A stretch of 64,000 nucleotides of DNA from positions 124,001 to 188,000 of the forward strand of contig NIVC01001867.1 in NCBI GenBank assembly GCA_002269645.1, given 5' to 3'. The notes under the pieces are model-generated. The model did no database searches, was not told the DNA's origin, and worked only from the letters and a program-made list of their open reading frames with translations. The translations under genes were made by a program, and so were the position numbers. Source of the DNA: Macrostomum lignano. Lineage: Eukaryota. This document shows, piece after piece, positions 1 through 64,000 of the stretch (positions within the stretch are counted from its first letter, which is position 1; each line of letters opens with the position of its first letter).

Positions 1-198
1 AGTAGTAAGATTTATCAAATAGAAAAATGCTAAGGGCCTAACCTAAAAAATAACTCAAACTTTCATTAGAATCCCTACTGGGAATATTGCATAGTACTGT
101 AATAAAATGACTAAGTGTAAAAACTTACTCAACTGCCTATAGTCTAGAGACCAGTTGTAAGATACTGTTATAAAAACAATGCTATAGAATAAAGTCTA

Positions 199-380
199 GC
201 AGTAGCAGATTAAGAGGGGGGAGTGCAAAAGGTGATTTTTTATATTGAAAATACATTTTACAGATAACTATATATTAAGGTTACAATACAATATATACTT
301 ACAATACATATACAATATATATTGCACATGTACCTTTAGTAATCTGCGCCCCCATTCAAAATTTTTCTGGATCCACACCT
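199..380. mobile_element. Degenerate MITE-like element (possibly hAT-type)
   Basis: AAAGTCTA at 191-198 and 381-388 (possible 8-bp TSD); decayed termini resembling AGTGGCGGATCCAG...CTGGATCCGCCACT. Confidence 0.35.
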
Positions 381-3300
381 AAAGTCTAAGATTTTTATTT
401 ATTAGATAAAATAACTTTACTTTAAATAAATACCTCGAGATTAGGCCTAATCATCTAATAGCCAGCAAAAAATACCTAGTGACCCAGGACCAGCTATATA
501 TAATATTACTACAAGAAGTATACAAAAATTAAGTTAAAAAACCCGCTTTTCTGGTTGTATACAATATATAATTAGACCTACTATGTGCCTTACATAAGCG
601 GCTAAGCCTAATCTAGCGAAATGGGCCAGGGCGACACTCGCCTCCGCCCTCCCAAATGCGTCTTGGAGCGCCCCGATAAGCCGATGCTTATTTAATTAAT
701 TAATTAAAAAATAATCGTCTTTCAGCCTTTTTAAAATGTTTCAAAACGATATTAGTGTAAAAGTATAACAAAGAGCTAGCAACACTATCCTGGTTTCTTG
801 GATCAACTAGAAACTACACAGCTACATAGCTGATTTAATACATAGTTTACGTATTTTCGGTCAACAATGACTTTTGTTTATTCATGGGTCTAAACTTGGA
901 AAAATGGGTTGATAACCGTTGATTGAACCGTCGTTTCTAAGATTATTGAAAATTGAAATAATCGATTAACCAGAATAATCACGTAAGCCTGTCTTGCTCA
1001 AAAATTTAATTTTCTGCAATAATTATCACCAAGAGAACGAGGTAAAGTACATGGAAAGTGAGTAGTGAGCACGCGATTCTTGAGCCGCATCCTTTGTAGT
1101 CAGCGAACATTTCAATTTTGGCCGAAGAAATGAAGCTTATGAACTGAAGGAACTGAAGGAACCTCACAAAGCACAAAATCGTGTATCTTTTCTACCGTAC
1201 ATGTGTATTCTCTGTCTTTGCAGCGGGATTCCAAAGTTTGTGCCCTGTGCATGTGAGGTTAAATTTCAATAAAGTCGAGAAGCCTACCGTGCCTTATAGG
1301 GTCCATGAAAGCCGGGTGGTTTATTGAAATCCAGTCGTGGTTTTCATGCATTCAGTTCTCATTGAAGACAGCATCATTAATTAGGACAGTTCTGCCAGAG
1401 ATTTGGCGATGCAGAGCAAAGTGAGCAAAAGCCACAACTACATGTATTGTATGGAAGCCAGAAGTTTATTCACACAATAGACAACCTCGCATCTCACCCT
1501 GCCGAATTATCCAGCTAGCTGAACTGATAAGCATAATGAAATTTATGTCCAGAGTGCATAAGCCCCACTGGTCGTTGGCAACTTTGTATAAAACTCTACC
1601 TTAACAAGTGCGCGGTGTCCTACATGACTCTGTAATCTGCTCTACTGTGTATAAATTTTCTGTTTTCCCTGCTTCTCATTCGAGCGCGTGATAGGAGCTT
1701 CAACTGGGGTCCTGGGGTCAAGCTGTAGGCTGTAAATCAGACTGTAGGGCGAGCGCTCTCGTGGGGTAGTTCGTCCCAAACTGCCGGCAATCCCGCGCGG
1801 CTCTTCCCTGTCCTTCTGCAGAGCCCTGCTTGGACTCAACCGGGGAAAAATCCGCAGTGAGGAATGCTTATTCTGCTTCTACAGCCTTGAGAATGCAAAG
1901 CAATTTATTTGTGAATGACCCAGGTTCGTCTATCTTGGCCCAAACCGGGACCTTTCCGACGTTTTCAGGCCAAAGTCCCTGAGACACTCCGAGTTTGCGG
2001 ACACCACCACCACCAGCTCTCTCTGAGCGACACCGCAGCACCAGCTGCCCTTGGTCGCCAGGGGTTAGCGGAATGGGCGTCAACGCCTCCCGCTGTATCC
2101 GGATGCCCCGGAGCCCCCGGCAGCAGTCAAATAAGTCATTGTTTTTGTGCTTGAGCCTTTTTATTTGAGGGACTATTAGATAAATTCTTTTTTACTTGAG
2201 AGTCTCTTAGTGACCCAAAGCTAATAAATCAATAATGTATTGATTGGATTGACGAATTCGCGATCAGCGGAAGACAGCTAATTGATTATTCCTTTTGGCG
2301 CCAAACTTCTTGCAGCGTGCCTCATAGTGGGCTGTTCTGCTGCAGTCTGAAATCCCGTTCAGCCTTACGGGACATTTCCATGGCCCTTAATAAAGTCTGC
2401 CAATCGACTGAGTTGACAAACTGAATTCCTAGTTCAAATAACATGGAAAATACATTGGAGCATTCGAATTTCGAATTATTTCTTAAGAGTGGTTCAAGGC
2501 TGACCTGATCGCATATTAATAAATGGGAAATTCATGGAGCTCATGGTGTCAATTCAGGCATCATCCATGAAAGCCATGCATCGGCAGTCATGCAGTTGGG
2601 TATTAATGCACACTGGGTACCCTACAGTTTATTGTCCATCGTGAACTTTTATCTAGCTTAGCGGCAACAAACTTGTTCAAGAGGGGTCACAAATTCGATG
2701 ACAACCGGGAATTGTGCAAGAAATGTGTCTCTTGCGAGTAATCAAATGAAGTCACATGGAAACTACTGTTGTTTGAAAATTGTCATCATCTGTTTGTTAA
2801 AATGCTTCCCAGAAGCTGTCAGTCAGGCAGCTGGCTGAGCCAGATGGAGATTGCGCTATTCTTTAAGCTCAGCTCAGCTCTCTCTTTTTTGAACATCCTG
2901 GCAACCCCCGGAATGTATCACTTCTCACCACAGCATATTCTGTGCTTCGCACTACCTGGGTAGGCATGCAAGACGCGCCTTCCTTCATTGCGCAGTCATT
3001 GCGCAGCAGACGCTATTGCGCGGTAGATAATGAGTAATCACGACTGTTTTTAGGAGCTATTAAATTGGATATTCGTGCGGTAAGACTGGACTTGCACAAA
3101 TCAACTGCAAGTATAAAGATTGAAATATTCCTTTGTTCGGTTTTATTTCTGCGTAGTCGTTGCTGAGCGGCGCAGGGAGATGAGGCGCAAAAACGATACT
3201 GCAGCATTCTCCAATCTGCGAGGCTGCAGAATCAAATGCGACTAACGAGCTACCAAGCCGCGAGATTCTACCAACCAGTCTGATGGTTGTTTGATGAGCA

Positions 3301-3781
3301 GCGATGAGCAACAAGACAATTTTGGAAGCAGCGTGTTAAAACAACAAAACTAAAAAATACAGCACTAGATAAATACAAAAGCATTGAGCCGCACTTCGGA
3401 TTAGAAAGACGGTATCACCCAGTGGACATGTTCCAGAAGCGAGAGCACTGGAACACAGCAAAAATTGAAAATCTATCATGTAGGGCTATGCCGGGACTAA
3501 GTCATGCAACACAATAAAACTAATTCACAAAAGAGGTACAACAGTCAACAATACTGTTAGTGATTGGTGACCCGCAGTTACTTGCAATGGGTGCAAGACA
3601 TCAATAGTGCTGTACACACTATACTCGTATGGAGCCTTTTCATTTAGAATTTTGGGATGCGCGATTGCAAGCTGATCGACTATTTAGTAATCAACTGCTT
3701 CTTGATCGCTGTGACAGAAATGGGGGAAGTTCACCTGTGCAAAACCATGAAATCGAGTTCGTCTGTCATGCAAGGCCATGG

Positions 3782-6700
3782 CTACACAGAAAATCGGTGA
3801 TCTCGCCTTTCCAGATCAGCCTGGCACAGTACAAGCGCATCGGCCAGGACTGACTTGCGCTTGTTGGCATTGGATAGGTTCGCCGAGTAGCCGCACTCGA
3901 ACATTGAGATCTGGTCGATATCTGGAATGTCGTCCCGACGACGGTAACCACCGTGTCGGAAGTTGACGATTTCGTACTCGTCGGGGGCTGGCGGCTGCGT
4001 CTCCGTTCGGTGCGGCGTAGGCTTAGCTCCAGTCTCGGTGAGCTGAACTGTCGACTCAACTTCGTTCTCGTTGGCGCAGAGAGCTGCGCTGGTGTATTTG
4101 CTCTTCCTGCCGAGGCACCGGCGCAGCGAGTGGATAGGAAGCGACATCAGCAGTACTAGAAGCATCGCCACTACCAGAGCCAGGCTCAGGGTTATTACCG
4201 TTTGGCTGGAGACGCGCAATTCGAATTCTTCTTCTTTGGTCGCATTGGGTTCTAAATTTGAGTTTATTGTATGACAAAGTGACAGTAAATGACAGTCAAG
4301 CAGAAAGTGCTTTGAGGATGTGTGTACTAGTTATAGTTACATCTACATGCATGAGATGTAGGTAAAATGCACAAATATCAATCCCTTGCTCACTAAACTC
4401 CGAGATGCGATAGACAAAGGTCTTGACAAACAAGTTGTCTTGGTGAACCCGGCAGACGATGTTGCCACCGGCATGAGAGGCGTTCGGGCCGGGAAGTCTC
4501 ACCAAGTAGCTGCTGCTGGACAGCTCGTCCGCCTCGTTGATCACTTGCTGCTGCGCGGGTTGCAACGGGAATGTTTTACTTCGGATCAAACGATTCGGTA
4601 ATATCAAGCCAGGGACTATTATGCTAGAAGTAGACTATTAAACCACTAAGCCTGTGATGTTATTGTCTGCTTGTGTGATCTACCTGACGTGTAGGATCTG
4701 CTCCACAATCACTTAACTTCCCACCGCTTAGTACTCAGCAATCAATGCACTACTTACCTCACTTTCTGGCTGCAAAGTCAGCTTCACGGAACTGTTGGCC
4801 ACCAGCAGCTGGCAGTTCGAACTTGTGGCTGGATTCCCGGAACTGAACTCGCAGGTGGCTCTCACCTCCCAAAGCGATTTAGTGAACCGGCAACTCTTTT
4901 GCGATTCGGAGAGCTCTAAAATTGCCAGTGAGCATTTCTTGTTCCCTAGACGGGTTTCAGGAACCGAACATGTTTGATTCCGAGTCTCGCAATTCACAAC
5001 GAGTTCTTACCTGGAACTTTGTGGACAAACACTGCCGTTTTATATCCATCTTGTTCGAGTGTGCAGGTGACATTTGAACCCGGTTTTAATTTACCTTTCG
5101 GCACAAAAAAACTGCTAGTTTGAGTTCCGCTTTTTCGAATCTAAAAGTTTAAAACCGCTTGGTGCTTTGTGAAAGCCGCATAAACACTGTAAACAAAAAT
5201 GCTCTCAGTATCGTTGCAGCGTTTCTAACCGTTTGATTTGACATCAGCAGCTGGGCTTCGGTGCTGTTAGAACGAACTGTGCAGCCATGCCTCGATGGTG
5301 GCAGGCCTCTGCCGGTGAAGCATGTCACCTGAAGGCCGCCTTTCAATCGAGAAAAAGTGCAATTCTTTACCGACTGTTTAAAGTCTGGAATGCGCAGGCT
5401 GAACCGCTTAGCGTAGAATCGGCCCTGTCGTAGGACGCAAGTTACGGTGCCGCCTTGGTCTGCCCAGGTGTTGTTAAACGCCATCTCGGTGATGTATGAG
5501 GCATCCTGGAACTAAGGAAGAGGGGAGGGGTGGCCATGAAATTCGGTGGAAATTTTGAAATGTACATTTCACATTTCAGACGAAGTACATGACGTCTAAG
5601 GCACAAACAGCAGTGAGGTCACCCACAACGCATCGAAAGGAATACTCCCGCCGGGGAATAGAGTCGTTTCTTTAGACGATTCCGCTGGGAAACGCATTCG
5701 CTTCTCCTTAAAAAACGGCTAAACAAAAAAACGTCTTTGGAAGTCGATTCTTTAGATAAGAATCGCCACTCAGAGCAGTATTTCTTGGCATTGTTTGGAA
5801 ACGGCCAGGAAACAGCCGAAGCGATGGAATCGAATAAAGAATCGAAAGAAACGTCGTTCGATTCCTGGTCGATTCCAAAATTTCTTTCGATTCTGTTCTC
5901 GCACAGAAGCGAAGCAAGATTTTACTTCGATTCCTGGGTCGATTCCAACCATTCCTTTGATTCTGTTCTTTACATAGAAACGATGCAAGATTATAATCTT
6001 GCTATCATTTAAATGTTCGCAGTGTAGACTGCACTTTTTGTAAAAAAAATTACGTCGCAAAATGTTTTTGGTTCTGGAACACGCATTGAAAAATGAAAAG
6101 TCAATCTATCTAGTTAACCATCTATCTAATGGATCTATCTGATTTTATTCATGTAATTTCCTACTACTTTTTTTAGCTACGTTCGTACATCGTTTACGAT
6201 CGAGCTTCGTATGTAATGAAAAAAACCGAAATATATTTCTCAAAAGTTATCCTGTAAATTACAGCAAATTAACTGCACTAGCCAAACGAGTCAGCTCTAC
6301 CCGAGCCAGCATTTTGAATATCTGAAAAATAAGGTAGTGTTTGTTTTTCAGCTAGATTTCGTTACAGATAAACCAAAAATATTGTTTTTTAACTGATTGG
6401 TGTACATTTATGTAATTTTATATCCAAAAAATAGTGTTTGTAATATAGTGTGGTTGCTGTGAATTAGTAGACGTTTGTTTATCGTTTGTTAAAACTCGAC
6501 AAATTCAAATATACGAAACTGCAGTAAGACGTATATAGAACCTCGCTCGAATCGAATACATTCGATCTCCAAGGTTCGGTTCGGCAATATTCCCAGAGTC
6601 CCAATATGCGTGTTTCAGAGATTTGATACTTTACAAATCATTTTATATTTGTGACTATCATGATTACTTATGTATGTAATTAGTTAAAAAAATTAAGTTG

Positions 6701-8096
6701 TTCACACTTGACTCCTAACACAAAGGACTGGAAACTAGACTGATACTCTAGATTCTAGGCATACATATACTTTGTGCATTGTATTCTTAAGTTAAATGTT
6801 GTATGTCTAATTCCTTTTGAACTTTATTGTTAGGGAACAAGGGTAGATTGTGCTTTGTATGCTTTGTATATTCTGTATCTGTCAGGTACAGATTATATAT
6901 TGGACAGATTAGCTACTTCATATTAGTTCTAGACTAATTTGAAAGCAAATTAAATCAAATTTTGAGAATGAAGAACCTTAGCCATCAACGGTGCAACTTC
7001 AGTTTCCTCGACTGTGTCCGTCTTCCAGCATCTGTGCTCAGTTTCAGGGAAACCGCCTTCGGACTGACACCGAATGATGACGCCAAAGTCGCCCTTTAGG
7101 ACTCGAGTGCAGTTTTTGGTCGACTCAGATGCAACTGGAAGCAAATGAAATTTTAAATCAAATGTGCTCAATATGAGCTCAGTATACTCAGGTCAGATTT
7201 GCTCAACAGAGACTTACAGATGAACCGTAAGAATCCTGTAGGAAACACTTTCCGATTGAAGGATTCAGTGAAGCTGTTGAAAGCAATGCTCTGCTGCACG
7301 CTACACTCGATGCTCGCGTTCTGATTGTCTTTACTGACGGGTACAGAGAAGGTCGTGACAACAGCGTTCAGCTGGAGGAGAAAGCGAGCAGAAAATGTTA
7401 CTGTGAAAGTTTCCATACCCAATAGATTTGTAAGTCATTCATCAACTCACCCCCAAGTTGGTTACGGACACTACACGTGCCGCCTGACGGAAGCCACTTC
7501 CTGCTCTGACGAGTTCACAGCGGTGCTGCGGTTGAGGATATCCGGAATTTGATGTGCAGGTGAAATTCACCGAAGAGCCCTCGACTGCCAGTCCAGCAGC
7601 AGTGGAGAAGTTGCAGGCTGTGTCTGCGCTAACTGAAATGCACCAAGTAAACTTGACTTTTAATCCTCAGCTTAGCCGCAAATCAAGCAGCAAAATTGAA
7701 TTTCCACTCACCGAGAGGCTTCAGGCTGACTTCAATTCGCAGTCTCTCATCTCCGCGGTCGTAGTCACACCAGAGCTTTGCAGGCTTCGTGGAGTCCTTC
7801 GGCGACTTCAGGGTGCTGATTAAGTTGCGCTCCAGCTCCACGTGCGCCATCGTGTTCAGCGGACGCTGCAGAGTTGATTTTTTGAGTCAAGATAAGCTTG
7901 CAAGTTGGATCCCCAGTACTGAAATGGCTTCAGCATCCTTACCGGCTGATAAGCGATGACGTTCGGGATGCTGGACCGAATCCGTGGCCAGCCCTCAGGC
8001 AGGACTTCGCACCAGACTTTGTACACCACTCCGGGCCTGATTAGCAGAGTGTCATTGGCTCTCAGCTGCTTGCCCGTGAGGCCGGACCACTCGTCT
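3782..8096 (-). CDS. Multi-exon immunoglobulin-superfamily type I membrane protein (C2/CD80-like Ig domains, TM helix, Tyr-containing tail); 5' end not defined
   Basis: Exon translations contain repeated Ig-like motifs: VNFTCTSNSGYPQPQHRC (~7500-7570), IIRCQSEGGFPETEHRCW (~7020-7090), LQVTCFTGRGLPPSRHGC (5149-5484 ORF), VRATCEFSSGNPATSSNC (4728-4997 ORF), GNIVCRVHQ (4296-4607 ORF). TM segment VITLSLALVVAMLLVLLMSLPI in 3782-4219. GT-AG junctions visible (donor gtgagc near 4393, acceptor tttag near 4252, donor gtaagg near 7940, acceptor tttcag near 8097). Confidence 0.65.
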
Positions 8097-8476
8097 GAAA
8101 GTCCGGAAAGCAGCGCTGTTTATGTAAAGCTTGTGGCGGCCAGACTACGCGACTGGCAGCACCAGTGCAGCCGCACTGGAAACCCCCCCCCGCCAACCTC
8201 TGTCTAGCTGAGGTGGGGTGGTGGCGCACCGCGCTAGCCGGCTCGCTAAGCCAGGGGGGTTGGCGTAGCCAATCACGCCACGCCACATGTGCGCACTTCC
8301 CTTGGCCCCTCAATAATCTCGCGCTGTTTTCACTAATATAAATATACGCGCAAAGCAGCGCAAAATCTTCGCAGCCATTCCATCTATTGAAACTAAAAGG
8401 CCTTCCGCCTCAAGCTTATAGATCAAAGCTATGGACAGAGGAACCAAAGGGCAATTTAGAAAGGAGATTAGTTAAT

Positions 8477-8841
8477 CAGGGGCGTCGCCATGGATTTTAT
8501 GGTGGGGGGACAAAGCCAAAAATTCAACATGTACATGTACATGACTAAATTCCTACTTTTCCATTATTTTGAGAATCGTGTTGTCAGCACTCATTTTGGC
8601 GCCGCAGGCACTCATTTTGGCGCCGCAGGCATTCCTTTTAGCGCCGTAGGCACTCATTTTGTCGCCAAAGGCGCTATATTTTCGCGCCCAAGTCGCTATA
8701 TTTTGGCGCCCTGAAGAAAATTTATTGATTACCACGAGTCACAAGGTGGGGTGGGGGGACAAAGCATTGGCATGTCCCCTCATAGCTTTTACTGGGGGAC
8801 ATGTACCCCCTAGCCCTGTCCCCCCGGTGGCGACGCGGCTG
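8477..8841. mobile_element. hAT-type MITE containing a ~21-bp tandem repeat
   Basis: Termini CAGGGGCGTCGCCA / TGGCGACGCGGCTG; 8-bp direct repeat TAGTTAAT at 8469-8476 and 8842-8849; internal CACTCATTTTGGCGCCGCAGG repeats at ~8588-8710. Confidence 0.75.
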
Positions 8842-9543
8842 TAGTTAATTAAGTTTTGCGAATGCACCAGACATAGCTGATGCAGTTGTATCCCCGGATA
8901 ACATCCGGTCTGGAGGAAGTTTGGGCTGACAGCTTGACGTGGATTCGTCATTAATGAGGCGTTTGGAATGCAATTAAGAACGCATCTGCGGGCGGTGCCA
9001 GGCTTGTTAAGTGCAGCAGGGAAAACAGGAAAAGTGCATTTCGGCTCGCTTTTTTCATCCAGACGCCCGCCCGAACGCAGGAAAAGCCGCATGATACAAC
9101 GCTGATATGGCCGCACCTGAATCCTTCGCGTAGACGTACAGCAAAGACGCGGAAAACGGTGGCTGCTGCCTGGAGCTCTGCAGGCGGGTTGGGTTGGTGG
9201 GTGGAATTGATGGGTGCTGCTTTCCTGCCACAGCATGCTAACCTGACGCAAGGGGCCGGGAAAAGCCTTCGCATCAGTAGCGCGCTAGGCACTGATCTAC
9301 GAGGAGGCGAGTGGTAGGTATTCACAGTGCCCTTGGGATCTGCTTTGCTATCGCTTCGGAAGATTATCGTTCAAATGTCAGGAGGCGGTGGTCAGGCCAA
9401 TAAGGAACGCAATTAGTCTAGTAGTGCCAATATTAGTCCTGCTTTCAGCCCTGATTCCAGCTGCAGTACTTATACAGCCTGTACTATTCACTCAAATTAC
9501 CTATACTCATGAACTAAATGTATGGACTGTACGCTGCCTTAAT

Positions 9544-9710
9544 TATTCATTCTACTATTCACTCTAGTATTCACTCTACTATTCACTCTACTATTCACTC
9601 TACTATTCACTCTACTATTCACTCTACTATTCACTCTAGTATTCACTCTACTATTCACACGACTATTCACTCTACTCTTCACTCTACTATTCACTCTACT
9701 ATTCAATCTA
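9544..9710 (+). repeat. 12-bp minisatellite (TATTCACTCTAC)n, ~14 copies
   Basis: Direct reading. Confidence 0.95.
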
Positions 9711-10879
9711 GTAGTCACACAACTTTTCACCCTACTGTTCAAGCGGAGCTACAAACATTGTACTACGAGTATTTCGCCCATCAGACGTCAGACAGACATC
9801 AATAGCAAAAGTACAGGCGCTAAAGTACATATGAAATTTCTATTCCAATCCTTCAACTCACCTCTACGGCAGCCGATGAGTGCCACAAGGCAGCCCAGCA
9901 GCACAAAATCAATGCAAGCATGCCTTGCTGCTTCGAAAAGAGCAACACGAACTCGACAAAATCTTTCTCTCTCCCGTGAAATAATTCTAAGCCCTGCAAG
10001 CTATAGTAGAGAGCTGAGCTTAAAACTCGTCAGAGAAGATCCTCTCGGGCGGAGATGTACGCCGTGGCAGAACAGGGCTGCAGGCTGATTGGCGCACTGC
10101 AGCCGAGATAAAATTAGAGGCCGGGCGCCCCCAGAGACGGAGAGAAAGGAGAGAAAGGGCGCGGCAGACGTGCAAAAGCCAGATTGCAGCCCCGGCTTGG
10201 AAAACGGCTTGGGCTTGGGACCTCGGCCTGGTTGACTCACTCTGCAGAGCCCGCGCAGACAGAGGGCCAGAGAGCGACCCCAAATTTAGACTTTGCCGTC
10301 TCAGCCACTCCGCCCTGGGAGAGCTGCCTGCAATTTGGCATTTTTTCATGTTAATTCTAAAAGAATTTCTTTCAAAAGAAGGCTGTAGCAATGCCAGTGC
10401 AGCGCGTGCAGGGTAGAGCGCAGATGTAGCGAACGACAAAGAGACGGCGAGACCAGAGAGTCAGGAAAGAAGCCGAGGGCACATCTTTTTTCCGCCAAAG
10501 CAGAGAGCCGAAAGCAGCCTTTTTATTTGCAAATGCAGTGCGAATTCAAGTCAGATATACTCATTTTTAAGCCTCGTTTGGCGACACAAGACAGCGCAGC
10601 TCTGTGGACCCCGTCAGAATCACTCGGTGTTGCGTTGCCATCTTCTATGACACAAAATATTGGACTGTCTGCTGATCTAAGCCAGCCAGTCCGTCTTTGG
10701 AAATAACATGTGAATATCAGGTATTCAGCGTAGGTCAGAAGTAAGTAAATACGAGAAAGAATATGCGACCTGCAAAGTTTTCTGCTCGAAAAATCTGCAG
10801 CCTTCAAACCAAAATTATCCGAACCAACGATTCTCCAACCCACAACTGTCTCAACCCACAACAATACAGCTGAGTCCCC

Positions 10880-11176
10880 AGCTGTCAACAAAGCTGAGTA
10901 GCTGTCAACAAAGCTTAGCAGCTGTCAATAAAGCTGAATAGATGTCAATAAAGCTGAGTAGCTGTCAACAAAGCTTAGCAGCTGTCAACAAAGCTGAGTA
11001 GCTGTCAACAAAGCTTAGCAGCTGTCAATAAAGCTGAATAGATGTCAATAAAGCTGAGTAGCTGTCAACAAAGCTTAGCAGCTGTCAACAAAGCTGAGTA
11101 GCTGTCAATAAAGCTGAGTAGCTGTCAATAAAGCTGAGTAGCTGTCAATAAAGCTGAGCAGCTGTCAATAAAGCTT
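10880..11176 (+). repeat. 20-bp minisatellite (GCTGTCAAC/TAAAGCTGAGTA)n, ~15 copies
   Basis: Direct reading; variant units, no unique spacers. Confidence 0.95.
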
Positions 11177-11321
11177 GTATTCCACGATTTCATTTCCACA
11201 AAATTAATCGAAATAAAAAGGCAGTCAAAAGAGGCTCAAAATCGCAGACGCAAAAATCTCTGGACTAAAAAAGCAGCACGTTAACTGCGCCATCGAGTGG
11301 CAGCATTCAACGCACTGTGGA

Positions 11322-11506
11322 TGTCATGACTTATGGGGTGGGGCCGCGTGGTAGGGGTGGAGCTTGTTTAGTAAGCCTAGCTAGCAGTACGTACGGTAAT
11401 GTACATGCGCGGGCCACCGTGCCCCTTGGCCTATAAAATATACAGAGCGTGGAGGGTTTTGCCTCAACTGAGTTTACTCCAGAATAAGCGAATTGACTTC
11501 ATTACA
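11322..11506 (+). repeat. 5' LTR (185 bp)
   Basis: TGTCATGAC...TTCATTACA; identical by eye to the 3' LTR. Confidence 0.97.
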
Positions 11507-11508
11507 AT

Positions 11509-11524
11509 TGGCGACGAGAATGGC
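11509..11524 (+). promoter_or_regulatory. Primer-binding site, tRNA-Ser(GCU)-like
   Basis: TGGCGACGAGAATGGC, 2 nt after the LTR; eukaryotic tRNA-Ser(GCU) 3' end predicts TGGCGACGAGGATGGG. Confidence 0.8.
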
Positions 11525-14500
11525 TTCAGTTGGACAACTAGAGCCTTACGAGGAAGGCAAAGATTGGGACGCCTATCAAGAGCGAATGGACTCTTACATG
11601 CTTGCAAACGGCATAGAAGGCGACGAAAAGAAGAAGGCAGTGTTTCTGACATTGATTGGCGAACGATGCTACGCAGTCCTGCGGGATCTCTGCAGTCCGA
11701 CCAAGCCAACAGATCTACAATACAGCGCCCTCACCGAGCACCTTCAAAAGCACTTCAAACCGAAGAAGCCAGTAATCGCTGAACGGTTCAAGTTCTACAA
11801 GCGGGCACAAAAGGACGGAGAGACGGCTGCTCAATTTCTGGCTGCGCTGCGGAATCTGGCCGATTCGTGCGAGTTCCGGGGGTTTCGAGAAGAAGCTCTC
11901 CGAGACTGTTTCGTCTGCGGTCTTCGGGACCAGCGGACCCAGCAGCGACTCCTGATGGAGGAGAAGCTCACGCTGGATGCGGCCAAGAAAATTGCCCTCG
12001 CGGCGGAGATTGCTAAGTCGGAAACGGAGCAGTGGAAATCGAGCTCAGACGTCAGCTCAGTCCAGCAGGTAGCGCCAGACTCGAAGGCGTGCTACAGGTG
12101 CGGATTGAAAGGCCACCTGTCGGCAGCCTGCCACTTCAGGACCGCAAAGTGCCACAACTGCGGGAAAGTTGGACACCTGCAGAAAGTTTGCCGCTCAGCC
12201 AAGAAAGCCTCCAGAACAACGAAAGCCGGACGGCCAGAGAACGGACCAGCGCACGCAATGCAAACGGAAGAGGAGGAAGCAGCAACTGGCTGGATTTCGC
12301 AAGTCACTGCATCGGCCAAGAAGATCAGCGTAAGCCTGCTGGTGAATGACCAGCCCCTCACCATGCAGCTGGACACCGGTGCCTGCGTCAGCCTCGTACC
12401 GGAGTCGGTGTGGAAGCAGCTCGGCCGACCTCCGCTGACACCAACACGCCTGCGACTCCGGACCTGGACGGGCGAGCCAATACAAGTCAAGGGAACAGCC
12501 GAGGTCAGGGTCAACTACGACGGAAGACAGCATGATAAGCTGCCGCTGGTGGTCACCAGTCAGACCGGAGCCTGCCCATTGCTAGGACGCAATTGGCTGG
12601 AAAAAGTGCGACTCAACTGGACTCAGTTGTTTGCCAACCAGATCAGCCAGGCGCCGGCGCAGAACAGCGGGCCTCTCGACCAGATGCTGGAGGAGTTCGC
12701 TGATGTTTTCGACGAGAGCCTGGGGCAGTTGAAGGATCAGACAGTCGCACTGAGACTTAAAAGTGACGCACAGCCTCGATTCTGCAAGGCCAGACCCGTG
12801 CCATTCGCAGTGCGGGACAAGCTTGAGCTCGAGCTCCAGGACATGCTCAACAAAGGGATCATCCGCCCGGTGTCCTACAGTGAGTGGGCTACGCCAGTGG
12901 TTCCGGTACTCAAGGCGGACGGCTCAGTCCGACTGTGCGGCGACTATAAACTGACGTTGAACCCTCAGCTCCACATCGACCAGTACCCGCTGCCTACGCC
13001 TGAAGAGCTTTACGAGCAGATGGGACGGGGTCAGCTGTTCTCAAAACTCGATCTGTCACAATGTTATCTTCAGTTTCCACTCGACGAAGAGAGCTGCAAG
13101 CTGACGACCATCAACACGCATAAAGGGCTTTTCGAGTACCTCCGGTTGCCATTTGGCGTCAGTTCGGCTCCTGCGATTTGCCAGAGGCTGATGGAAACAC
13201 TTTTGAAGGGCGTGCCGGGAGTCTGTTGTCGCATTGATGACATCCTGGTCTCCGGTCCGTCAATGAGTGAGCACCTAGCAGCGCTTCGAGAGGTACTGAC
13301 CAGGCTGAGAGCGGCGGGCTTGCGGCTGAAGCGAATCAAGTGCAAATTTCTGCAAGAAGAAGTCGAATACCTGGGCTCGTTGCTGAGCAAGGACGGAGTC
13401 AAGAAGCTGCCTCAGAAGGTGGAAGCAATAGTCAACAGCCCGAAGCCAGCGACAGTATCAGAGCTGCGATCATTCTTGGGCCTCGCAAACTACTATGCTC
13501 GACATGTCAAGGACTTCTCCACGATCGCTGCTCCTCTGTATCAACTGTTGAGGAAGGAGACGGACTGGCGGTGGGCTGAGACGGAGGACCGAGCCTGGGA
13601 CCATCTTAAGCAAGAACTGAGTACGGACAGCGTGCTGACGCATTTCAACGAGCAGCTTCCAGTGGTGGTGGCCGCGGATGCTTCATCGGTCGGCATCGGC
13701 GCGGTGCTGTCCCACACGATGGAGGACGGCTCGGAACGGCCGGTGACTTTTGCTTCAAGGACGCTGTCAGCAGCGGAGCGAAATTACTCGCAAATTGAGA
13801 AAGAAGCCCTCGCCATCGTGTTCGCCATCAAGCGGTTCCACCAGTACCTGTTCGGCCGGAGCTTCACGATAATTACGGATCATCAGCCGTTGACGACGAT
13901 TTTCGGACCGAAGGTTGGCATCTCGCCGACTGCAGCAGGGCGACTTCAGAGATGGGCACTGCTGCTGTCAGGGTACAGCTACAGCATCCGGTTCCGCAAG
14001 ACTGCTCAGCACAGCAACGCAGACGGCCTGTCTCGCTTGCCCCTGCAGATGAAGGACGACAACCCAGACGACGACGATCGGGTCTGTCAGCTGACGGGCG
14101 AGTTTCCATTGACGGCGGCGGATGTAGCGGCAGCAACGAAGCGGGATGACGAGCTCCGAGATGTTCTCCGGATGATAATGACTGGCTGGCCAGAGTCGGT
14201 TCCGCCGCGGCTCGAGCCCTACTTTCGTCGTCGACTAGAACTAAGCGTGGAAGACGGCTGCGTGATCTGGGGAACTCGCGTGCTGGTTCCGGAAGCGTTG
14301 CGACCTGGAGTTCTGCGCGAGTTACACGTGGAACATTTCGGCATGGCCCGGATGAAAAGTGTCGCCAGAACCTTCGTCTGGTGGCCAGGAATGGATTCTG
14401 ACATCGAGTCGGTTGCCAGCAGCTGCCAAGCCTGCCAATCCGTTAAGCTGCATCCGGTGCTGGCTCCACTGCACCCCTGGGTGTGGCCAGACCAGCCCTG

Positions 14501-15394
14501 GGACCGCATCCACGTTGACTTTGCCGGGCCGGTTCGAGGCCGCCAGTTTCTCCTCGTAGTCGACGCGCACTCAAAGTGGCCGCATGTGGAGGCCGTGTCA
14601 ACACTCGAATCGGCCGAGCTGGTTCGCAAGCTGCGAGTGTTGTTTGCACAATGGGGCCGCCGAGAGAACTGGTATCGGACAACGGTCCAGCATTCATCAG
14701 TCAAGGATTTAGCGATTTCTGCAAAGCAAATGGAATTCGCCACACAAGAAGCAGTCCATATCACGCCAAGACCAACGGACTGGTGGAACGGCTGGTGAAG
14801 TCGTTCAAGATGGCCATGGAGGCGTCACGGAGCAGTCAGCCGGACCTCGACATCCGCCTGTGCAACTGGCTGCTGGGCTACCGAGCTAGCCCGCACCCAA
14901 CGACCGGTCGGACACCAGCGGAGCTCTTCCTGAAGCGGCAGCTCCGGACTCGAATGGACCTGCTGCGGCCGTCAGCCCGGGATCGAGTACTGCGGGAGCA
15001 ATCTGCCCAGAAACGACAGCACGACCGGCGGTCGCGGGAGCTGCCGGAGGAGCCGTGGTCGGAGGCCTGGGCCAGGGACTACCGGCCTAATGCGGCGGCC
15101 TGGCAACCAGCAAAAGTTCTCGAGCAGACTGGGCCGCTGAGCTTCCGAGTCGAAACGAGCGACGGCCTGACCTGGCGCCGTCATGCCGACCAACTGCGGG
15201 GCCGGCGAGTTGAGAGCGACAAACCTGACGGTCCGGCAGCCGGGACCGAGCCAGCTGAAGCTGCGGACTCGACCGGGACCGGCGCGGAGCACCCGGAGCC
15301 GGAGCCGCCAGACGCGCCCTGCGGACTGCAGCCTGCACGCCGGCGACGGCCACCTGAGAAGCTGACCTACTCGAAACTCGGGAGCTGTGATTGA
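11520..15394 (+). CDS. gag-pol: Gag-Pol polyprotein with one frameshift in the integrase (~14655)
   Basis: Two CCHC knuckles (CYRCGLKGHLSAAC, CHNCGKVGHLQKVC), protease LDTGA, RT IDDIL, RNase H ADAS, integrase HHCC plus IHVDF / SDNG / VERL split between ORFs 11493-14798 and 14576-15394. Confidence 0.95.
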
Positions 15395-15414
15395 TAGGAA
15401 GCGGACTTCTTCTG

Positions 15415-15426
15415 AGAGGGGAAAAG
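15415..15426 (+). promoter_or_regulatory. Polypurine tract
   Basis: GAGGGGAAAAG-type purine run directly before the 3' LTR TG. Confidence 0.85.
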
Positions 15427-15605
15427 TGTCATGACTTATGGGGTGGGGCCGCGTGGTAGGGGTGGAGCTTGTTTAGTAAGCCTAGCTAGCAGTACGTACG
15501 GTAATGTACATGCGCGGGCCACCGTGCCCCTTGGCCTATAAAATATACAGAGCGTGGAGGGTTTTGCCTCAACTGAGTTTACTCCAGAATAAGCGAATTG
15601 ACTTC
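15427..15605 (+). repeat. 3' LTR, main part (last 6 bp ATTACA displaced to 34772-34777)
   Basis: Matches 5' LTR up to GACTTC, where Polinton-A begins. Confidence 0.97.
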
Positions 15606-15885
15606 AGTAGTAGGGAAAAAGACGCTTCCAGACCCAGAGCACTTTTTTAACAGCCGTTTTAAGGGTCTAGAGGGGGGACACGGGGGGTAAATAAAAAAAC
15701 ACATCTAAACACCCTTAACACATCTAATCACCCATAATCACCCACAACACCCCTTAATACCAAAAATCAATATAACCCATCCCCAACTCATCTTATCACA
15801 CCCCTCGTGTCCCCCCTCTGGAACCTTATAAACGACCATTAAAAAAGGTCTGATCTAGAAGCGTCTTTTTCCCTACTACTACTCT
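15606..15885 (+). repeat. Polinton-A left TIR
   Basis: Reverse complement of 34486-34765; further partial similarity to ~15920 with a ~65-bp deletion on the left. Confidence 0.95.
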
Positions 15886-15937
15886 ATAACCCCTTGCCCG
15901 CGCCGCAGGCGCGAAGGGTCTTTTTCTGTTACTAAAA

Positions 15938-16252
15938 ATGACCCGAGTTTACACCTTTTCTGTTAGTGATACTTTTGAGACTGTTGCTAAAAATGCAGAG
16001 ATAATAAAACAACATATTTTGAATGGAATAATTGATGAAGTTTATTTAAAATATGACGACAAGCATGACCTAAAGCTTTATCCATTAGAGCTAGATGAGA
16101 TGTATGATTTAGAACAAGAGGGTGAGTTAATATTTCAACTTGGAGATTATTTAAATTCGGATGATTGGGAGGTTAGATCAACAGATTCCGAATCAACAAA
16201 TAGTTCATATGAAACCAGTGATTCAGAGAATGAAAGTGAAATTTTTATGTGA
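15938..16252 (+). CDS. Polinton-A small acidic protein (104 aa)
   Basis: Near-identical to 57607-57921 in element B. Confidence 0.8.
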   Translation: MTRVYTFSVSDTFETVAKNAEIIKQHILNGIIDEVYLKYDDKHDLKLYPLELDEMYDLEQEGELIFQLGDYLNSDDWEVRSTDSESTNSSYETSDSENESEIFM

Positions 16253-16268
16253 AAAAAATATTTAAAAA

Positions 16269-16523
16269 ATGAACTATTATTCTATAACAGAAACGACGTT
16301 TATTATGAAAAATATATATAAAAAAATGAAGGTAAATCGAACCCATGGTTCGCGTGCTTTGCACGATTATTCCTACATCGGAAATGTTCCAATTAATGAA
16401 CTTAATGAAAATTTAAGTTTGATAACAGTTGAACAAATGTCAATAATAATATTAGTAACAATAATAGTAATAATATTGTTTTTGTTTGTAATAAAAAAAT
16501 TACTACCATGTTGTCTTAAGTAA
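16269..16523 (+). CDS. Polinton-A small C-terminal TM protein (84 aa, includes a 10-aa hairpin-element insertion)
   Basis: Hydrophobic IIILVTIIVIILFLFVI; 74-aa homolog at 57367-57591. Confidence 0.8.
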   Translation: MNYYSITETTFIMKNIYKKMKVNRTHGSRALHDYSYIGNVPINELNENLSLITVEQMSIIILVTIIVIILFLFVIKKLLPCCLK

Positions 16524-16533
16524 CTGTTCGAAC

Positions 16534-18136
16534 TTAGTTCGCTGATATTAGTTGGTTCTCATAAAACGAACCCAATATTTCTTCACCGTCCTTATCAGCA
16601 ATTATATAGGTTGTAGGATTGGTATTTAAAACTTTACTGATAGTAAATTTCTCACTTATCTTCCAATATCCTTTTCTTCCTTTTTCAAACTTATCTTTCC
16701 ATTTATAGATATAAACAGAATCACCAACCTTAAAAGATTTCTTTTTATTTTTTTCAAATTTTCCAAAAGTAACTTTAACTTTTTCAGGATTGTTATAAGC
16801 TTGTTGAGGAGTCATCTTTATAGCTGAATGATATGAATTGTTATAATCTTTCACTACGTCTGGTAATATTTTTACCCACTTTTGGTTACCATTAAGACTA
16901 AACTGAAACCATAATTTCTTACCTAAAGTTCGATTAAATCTTTCTATTAATGCGTTTTTACTCTCTCCATAAATAGAATAAATTTTATTAATATACTCCC
17001 CATTCGCGTCTTTTTTCCTTTCTTTTCCTTTTTCAAAATGATACAATTTATACATATGAGGATTGTAAAATTCTTTTCCTTCATCAACACACAATCTTTC
17101 GCTTTTTTCTCCAAGACTTCTAAAAGCAGCAGCAACCTCCTCTCCCTTTTTGGATTTTAAAGGAACAGCCCACGCGTATCGAGTAAAACCATCTAATATG
17201 GTTAAGATATATTTATATCCTCTTTCGTTCGGCATCGACATTAAATCAGCATACCAAATTTCATTCTTTTTGAAGTTCATGATTTTTCTATAAAATTTAG
17301 GTTTTCGATATTCTTTATGAAGAATCTTTGCCTCATCAGAACTTAACCCACCACCACTTAATAATAAACACTCGACACAATTATTTCCATGTTGATTATA
17401 ATTAATTCCCAAACCAAATTTAACTTTAGACTGCAAAATCTTTTTAACCATCCACCTAGTTAATCTTTGCCCTACCGATAATCCCTGCAAGTTATCTAAT
17501 CCTTGAATCATTTTTTGATCGGCTTCATGTTTTAATCTTAATGCTTCCTCGGGCGGGTTCTTGTCAGCATCTCTATATGCTAAGTCGTGATAGTATGCTA
17601 ACCAATCAATCCCATTTATTGGAATTGAATCAGATTTTGGAGTATTGTCAGGATTTAATCGGAGATCGAGTCGAGTCAACCCGGCCTTTATACCTTTGCT
17701 TTCACAAAGGAGTAGACTGTGTCTTAAGCTATCATAAGGATTGACTAAGTCCTTCAAGCCCACCAGCGTACAGTCGTTGCATCTCAACCATACTCAAGTC
17801 ATATGAGGTTAGGTTTTCGATTCACTCTTGCCCATATATTTATCTTCAAGCTTGTTACCGTTGGGAAGAGGAGTTACCTCTGTTCCTTTGTAATCTTTCG
17901 AAAACAAAGTGGTACTTGAAGCTTTAGGGGATTGAGTGAGCGGCTGGTGTTGCCACTAATAGTGACTAGCAGTAGCTTTGCATCTACCACTCGGGCACAG
18001 CTCGAGCTCCACCCGCGAAGTTGTAAGATGGGATGTGTAATTCATTTGTATACCTCCCAGTAGTAAAGATTGGTGGTAAGCTTGTTAATCCTTTTTGAAC
18101 ATCTAACAATCCTCCTTCAAACACAAGTTGGTTCAT
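16534..18136 (-). CDS. PLA2 (parvovirus VP1u-like)-DDE integrase fusion, split by a group I intron (exon 1 18136-18011, exon 2 17684-16534); 2 extra nt at start of exon 2 in this copy
   Basis: Exon 1 MNQLVFEGG...ELHIPSYNFAG joins PG(T)RLDLRL...YYHDLAY; integrase motifs WYADL, VDEGKEF, IERFNRTL; C-terminal FKVGDSV domain. Confidence 0.85.
17685..18010 (-). ncRNA. Group I intron (326 nt, ORF-less), element A
   Basis: 5' exon ends in U, intron ends in G; P1 CGGGU/GCCCG with U-G at splice site; P3 CACCAGC/GCUGGUG; P4 UCACUC/GAGUGA; P7 GACUG/CAGUC; P5abc-like extension with GGUAACAAGC bulge; GAAA-capped P9. Confidence 0.85.
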
Positions 18137-18620
18137 TTTTAATGTTTAAAAAACATGTTTCTATCAATTTAATAATTTCTAAATATTGATCACCATATAA
18201 AAAATTTAAAGCAAATTCCCCAGTTAACAAGGTAACTCCATTATCAAATACTTTTTGTACGGGGTTTTTAGTAGTATTATTAATGCAAATATAATATAAA
18301 TCAAATTCGGGATTAACATATTTAAATTCTAATAACTTTTGAATATTTCTAAATCGACTTGATGAATTATCTGTGTTATCAGAAGATTTTAACTCTAACG
18401 CAACTTTTCTTTCTGTATGAATTAAATCAATTTTATTTACTTTTTCAAAACCAAAATGTTTAATAGCTAATAATTCATAAAGAGATCCAAGTCTCATTTG
18501 TATTGTTTTAATATGGTTTGCAATTATTAATTCATCTTGAAATATTTTATTTAGTATTCTGTCAGAACCAACTTTATCACAAATAGGCTTACAAAGGTGG
18601 TCTTTTATTGTTTCATCCAT
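18117..18620 (-). CDS. PD-(D/E)XK restriction-endonuclease-like protein (Eco47II-like), element-A specific
   Basis: GSLYE...KIDL...LELKSSDNTDNSSS resembles the E...D-X-E-x-K core; absent from element B. Confidence 0.6.
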   Translation of the reverse strand: MDETIKDHLCKPICDKVGSDRILNKIFQDELIIANHIKTIQMRLGSLYELLAIKHFGFEKVNKIDLIHTERKVALELKSSDNTDNSSSRFRNIQKLLEFKYVNPEFDLYYICINNTTKNPVQKVFDNGVTLLTGEFALNFLYGDQYLEIIKLIETCFLNIKNEPTCV

Positions 18621-18647
18621 TTTATAAAAAATAAATTTAACAATTAA

Positions 18648-19319
18648 TTAAACACCAGTATGTCCAGCAGCTTTCGCAGCAGCTAAAACAAGTTTTCTAG
18701 GAGTTTTAAATCCTTCTCCAACAGCTGGTTTGTTATTTATAGAATTAACAATCCTTTTATACAAGCTGGTATTTTTAGCAGCTCTTACTCCCAACTCATC
18801 ATAAAAAATTTTTGCACTTACTAATTCATCCCTAGTATATAATTCAGGGTTAAATTTTACCCTAGGGTTCATAACAATATTATATGCTCCGCCCAATTCT
18901 CTATATAGTTCATTTCGATTTTTATCAACTCCACCAATTCGATAATTATTATTACCTAAATCTGTCACAGCAATACTAGTTGGTGCAGCTCTCGGATATT
19001 CATCAACTCCACCCCTTTCTGCAGCCCTAATCTCTGCAACTCTCAATTGAGCTTGATCAACATCATAAGCTGGCGGCTCATCCAAAATTTCATCCTCTTT
19101 TGGCTCCGTATTTTTAGCAATTTTTTCCAGAAGATCTTTATCTGTTTTTTCTAGTTCACTAATTTTCCCAGTAATAGGATTAACAAAAGGAGCAGCAAAT
19201 CTTTCACCCGCTAATTGTATTCCTAACTTTCTTTTTTGTAAATTTCTAACAAAATCAGAATATCTTTGCTTCTCTTTATAAATCGCTAACTCTCCATCAA
19301 CGTCCATAAATTGACTCAT
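18648..19319 (-). CDS. Conserved Polinton uncharacterised protein (223 aa)
   Basis: Homolog at 54455-55141; divergently transcribed from MCP. Confidence 0.8.
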   Translation of the reverse strand: MSQFMDVDGELAIYKEKQRYSDFVRNLQKRKLGIQLAGERFAAPFVNPITGKISELEKTDKDLLEKIAKNTEPKEDEILDEPPAYDVDQAQLRVAEIRAAERGGVDEYPRAAPTSIAVTDLGNNNYRIGGVDKNRNELYRELGGAYNIVMNPRVKFNPELYTRDELVSAKIFYDELGVRAAKNTSLYKRIVNSINNKPAVGEGFKTPRKLVLAAAKAAGHTGV

Positions 19320-19353
19320 TTTTTAACATAAAAAACTTTTTTAACTTAAAAAA

Positions 19354-20825
19354 ATGGCTGAAACAAAAACTATGTGGAGTGATAAATTTCATTTCAAAAA
19401 GCACCGACAGTATATTAATGAGGTCAGAGCAAGAGATTTAAATTATACCCTACCAACAAGTGATAATTCAAATAACTTTACTACTGGAACGGTAACTTTT
19501 GACATCGGCGCAACCAACACTATATTGGATATGAAAAATGCGTTTTTCCGCGTTAGATGGTTGTATACTAGAAATGATGGAACTGCTCTTGCAGCCGGAG
19601 ATATCGCAGATCGATCCGGAATAATAATAGAAAATGATTGGTTTTATAAATGTTTTTCCCAAGCTCAACTAACTGTTAATGGTGCTGAGGTTGAGACATC
19701 ATCAAACCCCGCAGAGATTAATGGAGTTTTGAAACATTTAAATTATACTTATTTATCAAAACAAGTTGGTGATAATGTTGGGTGGATGCCGGATAAAGGT
19801 AACGGTCAAGCAGTAGTTTTCCCTAATGTACAAAACGCAGCTGGTGCAGATACTGCAGCTCTAATTGCTTACCTTAATACAAACATAGTTCCAGTTGTAA
19901 CCACTATGACTAATACAAAAGATATTAATACTGGTTTTATAGATCGTCAGAGTAAATTCCCAGTCGCGGTTTTAACCACAGCAACAGCATATGAGCAGGA
20001 CTTTTCAATCTTCCCGCTATTTGGGTTCTTCTCACCAAATCGGGTATGGAAAGGATTAAAATTTGGGATACAGTTGCAAATATCTGGTGGATATCAGCCT
20101 AGGATACTTTATGGAACCTCAATTTCAACCGATATAGCAGTTCGTATAGATTCAATTCAATTAGTCGTACCAACTATTGAGGTAACAGCTCCGCTTTTAA
20201 AACACATCGATAATCAGTTAACGCATGATCAGGAAATATTTTATTTGAATCGTAGACACTTTATGCGAACCATTAATAACAATCAGGATTCATTCCAGTG
20301 GCAAATACTGACATCAAAACGTCGGGTGAGATATATTTTTGTTTGGTTTAAAATAACAAACAGAAGGAGTAAAAGAGCAAATGGGGATTTATATTGGCTT
20401 CAATCGGTGACATAGCAGCACAAGCAGCTACCGCAACAGACAACGCAGTTGCTGCAATTAACGAGTTTAATGTTCAGAATATCCGCCTGCAGGTTGATGA
20501 TCAATATTATCCGGTTAAAGACCCCCTAAATTTAAATATAGCAAATAATAATGTTAATGATTTTATAAAATATTATCAAGATTATGCTAAAAATGAAGCG
20601 TATGCCGTCCCTCAGTACACACCCACAGAGTTTCTAAACATTCATCCAGTGGTTGTTTATGATCTAACGGCACAGAAAGAAAACGTAGCCAATATTGGAC
20701 TTAATTATATGTTAGAGATTAATAAAACCGGTAATCAGGCACTTGACGCCCACGTATTGTTTCTAGAGGAATATATGTCAATTGCTAAAGCTGATGGCAC
20801 GATTGTTCGGGACGCGCCGCTGTAA
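19354..20825 (+). CDS. Major capsid protein (double jelly-roll), frameshift ~20405
   Basis: ~490 aa beta-rich, position before ATPase/penton/protease; element B reads through this junction (QSGDIAAQ). Confidence 0.8.
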
Positions 20826-20876
20826 AATGAGTGCAGGTCTCCGACCGTCGCGCCTATTTAAATTATTTCTTTAAAA

Positions 20877-21676
20877 ATGGTAAAGGCAAAACACGATAAG
20901 ATATTTCCAAATGATCCTTTTCTTTGTTTAGTAATTGGTGGGTCGGGTAAAGGAAAAACACACTTTGTTTACGATTTATTAACAACAGATGGAATGCTAG
21001 ACTATAATAATTTAATAATTTATACTAATAAACCTAGAATAAAATATTATGAATTTCTTAAACATGGATTAAAAAACAAATTAAAAAAAGATGTCTTGTT
21101 TAGAATGTTAAGAGCATATGAGCAATATGAGGATGATGACGAACCGCGATTTAATCTAGCAGACATTGAGGATTTATGTAAAACAATGGCACAACAGCCA
21201 GAAAACATCACCGATCGCCCCGTAGGGTCGCGGACTCCGTCCGATCGCGCCCAACTGTTAGAGTATCAACCCGATTAGCCTATGATCAAATTCCAAAACA
21301 TGATAAAACACTAATTATTTTTGATGATTGTATTAATGACGGTGATCAAGAATTACAAAAGGAAATTTTTGTTAGTGGTAGAGGAGATGGAATCGGAGCT
21401 TTTTATCTAACACAGTCCTTTAGAGAATTAGAATCGATTATAAAAAAGAATGCAAGTTGTTGTGTAATGTTTGATTTAGATAATTATGATTTACAAAATA
21501 TACACGCTAGATTTAATCCCGGGTTGGATGCAAAACCATTTAAAAGTATGTGTAAAAAAATTTGGGATGATAGCCAATACAAACATATTTATATCAATCC
21601 GAGGTTAGAAAGGAAACATAGAATTTTAACAAATTTGATAAAAGAAGATAATGAGGAAGAAGAGGATCGTGCATAG
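20877..21676 (+). CDS. A32/FtsK-like DNA packaging ATPase, frameshift ~21255
   Basis: Walker A GGSGKGKT, Walker B LIIFDD, RGDGIGAFYLTQ; continuous 263-aa homolog in B. Confidence 0.9.
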
Positions 21677-21774
21677 CACGCGTACCTTCGGTACGATCGC
21701 CCCATAGGGTCGCGTAACTTCGGTACGATCGTTCCTTCGGAACGCGGACTTCGTCCGATTCTTCCACTATAAAA

Positions 21775-22560
21775 ATGGCTACAAATTTAGATACTATAAA
21801 ACAATTGGTAGATCGAACTAATTCAAAATTTAGTACAACATTACAGTTTATAATGACAACCAGCGAGCAACGGATTCAATTGCGCGATCCATTACAACTT
21901 GATCAAAGCCTAAGTTATCAAATAGGTTTAATACTATTTTCGGTTTTCAACATGCCTCAATTAATTAATGCAACAAATAATCAATTTAGATATTCTAAAG
22001 ATTCCGGAGCCAATTGGACAACATTTAGCGTTAACCCAGGAGCGTATAGCTATACTGATTTGAATGCTTATATAGAAGGAGAATTAACAACTAATGGTGA
22101 TTGGGTAGCAGGAGCAATTGTTATAGGTGTTGATTTACCGTCTGGCAGATTCACACTATCACTAGGATCCGGATATCAGGTTGATTTCACAATTGCAAAT
22201 TCACTCAGAACCATACTTGGATTTAATTCCCGAATAGTTACCACATCAAGCACCGGTGATACAGTTGGAAATATAGAGGGTGGAGTAAATACAATTAATA
22301 TAACAACCGACATTTCAAACGGTGGTTATATAACAGACGATAACGGAGTTTTGGTTCAACGTGGAATTATTTATTCAATCCCATTTCTTGCTGTTCCAAT
22401 TGGAGAGAAAATGATTGTATCACCTCAAACCCCAATATATTACCCATTAAATCAATATAATGTTCAATCAATTTATATTAGGATTGTAGATGAAAGCGAT
22501 AGATTAATAAGTTTTGGTGGGCAGTCAATAACAGTGATTTTACGTATAAAACAGGTTTAG
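21775..22560 (+). CDS. Minor capsid protein (penton, single jelly-roll)
   Basis: P-L-L...YQIGL..FSVFN...NNQFRY...PGAY pattern typical of Polinton pentons; synteny. Confidence 0.75.
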   Translation: MATNLDTIKQLVDRTNSKFSTTLQFIMTTSEQRIQLRDPLQLDQSLSYQIGLILFSVFNMPQLINATNNQFRYSKDSGANWTTFSVNPGAYSYTDLNAYIEGELTTNGDWVAGAIVIGVDLPSGRFTLSLGSGYQVDFTIANSLRTILGFNSRIVTTSSTGDTVGNIEGGVNTINITTDISNGGYITDDNGVLVQRGIIYSIPFLAVPIGEKMIVSPQTPIYYPLNQYNVQSIYIRIVDESDRLISFGGQSITVILRIKQV

Positions 22561-22570
22561 TACTGTAAAA

Positions 22571-22780
22571 ATGGGTAATCGAACAACATGTTCGCGTGCA
22601 AAGCACGATAATAATAATAATTTAATAAAAAAACAATCAGAAAAAGTTAAAAAAGCTGAAGATAATTACGAACTAGAACTAGCAAAATTAAGGCAGTTAC
22701 AAGCTGATAAAATAAGAAAGGAATTGTTAAAACCCACACCTACGAAACTAACTAAAACCAAGAGTTTTTCAGGAACATAA
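22571..22780 (+). CDS. Small MG-starting coiled-coil protein
   Basis: 57-aa homolog at 51101-51274 (minus). Confidence 0.7.
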   Translation: MGNRTTCSRAKHDNNNNLIKKQSEKVKKAEDNYELELAKLRQLQADKIRKELLKPTPTKLTKTKSFSGT

Positions 22781-22781
22781 A

Positions 22782-23222
22782 ATGACCATGACGTGGGATG
22801 ATTTTAAACAAAGATATGGAACGGACACAACAAGCAATATCGAATTAACAAATTGGGCGAGGCAGTTAAAAATAAAACCATTCAGATGTGTTATGCGAGA
22901 TGAGATCAAAGACTTACCACAATATGGATCTTTCATTGTTAATATTGAAACAACAAAAGAAAACGGTGTTCATTGGTCAGCAGTTTATTCAAAACCAAAA
23001 CTTGTTTATTTTTTTGATTCATACGCGCTTCCTCCGTTACAGGAAATAAAAGATAAATTTAATCATACTAAAAATCGTTTATGTGGAGATCATCACGAAC
23101 AGTTTCAAACCTTTGATAAAAGTTATTGCGGGCAAGCGGCGTTGTATTTTTTATATCGACTTTCGAATGAAGCTCGTGTAAACCACAAAGTATTTAAGAC
23201 TATTTTAGACTCTATAAAATAG
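22782..23222 (+). CDS. Adenain-like cysteine protease
   Basis: GVHW...FFDSY...QTFDKSYCG catalytic H-D-Q-C order. Confidence 0.92.
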   Translation: MTMTWDDFKQRYGTDTTSNIELTNWARQLKIKPFRCVMRDEIKDLPQYGSFIVNIETTKENGVHWSAVYSKPKLVYFFDSYALPPLQEIKDKFNHTKNRLCGDHHEQFQTFDKSYCGQAALYFLYRLSNEARVNHKVFKTILDSIK

Positions 23223-23232
23223 ACAGTAAAAA

Positions 23233-25102
23233 ATGATATTTTCTGGAACACCCTCATGGAACGGAACAACAAGTACTGGTGGTGGTACTCTGGTGGAATA
23301 AGTGTTACCTTCGGAGATAATCGATATATTAATGAAGATGAAGGTTATAAAAAAAGTGAAGTTGATACTAAACTAAATTTGAAACGGAATGTTGCAGATT
23401 CCTATACCAAAACTGAAATCGATACTTCATTAAATCTTAAAAGAGATATTAGCGATTCATATACAAAATCAGAGGTTGACACTGGGTTAAATTTAAAAAG
23501 AGATATAACTGATTCTTATTCTCGAACTGATTCTGATTCGCGTTATGTTCAAGCCACCGCAACCGGAACTTTAGATATGGATAACAATCGAATTATAAAT
23601 GTTGCAATTACAACGAATAACTCGGTAGTTGATAAGAACTATGTCGATAATCAGGTTGGTAGTCGTAACGGCAATATCAATATGAATAATTTTAAATTAA
23701 CAAATTTATTATTTGGAACAGAGGCCACAGACTCGGTCAATTTAGGGCAGGTCAACGCTCGAGCTAATGTAACCGACGCCGATATTTTTGCCACGCCGCT
23801 TACATCAAATACTTCAAATCCAGATGTTGTTCTTACAGCATCCGAAAATACCAACGATGCTTTTCGAGTTGGAGATGGAAGCCTTGCGACACAATGGTCA
23901 CCAAATACCGGAACCACAACCAATATGGAAATTCAATTTGAATTTTTAGGTTATAATCGAAGAATAAATGAATTAAGAATTACAGGCAGCGCAACTATTG
24001 ATATTCCATCGGGATGGTCGGTTCGTGCAAAAAATGTTGCTACCGATGCATGGACGGTATTACGAACGTCGGGATCACCAATTCAAGCAACTTCATTTGC
24101 GTTAACTAATTTAACGGTTAATTTTTGGAAATATTATAGCGTTTTATTCCCAACTGGTGGCACCGCTACACAACCTATCGAGGTTCGTCTAATACAATTA
24201 TTTGAACACCGAGTTGAAATTCAAGATCTTAATTGGCCAAATGAAATACTATCTGCTACCCGCGAGCGTACGTAGATCAGGTAGCAACTCCAACTTCAAA
24301 TGGTAGAATGTCTGCCGGTGATAAAAATAAATTGGATAATATTCCCGCGATTGATGCCGCATTATTCGAGCCAGTAATTTGTAATTGGACTGGATATCAA
24401 AATCCAACAACCGCTGGAGATATATATCCAGTTGGTTCTTTAATTGGCGACGCTTCTTATATCGATTATCAAAATGGAGCTAGAATTACTCGTGAAACTG
24501 GTGGAGTAAGTGGGGCATTACAATTCAATTTCACACATTTTCAAAATATATCTGCGTCTTTCTATTTCCGAGTCGCTAATTCTACAGGAGATGGTGCAGA
24601 TGCGGTTTGGTTTTATGCATATTGTCACGAACGCCCAACAAGTGAAGGTGGGACTGGATTAACAACCGACGCCGGATTGATAGTTTTTGCAAGTGAGTGG
24701 CATGATAAATTTGGCGTTGTATGGAGTAATAAAAAATCAGACGGATCAAGCCGCGCGGATGTTAATACTGACGCAGATCAAACGGTAGATTATGCAAATA
24801 TTGATAACGGCGATTGGCATTTATTTGAAATTAATATTTTAAATCAAAGGGTTTGGTACCGATTACAGTCATACAATGTTGCTGGTGATTCTTTTACCCT
24901 CATTGGACAGAACGTTTTCACATATGATAGTGGAACTTGGGGAACTTTAGATAAATCTGGAACCCTTATGGGTTTTGGTGCTCGAACTGGAGGATCGGAT
25001 GCTGCACATTTTATTCGTGGCGCAGCCGTTTGTGGTAGCACATCGTTTGGTTATGTTTTTCCTTCTACCGCTTATTTAGAAAAACCACCCGTACAAATCT
25101 AA
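23233..25102 (+). pseudogene. Fibre/receptor-binding protein, two frameshifts
   Basis: 19-aa YTKxEVDxxLNLKRxxxDS repeats, discoidin-like middle domain, C-terminal lectin-like domain; continuous 643-aa homolog in B. Confidence 0.75.
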
Positions 25103-25117
25103 ATATTTATATATAAA

Positions 25118-25444
25118 ATGGCTTTTAGTAGAACTCCATCGATGCGGCAAAATAATGTTATTATTCCTATTCCTAAACAAGAATCAAATATAAAAACATT
25201 CAAATCTCATACCAAATTTTTATTTAGTACTGTAAATGTTCAGGATAATAAGAAGCTTCAAGAATTAATTAAGTTATTAAAAAATCATATTATACTTCAA
25301 GAGTTTTGGAAAATAGGATTTAAATGGGAGAAAAAAGAAAGAATCACTCCAATACAATACCTATTGAGCTCGGGACAAATCCCCAAAGAGCGCGGGGAAT
25401 TCATTTTGGTGCTATTAAAAATAGACGAAAATGTCGGTGTCTGA
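25118..25444 (+). CDS. Polinton uncharacterised protein (108 aa)
   Basis: Homolog at 48264-48644. Confidence 0.7.
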   Translation: MAFSRTPSMRQNNVIIPIPKQESNIKTFKSHTKFLFSTVNVQDNKKLQELIKLLKNHIILQEFWKIGFKWEKKERITPIQYLLSSGQIPKERGEFILVLLKIDENVGV

Positions 25445-26084
25445 AGCAGATAAAAGGGAACGTGATCATTTTAACCAACGCAAGGGTCACATGTTGAGTA
25501 ATGTTGATCGAATAAATTATGATTATGATTTATATACTAAAAAAGTAAGAAGAATTTCAAATCATATCAGAAATATGGATTTTTTCAATATTGGATTTGG
25601 AAGCTTATCGATGTTATGTGTAATTGTTTTAGGTATTTTACAATCATTTCCAACTCTTAATTTATCTCAATTATTTTTAGGTATTTCAATTGGCTCAATA
25701 TCAGGTTTTGAATTGATCAGGAACTTATCAATACTTTTAGCAATTAAATTATATCTTAAAAAAAGAAAGGAAAAATATAAATCTTTAAGAGATGTTGCAA
25801 AACAATATAAAAATCAATTATATTTATATGTGCAAAAAATATTGGATGACGGAGAGATAACTATTCATGAATTATCAACCGCGGTTGAGTTATATGAAAA
25901 ATATTTAAAAGATAGAAATAGAATTTTGGATGTTGAAACTTTTACCGATATGGAATTGAAGGAATTGCGTTTGGACAAACCCAAAGCTCCTCCGATAGAA
26001 ACTATTGAATACAAACCGGAAACTATTGCTACCGGGTTACAAAGTCCGCGGTCAGGAAGTACTGTAGAACTTCAGGTTGTTTAG
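25431..26084 (+). CDS. Two-TM membrane protein with conserved LDDGEITIHE helix region
   Basis: Two hydrophobic segments; homolog at 47678-48333. Confidence 0.75.
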   Translation: MSVSEADKRERDHFNQRKGHMLSNVDRINYDYDLYTKKVRRISNHIRNMDFFNIGFGSLSMLCVIVLGILQSFPTLNLSQLFLGISIGSISGFELIRNLSILLAIKLYLKKRKEKYKSLRDVAKQYKNQLYLYVQKILDDGEITIHELSTAVELYEKYLKDRNRILDVETFTDMELKELRLDKPKAPPIETIEYKPETIATGLQSPRSGSTVELQVV

Positions 26085-26559
26085 TTTATTTAATGCATAC
26101 GTTATATATTCTTCCCAAAGTGGTAACTCTCTTGATCCTAGGTTTAAATTTTTTATCAATACATAAAAATTCCAATGACTTTTTCAATAACATTTCGTTA
26201 GGTATGTTACCTATCCTTATAAACTTTGTATTCTCTCGAATAAGAAAATTGAAATAATATCCAACTAAAATTAAAATCCTTTCGGAGTCTTTCGAACTTA
26301 ATCCCTTTCCTTTATTTAAATGGAAAAAGTTATTATATAAATAAACATTATTTCCGGAATTAAAATTGGATCGAAATGTCTCTTGTAAGATTTCTTAAAA
26401 TTGTGTTTTTAAAATAGTAATATGAATTTTCAATCTTTTTTTTTTTTCAAATTGATATATTTTAGAACATGAATAACACATATGATATATATCTCCGTTT
26501 GCTGTTTGCCCTCTGTGCATAGTCACATTACATTTATTACAAACATAAATGTCTTTCAT
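26052..26559 (-). pseudogene. Zn-ribbon protein, frameshifted
   Basis: Nucleotide homology to intact 47198-47710. Confidence 0.65.
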
Positions 26560-26585
26560 TTTTTTGTTATTTTTTTAGATTAAAA

Positions 26586-26918
26586 ATGGAAAGTTGGTTC
26601 AAAACCGATTCTAATGTGATTAATTATCTCACACCCAATATGTTGGAGAATAAAGAATATAATATTATATGTTTGAGACAGGTTAAATTTATTGGACTTC
26701 AATCAATATTTTTACAATTAGATGGGCAAAAAATTTTATGTCTAAGCGGAGATGATGTTAAAAATTTTCCTGTTTTAGTTATTAATAAACCTAAAGCGTT
26801 TGTTATGAAATACTGCAACGAGGGTGGATTGCAATTTAAACTAAAACAAACAAATAATAAAAAGAGTGATAGGACTGTAAAATTGGCGGCTGTTTGGGAG
26901 GATGACGACGAAGACTAA
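26586..26918 (+). CDS. Polinton uncharacterised beta-rich protein with acidic tail (110 aa)
   Basis: Homolog at 46840-47171. Confidence 0.7.
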   Translation: MESWFKTDSNVINYLTPNMLENKEYNIICLRQVKFIGLQSIFLQLDGQKILCLSGDDVKNFPVLVINKPKAFVMKYCNEGGLQFKLKQTNNKKSDRTVKLAAVWEDDDED

Positions 26919-26933
26919 ATTTTTTATAAGAAA

Positions 26934-27308
26934 ATGGATACGATAAAAATCCTTATCACTAAAGAGCGTGAACTTAATGATATTAATAAAAAAATAAATA
27001 TAATTATATCTCAGAAATATCATGAGTATGGGGACGATATGTTTCCCATCCGATATGAATGATAAAAGAAAACGTTTTTTAAACTGCAATTGTTATGCTG
27101 AAACAGTAATTGAAATTGAAATAGATAGATTGGTTAGAAAAATAAAAAAACTTAGGAAAAAAATAAAGGATTGTTTAAGTTACCCTGACGACTGCGAGGA
27201 AAATTGGCCTTCAATATTATATGAAATCGAAATGGATATTATGCTTAAACAATTACATGCTTTAGTTTTTTTCCGCCCGAAGGGTCGCGGATTTTATCCG
27301 ATAAGTAA
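26934..27308 (+). pseudogene. Polinton uncharacterised protein, frameshifted
   Basis: Homology to 46464-46823. Confidence 0.6.
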
Positions 27309-30300
27309 TTTTTCTGTTAATCTCTTCCAGTTATTCAAGACTTTTTCCTTATTTAATTTTTTAAGTTCTTTTGGAAATGTTGAATAATAATTATCTATAT
27401 CTTTTTCATATTCTAGAAATGTATTATATTCACAATCACATTCGGATTCACAATCACAATCGTAATAATAATTATTTATTGCCGCTTTGTATTCATTATA
27501 TTTACTTATTATATCTTCTTTTTGTTTTTTATCTTTTATCATATTTTTTATCTCTTCTTTTAAACCATATGGATATGTTTTAATTTTATCATCTAAATAT
27601 CTTTTATCATCAAATGGACTTAATGTTTTTTTATCTGTCTCGATGACAAACATCTGATGCTTATCTGAATTTAATCGATATTGTGGAGCATGATAATTTT
27701 CAATTGTATTAAGGTAATCTAAAAGTACGTTTTTATAATCATCAAATGTTATCTTTTTTACTGCTGCTCTTGATACCCCTTTTATTTTTTTTACCTCTCC
27801 CTCCTGTCCTAAAACTTAAATGCATAGCATTTTGATCTTATTGCTATAAACTCGGTTATGATTTTGCTATTTAATTCATCTTTCATTTTAAGTACAACTT
27901 TTTTATTTTGATCTGATTTTAAAGGATGGTTATCCGGATAGTCGGAGGTATCCAATGTATCCTTAATTTTTTCCATATCTTTATAGACATCGAACCTTTG
28001 GTTCGCGGCTCCGTCCGTCATCTGTTTCAACCTTAAATACCAAACTGTCGGTGTCTGCATATATTGGATAGTTATCTGGCCATGTTTTATTTATAACATC
28101 ATAATAGTATTCATACATTACTAGCTTTGCATAATCTAAAACAACCATTCCAATAAATATTGGTTTAAGAAATTTTGTTGTTTTATTTCTCATATGAATA
28201 CCCATAAAGTTATCATCAAATTTTATAAAGTCTTTAAAGTTAGGTTTTGAGAAATATTTCTTTGCTTTATCAATATCCTTTTCTAAATGGAATTGGGTTC
28301 TATCTCTAATATTTTCAACCGTTTTTCCATAAAAAGCATTATTCATTAATTTCCAATAATCTTTCTCAAAATTTGTTTTTGACATCTGTCTCTGATTTGA
28401 ATTAAAGTCAATATATTTAGCTAACCAATCTTCCTCAATAAACGATATTGTTCGATGTACTTTAGACACTTTTAATCCCTGTTTTCATAAAATTGTAGAA
28501 GCTTATAATGCACTACATAGTTTTTCTTATCATGTAAATTTAATATTAATTTTTTTGTTGCTAGATGTTTTGCATTATCTGCTTTAAGATAATCTTTTTG
28601 TGTTTGTGATAAATCATCTTCATTAACTGAACAATGCTCTGGAGCTAAAGGATATTTATATGTTTTTGCTTTTGCTTCCCGAGTATATTGCAAATCCACT
28701 TCTACGATACAGCCCCTTCCTTCGGGAATATTTTTGTAATAATCGGGGTCATCTTCCCATTGGAAATCAGCTATTGGTAATTTTTGTTTCATACAACCAC
28801 CGTATAAATTGTTTGCATCTAGATATAATACATATGATGATTTTTCTTTTTTATTATAATTTGGTAGATATTTATTATTTACTTTAGTATATCTATCTCC
28901 TAGTACACCCGAGAATCCGCCGCGAATTCCTCTCTCAATCATTAACAACATATCATGATCAGTTAGTAAATCAATCTTAACATCTGTGTATTTCAAACCA
29001 CAAGCCCATGTTAATCCGGTGCACTGAAACAATATGCGGGATCAATTTTAAAATTCTCATATGTATGATTCCTAAAGTTTTCAAATGCATCAGCTAATAG
29101 GAGAACATCTGCTTTAAGATATAGATTATGATAATCTTTAAATGTTTTACAATTAAAATATTTCCATACTTTTTGAGCGTGTTCATAATCCGATTCACTT
29201 ATGTTTGTTTGTGATAATGTTGAATAAAACTTTTCAATTGGGGGTAATTCGGTATGAAAAATACGTCTTCAGATGTTACATATTCATATGGGTAGATGCC
29301 CTTACGAGTTAATAGCATTAGTTCTTCCTCGGATAGTTTTTCTTTTTGAAACGATTCAATAAGATTGGAAAGTTTTTCTTTACTATTTCTAAATCCCATG
29401 GTTTTGGAACTAATGATGAAACAACATTTGCTAAAGATGTTGATAAGAATCTCAAGGAATCTAGAAAAACTAGATGGGAGTATTTCTTACCATATGTTAT
29501 TGATATGTAATTTTCTGATGTTTTAGGTAATATATTTATTTCATATTCATCCTTTCCTAAATGAAGCAATTCTCGAACTAGAAATGAAAATCATATCCGG
29601 AACCATTATGAAAAAATACTGGTATTTCCTTACATCCTTTTCCTTCTTTTGCGTTACATGATCTACATGCTGCCCCTCGATAAATTCCCGTTAGATGACA
29701 ATGTTCTCGTATCTTATTTTTCTTACTTAAATATCTTTTGCACATATAACAATTTGTTGCATTTTTATAATTGTCTCTATCCTTATCTGTCATAATAATA
29801 TTTTTTGATAATTTATCATATTGATTTTGAATATATTCAAATACATTTACTAATGATTCTGCCATGTGCTTAGCTGCATCATTACCGTGGTAAGTAATCA
29901 TCCTTGATTTAAATATATGATCAGCTACGGAGTGTACATATATACAATAACTATTAGGAAACTGTTGTGCTAATTTTTTTGTGCATTCACCATCAGATAC
30001 TGTCTGTGATTCTTTTAAGGGAACATTTGTTGCTTCAAAATCAGCATATATTACTATTGGTTTTTTAATTGCCATATAATGTTGTTGGAACATTAGGGTT
30101 GCATCTTCAGATGCTGGCATTACAGCATTAGTAAATTTGTGATCTAAACAAAATCGTTGATGATTTTTAAGAGCTGTTTCATCCTTTTTAAATGTGAAAC
30201 AATTTCTACATAGTGGATATCTATTTCTATTTTCTCTTAAAAAGAACTAATGTCCTTTATGTATATATAATGTGTTTCATTTTCACGCTGCATGTACAAA

Positions 30301-31219
30301 AGGTCGATTTGATCTGGTGCTGTTATATCTGTTGCTGGCTTAACAAGATAACACCTTTTCTTATACCATTCTGGATTGGTTGAAATTTCTTCTAGATCTT
30401 TTGGTTCTTCAATTGTAAACACATTAATATTTAAACCATTCATTTTTTCAATCTTATATATATCATCTATTGCTACTGGGTATGATATGTTTTTCATTAT
30501 TATTTCATCTCATATTGTTATAATTATATATTTTATTAGTGTGTGATTCTACTTGATTGTGATATTTATGAATTAATAAACACCATAATAAACATTTATT
30601 ATCTTTATTGTTGGATTTATGATCATTGGTGATTTAAATTTGAGCTTCATATGTGATCGTCCTTTAAGAATTTCTATGGGTGCAATCTTTACTATTGCTG
30701 AATTACAGGATACAAATATAAACCCGATCCGTTTTCTGTCATCTTATCTATCCATTCATCAAACTCAGCTTCTATTTGATTAAATTGATTATTGTAATTT
30801 CCCATTGATAGTAGTGTTTTATATGATTCTTGTGAAAAGTTATTTATTACTTCAATTTCTGAATTTGCATTAAGAATATTTGGTTTTTTAAATTCTGTTT
30901 CAACTTCTATTTTATACTTAATTGGCTGTCGTTTGTTATTTGGCCTTATAGTATAATTGTTTAATATGGTCTTTAATTTATCTTTCATTTGTTTAAAATA
31001 TTCTTTATAATTTGTATTTATATCTATATCTATACCTATTACTTCAGCTCCATTTTGTCCTTGTGGTTGGGGGTTATCAATATCATTTAATTGTCTTTCT
31101 AAACGTATCTCATTTTCTGCCCTAACTCTAGCTTCTATATTAGCTCTTTCTAATTCCAATTGAGCTATTAATTGCGCTCTAAGTTCAGGGTTGTCGATTT
31201 GAGCTAAAATTGCTTCCAT
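27294..31219 (-). pseudogene. Protein-primed DNA polymerase B, multiple frameshifts
   Basis: Fragments 30692-31219, 30237-30497, 29578-30120, 29318-29569, 28472-29032, 27981-28469, 27294-27653 match the intact copy in B. Confidence 0.92.
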
Positions 31220-31303
31220 TTTATAGAATAAAATTTATATAATGTTTGAATTATTGATTTTTTAATTTTGTGTTTTTGGTGTCCAGACCCTCCCCCCAGG
31301 AGC

Positions 31304-32263
31304 CTATTCGAGATCTGCTTTTGGTAATAGCAATCCGTTTCCCATAACGTTTGAATTTAAGAAAATTCCTGAACCTGCTTTTGGTCGCATTTCGAGATAT
31401 AATCCGCTTCCATCATGTTTTTCAATGATGTTAAAATCTTTTCCTAACTTATTAAAAATTTTCTGAACAGCTGGTCTAAAATTGGATCCAATATTGTCAA
31501 AAAATCCTTTAGCTTTCTCACCCGTTTTTTCTAAAGTTTGGCCAAATTCGTGTAGTTTATCTGCGACAACTCCACTTCCTTGGGTCGTTCCTTTTAAAAT
31601 TAAACCTTTTCCAGCTGCTAATTTAGCTTCTGCATTTCTTTTTTGCTCTGCTGTTGCTGAACTACTATTAATGGTATCTATAAGTTTTTGTTTGAATTGT
31701 GCGTCCTGTGTTATTTGCTGTCTTTGAAATTCGGCCTCTCTTTTGGCTTTTTCATCCGCGGCTTTTTTGTCATTTACTGCTTTTGCAATTCCAGCCGCTC
31801 CTCCAGCGACTCCTCCAGCTGCTCCAATTCCTGCAAAAATTATTGGGAGCAAAGTTGCGAGGGGTAATATACCCCCTTCTTTTGCTTTTAATTCTCCTAA
31901 CTGTTTTATGTTATCATGAATTCTTTTTCCTGCTAAACCAGCTGCTCCAGCTGCCCCAAGTCCTAAAAGAATTGGTAAAATGGGTAACAACCCGCCGTCC
32001 TTTTTAGTGTGAGTCTCCAATAAAAATTTTACATCGGAGTCTGTCAGCCTATAATTTCTACCATGATTCTTAAAGGATATTGGTCTTCCTTCTTGTGCAT
32101 ATTTCGCAGCAAGTTTAAATGTATTGATGTCGTAGTCAAATTTTTTGCCTAAGCGATCCAATCTTTTTAACATTGCGTGACTATGTTTATTATCGTCTAG
32201 ATTTAAAGTATCTACAATTTCTCCTATAAAATATAGCCGTTTTTCGTCATTAACTGAGTCCAT
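31304..32263 (-). CDS. Core/virion precursor with adenovirus pX-like GG-ILP motifs (319 aa)
   Basis: EGGILPLATLLPIIFAGIGAAGG resembles adenoviral pX MRGGILPLLIPLIAAAIGA; homolog at 41511-42485. Confidence 0.65.
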   Translation of the reverse strand: MDSVNDEKRLYFIGEIVDTLNLDDNKHSHAMLKRLDRLGKKFDYDINTFKLAAKYAQEGRPISFKNHGRNYRLTDSDVKFLLETHTKKDGGLLPILPILLGLGAAGAAGLAGKRIHDNIKQLGELKAKEGGILPLATLLPIIFAGIGAAGGVAGGAAGIAKAVNDKKAADEKAKREAEFQRQQITQDAQFKQKLIDTINSSSATAEQKRNAEAKLAAGKGLILKGTTQGSGVVADKLHEFGQTLEKTGEKAKGFFDNIGSNFRPAVQKIFNKLGKDFNIIEKHDGSGLYLEMRPKAGSGIFLNSNVMGNGLLLPKADLE

Positions 32264-32273
32264 TTTTATATTG

Positions 32274-32684
32274 TTAAAATTTCTTTAATCCTTTTCCGCC
32301 TTTAATTGTGGTTAACATTTTATTAAAATCCTGAATATCTTTATTACTTATTGGTGTGCTTTTCGTGGGGGTTTCTGTTGGTTGTGCGGCTTGAGTTGTT
32401 TCCTGCGCTAGTTTCAAATCTTTTATTGCTTTTATTTGTGAGAGGGTGTCGTTAAATTCTCTCAATTTCTTTAGTTCTTCTACTGCCCTCGCTGCTTCGA
32501 TTCCGCCCTTTACAGCGTTTGTTATAGAACCTGCTGCAGAGCCTGCTTGGCCTATAAGACCCATATTGTCTTTAACGAAATTCGCTGCTGTACCAACCAC
32601 ATCAAAAAGACCCTCACCTCGGTATTCAACTGGGTCTCCTACCTGCAATTCGTTCAGATTTTGCATATGTGTAACGTGTGTCAT
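32274..32684 (-). CDS. Virion precursor with amphipathic segment (GEG-LFDVVGTAANFVKD)
   Basis: Homolog at 41102-41500. Confidence 0.7.
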   Translation of the reverse strand: MTHVTHMQNLNELQVGDPVEYRGEGLFDVVGTAANFVKDNMGLIGQAGSAAGSITNAVKGGIEAARAVEELKKLREFNDTLSQIKAIKDLKLAQETTQAAQPTETPTKSTPISNKDIQDFNKMLTTIKGGKGLKKF

Positions 32685-33127
32685 TTTTTGTTCTATTTTT
32701 AGTAACAGAAAAATTAAGTTGCAGACACTAAAGAAAAGGGTAGTGTGCAAGCATCTCGAGCGGTTTTATTTTATAGCTCTTTTTTACTCTTTTTTGTATA
32801 GAAAATAAAGAAGACGCAAACACAAAAGATTCTCTATCCAAAAATGAACCTATGGTTCGCGGGCTGTGCCCGATGGCACAAATGGCCTGCTCCGCTGGAG
32901 CACAATGGACGCTTTTTATTCGATGAATGGCCATTTTTCTCTCTGTCCTCGGTGCATTGTGTCTATAACAGCACATGAATTTTTCTCATAGCTTAGAAAA
33001 AATCATGTATACACTAAAAGAGTTTGGTGCACACACACACATGATTTTTTCTAAGCTATGAGAAAAATTCATGTATACACTAAAAAGATTGTCAGTTTAA
33101 TAGTTATGGAAATAGCACGCAAATTAT

Positions 33128-34014
33128 TTACTTCTTAACCCATTTTCCTCCTTCGAACATCTCTCGGACTTCGGCGGCGCTCTCAGCTTTGTCTTCCGCG
33201 TCAGGATCTTCGTTGAAAGCTACAATATAAAAGCAAGCTTTAAAAAATATGAACTTACTTACATTACCACAATAGTGAAGCAATCACTTACTGTCTTCAT
33301 ACCACTGGTGAACTTGCTTTTCTTCAGGACTGCCATCTTTCAAAACCAAAGCAACTGTCTCGTGTTGCATCTTGAGAAGTTCCTTAAACCTGGCATCGTT
33401 TTTGCCTTCTTGCAAATCGCAGCACTATAATTAATTACTATGCCCATTGAATAGGTAGAAAAAATTAAACCCGGGTATTCAAGGCAGAGTTGATAGTATT
33501 TGTTATAATCCTCAACCTTCCGGCTGGTTATGTTGAATGAGTCGGCCAGCTCTCGCTCTGTCATTCGATACTTCGTGCTTAAATAGTAGATAAGTCTACC
33601 CTGCTCAAATTGCATCATTGCCTTAGCAATCGATAGAGCTTCAATAGATGACTTTATTTTCTTAAATCTTTCAATCAAATCATGTTTGGTCGTACCTTCA
33701 AGCTTGAGACCAACGTGGGATAGGCCTTGTGTAATCGCTTCCACGCACACACTAACTCCTCTATCTTCGTTCTCCTCTAACTTCTGATAGATTGTCTCTA
33801 GCACATTCTCCACATAACCTTTCTCTTTCCTCTTTTGGGTGGTCGGCTTCTTTTCACTCACCCCATCCAACTTTTCTAAACTATCATGTAAGGCCTCCAA
33901 TTCCTTCTCCGAGAAGTCTTTAAGTCGGCAACCAATTAATGACTTATCCTTCCTTGATAAATTCGTAGCAATCTCGACAATAGATGATATCCTTGCTTCT
34001 TTCGATGATGCCAT
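33128..34014 (-). CDS. Element-A-specific cargo gene with spliceosomal intron (33291-33220) and an HTH-like region; one apparent frameshift ~33395
   Basis: 224-aa ORF; donor gtaagt and acceptor ttgtag give ...QWYED/TFNEDPDAEDKAESAAEVREMFEGGKWVKK*; MTERELADSFNITSRKVEDY is HTH-like. Confidence 0.6.
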
Positions 34015-34485
34015 GATAATACGTTTGTTAGTTCTTGTAAAAGACAGATATTAGGAGTTGTGCATAAATAAGAGACTATTTGCTGTGGCTAGTTTTTTAG
34101 ATTTCATCATTCTTATACACACAATTAAAGCTTGGGGTGGAGTGCTGAAAATAATAAAAGCGCTTTTCATGAGTAAGCAACTCACCTTCCTGTTGTAGCC
34201 AGTTTGAGTCTGAGGTTTGCGCTTCGGTAAATGATGAGTATAATAGAAACCCCGAATTCCCGCGTTAGTCATTATACTGTCTGCGACCCTTTGGGGTGAT
34301 CATGCAAAGTTTTTCTTTTTGTGAGCTGCTTTAAGATAGTTAAACACTGTTCCTTTTCTATGACTCAGTTTGGGTCAGACTGTGCCCCTTCGCGCCTGCG
34401 GCGCGTGCGAGGGTTTATAGAGAATTTGAAGTGTTAGAAGTGTTGGGGTGTGTTGGAAGTGTTGGAAGTGTTGGAAGTGTTGGGT

Positions 34486-34765
34486 AGAGTAGTAGTAGGG
34501 AAAAAGACGCTTCTAGATCAGACCTTTTTTAATGGTCGTTTATAAGGTTCCAGAGGGGGGACACGAGGGGTGTGATAAGATGAGTTGGGGATGGGTTATA
34601 TTGATTTTTGGTATTAAGGGGTGTTGTGGGTGATTATGGGTGATTAGATGTGTTAAGGGTGTTTAGATGTGTTTTTTTATTTACCCCCCGTGTCCCCCCT
34701 CTAGACCCTTAAAACGGCTGTTAAAAAAGTGCTCTGGGTCTGGAAGCGTCTTTTTCCCTACTACT
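34486..34765 (-). repeat. Polinton-A right TIR
   Basis: Inverted copy of 15606-15885. Confidence 0.95.
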
Positions 34766-35241
34766 GACTTCATTACAGTGGATTGCTTCTTTTCCGTGTA
34801 ATTCAGCCAGTTAGGATTTGGCAAAGCAGTTGCTGGTCGTCATCGCATCGCACCAGCTAATTGAACTCTTTCAAACTCTTCAGACAAAATTGACAGTTAG
34901 TTGCAAAATTGTGTTGGAAAAACGTATACTACTATTTTGTACTACTTAAAACAGTGCAGGCAGAATCACAATGACAATCGAATGGCAAACTGTATACATG
35001 ATTTCGCTGCAGACATTTATCGCAGATGGAAATTAACAAAGGTGGTTTAGCAGCAGAGAAGCAGCAAAGTACATGCTGAAACAGAACCGGAATGCCGGGG
35101 CTACTCGTTCCGTTCATCAGCTTCCAATGCTTATGAATACAATGTAGAGCATGGCGAAGCGCTAGAAAGCAGAGCGACCGATTGCATAGAAGGTTTTTCT
35201 AAAGATTATACATGCAAATAAAGTAAGAGTAATCAGAATCA

Positions 35242-38200
35242 TCAGGTCAGGATGTCGGACAGAGACTGGAACTTTGGTCCCCAGGCGTCCAGCGTCGGTC
35301 TCAAGTCGATGGAGCTGTCCGTGTCGGCCGACACCAGGCTCACCTGATCCAGGTCGGCCGCGTCGTCGTCCCGCGTGTCCTCGTAGCCGTAGTTCAGCGT
35401 CTCGTCACCAGCGGCTGCGTCCGGGGGCTCCTGGTTGACGCTGTCTGGCGCCACAGGCTGGGTGGGCGGCACGCCAATCGGACGCTCCGGGTCGGCTGGA
35501 GCGCGGGCTGCAGCTTTTGGGGGTGTTTGTTGGTTGGTTGGTTGATTGGTTGGTTGGTTGGTTGGTTGGATGGTTGGTTGGTTGGATGGTTGGTTGGTTG
35601 GTTGGTTGGTTGGTTGATTGGTTGGTTGGTTGGTTGGTTGGTTGATTGGTTGGTTGGTTGGTTGTTTGGTTGGTTGGTTGGTTGGTTGGTTGGTTGGTTG
35701 GTTGATTGGTTGGTTGGTTGGTTGGATGGTTGGTTGGTTGGATGGTTGGTTGGTTGGTTGGTTGGTTGGTTGATTGGTTGGTTGGTTGGTTGGTTGGTTG
35801 GTTGGTTGGTTGATTGGTTGGTTGGTTGGTTGTTTGGTTGGTTGGTTGGTTGGTTGGTTGGTTGGTTGGTTGGTTGGTTGGTTGGTTGGTTGGTTGGTTG
35901 GTTGGTTAAATGGTTGGTTGTTTGGTTGGTTGGTTGGTTGGTTGGTTCGTTCGTTCGTTCGTTTGTTGGTTGGTTGTTTGGTTGGTTGGTTGGTTGATTG
36001 GTTGATTGGTTGGTTGGTTGGTTGGTTGGTTGGTTGGTTGGTTGGTTGGTTGGTTGGTTGGTTGGTTGGTTGGTTGGTTAAATGGTTGGTTGGTTGGTTG
36101 GTTGGTTAAATGGTTGGTTGGTTGGTTGGTTAAATGGTTGGTTGTTTGGTTGGTTGGTTGGTTGGTTGGTTGGTTGGTTCGTTCGTTCGTTCGTTCGTTT
36201 GTTGGTTGGTTGTTTGGTTGGTTGGTTGGTTGATTGGTTGATTGGTTGGTTGGTTGGTTGGTTGGTTGGTTGGTTGGTTGGTTGGTTGGTTGGTTGGTTG
36301 GTTGGTTGGTTGGTTGGTTGGTTGGTTGGTTGGTTGGTTAAATGGTTGGTTGTTTGGTTGGTTGGTTGGTTGGTTGGTTGGTTGGTTGGTTCGTTCGTTC
36401 GTTTGTTGGTTGGTTGTTTGGTTGGTTGGTTGGTTGATTGGTTGATTGGTTGGTTGGTTGGTTGGTTGGTTGGTTTTTTTTGGTTGGATAGTCTTTTGTC
36501 ATTTTGCTTCCTGTCAGTGCGGCTTCCCAGTGCTGAAGCTCTTAGTTGAAGAATGGAACCAGTTTCATCTGGCAATAAAGCATGTTGGAAACTTACAAGG
36601 CGCCGATGAATGAACCGGTTGAAAGTTCGGCAGGCCTCCGTTGCTGTCCTTCTGAGCGGGTGGAAATTGCAGACTCAGCGGTCCTTTGTAGTCCTCGGGA
36701 GCTGAAGTAAAGTGAGTCTGATCAGTGACTCTTGGCGCTTAGAGTGAAACAGCAATGGTTGGTGGGTCAGAAGATTTACTCACGGACGCCGTCATTTCCG
36801 GTGTCATCTCCCATGTCCTGGTTTATCTGCTCGATGTCGCTCTTAGGAGCCTCGGACCCCCTTTGCTTTCGTGACCGCTTTACAAATGCAAGGAGAATCA
36901 ACAGGACGATGATGAAGAAAACCACGATGGCAATGATGAGCCACACCCACCACTGCACCGCGGCAGTGGAAGGTGCTGGTGTGTTTTCGCCGCCAACTCG
37001 GCACATGCGGCTGGTGACCCCCGGCGGGCAGATGCACTCGAATCCCAGGTTGACGCCCGTCGCCCGGCACGACCCGCCGCTCGGGCAGCTGATGTTGAAC
37101 TTGCTGCACGGGTTCACGGCAACGCAGCTCTTGCCCGCGTCTCTCTCCTGTCCTGCTGGACACTCGCAGGTCATCTTGCCCCAGAGTCTCCGACAGACTT
37201 CCATTGATGGACAGTCGCAGGGAGGCGTCAGGTCCACACCGTCGGGACCGACTCTGGCATCGCTGGCCAGCACTGGCGTGATGAAGCCACTTGTCGCCTC
37301 ATTGATAGACCGATCTGCAGCATCCGTAGTTGTAGACATGTACGTGCCGGAGACGCGGATGTTCCGCAGCCAGCCTGAGCGAATTCAGTGGAGAGGTGCT
37401 AATTGGTTCAATCAAGGTAGGAAACTGACACACTGGCACAGACATTGACTTACTGCTGGCGATCTGGGCCGTCAAGTCCAAATTCGAGAGGTCGGCCACG
37501 GTTCGGCCCAGGTCGTGCAGCCTGTCGACCCCGTCAACTCTCAGCTTGAGCACGGCTTGCCTGGTGGCGGCAAACACGGAGTGCCACTCGCCATCGTCGA
37601 CTCTGATTGGCGGAAACGCGAAGCAGCTGGACGAGTCGATGCAGAGCTGCAGCAAGCCGTCCGAAATCTGGAGTCAGGGGAGGAAAATATTTGTATAAAT
37701 TGAAGTTATGAGCTTCTTGGCTTCAGTTTAAAAAATTTCAGCTCACATCCAAGCTCTGACTCAGAACGGTTGAACGTGCCGAATTCTTGATAACAGCATG
37801 CAGGACGCCAGTCGATGCACTGACTCGAGTTCGCAGCTCCAACTCGATGGATACGGAATTTTTATCGCTTAATGGTAGCGAATTGTTCGGGTTCTCGAAC
37901 CAGATGCTCGTATTGTTTGATGCGGTGCTGATTATCAGCGGATCTGCAGTCGAAACGTTTTCTAAATTCAGGCTTTCTAAGAAAACCTTTCGTCTAATGT
38001 AGGAAATGTCTCACCTTTGGTGCACGCATTCCAGGTTTCGTTTCTCTTGCATAATTCGCTGCCAATAATTGTCTCTACCATTTTTCTCTTCGACCCAAGG
38101 CATTCGCAGTTGCAGTCCATCGGAGCTGAGGGATCGTTCTTGATGACCCCGTAGCACACCGACTGCGCTCCACAGACGTACGGGCGGCTGGACCGCGCAC

Positions 38201-39993
38201 CAGCCGAACCCGTGCATGTTTCGTTCTGTAGCCCACAGAAAGCTCCTATCGTGGCGCCTCCACCTTGCGTGACTTCCCTGCCAGCCGCCATGTCTATCAG
38301 GTAGCCGTTCACCCGAACTGACTGCACGCAGCCAGAGAGCGCTCTTCCGATATCGAGCCATAAATTAGGAAAGTCGCTAACTGGACTGCCTGCACTGATG
38401 TTTTGAGAAGAGCATTCAAGTGGTTGCACACTGGCTGAAGTTGGCAGCTTTTTAGGGCAGACCACCATCCTGCTCTGAAAACGATTGGGTACCTATTCAG
38501 CTTCTGTCAAATATGAATATATCCCAGTACATATTGTCCAATCAGAACGTCTCTTACCAGTTCAGATTTCACTGATACATGGACAGCGAACCAGCTGCCG
38601 CTGTTTTGCTGAGGTAGGTCAACGCTAATAGAATCTCCTCCCAGTAAACTTCCAGCCACTCTGAGCTCTGTCTTCCTGTAGACAAACGTTGCGCTGAGCA
38701 ATGAGTTATGGGGGTCGGCCGAGCTCTTCAAGACTACGGCGTCCTGGTTTTCTTGCTGGATAGTTCCGGAAAGTTCAAATGAGATTTCCAGAGACTGAAC
38801 CGAGTGCGGCAGGCTGCCAATCCAGTGGCGAGTGAAGGCCAGACCGGATGACCCGTGGCTGTAGCTTCTGACCGGGTACTCGCATCGAGGACCCCACGGG
38901 ATGTTCGCGACAGACGGGCAGATGCACCTGCAGAGGGTGAAAAGTTTTTGTAGGTCTGTTGATGACATCGCTGCTTTTAAATGATGTCATACTTTGCTTT
39001 GCCGTAGCTCAGATGGCCGAAATGGCACAGATGGCACACAACTTGCCTGGATCCGACACCAGTAAAGTTGGCATCGCATACTCCGTCGTTCAGGCAAGTG
39101 GCCGGCCCGCACGGCTCTGCGCTCATCTGCTCGGCTGTCTGAGCCGTCCAGCTCAGCCCGAATCCCACGAAGTTCGAGTCGCTGTTGAGCTGCACCACAG
39201 CCGGATGCACCGATGGAAGCGAGCTGCTCGAAAAGCGCAGGCGACTGCGGCACAGCTGAGCGGACTCAGCGGGACACCGATCCGGCATCACCTGGACTCC
39301 GCTACTCGCTTCAGTTTCGTTCTTCACCAGCTCGTACGCCTCCCAGAGGGCCAAGTAGGAGCTGGTGCTGGCCTTCGGTATGAGCAGGGACACCTCTGAG
39401 GTGTCGGCGGCCGGCTGCAGCTGAGAGACGAGGCGAGCCGACAGCCGACTCTTGAGTCTGGCCACCAGACTGTTGATGTCGTTCGTTCGACCTGCGGGAA
39501 TTGAGCGGGCAGTTCTTGTGTGTAGGGAAATCAACAGGTCATGCCAAGCTCCGACAATACTCACCTGAAATGAATATTGCATTGTCGAGCACGCTCAGGG
39601 GCAGCCGGGAGACTGTGACACTGAGCTGGTGAATGGCGGTGCCGATGGTCACCTGGACTAGGTGTGTGCCACCTGGCAGGTCGGCCTTGAACACAATCCT
39701 GTTTGGCACAGAGCTCTTATCAACATCGAACTTGTCTGGCACCAGCCCGCTGCTCACGCTGTCGATGAGTTCTGAGCCGCTGATTGTCATGTAGGCGAAG
39801 CTGTACTTTGTGAAGTCCGCATCTGAGAAATGATTTAAACAGTTTGATCAGCAATCCATAGCCATGGCGTCTGTCCCATGTCCCGCAAGTGCAACTCACC
39901 GTCCGGCAGCCGGACTTCAACGCTGGCCGAGTCGCAGAGGCCGCCAGTGGCCAAAGCCAGCAGAATGAGGGCTGCAGAGCTGCACCGAAGCAT
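35242..39993 (-). CDS. Non-chordate classical cadherin-like protein: signal peptide, one degenerate cadherin-like segment, NC domain, EGF/LamG modules, TM, catenin-binding tail
   Basis: Tail LNYGYE...[15 protein letters not shown]; [26 protein letters not shown] then DGVR; EGF ([29 protein letters not shown]); LamG ([20 protein letters not shown]); exons 39993-39900, 39822-39565 with GT-AG in phase. Confidence 0.85.
35527..36474 (+). repeat. (GGTT)n microsatellite with higher-order variants, in a cadherin intron
   Basis: Direct reading. Confidence 0.97.
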
Positions 39994-40562
39994 GACCGAC
40001 CAGCACTGGCTCGGGCTGAAACTGAGGCGAGTCTCTGGCGCTGCGCTCGTGGCTGCTTTGTGTTTGTTTTGGTGCGCGGCCTCCACCAGTGCGGACTGGC
40101 TGGGGTCAGTGGGGGAGTCGGAGGTGGCGGCGGGCACTTTAATCAGCAGGGGGAGAGAAGGGGGCGCATGGAGGCCGGGCCCAGTCCTAATGCCGAGCTC
40201 TGTTGCTGATAAGCGCCGGCCTATGGCGGGTGAGTCAGGCCTTCCCGGGCCCCGCCCCGCCAGATCGAGCAGCCCGGCAGGCGCAGGACAGGTGCGCATA
40301 AAAAGGAATCATTTTTTTCCTACTTTATTTCGCCTACTCGCTGCATAATTGCGGCCCAGCCACCCCCGCCGCCGCAGTGCAGGCCCAGCGAGTTGTGGGC
40401 CGCAGCTTGGGGGGGGGGAGTCAGAAATATTCGAATTGCACACGCAGCTCGAGAGCATTTCTTGGAGCTGCAGGGCGAGACAGAGCAGTCACTGATAAAG
40501 TCACCGGGCAGAGCTGAGCCAAGGAGATAAGGCTGCACAGGGCGCGGCTTCGCACTGCCGCA

Positions 40563-40915
40563 AGTAGTAGGTAAAACGACGCTTCTAGACCCAGAGCACT
40601 TTTTTAATGACCGTTTTAAGGGTCTAGAGGGGGGACACGGGGGGTAAATAAAAAAACACATCTAATCACCATTAACACAAAAAGACATCTAAAAACCCCC
40701 TAACAATAAAAATCATTCCCAACACTTCCAAACACTCCCCAACACTCCCCTCGTGTCCCCCCTCTGGAACCTTATAAACGGCCATTAAAAAAGGTCTGAT
40801 CTGTAAGCGTCGTTTTACCTACTACTACACAACCCAACACTCCCCAACACTTCTAACACTTCCAAATCTCTATAACCCCTCGCACGCGCCGCAGGCGCGA
40901 AGGGTCTTTTTCTGT
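40563..40915 (+). repeat. Polinton-B left TIR
   Basis: Reverse complement of 57930-58282. Confidence 0.95.
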
Positions 40916-41101
40916 AGTATGAAACTTCATACTAGCCCATTCATGAAGAGGAGGCATAATACCATATATGGTAGCGAGAGTTTCATTCATAAGTTATAAA
41001 TCGTCTCTTTTTCTTATACCACCCACTGTTCTATTATTCTACCCCAACCTATTGTGCTTCCACTTCGTCTCTTTTTTCTGTTACTAAAAATAGAACAAAA
41101 A

Positions 41102-41500
41102 ATGACACACGTTACTCATATGCAAAATCTGAACGAATTGCAGGTAGGAGACCCAGTTGAATACCGAGGTGAGGGGCTTTTTGATGTGGTTGGAACAGCA
41201 GCAAATTTTGTTAAAGACAATATGGGTCTTATAGGGCAAGCAGGCTCCGCAGCAGGCTCTATAACAAATGCTGTAAAAGGAGGAATTGAAGCAGCTAGAG
41301 CGGCAGAAGAACTAAAGAAATTGAGAGATTTTAACGACACCCTCTCACAAATAAATGCAATAAAAGATTTAAAGCTGGCACAAGCCGCACAACCAACAGA
41401 AACCCCCACGAAAACCACGCCAATAAGTAATAAAGATATTCAGGATTTTAATAAAATGTTAACCACAATTAAAGGCGGAAAAGGATTAAAGAAATTTTAA
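41102..41500 (+). CDS. Virion precursor with amphipathic segment
   Basis: Homolog of 32274-32684; AAAAATG start. Confidence 0.7.
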   Translation: MTHVTHMQNLNELQVGDPVEYRGEGLFDVVGTAANFVKDNMGLIGQAGSAAGSITNAVKGGIEAARAAEELKKLRDFNDTLSQINAIKDLKLAQAAQPTETPTKTTPISNKDIQDFNKMLTTIKGGKGLKKF

Positions 41501-41510
41501 CAATATAAAA

Positions 41511-42485
41511 ATGGACACAGATAACGACCGCTTATATTTTATAGGAGAAATTGTAGATACTTTAGATCTAGATGATAATAAACATAGCCACGCAATGTTA
41601 AAAAAATTGGATCGTTTAGGTAAAAAACTTGACTATGATATCGATACATTTAAACTTGCTGCCAAATATGCACAAGAAGGAAGGCCAATATCCTTTAAGA
41701 ATCGCGGTAGAAATTATAGGCTGACAGACTCCGATGTAAAATTTTTATTGGAGACTCATACTAAAAAAGACGGCGGATTGTTACCTATTTTACCAATTCT
41801 TTTAGGCCTCGGAGCAGCTGGAGCAGCCGGTTTAGCAGGTAAAAGAATTCATGATAACCGAAAACAGTTAGCAGAATTAAAAGCAAAACAGGGAGGCATA
41901 CTTCCACTTGCAACATTGTTACCAATAATTTTTGCAGGAATAGGAGCAGCTGGTGGAATAGCAGGTGGCGCAGCTGGAATCACAAAAGCAGTAAATGATA
42001 AAAAAGCTGCGGATGAAAAAGCTAAACGAGATGCTGAATTTCAAAGACAGCAAATAACACAGGACGCACAATTCAAACAGAAACTCATTGACACCATTAA
42101 TAGTAGTTCAGCAACAGCAGAGCAAAAAAGAAATGCAGAAGCTAGGTTAGCAGCCGGAAAAGGTTTACTGTTAAATGGCAGCGGTTTGGTACTAAAAGGA
42201 ACAACCCAAGGAAGTGGAGTTGTAGCAGATAAACTACAGGAATTTGGTCAAACTTTAGAAAAAACGGGTGAGAAAGCTAAAGGATTTTTTGACAATATTG
42301 GAGCTAATTTTAGGCCAGCAGTTCAGAAGATTTTTACTAAGTTAGGAAAAGATTTTAACATAATTGAAAAACACGACGGAAGCGGATTATATCTCGAAAT
42401 GAGACCAAAAGCAGGTTCAGGAATTTTCTTAAATTCAAATGTTATGGGCAATGGATTGCTATTACCAAAAGCAGATCTCGAATAG
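41511..42485 (+). CDS. Core/virion precursor with pX-like motifs (324 aa)
   Basis: DGGLLPILPILLG and QGGILPLATLLPIIFAGIG; repeated GxG-hydrophobic motifs. Confidence 0.65.
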   Translation: MDTDNDRLYFIGEIVDTLDLDDNKHSHAMLKKLDRLGKKLDYDIDTFKLAAKYAQEGRPISFKNRGRNYRLTDSDVKFLLETHTKKDGGLLPILPILLGLGAAGAAGLAGKRIHDNRKQLAELKAKQGGILPLATLLPIIFAGIGAAGGIAGGAAGITKAVNDKKAADEKAKRDAEFQRQQITQDAQFKQKLIDTINSSSATAEQKRNAEARLAAGKGLLLNGSGLVLKGTTQGSGVVADKLQEFGQTLEKTGEKAKGFFDNIGANFRPAVQKIFTKLGKDFNIIEKHDGSGLYLEMRPKAGSGIFLNSNVMGNGLLLPKADLE

Positions 42486-42569
42486 GCTCCTGGGGGGTGG
42501 GTCAGGACGCTAAAAACATAAAATTAAAAAACCAATAATTCAAATACTATATAAATTATATTCTATAAA

Positions 42570-45500
42570 ATGGAAGCAATTTTAGCTCAAATCGATAATC
42601 CCGAAATTAGAGCACAATTAATAGCTCAATTGGAATTAGAAAGAGCTAATATAGAAGCTAGAGTTAGGGCAGAAAATGAGATACGTTTAGAAAGACAATT
42701 AAATGATATTGATATCCCCCAATCACAAGGACAAAATGGAGCTGAAGTAATAGATATAGATATAGATATAAATACAAATTATAAAGAATATTTTAAACAA
42801 ATGAAAGATAAATTAAAGACCATATTAAACAATTATACTATAAGGCCAAATAACAAACGACAGCCAATTAAGTATAAAATAGAAGTTGAAACAGAATTTA
42901 AAAAACCAAATATTCTTAATGCAAATTCAGAAATTGAAGTAATAAATAACTTTTCACAAGAATCATATAAAACACTACTATCAATGGGAAATTACAATAA
43001 TCAATTTAATCAAATAGAAGCTGAGTTTGATGAATGGATAGATAAGATGACAGAAAACGGATCCGGGTTTATATTTGTATCCTGTAATTCAGCAATAGTA
43101 AAGATTGCACCCATAGAAATTCTTAAAGGACGATCACACATGAATCTTTACTTTAAATCACCAATGATCATAAATCCAGACAATAGAGATAATAAATGTT
43201 TATTATGGTGTTTATTAATTCATAAATATCACAATCAAGTAGAATCACATGTTAATAAAATATATAATTATAGACAATATGAGAATGAAATAATAATGAA
43301 AAACATATCATACCCAGTAGCAATAGATGATATATATAAGATTGAAAAAATGAATGGTTTAAATATTAATGTTTTTACAATTGAAGAACCAGAAGATCTA
43401 GAAGAAATTTCAACCGATCCAGAATGGTATAAGAAAAACTGTTATTTAGTAAAACCAGCAACTGATATAACTGCACCAGATCAAATCGATCTTTTGTACA
43501 TGCAGCGCGAAAATGAAACACATTATATATACATAAAAGATATTAGTTCTTTTTTAAGAGAAAATAGAAATAGATATCCACTATGTAGAAATTGTTTCAC
43601 ATTTAAAAAGGATGAAACAGCTCTTAAAAATCATCAACGATTTTGTTTAGATCACAAATTTACTAATGCTGTGATGCCAAATTCTGAAGATGCAACCTTA
43701 AAGTTCCAACAACATTATACAGCAATTAAAAAACCAATAGTAATATATGCTGATTTTGAAGCAACAAATGTTCCCTTAAAAGAATCACAGACAGTATCTG
43801 ATGGTGAATGCACAAAAAAATTAGCACAACAGTTTCCTAATAGTTATTGTATATATGTACACTCCGTAGCTGATCATATATTTAAATCAAGGATGATTAC
43901 TTACCACGGTAAGGATGCAGCAAAACACATGGCAGAATCATTAGTAAATGTATTTGAATATATTCAAATTCAATATGATAAATTATCAAAAAATATTATT
44001 ATGACAGATAAGGATAGAGACAATTATAAAAATGCAACAAATTGTTTTATGTGCAAAAGGTATTTAAGTAAGAAAAATAAGATACGAGAACATTGTCATC
44101 TAACGGGAATTTATCGAGGGGCAGCATGTAGATCATGTAATGCAAAAGAAGGAAAAGGATGTAAGGAAATACCAGTATTTTTTCATAATGGTTCCGGATA
44201 TGATTTTCATTTCTTAGTTCGAGAATTGCTTCATTTAGGAAAGGATGAATATGAAATAAATATATTACCTAAAACATCAGAAAATTACATATCAATAACA
44301 TATGGTAAGAAATACTCCCATCTAGTTTTTCTAGACTCCTTGAGATTCTTATCAACCTCCCTAGCGAATGTTGTTTCATCATTAGTTCCAAAACCATGGG
44401 ATTTAGAAATAGTAAAGAAAAACTTTCCAATACTATTGAATCGTTTCAAAAAAGAAAAACTATCCGAGGATGAACTAATGCTATTAACTCGCAAGGGCAT
44501 CTACCCATATGAATATGTAACATCTGAAAACGTATTTAGTGATACTCAACTACCCCCAATTGAAAAGTTTTATTCAACATTATCACAATCAAATATAAGT
44601 GAATCGGATTATGAACACGCTCAAAAAGTATGGAAATACTTTAATTGTAAAACATTTAAAGATTATCATGATCTATATCTTAAAGCAGATGTTCTCCTAT
44701 TAGCTGATGCATTTGAAAACTTTAGGAATCATACATATGAGAATTTTAAAATTGATCCCGCATATTGTTTCAGTGCACCGGGATTAACATGGGCTTGTGG
44801 TTTGAAACATACAGATGTTGAGATTGATTTACTAACTGATCATGATATGTTGTTAATGATTGAGAGAGGAATTCGCGGCGGATTCTCGGGTGTACTAGGA
44901 GATAGATATACTAAAGTAAATAATAAATATCTACCAAATTATAATAAAAAAGAAAAATCATCATATGTATTATATCTAGATGCAAACAATTTATACGGTG
45001 GTTGTATGAAACAAAAATTACCAATAGCTGATTTCCAATGGGAAGATGACCCCGATTATTACAAAAATATTCCCGAAGGAAGGGGTTGTATTGTAGAGGT
45101 GGATTTGCAATATACTCGGGAAGCAAAAGCAAAAACATATAAATATCCTTTAGCTCCAGAGCATTGTTCAGTTAATGAAAATGATTTATCACAAACACAA
45201 AAAGATTATCTTAAAGCAGATAATGCAAAACATCTAGCAACAAAAAAATTAATATTAAATTTACATGATAAGAAAAACTATGTAGTGCATTATAAGCTTC
45301 TACAATTTTATGAAAAGCAGGGATTAAAAGTGTCTAAAGTACATCGAACAATATCGTTTATTGAGGAAGATTGGTTAGCTAAATATATTGATTTTAATTC
45401 AAATCAGAGACAGATGTCAAAAACAAATTTTGAGAAAGATTATTGGAAATTAATGAATAATGCTTTTTATGGAAAAACGGTTGAAAATATTAGAGATAGA

Positions 45501-46478
45501 ACCCAATTCCATTTAGAAAAGGATATTGATAAAGCAAAGAAATATTTCTCAAAACCTAACTTTAAAGACTTTATAAAATTTGATGATAACTTTATGGGTA
45601 TTCATATGAGAAATAAAACAACAAAATTTCTTAAACCAATATTTATTGGAATGGTTGTTTTAGATTATGCAAAGCTAGTAATGTATGAATATTATTATGA
45701 TGTTATAAATAAAACATGGCCAGATAACTATCCAATATATGCAGACACTGACAGTTTGGTATTTAAGGTTGAAACACCGGATGTCTATAAAGATATGGAA
45801 AAAATTAAAGATACATTGGATACCTCCGACTATCCGGATAACCATCCCTTAAAATCAGATCAAAATAAAAAAGTTGTACTTAAAATGAAAGATGAATTAA
45901 ATAGCAAAATCATAACCGAGTTTATAGCAATAAGATCAAAATGCTATGCATTTAAAGTTTTAGGACAGGAGGGAGAGGTAAAAAAAATAAAAGGGGTATC
46001 AAGGGCAGCAGTTAAAAAGATAACATTTGATGATTATAAAAACGTACTTTTAGATTACCTTAATACAATTGAAAATTATCACGCTCCACAATATCGATTA
46101 AATTCAGAAAAGCATCAGATGTTTGTCATCGAGACAGATAAAAAAACATTAAGTCCATTTGATGATAAAAGGTATTTAGATGATAAAATTAAAACATTTC
46201 CATATGGTTTAAAAGAAGAGATAATAAACATGATAAAAGATAAAAAACAAAAAGAAGATATAATAAGCAAATATAAAGAATACAAAGAAGCAATAAATAA
46301 TTATTATTACGATTGTGATTGCGAATCCGAATGTGAATGTGAATATAATACATTTCTAGAATATAAAAAAGATATAGATAATTATTATGCAACATTTCCA
46401 AAAGAACTTAAAAAATTAAACAAGGAAAAAGTCTTGAATAACTGGAAGAGATTAACAGAAAAATTACTTATCGGATAA
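42570..46478 (+). CDS. polB: Protein-primed family B DNA polymerase (1302 aa, intact)
   Basis: Exo YADFEA, FHNGSGYD, YLKADV; Pol YLDANNLYG, KLMNNAFYGK, YADTDS; embedded EndoVII-like Zn finger CFMC...EHCHLTG.YRGAACRSCN. Confidence 0.97.
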   Translation: MEAILAQIDNPEIRAQLIAQLELERANIEARVRAENEIRLERQLNDIDIPQSQGQNGAEVIDIDIDINTNYKEYFKQMKDKLKTILNNYTIRPNNKRQPIKYKIEVETEFKKPNILNANSEIEVINNFSQESYKTLLSMGNYNNQFNQIEAEFDEWIDKMTENGSGFIFVSCNSAIVKIAPIEILKGRSHMNLYFKSPMIINPDNRDNKCLLWCLLIHKYHNQVESHVNKIYNYRQYENEIIMKNISYPVAIDDIYKIEKMNGLNINVFTIEEPEDLEEISTDPEWYKKNCYLVKPATDITAPDQIDLLYMQRENETHYIYIKDISSFLRENRNRYPLCRNCFTFKKDETALKNHQRFCLDHKFTNAVMPNSEDATLKFQQHYTAIKKPIVIYADFEATNVPLKESQTVSDGECTKKLAQQFPNSYCIYVHSVADHIFKSRMITYHGKDAAKHMAESLVNVFEYIQIQYDKLSKNIIMTDKDRDNYKNATNCFMCKRYLSKKNKIREHCHLTGIYRGAACRSCNAKEGKGCKEIPVFFHNGSGYDFHFLVRELLHLGKDEYEINILPKTSENYISITYGKKYSHLVFLDSLRFLSTSLANVVSSLVPKPWDLEIVKKNFPILLNRFKKEKLSEDELMLLTRKGIYPYEYVTSENVFSDTQLPPIEKFYSTLSQSNISESDYEHAQKVWKYFNCKTFKDYHDLYLKADVLLLADAFENFRNHTYENFKIDPAYCFSAPGLTWACGLKHTDVEIDLLTDHDMLLMIERGIRGGFSGVLGDRYTKVNNKYLPNYNKKEKSSYVLYLDANNLYGGCMKQKLPIADFQWEDDPDYYKNIPEGRGCIVEVDLQYTREAKAKTYKYPLAPEHCSVNENDLSQTQKDYLKADNAKHLATKKLILNLHDKKNYVVHYKLLQFYEKQGLKVSKVHRTISFIEEDWLAKYIDFNSNQRQMSKTNFEKDYWKLMNNAFYGKTVENIRDRTQFHLEKDIDKAKKYFSKPNFKDFIKFDDNFMGIHMRNKTTKFLKPIFIGMVVLDYAKLVMYEYYYDVINKTWPDNYPIYADTDSLVFKVETPDVYKDMEKIKDTLDTSDYPDNHPLKSDQNKKVVLKMKDELNSKIITEFIAIRSKCYAFKVLGQEGEVKKIKGVSRAAVKKITFDDYKNVLLDYLNTIENYHAPQYRLNSEKHQMFVIETDKKTLSPFDDKRYLDDKIKTFPYGLKEEIINMIKDKKQKEDIISKYKEYKEAINNYYYDCDCESECECEYNTFLEYKKDIDNYYATFPKELKKLNKEKVLNNWKRLTEKLLIG

Positions 46479-46823
46479 AATCCGCGACCCTTCGGGGCGG
46501 AAAAAAACTAAAGCATGTAATTGTTTAAGCATAATATCCATTTCCATTTCATATTTTATTGAGCACCAATTATCCTCACAGTCGGCAGGGTAACTTAAAC
46601 ATTCTTTTATTTTTTTCCTAAGTACTTTTATTCTTCTAACAAGACGATCAATTTCAATTTCAATTACTGTTTCTGCATAAGCAATTGCTTTTTGTATAAA
46701 ACGTTTTCTTTTATCTAATTTGTATCGGATGGGAAACATATCTTCATCATAATCACTATAAAATAAACTATTAATATAATTAAGTTCACGCTCTTTAGTG
46801 ATAAGGATTTTTATTGTCTCCAT
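46464..46823 (-). CDS. Polinton uncharacterised protein
   Basis: ORF track; homolog in A. Confidence 0.65.
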   Translation of the reverse strand: METIKILITKERELNYINSLFYSDYDEDMFPIRYKLDKRKRFIQKAIAYAETVIEIEIDRLVRRIKVLRKKIKECLSYPADCEDNWCSIKYEMEMDIMLKQLHALVFFRPEGSRILSDK

Positions 46824-46839
46824 TTTCTTATAAAAAAAT

Positions 46840-47171
46840 TTAGTCATCTTCGTCAGCCTCCCAAACCGAAGCCAATTTTACAGTCCTATCACACTTTTTA
46901 TTTTTTGGTTGTTTTAGTTTAAATTGCAACCCACCCTCCAGACTGTATTTCATAACAAACGCTTTTGGTTTATTAATAACTAAAACAGGAAAATTTTTAA
47001 CATCATCTCCGCTTAGACATAAAATTTTATGCCCATCCAATTGTAAAAATATCGATTGAAGTCCAATAAATTTAACCTGTCTCAAACATATAATATTATA
47101 TTCTTTATTCTCCAACATATTGGGGTGACATAATTAATCACATTAGAATCAGTTTTGAACCAGCTTTCCAT
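46840..47171 (-). CDS. Polinton uncharacterised beta-rich protein (1-nt frameshift near the start)
   Basis: Homolog of 26586-26918. Confidence 0.65.
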
Positions 47172-47197
47172 TTTTAATCTAAAAAAATAACAAAAAA

Positions 47198-47710
47198 ATG
47201 AAAGACATTTACGAATGTAAAAAATGTAACGTGACTATGCATAGAGCTCAAACAGCAAGCGGAGATATATATCATATGTGCTATTCATGTTCTAAAATAT
47301 ATCAATTTGAAAAAACAAAAAAGATTGAAAACTCATATTACTATTTTAAAAACACAATTTTAAGAAATCTTACAAGAGACATATCTGATCCAATTTTAAT
47401 TCCCGGAAATAATGTTTATTTATATAATAACTTTTTCCATTTAAATAAAGGAGTGGGATTAAGTTCGAAAGACTCCGAAAGGATTTTAATTTTAGTTGGA
47501 TATTATTTTAATTTTCTTATTCGAGAGAATACAAAGTTTATAAGGATAGGTAACATACCTAACGAAATGTTACTGAAAAAGTCGTTGGAATTTTTATGTA
47601 TTGATAAAAAATTTAAACCTAGGATTACAAGAGAATTACCACTTTGGGAAGAATATATAACGTATGCGTTAGAAAAACTAAACAACATTAAGTTCTACAC
47701 CACTACCTGA
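47198..47710 (+). CDS. Zn-ribbon protein (170 aa)
   Basis: CKKC...CYSC N-terminus. Confidence 0.7.
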   Translation: MKDIYECKKCNVTMHRAQTASGDIYHMCYSCSKIYQFEKTKKIENSYYYFKNTILRNLTRDISDPILIPGNNVYLYNNFFHLNKGVGLSSKDSERILILVGYYFNFLIRENTKFIRIGNIPNEMLLKKSLEFLCIDKKFKPRITRELPLWEEYITYALEKLNNIKFYTTT

Positions 47711-48333
47711 TCGCCGGCTTTGTACCCCAGTACCAATAGTTTCGGGTTCGTAAATACCTAATGTTTCTATAGGTGGAGCTTTGGGTTTATCGAGTCTCAA
47801 CTCTTTTAATTCCATATCGGTAAAAGTTTCAACATCTAAAATTCTATTTCGATCTTTTAAATATTTTTCGTATAATTCCACCGCGGTTGATAATTCATGA
47901 ATTGTTATCTCTCCGTCATCCAATATTTTTTGCACATATAAATATAACTGATTTTTATATTGTTTAGCAATATCTCTTAATGATTTATATTTATCCTTTC
48001 TTTTTTTAAGATATAATTTAATTGCTAAAAGTATTGATAAGTTTCTGATCATTTCAAAACCTGATATTGAGCCAATTGAAATACCTAAAAATAATTGAGA
48101 TAAATTAAGAGTTGGAATAGATTGTAAAATACCTAAAACGATTACACATAACATTGATAAGCTTCCAAATCCAATATTGAAAAAATCCATATTTCTGATA
48201 TGGTTTGAAACTCTTCTTACTTTTTTGGTATATAAATCATAATCATAGTTAATACGATCAACATTACTTAACATGTGACCTTGCGTTGGTTAAAATGGTC
48301 ACGTTCCCTTTTATCTGCTTCAGATACCGACAT
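47678..48333 (-). CDS. Two-TM membrane protein (frameshift near the start)
   Basis: Homolog of 25431-26084. Confidence 0.7.
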
Positions 48334-48644
48334 TTTCGTCTATTTTTAATAGCACCAAAATGAATTCCCGCGCTCTTTGGGTATTTGCCCGAGCTTAATA
48401 GGTATTGTATTGGAGTGATTCTTTCTTTTTTCTCCCATTTAAATCCAATTTTCCAAAACTCTTGAAGTATAATATGATTTTTTAATAGTTTAATTAATTC
48501 TTGAAGCTTCTTGTTATCCTGAACATTTACAGTACTAAATAAAAATTTGGTATGAGATTTGAATGTTTTTATATTTGATTCTTGTTTAGGAATAGGAATA
48601 ATAACATTATTTTGCCGCATTGATGGTGTTCTACTAAAAGCCAT
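48264..48644 (-). CDS. Polinton uncharacterised protein (frameshifted C-terminus)
   Basis: Homolog of 25118-25444. Confidence 0.65.
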   Translation of the reverse strand: MAFSRTPSMRQNNVIIPIPKQESNIKTFKSHTKFLFSTVNVQDNKKLQELIKLLKNHIILQEFWKIGFKWEKKERITPIQYLLSSGKYPKSAGIHFGAIKNRRKCRYLKQIKGNVTILTNARSHVK

Positions 48645-48659
48645 TTTATATATAAATAT

Positions 48660-50591
48660 TTAAGGTATTTCGGTTTGTGGCCGTTCCAAATATGCGGTCG
48701 CAGCAAAATCATATCCTGCTGATGTGCTACCACAAACGGCTGCACCACGAATAAAATGTGCAGCATCCGATCCTCCGGTTCGAGCACCAAAACCCATAAG
48801 TGTTCCCGTTTTATCTAAATCTCCCCAAGTTCCGCTATCATATGTAAAAAAGTTTTGCCCAATTAGCGTATATGTATTAGCTGATACATTGTATGTGCTT
48901 ATTTGATACCAAACTCTTTGATTTAAAATATTAATTTCAAAAAGATGCCAATCGCCGTTATCAATATTAGCATAGGTTATAGTTTGATCTGCGTCATTAA
49001 GAACATCATTACGAACTGTTGCTCCGTCTGATTTTATATTGCTCCAAACAACCCCAACTCTATCATGCCATTCACTCGCAAACACAATCAAGCCGGCGCG
49101 GGTTGTTAACCCGGATCCAAATTCACTTGTTGGACGTTCGTGACAATATGCATAAAACCAAACCGCATCAGCACCACTTCCTGTAGCATTAGCAACTCGG
49201 AAATAGAAGGAGGCGGAGATATTACGAAAATGGGTGAAATTAAATTGCAACGCTCCAGACTGACCACTTGCTTCATCAGTAATTCTAGCACCATTTTGAT
49301 AATCAATATAAGTAGCGTTACCAACAAAACTTCCTGTTGGAAAAATATCGCCGGCGGTGGTTGGGTTTTGATATCCAGTCCAATTGCAAATTACAGGCTC
49401 GTACAAAGCGGCATCGATTGCAGGTATTCCATCCAATTTTATTTTATCGTTAAAAGACATTCGGCCATCCGCCGTTTGTGTTACTCGCGTATCAACATAA
49501 CCTTTAGTAACAACAGAACTGTTATTGTTTATAGTAGAGATATTAGTAATTGTATTACCTCCCATATCAATTGATTGATTAACCACTCCCAAATTTAAAT
49601 CAAGAATTGTAAACGTCTGTCTATAAATCTGGAAGGTTGACAGACCCGGGTTGGTTGAACCCGAGGTTGATGTAAGACAGAACAATCTGAAATATGAATA
49701 TGTTTTATCAAAATTTTGTGTGACATTAATTGTTTGAGTTGAGTTATTTATTGCTACAGAACTATCCGCAGGTATTAATACGTCCCAACTTGTATTGTCA
49801 TTACTTCCCTCAAATCGCCATGATGCTGGGTGCTCGGTTGAAGGTGATGGCCTACCACGTAAATCAATTTTATAACACATTATTGCGGAAGGGCATTGGA
49901 CTTGAATCCAATAATCGGTTTGAGTATTATTTGTTGCCCAATCTGTTGAATCATTTCCATCAAACGCTTTCCAACTTGCAAAATCAGTTGTATTAAATGC
50001 AGTGCTTGCGGTTATTGCAAAACCATTTCCACTCCAATCTGCCATGGTAGGTACGTGTCCGGTTTCAACCGTTTGGAATCGATCCTGCTTTAAGGCTCCA
50101 CCTCCAACTAAATTATCAACTTCGGTTTTGGTATAGGAATCAGTTATATCTCTTTTTAAATTTAGGGAATTATCAACTTCAGTTTTGGTATAGGAATCAG
50201 CAACATTCCGTTTTAAATTTAGGGAATTATCAACTTCGGTTTTGGTATAAGAATCGGCCGTATTGCGTTTTAAATTTAATGAATCATCTATTTGAGTTCG
50301 AGAATAAGAATCAGTTATATCTCTTTTTAAATTTAACCCATTGTCAACCTCTGTTTTTGTATATGAATCGGCTACGTTCCGTTTTAAATTTAGGGAATTA
50401 TCTATTTGAGTTTTGGTATAGGAATCTGCAACATTTCTTTTTAAATTTAGTTTAGTATCAACTTCACTTTTTTTATAACCTTCATCTTCATTAATATATC
50501 GGTTATCTCCGAATGTAACACTTATTCCACCAGAAGTACCACCACCAGTACTTGATGTTCCGTTCCATGAGGGTGTTCCAGAAAATAACAT
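48660..50591 (-). CDS. Fibre/receptor-binding protein (643 aa): 19-aa shaft repeats, F5/8C discoidin-like domain, L-lectin-like C-terminus
   Basis: ~7 YTKTEVDNSLNLKRNVADS repeats; AWKAFDG..STDW..WIQVQ...PASWRFEGSND; GADAVWF lectin-like motif. Confidence 0.8.
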   Translation of the reverse strand: MLFSGTPSWNGTSSTGGGTSGGISVTFGDNRYINEDEGYKKSEVDTKLNLKRNVADSYTKTQIDNSLNLKRNVADSYTKTEVDNGLNLKRDITDSYSRTQIDDSLNLKRNTADSYTKTEVDNSLNLKRNVADSYTKTEVDNSLNLKRDITDSYTKTEVDNLVGGGALKQDRFQTVETGHVPTMADWSGNGFAITASTAFNTTDFASWKAFDGNDSTDWATNNTQTDYWIQVQCPSAIMCYKIDLRGRPSPSTEHPASWRFEGSNDNTSWDVLIPADSSVAINNSTQTINVTQNFDKTYSYFRLFCLTSTSGSTNPGLSTFQIYRQTFTILDLNLGVVNQSIDMGGNTITNISTINNNSSVVTKGYVDTRVTQTADGRMSFNDKIKLDGIPAIDAALYEPVICNWTGYQNPTTAGDIFPTGSFVGNATYIDYQNGARITDEASGQSGALQFNFTHFRNISASFYFRVANATGSGADAVWFYAYCHERPTSEFGSGLTTRAGLIVFASEWHDRVGVVWSNIKSDGATVRNDVLNDADQTITYANIDNGDWHLFEINILNQRVWYQISTYNVSANTYTLIGQNFFTYDSGTWGDLDKTGTLMGFGARTGGSDAAHFIRGAAVCGSTSAGYDFAATAYLERPQTEIP

Positions 50592-50658
50592 TTTTTACTG
50601 TCTATTTTATAGAGTCTAAAATCGCCCCGTAGGGTCGCGGACTCCGTCCGATCGAACC

Positions 50659-51099
50659 TTAGGTTCGCATGCTTTGCATGATCATCTTAAATACTTCGGG
50701 GGTTTCCTTCGAGTTATTAATTTTATATAAAAAATACAACGCAGCCTGTCCGCAATAACTTTTATCAAAGGTTTGAAACTGTTCGTGATAATCTCCACAT
50801 AAACGATTTTTAGTATGATTAAATTTGTCTTTTATTTCCTGTAACGGAGGAAGCGCGTATGAATCAAAAAAATAAACAAGTTTTGGTTTTGAATAAACTG
50901 CTGACCAATGAACACCATTTTCTTTTGTTGTTTCAATATTAACAATGAAAGATCCATATCTTGGTAAGTCTTTTATCTCATCCCGCATAACACATCTGAA
51001 TGGTTTTAATTTTAACTGCCTCGCCCAATTTGTTAATTCGATATTGCTTGTTGTGTCTGTTCCATATCTTTGTTTGAACAACTGCCAATTCATGGTCAT
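50659..51099 (-). CDS. Adenain-like cysteine protease
   Basis: GVHW/FFDSY/QTFDKSYCG; last residues derive from a hairpin-element insertion. Confidence 0.92.
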   Translation of the reverse strand: MTMNWQLFKQRYGTDTTSNIELTNWARQLKLKPFRCVMRDEIKDLPRYGSFIVNIETTKENGVHWSAVYSKPKLVYFFDSYALPPLQEIKDKFNHTKNRLCGDYHEQFQTFDKSYCGQAALYFLYKINNSKETPEVFKMIMQSMRT

Positions 51100-51100
51100 T

Positions 51101-51274
51101 TTATGTTCCTGAAAAACTCTTGGTTTTAGTTAGTTTCGTAGGTGTGGGTTTTAATAGTTCCTTTCGGATTTTTTCTGCTTGTAATTGTTTCAATTTTGTT
51201 AGTTCGATTTCATAATTATCCTTTGCGTTTTGAACTTTTTCCGTTTGTTTTTTTAAAGCATTGTTGTTACCCAT
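51101..51274 (-). CDS. Small MG-starting coiled-coil protein (57 aa, below the ORF-track cutoff)
   Basis: MGNNNALKKQTEKVQNAKDNYEIELTKLKQLQAEKIRKELLKPTPTKLTKTKSFSGT; homolog of 22571-22780. Confidence 0.7.
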   Translation of the reverse strand: MGNNNALKKQTEKVQNAKDNYEIELTKLKQLQAEKIRKELLKPTPTKLTKTKSFSGT

Positions 51275-51284
51275 TTTTACAGTA

Positions 51285-52070
51285 CTAAACCTGTTTTATA
51301 CGTAAAATTATTGTTATTGACTGCCCACCAAAACTTATTAATCTATCGCTTTCATCTACGATCCTAATATAAATTGATTGAACGCTATATTGATTTAAAG
51401 GATAATATATTGGGGTTTGGGGTGCAACAATCATTTTCTCTCCAATTGGAACAGCAAGAAACGGGATTGAATAAATAATTCCACGTTGAACCAAAACTCC
51501 GTTATCGTCTGTTATATAACCACCGTTTGAAATGTCGGTTGTTATATTAATTGTATTTACTCCACCCTCTATATTTCCAACTGTATCACCGGTGCTTGAT
51601 GTGGTAACTATTCGGGAATTAAATCCAAGTATGGTTCTGAGTGAATTTGCAATTGTGAAATCAACCTGATATCCGGATTCGAGTGATAGTGTGAATCTTC
51701 CAGACGGTAAATCAACACCTATAACAATTGCTCCTGCTACCCAATCTCCATTAGCTGTTAATTCTCCTTCTATATAAGCATTCAAATCAGTATAGCTATA
51801 CGCACCCGGGCTAACACTAAATGTTGTCCAATTGGCTCCGGAATCTTTAGAATATCTAAATTGATTATTTGTTGCATTAATTAATTGAGGCATGTTAAAA
51901 ACCGAAAATAATATCAAACCAATTTGATAACTTAGGCTTTGATCAAGTTGTAATGGATCGCGCAATTGAATCCGTTGCTCGCTGGTTGTCATTATAAACT
52001 GTAATGTTGTACTAAATTTTGAATTAGTTCGATCTACCAATTGTTTTATAGTATTTAAATTTGTAGTCAT
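51285..52070 (-). CDS. Minor capsid protein (penton)
   Basis: Near-identical to 21775-22560. Confidence 0.75.
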   Translation of the reverse strand: MTTNLNTIKQLVDRTNSKFSTTLQFIMTTSEQRIQLRDPLQLDQSLSYQIGLILFSVFNMPQLINATNNQFRYSKDSGANWTTFSVSPGAYSYTDLNAYIEGELTANGDWVAGAIVIGVDLPSGRFTLSLESGYQVDFTIANSLRTILGFNSRIVTTSSTGDTVGNIEGGVNTINITTDISNGGYITDDNGVLVQRGIIYSIPFLAVPIGEKMIVAPQTPIYYPLNQYSVQSIYIRIVDESDRLISFGGQSITIILRIKQV

Positions 52071-52104
52071 TTTTATAGTGGGGAAATCGTGCCATAGGCA
52101 CGAA

Positions 52105-52896
52105 CTAAGTCTCTTCTTCCTCATTATCTTCTTTTATCAGATCTCTTAAGATTCGATTTTTCCTTTCTAACCTAGGGTTGATATATATATGTTTGTATTG
52201 GCTATCTTCCCAAATTTTTTTACACAAGCTTTTAAATGGTTTTGTATCCAATCCAGGATTAAATCTAGCGTGTATATTTTGTAAATCATAATTATCTAAA
52301 TCAAACATTACACAACAACTTGCATTCTTTTTTATAATCGATTCTAATTCTCTAAAGGACTGTGTTAGATAAAAAGCTCCGATTCCATCTCCTCTACCAC
52401 TAACAAAAATTTCCTTTTGCAATTCTTGATCACCGTCATTAATACAATCATCAAAAATAATTAGTGTTTTATCATTTTTTGGAATTTGATCATAGCCTAA
52501 TCGGGTTGATACTCTAACAGTTGGGGCTCGTTCGGTGATGTTTTCTGGTTCGAACCTTTGTTCGCGGACTCGTCCGACCTTCTGCCATTTTTTACATAAA
52601 TCCTCAATGTCATCGAGTGTAAATCGCGGTTCGTCATCATCCTCATATTGCTCATATGCTCTTAACATTCTAAACAAGACATCTTTTTTTAATTTGTTTT
52701 TTAATCCATGTTTAAGAAATTCATAATATTTTATTCTAGGTTTATTAGTATAAATTATTAAATTATTATAGTCTAGCATTCCATCGGTTGTTAACAGGTC
52801 ATAAACAAAGTGTGTTTTTCCTTTACCCGACCCACCAATTACTAAACAAAGAAAAGGATCATTTGGAAATATTTTATTGTGTTTTGCTTTTACCAT
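52105..52896 (-). CDS. DNA packaging ATPase
   Basis: GGSGKGKT, LIIFDD. Confidence 0.92.
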   Translation of the reverse strand: MVKAKHNKIFPNDPFLCLVIGGSGKGKTHFVYDLLTTDGMLDYNNLIIYTNKPRIKYYEFLKHGLKNKLKKDVLFRMLRAYEQYEDDDEPRFTLDDIEDLCKKWQKVGRVREQRFEPENITERAPTVRVSTRLGYDQIPKNDKTLIIFDDCINDGDQELQKEIFVSGRGDGIGAFYLTQSFRELESIIKKNASCCVMFDLDNYDLQNIHARFNPGLDTKPFKSLCKKIWEDSQYKHIYINPRLERKNRILRDLIKEDNEEEET

Positions 52897-52948
52897 TTTT
52901 TAAGTAAATAATTTAAAGTGGGGCGACGGTCGGAGACCTGCACTCATT

Positions 52949-54420
52949 TTACAATGGTGCGTCTCGAACAACCGTGCCATCAGCTTTAGCAATTGACAAA
53001 TATTCCTCTAGAAACAATACGTGGGCGTCGATTGCTGATTACCGGTTTTATTAATCTCTAACATATAATTAAGTCCAATATTGGCTATGTTTTCTTTCTG
53101 TGCCGTTAGATCATAAACAACCACTGGATGGATGTTTAGAAACTCTGTGGGTGTATACTGAGGGACGGCATATGCTTCATTTTTGGCATAATCGTGATAA
53201 TATTTTATAAAATCATTAACATCATTATTTGCAATATTTAGATTAAGAGGATCTTTAACCGGATAATATTGATCATCAACCTGCAGGCGGATATTCTGAA
53301 CATTAAACTCGTTAATTGCAGCAACTGCGTTGTCTGTTGCGGTAGCTGCTTGTGCTGCTATGTCACCCGATTGAAGCCAATATAAATCCCCATTTGCTCT
53401 TTTACTCCTTCTGTTTGTTATCTTAAACCAAACAAAAATATATCTCACCCGACGTTTTGATGTCAATATTTGCCACTGGAATGAATCCTGATTGTTATTA
53501 ATGGTTCGCATAAAGTGTCTACGATTCAAATAAAATATTTCCTGATCATGCGTTAACTGATTATCGATGTGTTTTAAAAGTGGGGCTGTTACCTCAATAG
53601 TTGGTACGACTAATTGAATTGAATCTATACGAACTGCTATATCGGTTGAAATTGAGGTTCCATAAAGTATCCTAGGCTGATATCCACCAGATATTTGCAA
53701 CTGTATCCCAAATTTTAATCCTTTCCATACCCGATTTGGTGAGAAAAACCCAAATAGTGGAAAGATTGAAAAGTCCTGCTCATATGCTGTTGCTGTGGTT
53801 AAAACCGCGACTGGGAATTTATTCTGACGATCTATAAAACCAGTATTAATATCTTTTGTATTAGTCATAGTGGTTACAACTGGAACTATGTTTGTATTAA
53901 GGTAAACAATTAGCGCTGCAGTATCTGCACCGGCTGCGTTTTGTACATTAGGGAAAACTACTGCTTGACCGTTACCTTTATCCGGCATCCACCCAACATT
54001 ATCACCAACTTGTTTTGATAAATAAGTATAATTTAAATGTTTCAAAACTCCATTAATCTCTGCGGGGTTTGATGATGTCTCAACCTCAGCACCATTAACA
54101 GTTAGTTGAGCTTGGGAAAAGCATTTATAAAACCAATCATTTTCAATTATTATTCCGGATCGATCTGCGATATCTCCGGCTGCAAGAGCAGTTCCATCAT
54201 TTCTAGTATACAACCATCTAACGCGGAAAAACGCATTTTTCATATCCAATATAGTGTTGGTTGCGCCGATGTCAAAAGTTACCGTTCCAGTAGTAAAGTT
54301 ATTTGAATTATCACTTGTTGGTAGGGTATAATTTAAATCTCTTGCTCTGACCTCATTAATATACTGTCGGTGCTTTTTGAAATGAAATTTATCACTCCAC
54401 ATAGTTTTTGTTTCAGCCAT
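52949..54420 (-). CDS. Major capsid protein (frameshift ~53030)
   Basis: Near-identical to element A MCP; the two copies break at different places. Confidence 0.8.
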
Positions 54421-54454
54421 TTTTTTAAGTTAAAAAAGTTTTTTATGTTAAAAA

Positions 54455-55141
54455 ATGAGTCAATTTATGGACGTTGATGGAGAGTTAGCGATTTATAAAG
54501 AGAAGCAAAGATATTCTGATTTTGTTAGAAATTTACAAAAAAGAAAGTTAGGAATACAATTAGCGGGTGAAAGATTTGCTGCTCCTTTTGTTAATCCTAT
54601 TACTGGGAAAATTAGTGAACTAGAAAAAACAGATAAAGATCTTCTGGAAAAAATTGCTAAAAATACTGAGCCAAAAGAGGATGAACTTTTAGATGAGCCG
54701 CCTGCTTATGATGTTGATCTAGCACAATTGAGAATTGCAGAGATTAGACGTGCAGAGATTAGGGCTGCAGAAAGGGGTGAAGAAGTTAAACAATTTCCAA
54801 GAGATGCGCCACGTAGTATTGCTGCGACAGATTTAGGTAATAATTATCGAATTGGTAACGTTGATAAAGATCGAAATGAACTATATAGAGAATTGGGCGG
54901 AGCATATAGAATTATTACTAACCCTAGGGTTAAGTTTAACCCTGATTTTTATACTAGGGATGAATTAGTAAGTGCTAAAATTTTTTATGATGATTTAGGA
55001 GTAGGAGCTGTTAAAAATACCAACTTGTATAAAAGGATTGTTGATTCTATAAATAACAAGCCGGCTGTTGGTGAAGGATTTAAAACTCCGCGAAAACTTG
55101 TTTTAGCTGCCGCGAAAGCTGCTGGACATACTGGTGTTTAA
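54455..55141 (+). CDS. Conserved Polinton uncharacterised protein (228 aa)
   Basis: Homolog of 18648-19319. Confidence 0.8.
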   Translation: MSQFMDVDGELAIYKEKQRYSDFVRNLQKRKLGIQLAGERFAAPFVNPITGKISELEKTDKDLLEKIAKNTEPKEDELLDEPPAYDVDLAQLRIAEIRRAEIRAAERGEEVKQFPRDAPRSIAATDLGNNYRIGNVDKDRNELYRELGGAYRIITNPRVKFNPDFYTRDELVSAKIFYDDLGVGAVKNTNLYKRIVDSINNKPAVGEGFKTPRKLVLAAAKAAGHTGV

Positions 55142-55168
55142 TTAATTGTTAAATTTATTTTTTATAAA

Positions 55169-55768
55169 ATGGAAACTAAAAAGATTTGTAGTCGATGTAA
55201 AGAAGAGAAACCAATGACTAAAGATTTTTTTAGATGGAGAAATGATTCAAAAAAATTTAGAAATGATTGTCGATCTTGTGAGAAAGTTATATCAAAACTG
55301 TGGAATAAAAACAATAAAGAATATATAAAAAATAAATATCACACTGATGAAAATTACAAACTTATTATCACCTCACGAAATAGAATAAATCAACTATTAA
55401 AATCAAATAATGCTCGAAAAAATAATCATACTATTGATTACCTTGGTTGCTCAATTGAATTCTTTATTGATTGGTTAAATTTCACAAAACATTATTATGT
55501 TCCAAAAGACTATGGTGGTGCTTTACATATTGATCATTTTATTCCTGCTTCTTCATTTAATTACAAAGACGAAGATCATATGAAAAAGTCTGAACATTGG
55601 ACAAATAAAAGATACTTAGCTGCTATTGATAATAAAACTAAATTTGTTAAACAACCAACAATTGAAGAATTTGCAAAACAATTGGTGCTATCATGTATTT
55701 TTAAGGCTATAAAAAATGAGCAATCATGCGACGCATGCGAACCGAAGGTTCGACCAATTAGTATTTGA
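55169..55768 (+). CDS. HNH/His-Me-finger endonuclease-like protein with N-terminal Zn finger, element-B specific
   Basis: CSRC...CRSC; YLGCS...LHIDHFIPASSF...HWTNKRYL...N resembles HNH nucleases common in large DNA viruses; absent from A. Confidence 0.75.
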   Translation: METKKICSRCKEEKPMTKDFFRWRNDSKKFRNDCRSCEKVISKLWNKNNKEYIKNKYHTDENYKLIITSRNRINQLLKSNNARKNNHTIDYLGCSIEFFIDWLNFTKHYYVPKDYGGALHIDHFIPASSFNYKDEDHMKKSEHWTNKRYLAAIDNKTKFVKQPTIEEFAKQLVLSCIFKAIKNEQSCDACEPKVRPISI

Positions 55769-57356
55769 AGGAGGATTGTTAGATGTTCAAAAAGGATTAA
55801 CAAGCTTACCGAGCGTTTTTACTACTGGGAGGTATACAAATGAATTACACATCCCGTCTTACAACTTCGCAGGTTAACCAGTGGCCTGAGTGAGGAAGGC
55901 AATGTCCTTGCTAGTCACTATTTGTGGCGACATCTTCAAATTGCGTGAAACCCGTCATACAGCTTCAAGTACCACTTCAATTGAGAAATCTTTTGAAGGA
56001 ACAGAGGTAACTCCTCTTCCCAACGGTAACAAGCTTGAAGACACGGTGGCAATGCGCAGCCAAGCTCCTAAGTATTTTAAATATAAGGAGAAGGTTCAGA
56101 GAGCAGACGGAGATGGGCGGTAATCATCGCCGCTTAAGGTGTGCTCCAGCCTCATTCGAAAGATTGAGGGTAAACTGCCGGGGACTCGCTTAGATTTGAG
56201 ATTAAATCCTGACAATACTCCAAAATCTGATTCAATTCCAATAAATGGTATTGACTGGTTAGCATATTACCATGACTTAGCATACAGAGATGCTGACAAG
56301 AACCCGCCCGAGGAAGCATTAAGATTAAAACATGATGCCGATCAAAAAATGATTCAAGGATTAGATAACTTGCAGGGATTATCGGTAGGGCAAAGATTAA
56401 CTAGGTGGATGGTTAAAAAGATCTTGCAGTCTAAAGTTAAATTTGGTTTGGGAATTAATTACAACCAACATGGAAATAATTGTGTCGAGTGTTTATTATT
56501 AAGTGGTGGTGGGTTAAGTTCTGATGAGGCAAAGATTCTTCATAAAGAATATCGAAAACCGAAATTTTATAGAAAAATCATGAACTTCAAAAAGAATGAA
56601 ATTTGGTATGCTGATTTAATGTCGATGCCAAATGATAATGGATATAAATATATCTTAACAATATTAGATGGTTTTACTCGCTACGCGTGGGCTGTTCCTT
56701 TAAAATCCAAAAAGGGAGAGGAGGTTGCTGCTGCTTTTAGAAGTCTTGGAGAAAAAAGTGACCGGTTGTGTGTTGATGAGGGAAAAGAATTTTACAATCC
56801 TCATATGTATAAATTATATCATTTTGAAAAAGGACAAGAAAGGAAAAAAGACGCGAATGGGGAGTATATTAATAAAATTTATTCTATTTATGGAGAAAGT
56901 AAAAACGCATTAATAGAAAGATTTAATCGAACTTTAGGTAAGAAATTGTGGTTTCAGTTTAGTCTTAATGGTAACCAAAAGTGGGTAAAAATATTACCAG
57001 ACGTTGTGAAAGATTATAATAACTCATATCATTCAGCTATCGTTCCTTCGGAACGCGGACTTCGTACGATAAAGATGACTCCTCAACAAGCTTATAACAA
57101 TCCTGAAAACGTTAAAGTTACTTTTGGAAAATTTGAAAAAAATAAAAAGAAATCTTTTAAGGTTGGTGATTCTGTTTATATCTATAAATGGAAAGATAAG
57201 TTTGAAAAAGGAAGAAAAGGATATTGGAAGATAAGTGAGAAATTTACTATCAGTAAAGTTTTAAATACCAATCCTACAACCTATATAATTGCTGATAAGG
57301 ACGGTGAAGAAATATTGGGTTCTTTTTATGAGAACCAGATAATGTCTGCGAACTAA
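55716..57356 (+). CDS. PLA2-DDE integrase fusion (445 aa after splicing; exon 1 55716-55874, exon 2 56178-57356)
   Basis: Removing 55875-56177 gives in-frame ELHIPSYNFAG-PGTRLDLRL...YYHDLAY followed by integrase D-D-E motifs. Confidence 0.9.
55875..56177 (+). ncRNA. Group I intron (303 nt, IC1-like, ORF-less), element B
   Basis: U at 5' splice site, terminal G; P1 CAGGU/GCCUG(55884-88); P3 55931-37/56109-15; P4 UGCGUG(55942-47)/UGCGCA(56053-58); P7 GAGCA(56101-05)/UGCUC(56142-46); P-like AAAUUGCGUGAA, Q-like AAUGCGCAGC, R-like GUUCAGAGAGCA, S-like UUAAGGUGUGCUCC. Confidence 0.9.
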
Positions 57357-57366
57357 GTTCAAACAG

Positions 57367-57591
57367 TTACTTAAGACAACATGGTAGTAAATTTTTTATT
57401 ACAAACAAAAACAATATTATTACTATTATTGTTACTAATATTATTATTGACATTTGTTCAACTGTTATCAAACTTAAATTTTCATTAAGTTCATTAATTG
57501 GAACATTTCCGATGTAGGAATAGTTTACCTTCATTTTTTTATATATATTTTTCATAATAAATGTTGTTTCTGTTATAGAATAATAATTCAT
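57367..57591 (-). CDS. Small TM protein (74 aa)
   Basis: Homolog of 16269-16523. Confidence 0.8.
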   Translation of the reverse strand: MNYYSITETTFIMKNIYKKMKVNYSYIGNVPINELNENLSLITVEQMSIIILVTIIVIILFLFVIKNLLPCCLK

Positions 57592-57606
57592 TTTTTAAAT
57601 ATTTTT

Positions 57607-57921
57607 TTACATAAAAATTTCAATTTCATTCTCAGAATCACTGGTTTCATATGAGCTATTTGTTGATTCGGAATCTGTTGATCTAACCTCCCAATCATCC
57701 GAATTTAAATAATCTCCAAGTTGAAATATTAACTCTCCCTCTTGTTCTAATTCATACATCTCATCTAGCTCTAATGGATAAAGCTTTAGGTCATGCTTGT
57801 CGTCATATTTTAAATAAACTTCATCAATTATTCCATTCAAAATATGTTGTTTTATTATCTCTGCATTTTTAGCAACAGTCTCAAAAGTATCACTAACAGA
57901 AAAGGTGTAAACTCGGGTCAT
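57607..57921 (-). CDS. Small acidic protein (104 aa)
   Basis: Homolog of 15938-16252. Confidence 0.8.
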   Translation of the reverse strand: MTRVYTFSVSDTFETVAKNAEIIKQHILNGIIDEVYLKYDDKHDLKLYPLELDEMYELEQEGELIFQLGDYLNSDDWEVRSTDSESTNSSYETSDSENEIEIFM

Positions 57922-57929
57922 TTTTAGTA

Positions 57930-58282
57930 ACAGAAAAAGCCCCTTCGCGCCTGCGGCGCGTGCGAGGGGTTATAGAGATTTGGAAGTGTTAGAAGTGTTG
58001 GGGAGTGTTGGGTTGTGTAGTAGTAGGTAAAACGACGCTTACAGATCAGACCTTTTTTAATGGCCGTTTATAAGGTTCCAGAGGGGGGACACGAGGGGAG
58101 TGTTGGGGAGTGTTTGGAAGTGTTGGGAATGATTTTTATTGTTAGGGGGTTTTTAGATGTCTTTTTGTGTTAATGGTGATTAGATGTGTTTTTTTATTTA
58201 CCCCCCGTGTCCCCCCTCTAGACCCTTAAAACGGTCATTAAAAAAGTGCTCTGGGTCTAGAAGCGTCGTTTTACCTACTACT
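57930..58282 (-). repeat. Polinton-B right TIR
   Basis: Inverted copy of 40563-40915. Confidence 0.95.
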
Positions 58283-58487
58283 GCCGCAGTTGCTCACACT
58301 GCACCGCTGCCGCATCTATCTGGCAGGGTCCCGGTGTCTCTTGGATGATCATATTTGACGCCTATTAATATCTATTATAGCTTTGAGGTTTGAGTATGAC
58401 CAGACTGCTGTCACAGTACACTGGTAATTCTTCAGTTCGTAACAGATTTTAAACAAGAACTTTGTGGTGGATTCAAGTCAACTAACC

Positions 58488-59048
58488 TGAGGAGAAGAGA
58501 GGAGAGGAGAGAAGAGTAGAGGAGAGGAGAGTAGAGGAGAGGAGAGGAGAGGAGAGGAGAGGAGAGGAGAGGAGAGGAGAGGAGAGGAGAGGAGAGGAGA
58601 GGAGAGGAGAGGAGAGGAGAGGAGAGGAGAGGAGTGGAGAGGAGAGGAGTGGAGAGGAGAGAAGAAGAGAGGAGAGAAGAGGAGAGGAGAGGAGAGGAGA
58701 GGAGAGGAGAGGAGAGAAGAAGAGAGGAGAGGAGAGGAGGAGAGGAGAGGAGAGGAGAGGAGAGGAGAGGAGAGGAGAGGAGGAGAGGAGAGGAGAGGAG
58801 AGGAGAGGAGAGGAGAGGAGAGGAGAGGAGAGGAGAGGAGAGGAGAGGAGAGGAGAGGAGAGGAGAGGAGAGGAGAGGAGAGGAGAGGAGAGGAGAGGAG
58901 AGGAGAGGAGAGGAGAGGAGAGGAGAGGAGAGGAGAGGAGAGGAGAGGAGAGGAGAGGAGAGGAGAGGAGAGGAGAGGAGAGGAGAGGAGAGGAGAGGAG
59001 AGGAGAGGAGAGGAGAGGAGAGGAGAGGAGAGGAGAGGAGAGGAGGGA
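58488..59048 (+). repeat. (GAGAG)n microsatellite
   Basis: Direct reading. Confidence 0.97.
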
Positions 59049-59130
59049 GAAGATAGCTAAGAAGAGACACTAACAATAAGCGGGCCGAATTGGTATTGTG
59101 AAGTTTCAAAGGACACGTAGAGAGGCTTTG

Positions 59131-59384
59131 CGGTCCGTATGTGGCCGCCCTGGGTTAGAGCGTCGGACTCGCGGCTTGAAGGTCAGGGGTTCGATTCCTG
59201 ATCCCACTGGAACAATTTGTGTCCTTGAGCAAGACACTTGACTCTGCATTGCTTCAGTTCATCCAGCTGTAAATTGGGTGCCATCATTAGCTGAGGTAAT
59301 TGAGGGTGTGTGGTGACCCCCAGTCCTTGGACTAAACAGCCGTACGCAGCCTTCAGATGTATTCAATTATTATTATTATTATTA
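59131..59384 (+). mobile_element. tRNA-derived SINE (MetaSINE-like core)
   Basis: A-box TGGCCGCCCTGG, B-box GGTTCGATTCC, core GTGTCCTTGAGCAAGACACTT...CCAGCTGTAAATTGGGT, (ATT)n tail. Confidence 0.8.
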
Positions 59385-60152
59385 CTTGTATTATAATTTG
59401 ATCAACCAAAATTTGCCAGTTATTTCACTGAAGCCCTCAGCACACCTGTGCAGCGATTCGCGTGACTGCGGCCGGCATAAATAAACTGCAGAATTGCAAA
59501 TCTCGATCCGCATTGCTTTGCATAAAGCCGGGCCCGCCGAGCTTCCAACTGAGGGCAGTGGCGGTGGCAAATGCCCGCCTGTAACAAAACACCCCGCCAT
59601 GCTAATTAACCTGCGCTGTGCTGGCGTATCAGCCTCTCCGCTGTGGGAACCAGAAACTCTGTAATTGAAGACTCTCAATCTTGCATTTTCGAGGTGCGAA
59701 TGTAGCCATCAGGCTTCAAGAGCTGCTCCAATCAAGATTAATGACTCTAGAAATGGTGAAGTCTAGTGCAAAACTGCTGGCCCAACAGCCAACCAACTGG
59801 ACTGCAACAAATTACAAGTATTTCTGCTGTTACAATAACTCGTAAAATTCGTAATTGTTAGTAAAATCTAGTAAAATTTCTACATGCACTGGATTTCTGG
59901 TCAACTGCGCATTGAAACAGGCAGCTGGAAGAAGCTGGAATTTGGGCGACTTCATTATTTTTACTTCTTTACTTTCATTGCTTTCTACTATGAGTAGTGC
60001 AGTGAGAATTGTTCTGCCGTATGGATAGCTTTATTAGGGACAGGGGCTGGGTGCACTCTGGCGCACATTGTTACACAACCGGCGAGAGGCATTACTGCCC
60101 ATTCCGCCGACTCCCCTGAGCAGGCACACAAGCGAGCGGATACGTACGCAGT

Positions 60153-60475
<323 letters not shown>

Positions 60476-61128
60476 GGCCTCCCAAAAGCCACTTCAATGT
60501 GATTGACAGAAATGAAAAATTTAAATGAGGTGTTGGAAACTAGAAGGGTGATCGATATGTGAGCTCAATAAGTGACCGATGGGAGATCGGTTGATTCGAA
60601 GCCAGCAGAAGCCAGAAATCTAAGAAATGCTTTAACAAACTGGCAATTTTTGCACCCGGCAGCTCTGCACACTCGCCCGAGCGCCCCACCCAGATCGATC
60701 CGCTGCCAGCCCGAACGGGTGAACAGCCTGCAGATTATTTTCAGCCACTCCCCGGCCCTTCAGTGCCAGCTGGATCTGCGCCGCCTCGCCTTCCCAGAGA
60801 CGCAAAGAATCGCGGCAAAGGTTGCGCCAGCCGTCCACTCCGCCAATTGCACTACGTCGTAGCAGCCAGACCAAATCTGGGGGAGGGGGGGGGTTCTTCC
60901 CTCATCCCTCTCGGGTCCGCAGGCCCTTGATCCCTGTGTAAGCACGAACTGTTAGTAGGCGCTTTTGTTCGCGACCCCTAGCGGGGTTTTAGCAGGCGGG
61001 CAGAGCGGCTAAAAGGGGATTTCTGCACGAATTTGAGAGTGCAGACACCTGGAAGCTCTCCGGGACCGCCGATCTTCGTCTGACTCACTGGGCAGCCACT
61101 CTACCAGTGTTTAAAGTTCTCGTGTGTC

Positions 61129-62328
61129 ATGCCGCTGGCGGCTCTCTGGAGTTGCGGTGGCTCCAAAAAGCGGCAGCGGAAAGAGCAGCAGCAGCAACAT
61201 GGAGGCAAGGATCCCACTGCCACCTCCCGCGAGGCTGAGGTACCCGAGGATGTCGACTTGACCGAAGCTCTGGCCGACGAAGAGATCGCCGAGTGCGTGC
61301 GGACTTTCAACACATTCGACTACGACAACGACGGACGCATAAGCATGAAGGAGCTTGGCAACATCCTGCGCTGCCTTGGATACGGCTGCTCTCGGGCAGA
61401 GCTCAAGGTGAACTATCTTGGTATAGTTGACAATATTCCTAGAGCCGCTAGGAATACTATGGTAGTCTCTAGGTGAGACAAGTCTAAACTCTACAGAGCC
61501 TTACCTGCCGAGCGTTCCTCCAGACCACAAAATTGTCCAGACAGAATCCTCCAGACCACAGAATTGTCCAGACAGAATCCTCCAGATCACAGAATTGTCC
61601 AGACAGAATCCTTCAGATCACAGAATTGTCCAGACAGAATCCTCCAGATCACAGAATTGTCCAGACAGAATCCTCCAGACCATGTCCAGACAGAATCCTC
61701 CAGACCATATCCAGACCAGATTCCGGATTCCACTGGAACAATTTATGTCCTTGATTAGCTGGGGTATTTGAGGCTGTGTGTGGCGACCCCCCTGACCATG
61801 GACTGAACAGCCGTACGCAGCCTTCAGATGCGCCGCTTCAGCTGCGGCTGAGCTGTCGGTTGCACATCTGGCCCAATTGGAGCAGGTGTAATCAGTTATT
61901 ATTATTATATTACTGGGTTGCAGAATTCACTGCAGAGGTCTCTGAATGTTTTTGAGTGGTAAGAATTCCCGGAAAACTCGAAACTTGGGCCTCAGAGTGC
62001 AGCCCTGCTCCCGCAGGAGATGTTCGCCGGCATTGACAAGAACGGAAACGGCTTCATTGACCTGCAGGAGTTCCTCGGCCTCGTGGGCCTCGGGCAGCTT
62101 CGCCACCGGCAGCAGACGGACCGCCAGCTGGCGAAGGCCTTCCGAGTCTTCGACGCCGACCGAGACGGCTTCATTGGCCCGGCGGAGCTGCGGGCTGCCC
62201 TGCGCCGCCTGTTGAAGCCCGCTGAGGTCACCGACCGCCTGATGGACGACATGATCCGCGGCGCTGACCGTGACGGCGACGGACGCGTCTCCTTTGCCGA
62301 GTTCGTCGGCATCGTCAGCCCGCGGTAG
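61129..62328 (+). CDS. Calmodulin-like 4-EF-hand protein (exons 61129-61407, 62017-62328)
   Basis: EF loops DYDNDGRISMKE, DKNGNGFIDLQE, DADRDGFIGPAE, DRDGDGRVSFAE; in-frame GT-AG intron. Confidence 0.9.
61517..61715 (+). repeat. 31-bp minisatellite, ~6 copies, intronic
   Basis: CAGAATTGTCCAGACAGAATCCTCCAGATCA units. Confidence 0.9.
61726..61910 (+). mobile_element. 5'-truncated, internally deleted copy of the same SINE
   Basis: Shares CCACTGGAACAATTT, GGACT(A/G)AACAGCCGTACGCAGCCTTCAGATG and (ATT)n with 59131-59384. Confidence 0.75.
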
Positions 62329-63140
62329 CCGGAGCCATTGTGGATCGAGGCCAGCTGAGAGCTGGGGAATGCGGCCCAGTTTCTTGCCTTCCATCTGAAG
62401 AGCCCAATGACTCCACAAGCTGATATTGGTTGCACTCGTAGTTAAAATTTAGCGCTGTTTTTGCTGTACAGTACAGAATTCTTGGATCGCGTGCGTGCGG
62501 ATGTCATTGCCCCAGGCTGCTGCGAGAAATTTGCTTAAAAACAAACACTTTTTGTTGTCTCGATGAACTGCTGAGTTTTTTGCTAAGTTTACTCACTTCT
62601 CGCTTGTTGGGACGCAGAAGAAGAAATCTCTGCACTGTATCAGTGGGTAAATTCGCCCACTGTGCATCAGCCCTAACCCAAGGCAGATACTCAAGCCTGC
62701 TTAGTTTCTCACCGATTGGACATGGAGACATTTTGGGCTCTGTGAAGTCCTCTACTGACTCTACTCAGATGTAGATATGACCTCAGTGTAAAATTCTGGT
62801 ACTACTTAGGATGCTCCGTCAATCTTCGTCCCCCGCGAGCTCGCAGACAACTCGGTGTACAATTGGCATATGTCTCGGGGCAGAGAAGTACAACTCAGGC
62901 TCAGGCGCAAACAATGAGAACTTCAAGGCGTCCATTTCTTGCACTCAGAGCTTCTCAACAGCAGCGAAGGAAGAGGAGGCGAGGTTCGCTACCGAAACTT
63001 GAAAAACTTTGCCTACATAATTTCTATCAAGGGGACGAAAATAACGAAAATGAAACAGTCGGATGGTTGAAGCTGTGTTAGCTAACAACTGCTCAAAACG
63101 CTGAATTTCTCAAATCACTCCAAAACTCCAATCATCAAAA

Positions 63141-64000
63141 ATGCGAGCAAGTCAAGCAGTCACCGTCGCTCACATCGCGGTGCTGCTGACGATGCGCTGC
63201 TGCCTGAAGGTTATGGAGTACCAGTTCATCACACTGGCCGCAGCAAGCTCCAATGCCAGCACCGACACCGAGGGAGTGGCGGAGTCGGCCTCGCCGATGT
63301 CCTGGATGTACACCTGCCGCTTTTTGCTAGGCGCTCTGGGCGGCCTGGTGGCCTGCTGGATCGGCCACGTGCGCACCCTGCAGCTGGGCGGCTGCGTCCT
63401 GCTGGCATCGGCTGGCTCCATGGCCGGCGCCGTGTACACAGACCAGTGGAGCCCGGACTCTGGCGCCGCGCTGACCGCCTGCGCCCTCATGCTGGTCTAC
63501 AACGGCCTGGTGATCCCCAACGTGATGTACGCAGTGCTGAGCAAGCGGACGAGGCCGCAGCGCCGCACGGTGCTCTGCGCGCTCGTCTACATGTCCTCCG
63601 CGGCCGGCCTGTTTGTGGGCATCCAGGTGCAGCACCTGCTGACCAACCCGAGCGTTGGCAAACACTGCAGCCTCGTCTGGTTGGCCTTCGCCCTCGCCTT
63701 TGCCGCGCTCGCTATCCTGGCGCTGCCGCGGCTCGACGCAGCAGCCGCGATGGCACCGAGCTCCGGGCAGCTCGACACGGCTCCGCCGCCGCCGTTCCCG
63801 AAGCTGCTGTGCAACTGCGGGCACGTCCTTCTGCCGACTTGGAGCCGTCTGAAGCGCAGCTGCATCGTCTTCGGGACGCTGATCCCCTTCCTGGTGGGTC
63901 TGTGCGATGACCGGTCCTCGGCCTTCAACGCGCAGCGGGCGCTGCAGCCGCTCATCGCCAACTCCAGCGGAGGTAACTCCGGAAATGACCGATTGAGCGA
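63141..64000 (+). CDS. MFS transporter, POT/SLC15-like (runs off window)
   Basis: Open frame from ATG 63141 (MRASQAVTVAHIAVLL...) with several TM segments; LMLVYNGLVIPNV...LVYMSSAAG resembles the PTR2 region. Not in the ORF track because it has no stop in the window. Confidence 0.65.
   Translation, partial: MRASQAVTVAHIAVLLTMRCCLKVMEYQFITLAAASSNASTDTEGVAESASPMSWMYTCRFLLGALGGLVACWIGHVRTLQLGGCVLLASAGSMAGAVYTDQWSPDSGAALTACALMLVYNGLVIPNVMYAVLSKRTRPQRRTVLCALVYMSSAAGLFVGIQVQHLLTNPSVGKHCSLVWLAFALAFAALAILALPRLDAAAAMAPSSGQLDTAPPPPFPKLLCNCGHVLLPTWSRLKRSCIVFGTLIPFLVGLCDDRSSAFNAQRALQPLIANSSGGNSGNDRLS

Follow-up and report, generated by a model that had tools for sequence, protein, structure and literature searches.

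Long self-folding ends with co-varying arms in Maverick/Polinton elements of Macrostomum lignano

Two Maverick elements in one window

The window analysed here comprises 64,000 nucleotides of contig NIVC01001867.1 of Macrostomum lignano (C1867:124001-188000 of the 764-Mb assembly), and the survey described below covers this one genome. Two low-GC elements lie in it in opposite orientations, A (15606-34765) and B (40563-58282), with the following main features.

15606-34765: Maverick/Polinton A, 19.2 kb, polymerase and other frames fragmented in the assembly
15600-15605 (+), second copy at 34766-34771: TSD of A, GACTTC, within the 3' LTR of an LTR retroelement
40563-58282: Maverick/Polinton B, 17.7 kb, orientation opposite to A
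40557-40562 and 58283-58288: TSD of B, GCCGCA
42570-46478 (+): polymerase ORF of B, protein-primed family B (pPolB), with an inserted endonuclease VII domain (PF02945, E 6e-7)
50659-54420 (-): protease, putative minor capsid, A32-type ATPase and putative major capsid genes of B
56349-57356 (+): rve integrase of B (PF00665, E 1e-7); the copy in A is at 16534-17511 (-)

Mavericks/Polintons are described as having TIRs ending in (AGT)2 or (AG)3 together with a 6-bp TSD (PMC8097293), and a length range of 13-25 kb has been given for them (bioRxiv 10.1101/2023.08.22.554363). Both elements have the end motif (within TIRs of 340-410 bp that end in (AGT)2), the 6-bp TSD, a length within this range, a pPolB, an rve integrase, and an ATPase with a protease. 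On the basis of the gene set, the (AGT)2 ends and the 6-bp TSDs, A and B are therefore Mavericks/Polintons.

The 1302-aa polymerase ORF of B carries what we take to be the Exo I-III and A-C motifs, read by eye. Direct scanning of this ORF gave no PF03175 match and no PDB sequence match; the family's polymerase copy at C2322 scores above the PF03175 cut-off. The integrase of B reaches 32.5 bits with PF00665, 0.1 bit below the cut-off of 32.6. The packaging ATPase matches Pox_A32 (E 5e-7), and the protease is C5-like: it matches Atlas clusters at 0.96-0.97, whose members carry Peptidase_C5 in 13-62% of cases; for the A/B family, the ATPase/protease test returned no PDB match. The putative major capsid protein matches viral Atlas clusters at 0.97-0.98, with a recognition score below threshold. 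One of the clusters that it matches has DJR-like_dom on 10% of members, and three unnamed homologues were found without DNA context. The minor capsid label in B reflects position and size only. A protein with an adenovirus pX-like match is also encoded by the A/B elements. Among 19 ORFs scanned with Pfam, none matched a Rep/HUH or Rep/NS1 nickase family, and 8 matched no family at all. Searches of viral_contigs and metagenome_contigs by tblastn found no relatives beyond this genome.

Several minor features accompany the two elements. Maverick A is inserted 6 bp short of the 3' LTR end of an LTR retroelement (11322-15605 and 34772-34777) that encodes a protease, RT, RNase H and an integrase zinc finger, and whose LTRs are 99% identical; from its domain order, we take it to be Gypsy-like. 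The accessory genes of A include a restriction-endonuclease-like ORF with a weak Eco47II match (18117-18620), and the matching place in B is occupied by a cysteine-rich gene, HNH-like by eye (55169-55768). An extra 224-aa ORF lies close to the right end of A (33340-34014). A fibre-like ORF with 19-aa repeats is present in B (48660-50591) and in A (23256-25102); part of it differs between the two, and an F5/8 type C (discoidin) domain lies in this part of the B version. Double-hairpin repeats of about 34 nt are scattered at 21214, 21728, 27271, 32843, 50621, 50651, 57039 and 16340, mostly between Maverick genes, and could be terminators or processing signals.

The fold-back unit and the covariation of its arms

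The original prediction held that the terminus recurs inverted inside both TIRs of A and of B, and all eight motif positions were confirmed. The terminal motif of A lies at 15606 and 34765 (minus strand), with inverted inner copies ending at 15880 and starting at 34491; that of B lies at 40563 and 58282, with inner copies ending at 40826 and starting at 58019. The predicted unit lengths, 275 nt in A and 264 nt in B, are also correct, as are the two substitutions common to the terminal and internal motifs of B: G10/A15 is found in all four motifs of A and T10/C15 in all four of B.

15606-15688 (+): left outer arm of A, beginning with the (AGT)2 Maverick terminus
15689-15799 (+): left unpairable loop of A, 0 G in 111 nt
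15800-15880 (-): left inner arm of A, an inverted imperfect copy of the terminus
15899-15913 (+): left GC hairpin of A, 6 bp with a GCA loop, conserved, behind the unit
34391-34490 (-): right GC hairpin of A (34391-34405) with a spacer of the CCAACACTT type that exceeds the left one by 67 nt
34491-34765 (-): right fold-back unit of A, identical to the left unit
40563-40826 (+): left fold-back unit of B, 264 nt
40885-40899 (+): left GC hairpin of B
58019-58282 (-): right fold-back unit of B; GC hairpin at 57946-57960

The arms, of about 83 nt and 83-84% alike, form an imperfect stem of about 83 bp. The arms are identical up to position 23 (A) or 22 (B); beyond that they differ by a 3-nt bulge and several substitutions. 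An extra AGT precedes the inner copy in A, where B has TGT, and the loop of B contains 1 G in 102 nt. The A unit folds at -65.0 kcal/mol (z -13.1) and the B unit at -67.9 kcal/mol (z -14.9), with 0 of 200 shuffles as stable in either case. Folding holds for either strand (z -13 to -15). A comparison aimed at which of the two strands folds counted 26 vs 14 wobble pairs (p 0.08). In this end type, hereafter type 1, the 3' end is fully paired and the stem ends exactly at the terminus, leaving the host DNA as a flap. Behind the unit come a variable CCAACACTT spacer and then the 6-bp GC hairpin with its GCA loop, for which a pattern search gave 229 matches in the genome. Each strand end can thus fold into a hairpin of 240-300 nt with an imperfect stem of 80-90 bp and an unpairable loop of 80-110 nt.

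The left TIR of A is without the 67-nt spacer present in the right one, and the 275-nt units are identical nonetheless; the sequences suggest that A may be a recombinant whose units were homogenised later. Comparison of 15881-15898 on the left with 34406-34490 on the right shows that the left spacer region resembles the main subfamily. Elsewhere, at L088 (C904:21.0-21.4k), a stretch made up of the inner arm, the GC hairpin and part of the loop is present twice in tandem.

DNA and pattern searches across the genome gave 159 loci, 158 of them with both arms; the pattern searches cover the first 100 of 165, 105, 229 and 112 matches, and the survey depends on the chosen anchors. Removal of 15 junction repeats, 4 damaged starts and 1 contig end left 138 ends. 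Among these, within the matches listed, the arms are identical at positions 7-27 in 58 ends and 1-4 nt apart in 80. The predicted joint change of all four motifs thus holds within A and B, and is a tendency only across the family. At the same positions, 35 distinct outer/inner pairs from the matches listed differ by 1.23, compared with 4.24 when permuted (0/20000). With 18 further, mostly divergent junctions (two more were left out, one being the solo remnant and the other an end whose inner start is deleted), the 46 pairs then available among the matches listed differ by 1.17 vs 4.97 at positions 7-27. In this enlarged set the covariation reaches the middle of the stem, where 51 pairs differ by 9.55 vs 12.7 (0/20000). 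All these permutations treat related haplotypes as independent and ignore phylogeny. Within this scope, covariation across family members, the check that the original prediction had called for, is borne out. Since the same derived bases occur at the same positions in both arms, the arms co-evolve. Within the largest subfamily, the inner arm has the counterpart of a new outer T10 in 9/46 ends vs 2/55 (p 0.02), and the inner TTACC variant is found in 4/12 ends with the outer variant and in 0/89 without it, the ends being non-independent in both comparisons. In one case (L139/L159 vs L150), the inner allele of one end is the outer allele of the other end, a cross-end exchange.

The bulge at positions 28-34, a CCC/TCA difference, is retained in 134 of the 138 ends among the matches listed. 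A universally essential mismatch at 28-34 was rejected because of C1695, where the stems at both ends are near-perfect and without the bulge, and which has a matching 6-bp TSD. At both ends of this element the first 4 nt of the inner terminus are missing, and the 3' end is unpaired over 4 nt. A further candidate, an end with two outer arms at C1429, was dropped, its inner arm having only partly matched the pattern.

Besides type 1, a second end module was found. Other Polinton types were sought by a PF03175 search, in which 10 regions were examined and 6 had clear TIR pairs. The elements at C3469 and C506 have the same body as B, with 91.5% identity along 12.6 kb in the case of C3469, and their first 250 nt are unrelated to B. 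This type-2 unit of about 258 nt, with 104 candidates, folds at z -13.0, and in 29 of 30 loci the GC hairpin lies behind it. Its arms co-vary at positions 10-34 (16 pairs, 1.44 vs 2.57 permuted); in the second stem segment covariation is not significant (p 0.054). The terminal 9 nt are mostly unpaired, so that the distance from stem to terminus is 0, 4 or 9 nt according to end type, and an inner AGTAGT is found in 0 of 26 type-2 junctions. As type 2 is unrelated in sequence, folds alike and does without the inner AGTAGT, the fold is the conserved property and the inner terminus is not. A second origin at the inner terminus, another suggestion of the original prediction, is consequently not supported as a general feature, the inner AGTAGT being absent in 26/26 type-2 ends and C1695 being without its first 4 nt.

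The fold is not universal in this genome. The TIRs of C114/C759/C754 and of C173 have no fold-back, with a best inverted score of 16-17 and, for the TIR whose fold was scored, z +0.7; these two TIR types without the fold show that pPolB elements do not require it. The C173 element (C173:199634-208632) is 9 kb long, with a pPolB-family match inside and 1.18-kb TIRs starting ACTACT (L185:4634-5814) that also hold the GCA-loop GC hairpin motif. Short, internally deleted type-2 copies of 3-4 kb occur at C393:168308-172388 and C1040:22365-25404. A tandem double unit at C2506 (L207/L248, C2506:60-78k), considered as a case of end capture, is one type-2 element nested in the TIR spacer of another.

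Solo forms, copying relics and breakpoints

The unit had also been predicted to be a mini-element or MITE. Among the matches listed, 215 loci representing 169 distinct type-1 junctions include no complete solo unit: 167 junctions continue into the element with the inner arm kept, L099 is truncated, and the last is a 202-bp remnant. The latter (L251/L259; C158:28.1-28.3k and C808:94.5-94.7k) is a single TSD-flanked insertion assembled twice; the greater part of its inner arm is missing, and it is consistent with a deletion joining the two TIRs. Neither a flipped unit nor an inner-type arm at a host junction occurs in the 215 loci among the matches listed, which show no sign of flip and flop orientations. 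On these counts the mini-element claim is not supported, and the hairpin-end reading offered beside it is supported: as judged from its sequence, the unit is a hairpin end module of a Maverick lineage and not a mini-element.

A number of ends preserve traces of copying between the arms. Outer-to-inner tracts are found at L062, over 55 nt that include a rare allele (this junction is assembled again as L089), and at L064, over 54 nt on one contig. Their partner ends, L074 and L067, paired with them by TSD, are unconverted, and the tracts are therefore one-ended. At the type-2 end L283, seen on one contig, the inner arm is replaced by a 74-nt perfect copy of the outer arm and the bulge is lost. 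In the other direction, the terminus of L144/L145 carries the inner-type TAC. The arms thus exchange sequence in both directions, although the one-ended tracts could postdate integration and have arisen via host replication.

A further relic, at L063, is an overrun: the 19 nt in front of the terminus match the inner-arm flank exactly, up to the base of the GC hairpin. Of 154 loci, none besides L063 has an extension of more than 3 nt. The flank of L049, an end of the complementary type, repeats 292 bp of the L063 host flank at 100%. Together the two ends would imply that integration was one-ended and duplicated 292 bp where 6 bp is the norm, the pairing across contigs being inferred; such a duplication would be expected if one end was an improper integrase substrate. 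The L063 junction is matched exactly by a 77-nt short-read contig (run X1, depth 36) with 29 host letters against a bridging threshold of 31, and X1 is possibly the assembled sample itself. The GC hairpin base is a breakpoint not only in L063 but also in L054 and L265, where deletions start at it. With the family-wide covariation and the copy tracts, the templated end extension at L063 supports the predicted homogenisation by fold-back or template switching.

How the hairpin ends may be replicated and maintained

Protein-primed strand displacement, with its displaced strand, is the general basis of the mechanism proposed here. The displaced single strand would rebuild at each end a local duplex origin and a repair template, a reading that we give an even chance of being right. 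Protein-primed synthesis would release a single strand of 17-19 kb, whose 3' end would snap back onto the inner arm to form a local double-stranded origin, dispensing with a long-range panhandle between the two TIRs. Terminal-protein priming would then begin at the true 3' terminus, and a single orientation of the unit would be kept. Trimming of the 3' end by the polymerase and its re-extension on the inner arm could account for inner-to-outer copying and end repair, with an occasional overrun of the extension that stalls at the GC hairpin. A nascent strand switching onto its own 5' arm could give outer-to-inner copying, and the covariation would be the trace of this arm copying and of selection for pairing. 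The model draws its support from the fold z scores, the covariation, the sister module, the two-way tracts, the L063 overrun, the breakpoints at the hairpin base, the lack of a flipped unit and the analogy with Streptomyces discussed below.

Against the model stand the pPolB elements of this genome that do without the fold, the one-ended tracts, which may postdate integration, the strand comparison with its p of 0.08, and the largest subfamily, where the inner arm follows a new outer allele in only 9 of 46 ends. Part of the evidence could also be read in other ways. Polymerases are known to cause mutations by switching templates between inverted repeats that match imperfectly (PMC3820800), and the unit might be a passive quasi-palindrome: the end would have been duplicated in inverted form long ago, and such switching would keep perfecting a hairpin without useful role. 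The one-ended tracts at L062, L064 and L283 resemble such events, and other TIR types do without the fold. However, length, stem, unpairable loop and position are common to two unrelated sequences, and, among the matches listed, the inner arm is kept in 167/169 type-1 junctions and the bulge persists despite conversion in 134/138 ends; we consider a passive origin improbable. An equally unlikely account is parvovirus-like self-priming by the folded 3'-OH, with asymmetric resolution of the dimer junction as at the left end of MVM, possibly by the endonuclease VII domain present in the polymerase. The fully paired 3' end of type 1 would suit it, as would L063, which resembles a self-primed extension or a cut junction; asymmetric resolution would yield no flop (PMC1185569), and self-priming has been proposed for the 52-nt terminal palindromes of Halocafeteria elements (bioRxiv 10.64898/2026.07.28.741278). 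By contrast, the 3' end is mostly unpaired over 9 nt in type 2 and over 4 nt at C1695, where the bulge is absent and yet the 6-bp TSDs match; no Rep/HUH family occurs among the 19 ORFs scanned; and where polinton pPolBs contain homing-endonuclease inserts, these have been interpreted as invading inteins (bioRxiv 10.1101/2024.03.18.585575).

The hairpin might instead serve another step, marking the boundary between host and element for excision from single-stranded chromosomal DNA, shielding free ends, or aiding packaging. The type-1 stem does stop exactly at the terminus with host DNA as a flap, and poxvirus hairpin mismatches reportedly play a role in maturation, to judge from the title of a paper. 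This reading too has a low probability: the distance from stem to terminus varies with end type (0, 4 or 9 nt), and the copying relics indicate DNA synthesis on a folded strand. Far less probable than any of these is an excisable mini-element (MITE), or a second origin yielding 265-nt mini-replicons. Both could explain the terminus motifs at the two ends of type-1 units, and the 202-bp TSD-flanked remnant L251/L259 could be taken for a solo copy; but this remnant is a single insertion that has lost most of the inner arm and fits an inter-TIR deletion, 0 complete solo units were found at the 169 junctions among the matches listed, and the inner AGTAGT is absent in 26/26 type-2 ends.

The preferred reading, local folding of the displaced strand, can be taken a step further, though only tentatively, as we consider the larger claim rather less likely than the mechanism itself. 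The lineage may have swapped the long-range panhandle of adenovirus-type replication for self-contained, exchangeable hairpin telomeres of about 260 nt that would provide every displaced strand with a duplex origin of its own and a spare copy of the terminus, with the GCA mini-hairpin as a stop against runaway self-priming. If so, integrated copies would be a fossil record of Maverick replication intermediates, and the lineage a hybrid of protein-primed and hairpin end strategies. About 190 genomic ends now bear on how Mavericks replicate and keep their ends: the covariation, the module exchange and the copying accidents point to a folded single-stranded intermediate. The hairpin ends also offer a short substrate on which priming and end repair could be studied directly, and they connect with the terminal palindromes lately noted in protist virophages and PLVs.

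Compared with known systems, the elements share with Mavericks/Polintons (Polintoviricetes) the (AGT)2 ends, 6-bp TSD, TIRs, pPolB, rve integrase, ATPase, protease and capsid-like genes. They differ from other Mavericks in that each TIR is a long imperfect palindrome with co-evolving arms, available as two exchangeable, unrelated modules. Hairpin and palindrome terms are absent from the main text of the surveys searched, in vertebrates, nematodes and cryptophytes. In the titles and abstract starts of the open literature, no description of self-folding Maverick TIRs with co-evolving arms was found; the original Polinton/Maverick papers, Repbase, subscription journals and bioRxiv supplements lie outside this scope and may describe such TIRs. 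A related feature is seen in Halocafeteria virophages and PLVs, where a palindrome lies at the TIR extremity beside the TSD and a hairpin role in replication has been proposed (bioRxiv 10.64898/2026.07.28.741278). Those palindromes, as presented in the preprint, measure 52 nt in the figured subtype, were defined with a gap limit of 10, belong mostly to non-pPolB elements and come with no report of covariation, whereas here a stem of 80-90 bp, imperfect, with a loop of 80-110 nt belongs to a pPolB element with copying relics. The terminal-hairpin idea therefore has a precedent in this 2026 preprint.

For adenovirus and PRD1, too, the model is that a displaced strand regenerates its duplex origin by pairing within itself, which also restores homology, and direct evidence for their panhandles is described as lacking (PMC11886824). 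The adenovirus/PRD1 panhandle pairs the two genome ends, whereas here each end can pair with itself, along some 270 nt. A tested analogue of priming and repair on folded 3' ends is found in the telomeres of Streptomyces (Tap/Tpg): there too, priming by a protein takes place on a 3' single strand that is folded, truncated ends are repaired by folding back, and GNA-loop hairpins occur. Their repair used the local Palindrome I hairpin rather than the longer-range I-IV duplex; they differ in being bacterial, with an internal origin, short packed palindromes and unrelated proteins (PMC5449611). The left end of the parvovirus MVM shares an imperfect terminal hairpin, with asymmetric resolution (PMC1185569), but parvoviruses have an ssDNA genome and the NS1 nickase, and the elements described here have a pPolB, an integrase and, in one module, unpaired 3' ends. 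Finally, MITEs resemble the unit in being short and bounded by inverted termini, whereas no independent amplified insertion of the unit was found among the matches listed; the 202-bp remnant L251/L259 could possibly be the seed of a MITE.

Follow-up and report, generated by a model that had tools for sequence, protein, structure and literature searches.

Why do two group I introns with unlike catalytic cores occupy the same site in two copies of one mobile element in an animal genome? The question is raised by a 64-kb window of Macrostomum lignano, the whole stretch of DNA that was analyzed, which holds two mutually inverted Polinton copies, A and B. Animal group I introns are mostly mitochondrial IB4 introns of placozoans, corals, and sponges according to the accessible text of a study with a 42,459-intron database (PMC11835236), and the nuclear IC1/group I introns treated in the available parts of PMC8395846 are reported only from the rDNA of protists and fungi. 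For PLVs, the available sections of PMC12220804 report group I introns from a few protists only (cryptophyte, rhizarian, and chlorophyte), and the adintovirus paper, as far as its text was accessible, describes PLA2 genes without such introns (PMC8502044). The introns described here were unexpected because animal group I introns have been reported only from mitochondria. The literature searches turned up no description of such introns in the Polintons of animals, most subscription journals and bioRxiv supplements lying outside the reach of the search. The introns offer natural material on three questions: whether ribozymes trade domains as modules outside the laboratory, how a mobile intron comes into being when a free-standing nuclease and an ORF-less intron are combined (the stages before and after both occur here), and whether group I splicing works in animal nuclear pre-mRNA.

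The elements were designated Polinton/Maverick on the basis of terminal inverted repeats, a 6-bp target duplication, an integrase, a capsid protein, and a packaging ATPase, the ATPase match being that of the homolog in copy B. The target-site duplication of copy A lies at 15600-15605 and 34766-34771, and several genes of this copy are split. A 1,302-amino-acid ORF at 42570-46478, whose only Pfam match is Endonuclease VII, is likely the polymerase, which in a Polinton would be a protein-primed DNA polymerase B. The Endonuclease VII (HNH-type) domain covers its residues 487 to 538; the pPolB2 proteins of nematodes and oomycetes have an HNH insert according to 10.1101/2023.08.22.554363. Another Polinton ORF (48660-50591), in a region that is more divergent between the two copies, contains tandem repeats of 57 nt and encodes an F5/8 type C domain. 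Directly left of Polinton A is a Gypsy-type retrotransposon (11322-15609) with 183-nt repeats, and the Polinton may have inserted into its right LTR.

Introns A and B both follow the same Gly codon, in a loop of a parvovirus-type PLA2 domain that is fused to the integrase (Table 1). The position of the junction was set by a natural intron-less allele (L112) and by database homologs. If exon 1 is left unspliced it forms a 50-amino-acid ORF (window 17984-18136) with its stop inside the intron. One guess is that the intron-bearing "proteins" of about 50 amino acids of cryptophyte PLVs, which appear in the accessible portion of PMC12220804, are first exons of this sort. Exon 2 has an internal ATG at 17511 that opens a 325-amino-acid integrase ORF.

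Table 1. Positions of the introns, their parts, and neighboring genes in the 64-kb window
Feature	Position	Strand	Remarks
Polinton/Maverick copy A	15606..34765	.	Terminal inverted repeats and 6-bp target-site duplication; integrase and double-jelly-roll matches
Exon 2, PLA2-like/integrase gene	16534..17684	-	Remaining PLA2-like domain and integrase
A-linked exon 2 start	17661..17684	-	Second copy of the five guide-pairing bases; fixed 2-nt frame offset; synonymous codons complementary to intron 5' end
Group I intron A	17685..18010	-	326 nt; from Rfam, fold, and helix pairing; terminal G most likely 17685
P9 hairpin, intron A	17693..17710	-	GNRA loop; no P9.1 or P9.2 after it
A-specific core, 3' half	17714..17827	-	P4', P6/P6a/b, J6/7, P7 with G-binding pair, P3', P8, J8/7, P7'
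P5abc, intron A	17843..17923	-	71 of 81 positions identical to B; two haplotypes among A copies
A-specific core, 5' half	17934..17949	-	P3, J3/4, P4
P2 and P2.1, intron A	17952..17990	-	P2.1 is the place of the nuclease ORF in type C
Internal guide sequence, intron A	17992..17996	-	3' strand of P1
Exon 1, PLA2-like/integrase gene	18011..18136	-	Ends in the Gly codon whose U makes the P1 wobble; homologs with PF08398
Free-standing PD-(D/E)XK nuclease gene	18117..18620	-	167 aa; Eco47II/EcoO109I-like; overlaps exon 1 start; candidate homing/competition nuclease
Free-standing zinc-finger and HNH-motif gene	55169..55768	+	199 aa; copy B; slot taken by the PD-(D/E)XK gene in copy A
Group I intron B	55875..56177	+	303 nt; IC1-like core; same site in Polinton copy B

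A first-pass annotation made from the letters alone had proposed a second group I intron at the site of intron B, with helices that differ in sequence but keep their pairing. The coordinates, the homologous codon, an Rfam RF00028 match of 42.9 bits (E 1.4e-9), and a fold better than 100 of 100 shuffles (z -3.2) bear this out for intron A. Intron B scored 65.9 bits and introns of a third type, C, up to 91 bits; with its score below the 50-bit cut-off, A is not a member of RF00028 at the curated threshold. The folding result for B was weaker (z -1.75, with 4 of 100 shuffles equally good). P1 (5/5), P3 (7/7), P4 (6/6), and P7 (5/5) are fully paired in both introns. A hand count over 27 core pairs, comprising P1, P3, P4, P6, P7, and the pair closing the G-site, found 13 pairs changed on both sides between A and B, 2 changed on one side, 12 the same, and none broken. 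For the 13 double changes (6/16)^13 comes to about 3e-6, but every one of them falls on the same single branch. Intron A also has a paired P8, a U-G wobble at the 5' splice site, a G-binding G-C pair with a bulge in P7, and a terminal G, which was found in 24 of 24 A copies. These results demonstrate that the A interval is a group I intron, one whose core belongs to a second lineage and whose insertion site is that of B. Splicing would be expected to follow the two usual steps, in which the guide pairs with the exon end through the U-G wobble and a free G binds P7. It is hardly credible that A is the degenerate remnant of an intron or a product of misassembly. Its score below the Rfam cut-off and the split genes of copy A could be taken in that sense, but 24 copies have 95 to 100% core identity with pairing kept, and a contig from an independent run (X5 record 20) spans exon, intron, and exon with 2 differences.

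The count of 24 places in the genome for the A core comes from a search in which all 25 candidates were scored. The number of B copies is a lower bound, with 40 of 198 candidates scored in the B searches. An Rfam scan (28 scored) led to type C (L061-L088), which is found at this site as well, but in a Polinton subfamily further removed from that of A and B. Of 104 loci, 4 were set aside as duplicates and 5 could not be parsed; the 95 typed loci comprised 24 A, 46 B, 23 C, and 2 C-like introns, and some of them are probably haplotype duplicates. Twenty further regions yielded 19 B introns, the remaining one having missed the site. More than 110 intron-bearing loci lie in the Polintons of this animal nuclear genome. 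The genome is that of an animal, as indicated by 86 Wnt matches compared with none in 14 prokaryote controls, and two contigs (C506 and C67) have Wnt exons together with B- or C-type introns. Among 14 matches to the junction pattern, 2 PLA2 genes were intron-less, one (L112) in the same subfamily and the other (L104) more distant. The same intron family is present in other public assemblies (ENA, Logan, and JGI), where database proteins start or end in translated intron (P0007, P0043, P0126-P0129, P0131, P0133, and P0137). P0007 and P0126 come from one 4,853-nt contig, which is perhaps one C-like locus. No relatives were found in metagenome or viral contigs in searches by protein and by P5abc pattern.

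Several individual copies have peculiarities of their own. Introns ending in A account for 29 of the 46 typed B introns, mostly before one particular Pro codon (for example, L035, L038-L041, and L220-L230), and for most of the 19 further B loci. To our knowledge the terminal G of group I introns is universal, and the literature search found no paper on terminal-A group I introns. One A intron (L024:1889-2719) has an insertion of about 830 nt in P8 that, by eye, has TG...CA ends, short inverted termini, and a 4-bp duplication; it looks like a solo LTR. Small double-hairpin repeats, possibly tiny mobile palindromes, lie between Polinton genes (window 21214, 21728, 27271, 32843, 50621, and 57039) and are also inserted in the P5, P5c, and P6 loops of C and some B introns (L077, L078, and L145).

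The first-pass annotation had further suggested that A may be a mosaic with the core of another subgroup. Three tertiary signatures differ together between A and the B and C introns: J3/4 with the second pair of P6, the second pair of P4 with the first J6/7 base, and the G-site closing pair with the bulge. The first two are base triples of the Michel-Westhof model. Covariation of the bulge with the G-site closing pair is described in the accessible text of PMC8395846. Intron A has the P2, P2.1, and P5abc elements of subgroup IC1, but its core lacks the combinations that mark IC1, namely an A bulge together with G/C as the pair closing the G-site, and a G-C second pair of P4 together with a U in J6/7. 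B and C do have the IC1 combinations at the G-site (as given in the available part of PMC8395846) and at P4 and J6/7 (the triple as generally understood). The assignment to subgroup IE that had been considered is contradicted by P5abc and the single P9. According to the portions of the sources available, IE introns have an unexpanded P5 (PMC3112068) and an expanded P9 with P9.1, P9.2, and P13 (PMC6274462, PMC3112068). A has a P5 domain of 106 nt, a single P9 hairpin 8 nt from its end, and no P9.1 or P13, and was rejected as an IE member.

A scan of viral contigs with A's own J6/7-P7 motif returned 64 loci, whose likeness to A is therefore partly by construction. Twelve of the 13 viral loci submitted to Rfam had a group I match over the cut-off, which for L165, L181, and L187 was to another intron in the locus. 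Two viral introns (L159 and L165) agree with A at all three tertiary signatures. The P5 domains of the A-like viral introns are 101 to 133 nt long, P6a of A has an 11-nt stretch in common with L181/L196, and its shorter P3-J3/4 junction matches the same viral class as the three signatures. Over 35 unselected core columns, identity to A by hand count was 18 for L159 and 16 for L165, compared with 14 and 15 for B/C, which makes A only slightly nearer to the viral pair; 6 of 12 viral rows were dropped as mis-registered (L197, L156, L166, L207, L209, and L168). Viral introns L217 and L171 have mixed signatures, with a B-like J3/4-P6 and an A-like G-site. In IMG/VR, group I introns interrupt the capsid and RNA polymerase genes of many viral contigs (L155-L218), and a single locus often has several. 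Judged by these motifs, intron A appears to work as an IC1-scaffold ribozyme with a giant-virus-type core. The alternative tertiary code that it has in common with giant-virus introns suggests that its core was most likely derived from that intron pool.

It could instead be proposed that the A core diverged long ago within the Polinton intron family by stepwise compensatory change, with no viral import and exchange of the periphery alone. We regard this as rather unlikely. The identical insertion site, P2.1, and P5abc would fit such a history, as would the resemblance of P8 in A to P8 in C, the occurrence of A's P5 helix with IC1 cores in database relatives (P0129 and P0137 read-through), the mixed signatures of L217 and L171, and the poor separation given by unselected core identity. 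However, three tertiary signatures and the shorter P3-J3/4 junction all fit one viral class, the P6a stretch is common to L181, and none of the 95 typed loci has an intermediate core.

The near identity of P5abc in A and B that had been pointed out was confirmed, with the differences located in P5b. Each core type was found with each P5c haplotype: A with haplotype 1 (18 copies), A with haplotype 2 (6), B with haplotype 1 (44), and B with haplotype 2 (2). Eighteen A introns share P5c with most B introns, and the other 6 have the P5b and P5c that are seen in C and in 2 B introns. Furthermore, the P2 of A is also found on 11 of the 46 B cores. Modules (P2 and P5b/c) are exchanged between core types. 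The idea of a mosaic with a shared periphery stands in so far as modules are swapped, but the near identity of P5abc can be only partly attributed to swapping, because the domain is conserved family-wide, including in distant relatives known from database proteins whose reading frames continue through it, and because giant-virus introns with A-like cores have it as a native part.

The proposal that ribozyme structure is under selection is supported by variation among the A copies. In 10 distinct A sequences with 84 pairs there were 5 double changes, 5 single changes that keep the pair, and 4 breaks, and the core was almost invariant. Four of these double changes go with P5b/c haplotype 2; the one in P5 is A's own. 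As for core covariation between A and B, it amounts to one contrast between two lineages and not to many covariation events. An R-scape analysis of the copies in this genome would therefore have little power in the core.

In a tree of the integrase region (70 rows), A and B copies are scattered, with 12 to 13 changes of type, at least 7 of them forced by well-supported branches. Linkage between SNPs falls from an r2 of 0.29 to about 0.1 within 25 to 50 nt throughout the integrase region (59 distinct rows). Frequent gene conversion among Polinton copies would homogenize the parts that can be aligned (P2, P2.1, P5abc, and the exons) while the unalike cores stay distinct. The cores persist as blocks, probably because unalike cores cannot align.

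New here is a restriction-enzyme-like nuclease gene just upstream of intron A, with a 67%-identical homolog inside C and an HNH-type alternative in the same slot. The first-pass annotation had noted neither the adjacent and intronic nuclease genes nor intron type C. The 167-amino-acid protein beside A matched Pfam RE_Eco47II with E 1e-3, which is below the cut-off, and its intronic homolog matched with E 4.6e-7, which is over it. An alignment-based AF2 model had a pLDDT of 89.8 (36 for a single-sequence fold), and Foldseek matched the model to EcoO109I (TM 0.61) and AvaII. This modeling indicates a type II restriction-enzyme fold. For the 199-amino-acid protein beside B there was no Pfam match and a single weak PDB match (Hpy99I, E 0.45). 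H123, N146, and N155 are invariant in 25 aligned homologs, and the nearest named family in the Atlas is HNH (0.88), itself a lead only. On these motifs the protein is a putative HNH nuclease. In type C, the homolog of A's nuclease lies within P2.1 in 23 of 23 typed copies, and this Eco47II-like ORF (for example, L065:1092-1778) sits in the P2.1 loop and continues in frame into the core. For both nucleases there are database homologs that likewise extend into the same intron core, in 6 of 9 cases for PD-(D/E)XK and in 1 of 24 aligned for the HNH-like protein (P0137), which implies that both are intron-encoded elsewhere.

The idea that each intron type has its own nuclease was considered and rejected, as the types are freely mixed: 7 A introns adjoin PD-(D/E)XK and 17 HNH-like genes, the corresponding numbers for B are 4 and 42, and 18 more PD-(D/E)XK genes are with B. 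A nuclease gene beside an ORF-less intron, together with intron-less alleles in the same genome, is the layout predicted for collaborative homing, and its presence suggests that the nucleases promote homing. A nuclease beside the intron, or inside it in type C, would cut intron-less alleles and so spread the intron in cis. Homing endonuclease genes (HEGs) and trans-homing have been proposed for giant viruses and PLVs in the accessible text of PMC5871332, PMC11296320, and 10.64898/2026.10.13.758929.

A quite improbable alternative is that the nucleases are unconnected with the site of the introns and serve general competition or restriction between elements, the introns spreading by background gene conversion and drift only. 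Examination for co-conversion revealed a short A-linked tract, but linkage is equally short across the integrase region, so that neither this tract nor the scatter in the tree requires homing. When hypervariability of the target site was looked for, no excess of silent diversity was found at the insertion site. The free mixing of nuclease and intron types, and the HNH-like gene that is still present upstream of intron-less L112, would also be expected under this alternative. However, both nuclease families occur inside this intron and otherwise about 110 nt upstream of the site, and intron-less PLA2 alleles number 2 among 14 pattern matches, compared with more than 110 intron-bearing loci.

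The 3' junction of intron A presents a further problem. The first-pass annotation had noticed 2 extra nt at 17678-17679 that break the spliced frame, and had asked whether they might be a read or assembly problem. The offset is real: it is fixed in 24 of 24 A copies and is also present in the contig from the independent run, and assembly error was rejected as its source. The terminal G would be set by P9.0; P9-to-end spacing and a swapped P9.0 pair match viral introns L156, L166, and L206 as read directly. Splicing at 17685 puts exon 2 out of frame by 2 nt, with an immediate stop. If splicing is canonical, no fusion of PLA2 and integrase would be made from A copies, which would depend on other copies or on the integrase start inside exon 2. 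The PLA2 exon pieces are open in 23 of 24 A copies, with 26 silent and 5 replacing variants, and in both A and B types the pieces are open and variation is mostly silent. Open PLA2 exons are odd for a dead domain, but exon exchange with B could explain them. Contigs of the runs X1, X5, X6 (guessed to be RNA), and X16 on 16400-19400, which show presence only, had no exon-exon joint; the only joint they have close to the intron, at 17660-17843, comes from a B-type core that is still unspliced.

It is possible, if unlikely, that the origin and mosaicism of A are as proposed above but that the 3' junction is processed in a noncanonical way that yields an in-frame mRNA, either at a nearby alternative 3' splice site or by a second cut-and-join by the same ribozyme at the repeated guide-pairing site, after the manner of trans excision-splicing. 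This would account for the fixed offset and for the second guide-pairing site, which follows the intron in all 24 A copies but in none of the 46 B copies. The exon-2 codons of A form a duplex of -14.6 kcal/mol with the first 10 nt of the intron, compared with -4.4 to -10.5 for 18 natural B/C variants, and neither of the two variants inside the A-linked tract changes an amino acid. Three group I ribozymes have been shown in vitro to excise a single nucleotide by trans excision-splicing (PMC2532722). However, the duplex is weak against controls: equal stability is reached by 1.3% of the windows taken from Polintons (14,752) and by 6% of those matched for GC (2,881). P9.0 and the P9 spacing point to 17685, homologs retain the Gly-x-x-Thr spacing, and the A-type codons are found without the offset after one B intron (L219). 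We know of no natural case of trans excision-splicing.

The explanation that we prefer, in which our confidence is about evenly balanced, is that A is a group I ribozyme of a second lineage with a core from the viral pool and a periphery homogenized by conversion, that it is spread by nuclease-driven collaborative homing, and that its copies make no PLA2-integrase fusion. Built on the observed structure and module exchange, this explanation extends by inference to splicing, homing, and the origin of the core. A more sweeping reading, which we doubt as a whole, would have active mobile ribozymes in protein-coding transcripts of animal nuclear Polintons, two core lineages that compete for one site and trade peripheral domains, homing driven by restriction-enzyme-like and HNH nucleases, natural second processing of the offset, and splicing of most B copies with a terminal A. 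If it were true, it would mean natural chimeric ribozymes and both free-standing and intron-encoded nuclease stages in one genome.

Like the nuclear IC1 introns of the Tetrahymena type, A has P2, P2.1, a P5abc with an A-rich bulge, and a tetraloop-receptor-like P6a. The IC1 core is matched by B and C, whereas A has another G-site combination and other triple partners. With subgroup IE (the Didymium DiGIR2 type) A has in common a G-site and J6/7 unlike those of IC1, but it differs in having P5abc and a single P9 hairpin in place of the unexpanded P5 and expanded P9 described in the available portions of PMC3112068 and PMC6274462. Giant-virus introns (IMG/VR L159, L165, L181/L196, and L187) have A-like signatures, P5 helix, P5abc-sized domain, and P8/P9 layout. 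Giant viruses also have, as the Polintons do, ORF-less introns beside nuclease-bearing ones (compare Bodo saltans virus in the accessible part of PMC5871332). Their introns differ in being in other host genes, in having a P5abc that is only about 60% alike, and in belonging to cytoplasmic viruses of protists.

The PLV introns of protists are RF00028 introns of 309 to 376 nt inside PLV genes with many copies per host genome, as here, but those in the available text of PMC12220804 lie upstream of the capsid gene, in contrast to the PLA2-like/integrase gene of an animal host. The Polintons furthermore have three intron types at one site, with nuclease genes adjacent or intronic. The collaborative homing of phages, as reviewed in the accessible part of PMC3984707, likewise pairs an ORF-less intron with an adjoining free-standing nuclease, and the next step predicted for it, a nuclease inside the intron, exists in the same genome here. 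Unlike the phage case, the setting is a eukaryotic provirus, the nuclease resembles a type II restriction enzyme, and nucleases and introns occur in mixed pairs.

Follow-up and report, generated by a model that had tools for sequence, protein, structure and literature searches.

The 303-nt insert at positions 55875-56177 of the window (the whole 64-kb stretch of DNA analysed here) is almost certainly a genuine group I intron, and its setting, the PLA2-integrase gene of a Polinton, is new. We consider it likely, moreover, that the intron is part of a homing system founded on restriction without modification, in which it probably confers immunity to, and spreads together with, the restriction enzyme of its own Polinton family; both the splicing of the intron and the cutting by the enzyme are predictions from sequence.

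Boundaries and structure of the intron

The interrupted gene comprises the following features:

55716..55874, forward strand: exon 1 of the PLA2-integrase gene; 53 codons, the last for the Ca-loop Gly of PLA2; overlaps the end of an HNH-like ORF
55875..56177, forward strand: intron B, an IC1-type group I intron without an ORF; P7 non-canonical yet fully paired; terminal G in the window copy
56178..57356, forward strand: exon 2 of the PLA2-integrase gene; remaining PLA2 domain and rve integrase, 392 aa

The last base of exon 1 is a U (55874), the final base of the insert is a G, and exon 2 begins at 56178. The insert separates the Gly and Pro of the PLA2 loop. Its removal joins exons of 159 and 1179 nt, which add up to 445 codons, in agreement with the single 445-aa frame claimed in the earlier note. 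In uninterrupted alleles of the same genome, the PLA2 motif is continuous at the insertion point, and PF08398 was matched on one of these (L104). A spliceosomal intron was rejected, since no GT/GC-AG pair near the junctions gives the 303-nt boundaries or the conserved motif; the description of an insert that starts after U, ends in G and lacks GT-AG ends was borne out.

The claim of a group I intron with these coordinates and helices also held when it was checked, as the earlier note had proposed, against the Rfam model RF00028, which was matched over its full length with 65.9 bits (E 1.7e-14; match 55865-56168; gathering score, 50 bits). This was the sole gathering-level match within the 64-kb window. 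P1 consists of 5 bp (55870-55874 with 55884-55888) with a U-G pair at the splice site, and all of the other helices pair, i.e., P2, P2.1, P3 (7 bp), P4, P5a/b/c, P6a/b, P7, P8, P9.0 and a GAAA-capped P9. The core includes P3/P7 with the G-C guanosine-binding pair, P4-P6 and the P5abc extension. Among 12 cores (seven B-type, three from a second Polinton family and two metagenomic; related sequences, not independent), compensatory two-sided changes were observed in P3, P4, P5a-c, P7 and P9. The folding energy of intron B is weak (z -1.67, with 5 of 100 shuffles equally good), and the case for a group I intron therefore rests on the covariance model and the compensatory changes. No endonuclease ORF was found inside intron B.

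The host elements and their genome

The window contains two Polintons of the same family, together with a nuclease ORF adjacent to the interrupted gene:

40563..58282, forward strand: Polinton element B, 17,720 nt; 353-nt TIRs, 6-bp TSD, pPolB, ATPase, major and minor capsid, protease-like ORF; no GGNCC
15606..34765, reverse strand: Polinton element A, of B's family, 19,160 nt; inside a Gypsy LTR, polymerase in pieces, 6-bp TSD; no GGNCC
55169..55768, forward strand: free-standing HNH/EndoVII-like ORF, 199 aa; lies ahead of exon 1, in the variable nuclease slot

Element B matched the Pfam families of the rve integrase (PF00665) and the A32 packaging ATPase (PF04665), while its capsid was assigned via a protein of the second Polinton family, which is 23% identical to it and matches PF21738. 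The motifs of protein-primed PolB were read by eye in a 1302-aa ORF, in which Pfam matched only the EndoVII insert. This EndoVII/HNH-like insert (residues 487-538 of pPolB, 42570-46478) is of a kind described for some nematode and oomycete Polintons. The HNH-like ORF at 55169..55768 is the neighbour of intron B, in a position occupied in other copies by a restriction endonuclease (REase). It shares 34% identity with an ORF that the group I intron of metagenome locus L083 contains, also adjoins intron-less copies and may be a second homing enzyme.

Other parts of the window were also of note. A 643-aa ORF (48660-50591), which combines 19-aa repeats with an F5/8 type C domain and ends in a lectin-like part, is likely a fibre protein and is split and diverged in element A. 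Element A has a near-perfect 37-bp hairpin (32974-33073) ahead of a 224-aa ORF that is missing from B. The Gypsy LTR retrotransposon (11520-15394), in whose 3' LTR element A is located, retains a long open gag-pol.

The claim of a Polinton in an animal nuclear genome stands on the TIRs, the 6-bp TSD and the integrase, ATPase and capsid, and on the host genes of the assembly. The genome measures 764 Mb. One of its contigs (C506) bears Wnt exons together with a B-type copy, and 18 matches to troponin, a protein not known outside bilaterians, were obtained. Intron B is thus a nuclear copy in a probably bilaterian animal. A search for mir-2 gave no match among 60 scored of about 110,000 candidates. 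Two further loci (L102 and L103), considered as Polinton sequence, were rejected as host DNA.

Copies and intron types at the Gly-Pro site

Intron B is one of dozens of copies in the genome. The identity of the junction region was 91-100% in all 40 scored matches of 194 candidates, although some loci are repeated in the assembly and the counts are rough. Among 113 scored PLA2-integrase matches, 18 were uninterrupted, 89 began at the PGT after the junction and 6 began later; intron-less alleles, for which the earlier note had suggested a search, are accordingly present. RF00028 matched all 12 of the B-type and second-family copies tested and none of 3 intron-less copies.

The homologous splice site of element A carries an insert of a different type:

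17685..18010, reverse strand: A-type insert, 326 nt; different core; P3, P4, P7 and P9 pair fully; shares P2/P2.1/P5abc with B

We take the A-type core to be IE-like, judging by eye from its motifs. No match to RF00028 was obtained in 4 of 4 A-type loci tested, nor on metagenome loci L080 and L082; all of these were called group I from paired helices and motifs only. The cores of introns A and B differ, and P2, P2.1 and P5abc are common to both (119 of 154 nt, including one exact 46-nt block; 55875-56045 versus 18010-17840). These common peripheral parts suggest that ribozyme classes have exchanged domains. With the homologous splice site, A-type exon 2 is out of frame by two bases in 24 of 24 copies (17685-18010 in the window; L031-L054). 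Despite this offset, the codons after the junction preserve the protein motif while differing by synonymous changes, and pairing of the guide strand with exon 2 is strongest at a point further downstream (-12.9 versus -7.2 kcal/mol). Another 3' site, a second processing step or the loss of PLA2 may account for the offset. P8 of the A-type intron of L054 is enlarged by an unrelated insertion of 835 nt.

In the second Polinton family, the introns occupy a site identical to that of B. They are 880-891 nt long and canonical IC1, with 82.6-88.9 bits (6 of 6) and a core ∼80% identical to that of B. The family (L106, L107) has another gene order, with PLA2-integrase at one end, and a Prim-Pol ORF. 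In metagenomes, four of six pattern matches were introns at the G|PGT site (two confirmed by Rfam), and the remaining two were due to chance. The ORFs of these four introns encode the same REase as in the Polintons of this genome (L085), an HNH (L083) and GIY-YIG enzymes (L080 and L082). In viral contigs, no relatives of exon 2 were found; among 16 integrase-type loci obtained by alignment, the 6 scanned with Rfam contained no intron, and searches with the junction patterns yielded 1 and 9 matches, each of which proved on inspection to be due to chance. The N-termini of six public protein predictions (P0129, P0007, P0003, P0012, P0027 and P0128) read through an IC1 core into the PGT motif, and the tails of 3 of 9 REase homologues (P0139, P0141 and P0146) read into an IC1 core. 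These read-through proteins argue that the intron occurs in the Polintons of other hosts as well.

Absence of GGNCC

Any pair of codons for Gly-Pro spells GGNCC, and the intron is located between the two codons. In elements B and A, 0 and 0 GGNCC were counted, versus 21.1 and 22.8 expected from dinucleotides and 11.2 and 13.8 from a Markov model, and GGNCC is the most depleted of 256 such words in element B. In 25 kb of flanking host DNA, 79 were counted (79.6 expected). Some host stretches are GGNCC-poor (3 versus 10.7, 3 versus 9.5, 9 versus 17 and 5 versus 16) and one is rich (35 versus 22); none has zero. Shuffling of codon order gave a mean of 14.7 GGNCC, with a minimum of 3 in 500 shuffles. 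Synonymous shuffles with the proteins fixed gave an expectation of 4.5, and 4 of 500 reached zero, so that much of the purge took place at the amino-acid level. Gly-Pro dipeptides number 0, versus 9.4 expected, in 18 ORFs of element B.

Two 9.9-kb stretches of the second family are likewise devoid of GGNCC (0 versus 11.5 and 0 versus 9.9). Over 69 loci, the total was 12 versus 215 expected; six of the 12 lie in the foreign insertion of L054, three at empty insertion points and three elsewhere. All five of the intron-less copies read (L061, L077, L078, L104 and L105) bear GGNCC exactly at the insertion point, and L077 and L078 have a second one ∼730 nt upstream, inside or outside the element. 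In some uninterrupted homologues (P0009, P0015, P0026 and P0138), the Gly-Pro-Gly of the loop is replaced (Gly-Ala in 4 of 63 motifs counted), possibly as a second escape from GGNCC.

The Eco47II-like restriction endonuclease and the proposed mechanism

Beside the intron of element A lies a REase ORF:

18117..18620, reverse strand: Eco47II-like PD-(D/E)XK restriction-endonuclease ORF, 167 aa, free-standing

In the second Polinton family, a REase ORF 58-66% identical to this one was found inside the P2.1 loop of the intron in all 6 loci read. RE_Eco47II (PF09553) was matched by 88 of 94 aligned homologues, and Atlas neighbours agree; the protein of element A alone scored 19.1 bits, below the 25.9 Pfam cut-off. 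Its predicted model (pLDDT 95) consists of one REase-fold domain of 167 aa, to which no DNA-binding part has been added. The best full-length structural match was EcoO109I (TM 0.69; Z 8.6, rmsd 4.1, 164 aligned), with AvaII next among restriction enzymes; the sites of both contain a GGNCC core. The D/E/K catalytic residues are retained, and dN/dS was 0.15-0.25 in 4 of 4 measurable pairs. An Eco47II homologue is linked to GGNCC in PMC10305163. Taken with the purge of the same word, these features suggest that the enzyme has a short recognition site and cuts GGNCC.

A cognate C5 methylase was sought beside the REase: PF00145 matched on 9 contigs, none of them among the listed Polinton contigs, and none was found in the scanned element ORFs. 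A giant-virus relative of the REase (L117:8001-9393) adjoins a C5 methylase; that contig has 30 GGNCC versus 107 and 40 GANTC versus 104 expected. Of the 18 uninterrupted copies, none adjoins the REase, against 37 of the 89 interrupted ones (Fisher p 2.5e-4, for copies that are not independent). In many copies a free REase is next to an ORF-less intron, never beside an empty site. The upstream slot swaps HNH variants and REase freely between both intron types, and the notion of one nuclease per intron type was rejected.

According to the mechanism that we propose, the intron is removed from the PLA2-integrase RNA and forms part of a selfish intron-plus-nuclease system of the Polintons. Many copies would encode a type II REase of the Eco47II/Sau96I kind, directed at GGNCC, in the intron or just upstream of it and without a methylase. 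The elements would protect themselves through the loss of every GGNCC but one, that of the Gly-Pro in the PLA2 calcium loop; there, the intron would interrupt the last GGNCC in the DNA and the RNA would regain the site. An intron-less Polinton would then be cut essentially once, at the insertion site, and either destroyed or repaired from an intron-bearing copy (homing), whereas the intron-bearing copies would be immune to the REase. The purge and the intron together would turn a 5-bp cutter into a homing enzyme, and intron B would be an ORF-less derivative that has kept the immunity. Since a 5-bp cutter would cut the unpurged host genome, some control is needed; the REase would act during extrachromosomal replication or co-infection and not from the integrated copy. 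The simplest guess as to how host DNA is spared is that the enzyme is silent when integrated and acts in replication, as for chlorovirus enzymes. On balance, we lean towards a new self/non-self system in animal-integrated viruses, in which a bacterial-type, methylase-free 5-bp REase, rendered harmless to the carrier by genome-wide site loss and a self-splicing ribozyme over one protein-fixed site, would serve both for homing and as a weapon of rival exclusion.

The intron could instead have arrived by ordinary homing at a conserved motif, for which the PLA2 loop would be a good target; the REase-like ORF would then have a long target, as I-Ssp6803I does, and the purge would be due to a host nuclease or to one from another virus. 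The identical site is indeed occupied elsewhere by introns that contain HNH or GIY-YIG ORFs, and in L082 the intron at G|PGT is accompanied by no purge (8 GGNCC versus 9.9), from which it follows that the site attracts introns without the REase. Outside the loop, too, Gly-Pro is rare in 120 public homologues, whatever their REase status (17 versus 77). The small single-domain enzyme, however, lacks the added DNA-binding part, the purged word is exactly the site of the Eco47II family, and the REase is absent beside all 18 uninterrupted copies. Ordinary homing is, on this evidence, unlikely, and the restriction-based system is preferred.

Splicing and gene expression

The functional state of the intron bears on a further alternative, i.e., that the B-type intron is a decaying, non-splicing relic, kept only as a block of GGNCC at the DNA level, with PLA2 borrowed from intron-less or second-family copies. 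P7 and P8 are altered relative to the canonical relative, P8 being short, the folding score is weak as described above, and the window copy has a P10 mismatch. The terminal base of B-type introns is G in 15 and A in 20 of 35 copies read, the G-binding pair being unchanged in the A-ending copies. The two reversed pairs of P7, however, are changed on both sides. Furthermore, both PLA2 halves are under purifying selection, A-ending copies included. Over the 57 PLA2 codons with which exon 2 opens, ahead of an internal ATG at 56349, dN was 0.007-0.038 versus a dS of 0.27-0.82 (dN/dS ∼0.03-0.07) in 8 of 8 pairs of intron-bearing copies; exon 1 gave dN/dS of 0.15-0.34 in 6 of 7 pairs, and the value of 1.4 for the remaining pair (L005/L020) was a frameshift artefact. 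An A-ending group I intron is, moreover, described as splicing in vivo in coral mitochondria (PMC6545197). A relic is thus quite improbable. The A-ending copies (window position 56177; L005-L030, L055 and L060) occur on several exon-2 and P9 backgrounds, and A is the majority letter at 56177 in 3 of 4 sequencing runs mapped.

The intact core, the covariation and the selection on the downstream PLA2 half suggest that the ribozyme is active. Since the PLA2 codons after the intron are under purifying selection in intron-bearing copies, splicing appears to be needed, and we infer that the PLA2-integrase RNA is spliced in vivo; the selection on exon 2 could partly predate the arrival of the intron. 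The stretch is contained in 19 of 22 sequencing runs, none of them recorded as RNA. Contigs of four runs (three guessed to be RNA, one unlabelled) showed 7 joints, none at 55874-56178, besides 129 loose ends; the commonest exon-1 variants map poorly there, and one contig crosses the 3' junction unspliced, a pattern neutral with regard to splicing. Many copies may not yield PLA2, given that 20 of 35 B-type introns end in A and that exon 2 is out of frame in all of the A-type copies.

The earlier note had further regarded the ribozyme as a gate on the expression of both PLA2 and integrase. Its interpretation stands with respect to the group I intron, the Polinton PLA2-integrase gene and the animal nuclear setting; the regulatory role is not supported. 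PLA2 requires splicing, but the ATG at 56349 opens a 335-aa ORF containing the whole integrase, with an upstream context like that of the other ORF starts of the element, and the gate is therefore trivially true for PLA2 alone, the integrase having a possible start of its own. The production of PLA2 does depend on splicing, and the weak 3' ends could lower output, but with intron-less alleles (18 of 113 scored copies) and three interchangeable intron types at the site, a regulatory gate is highly improbable. The evidence points instead to a likely role for the intron at the DNA level, in which it would break the only unavoidable GGNCC of the element, the likely target of the REase.

Comparison with known systems

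The homing endonucleases of mobile introns have long recognition sites (14-40 bp). Those of the PD-(D/E)XK type, such as I-Ssp6803I, combine a restriction-enzyme fold and a location in a group I intron with long targets; the specificity of the Polinton REase, in contrast, seems to come from the purging of a 5-bp site. PacI is a bacterial restriction endonuclease (8-bp site, HNH fold) without a methylase, whose host lacks its site. It resembles the Polinton REase in restricting without modification through site absence, but involves no intron and no homing. Introns or inteins have reportedly been studied in the polymerase genes of coral Polintons. In the open-access literature, no account was found of a group I intron in an animal Polinton, nor of any intron that masks a restriction site; the word 'intron' is absent from the coral polintovirus paper (PMC11131425), and the adintovirus paper (PMC8502044) makes no relevant mention of introns. 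A PD-(D/E)XK homing endonuclease family is mentioned in PMC3943268.

According to the relevant part of a review (PMC3679873), nuclear group I introns occur exclusively in rRNA genes of microorganisms, and their endonucleases are all of the His-Cys box type. The protist and fungal rDNA IC1/IE introns treated there (Tetrahymena type) resemble intron B in the IC1 core, P2, P2.1, P5abc, the U-G of P1 and P9.0; intron B, however, interrupts a protein-coding gene, and this gene is part of a virus-like element integrated in an animal genome. The introns of protist Polinton-like viruses (PMC12220804) likewise match RF00028, measure ∼300-380 nt and occur in small DJR-capsid elements, but they are reported as confined to a few protist groups, their host gene is unannotated, and the pertinent sections of that paper describe no endonuclease or site purge.

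Short-site type II REases are also found in other eukaryotic DNA viruses, the chloroviruses and marseilleviruses (PMC7019647, 10.1101/2019.12.21.884833), for which degradation of host DNA or exclusion of co-infecting viruses has been proposed; the chloroviruses, like the Polintons here, have group I introns in protein genes. Their REases are paired with neighbouring methylases, whereas the Polintons have none, and self-protection appears to consist of site loss plus the intron. In collaborative homing (2009, as cited in PMC11296320), the endonuclease gene likewise occurs both free beside an ORF-less intron and inside the intron. The Polinton case differs in its eukaryotic host, in an enzyme that is a short-site restriction enzyme and in the loose linkage to the upstream slot. 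Finally, the hexacoral mitochondrial ND5-717 intron (PMC6545197) is an animal group I intron that ends in A and splices, but it is described there as mitochondrial, obligatory and vertically inherited.

Significance

In the relevant part of a 2025 database (PMC11835236), animal group I introns are recorded only from placozoans, corals and sponges, and most of them are mitochondrial. Here, dozens of copies lie in a protein gene on the chromosomes of a probable bilaterian. The proposed immunity to a nuclease would give a testable reason for the retention of the intron, and the proposed steps in the origin of a mobile intron (an enzyme on its own, one next to an ORF-less intron and one within the intron) would be present in one genome. 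A very small (∼160 aa) GGNCC endonuclease is predicted, along with new natural ribozymes, A-ending ones included. If the proposal is true, working group I ribozymes, some ending in A, would operate in bilaterian messenger RNA. Indirectly, the system also suggests that animal Polintons compete with one another as viruses that replicate; if the proposal is true, these Polintons would pass through a replicative phase during which the DNA of the host or of rivals is cut.
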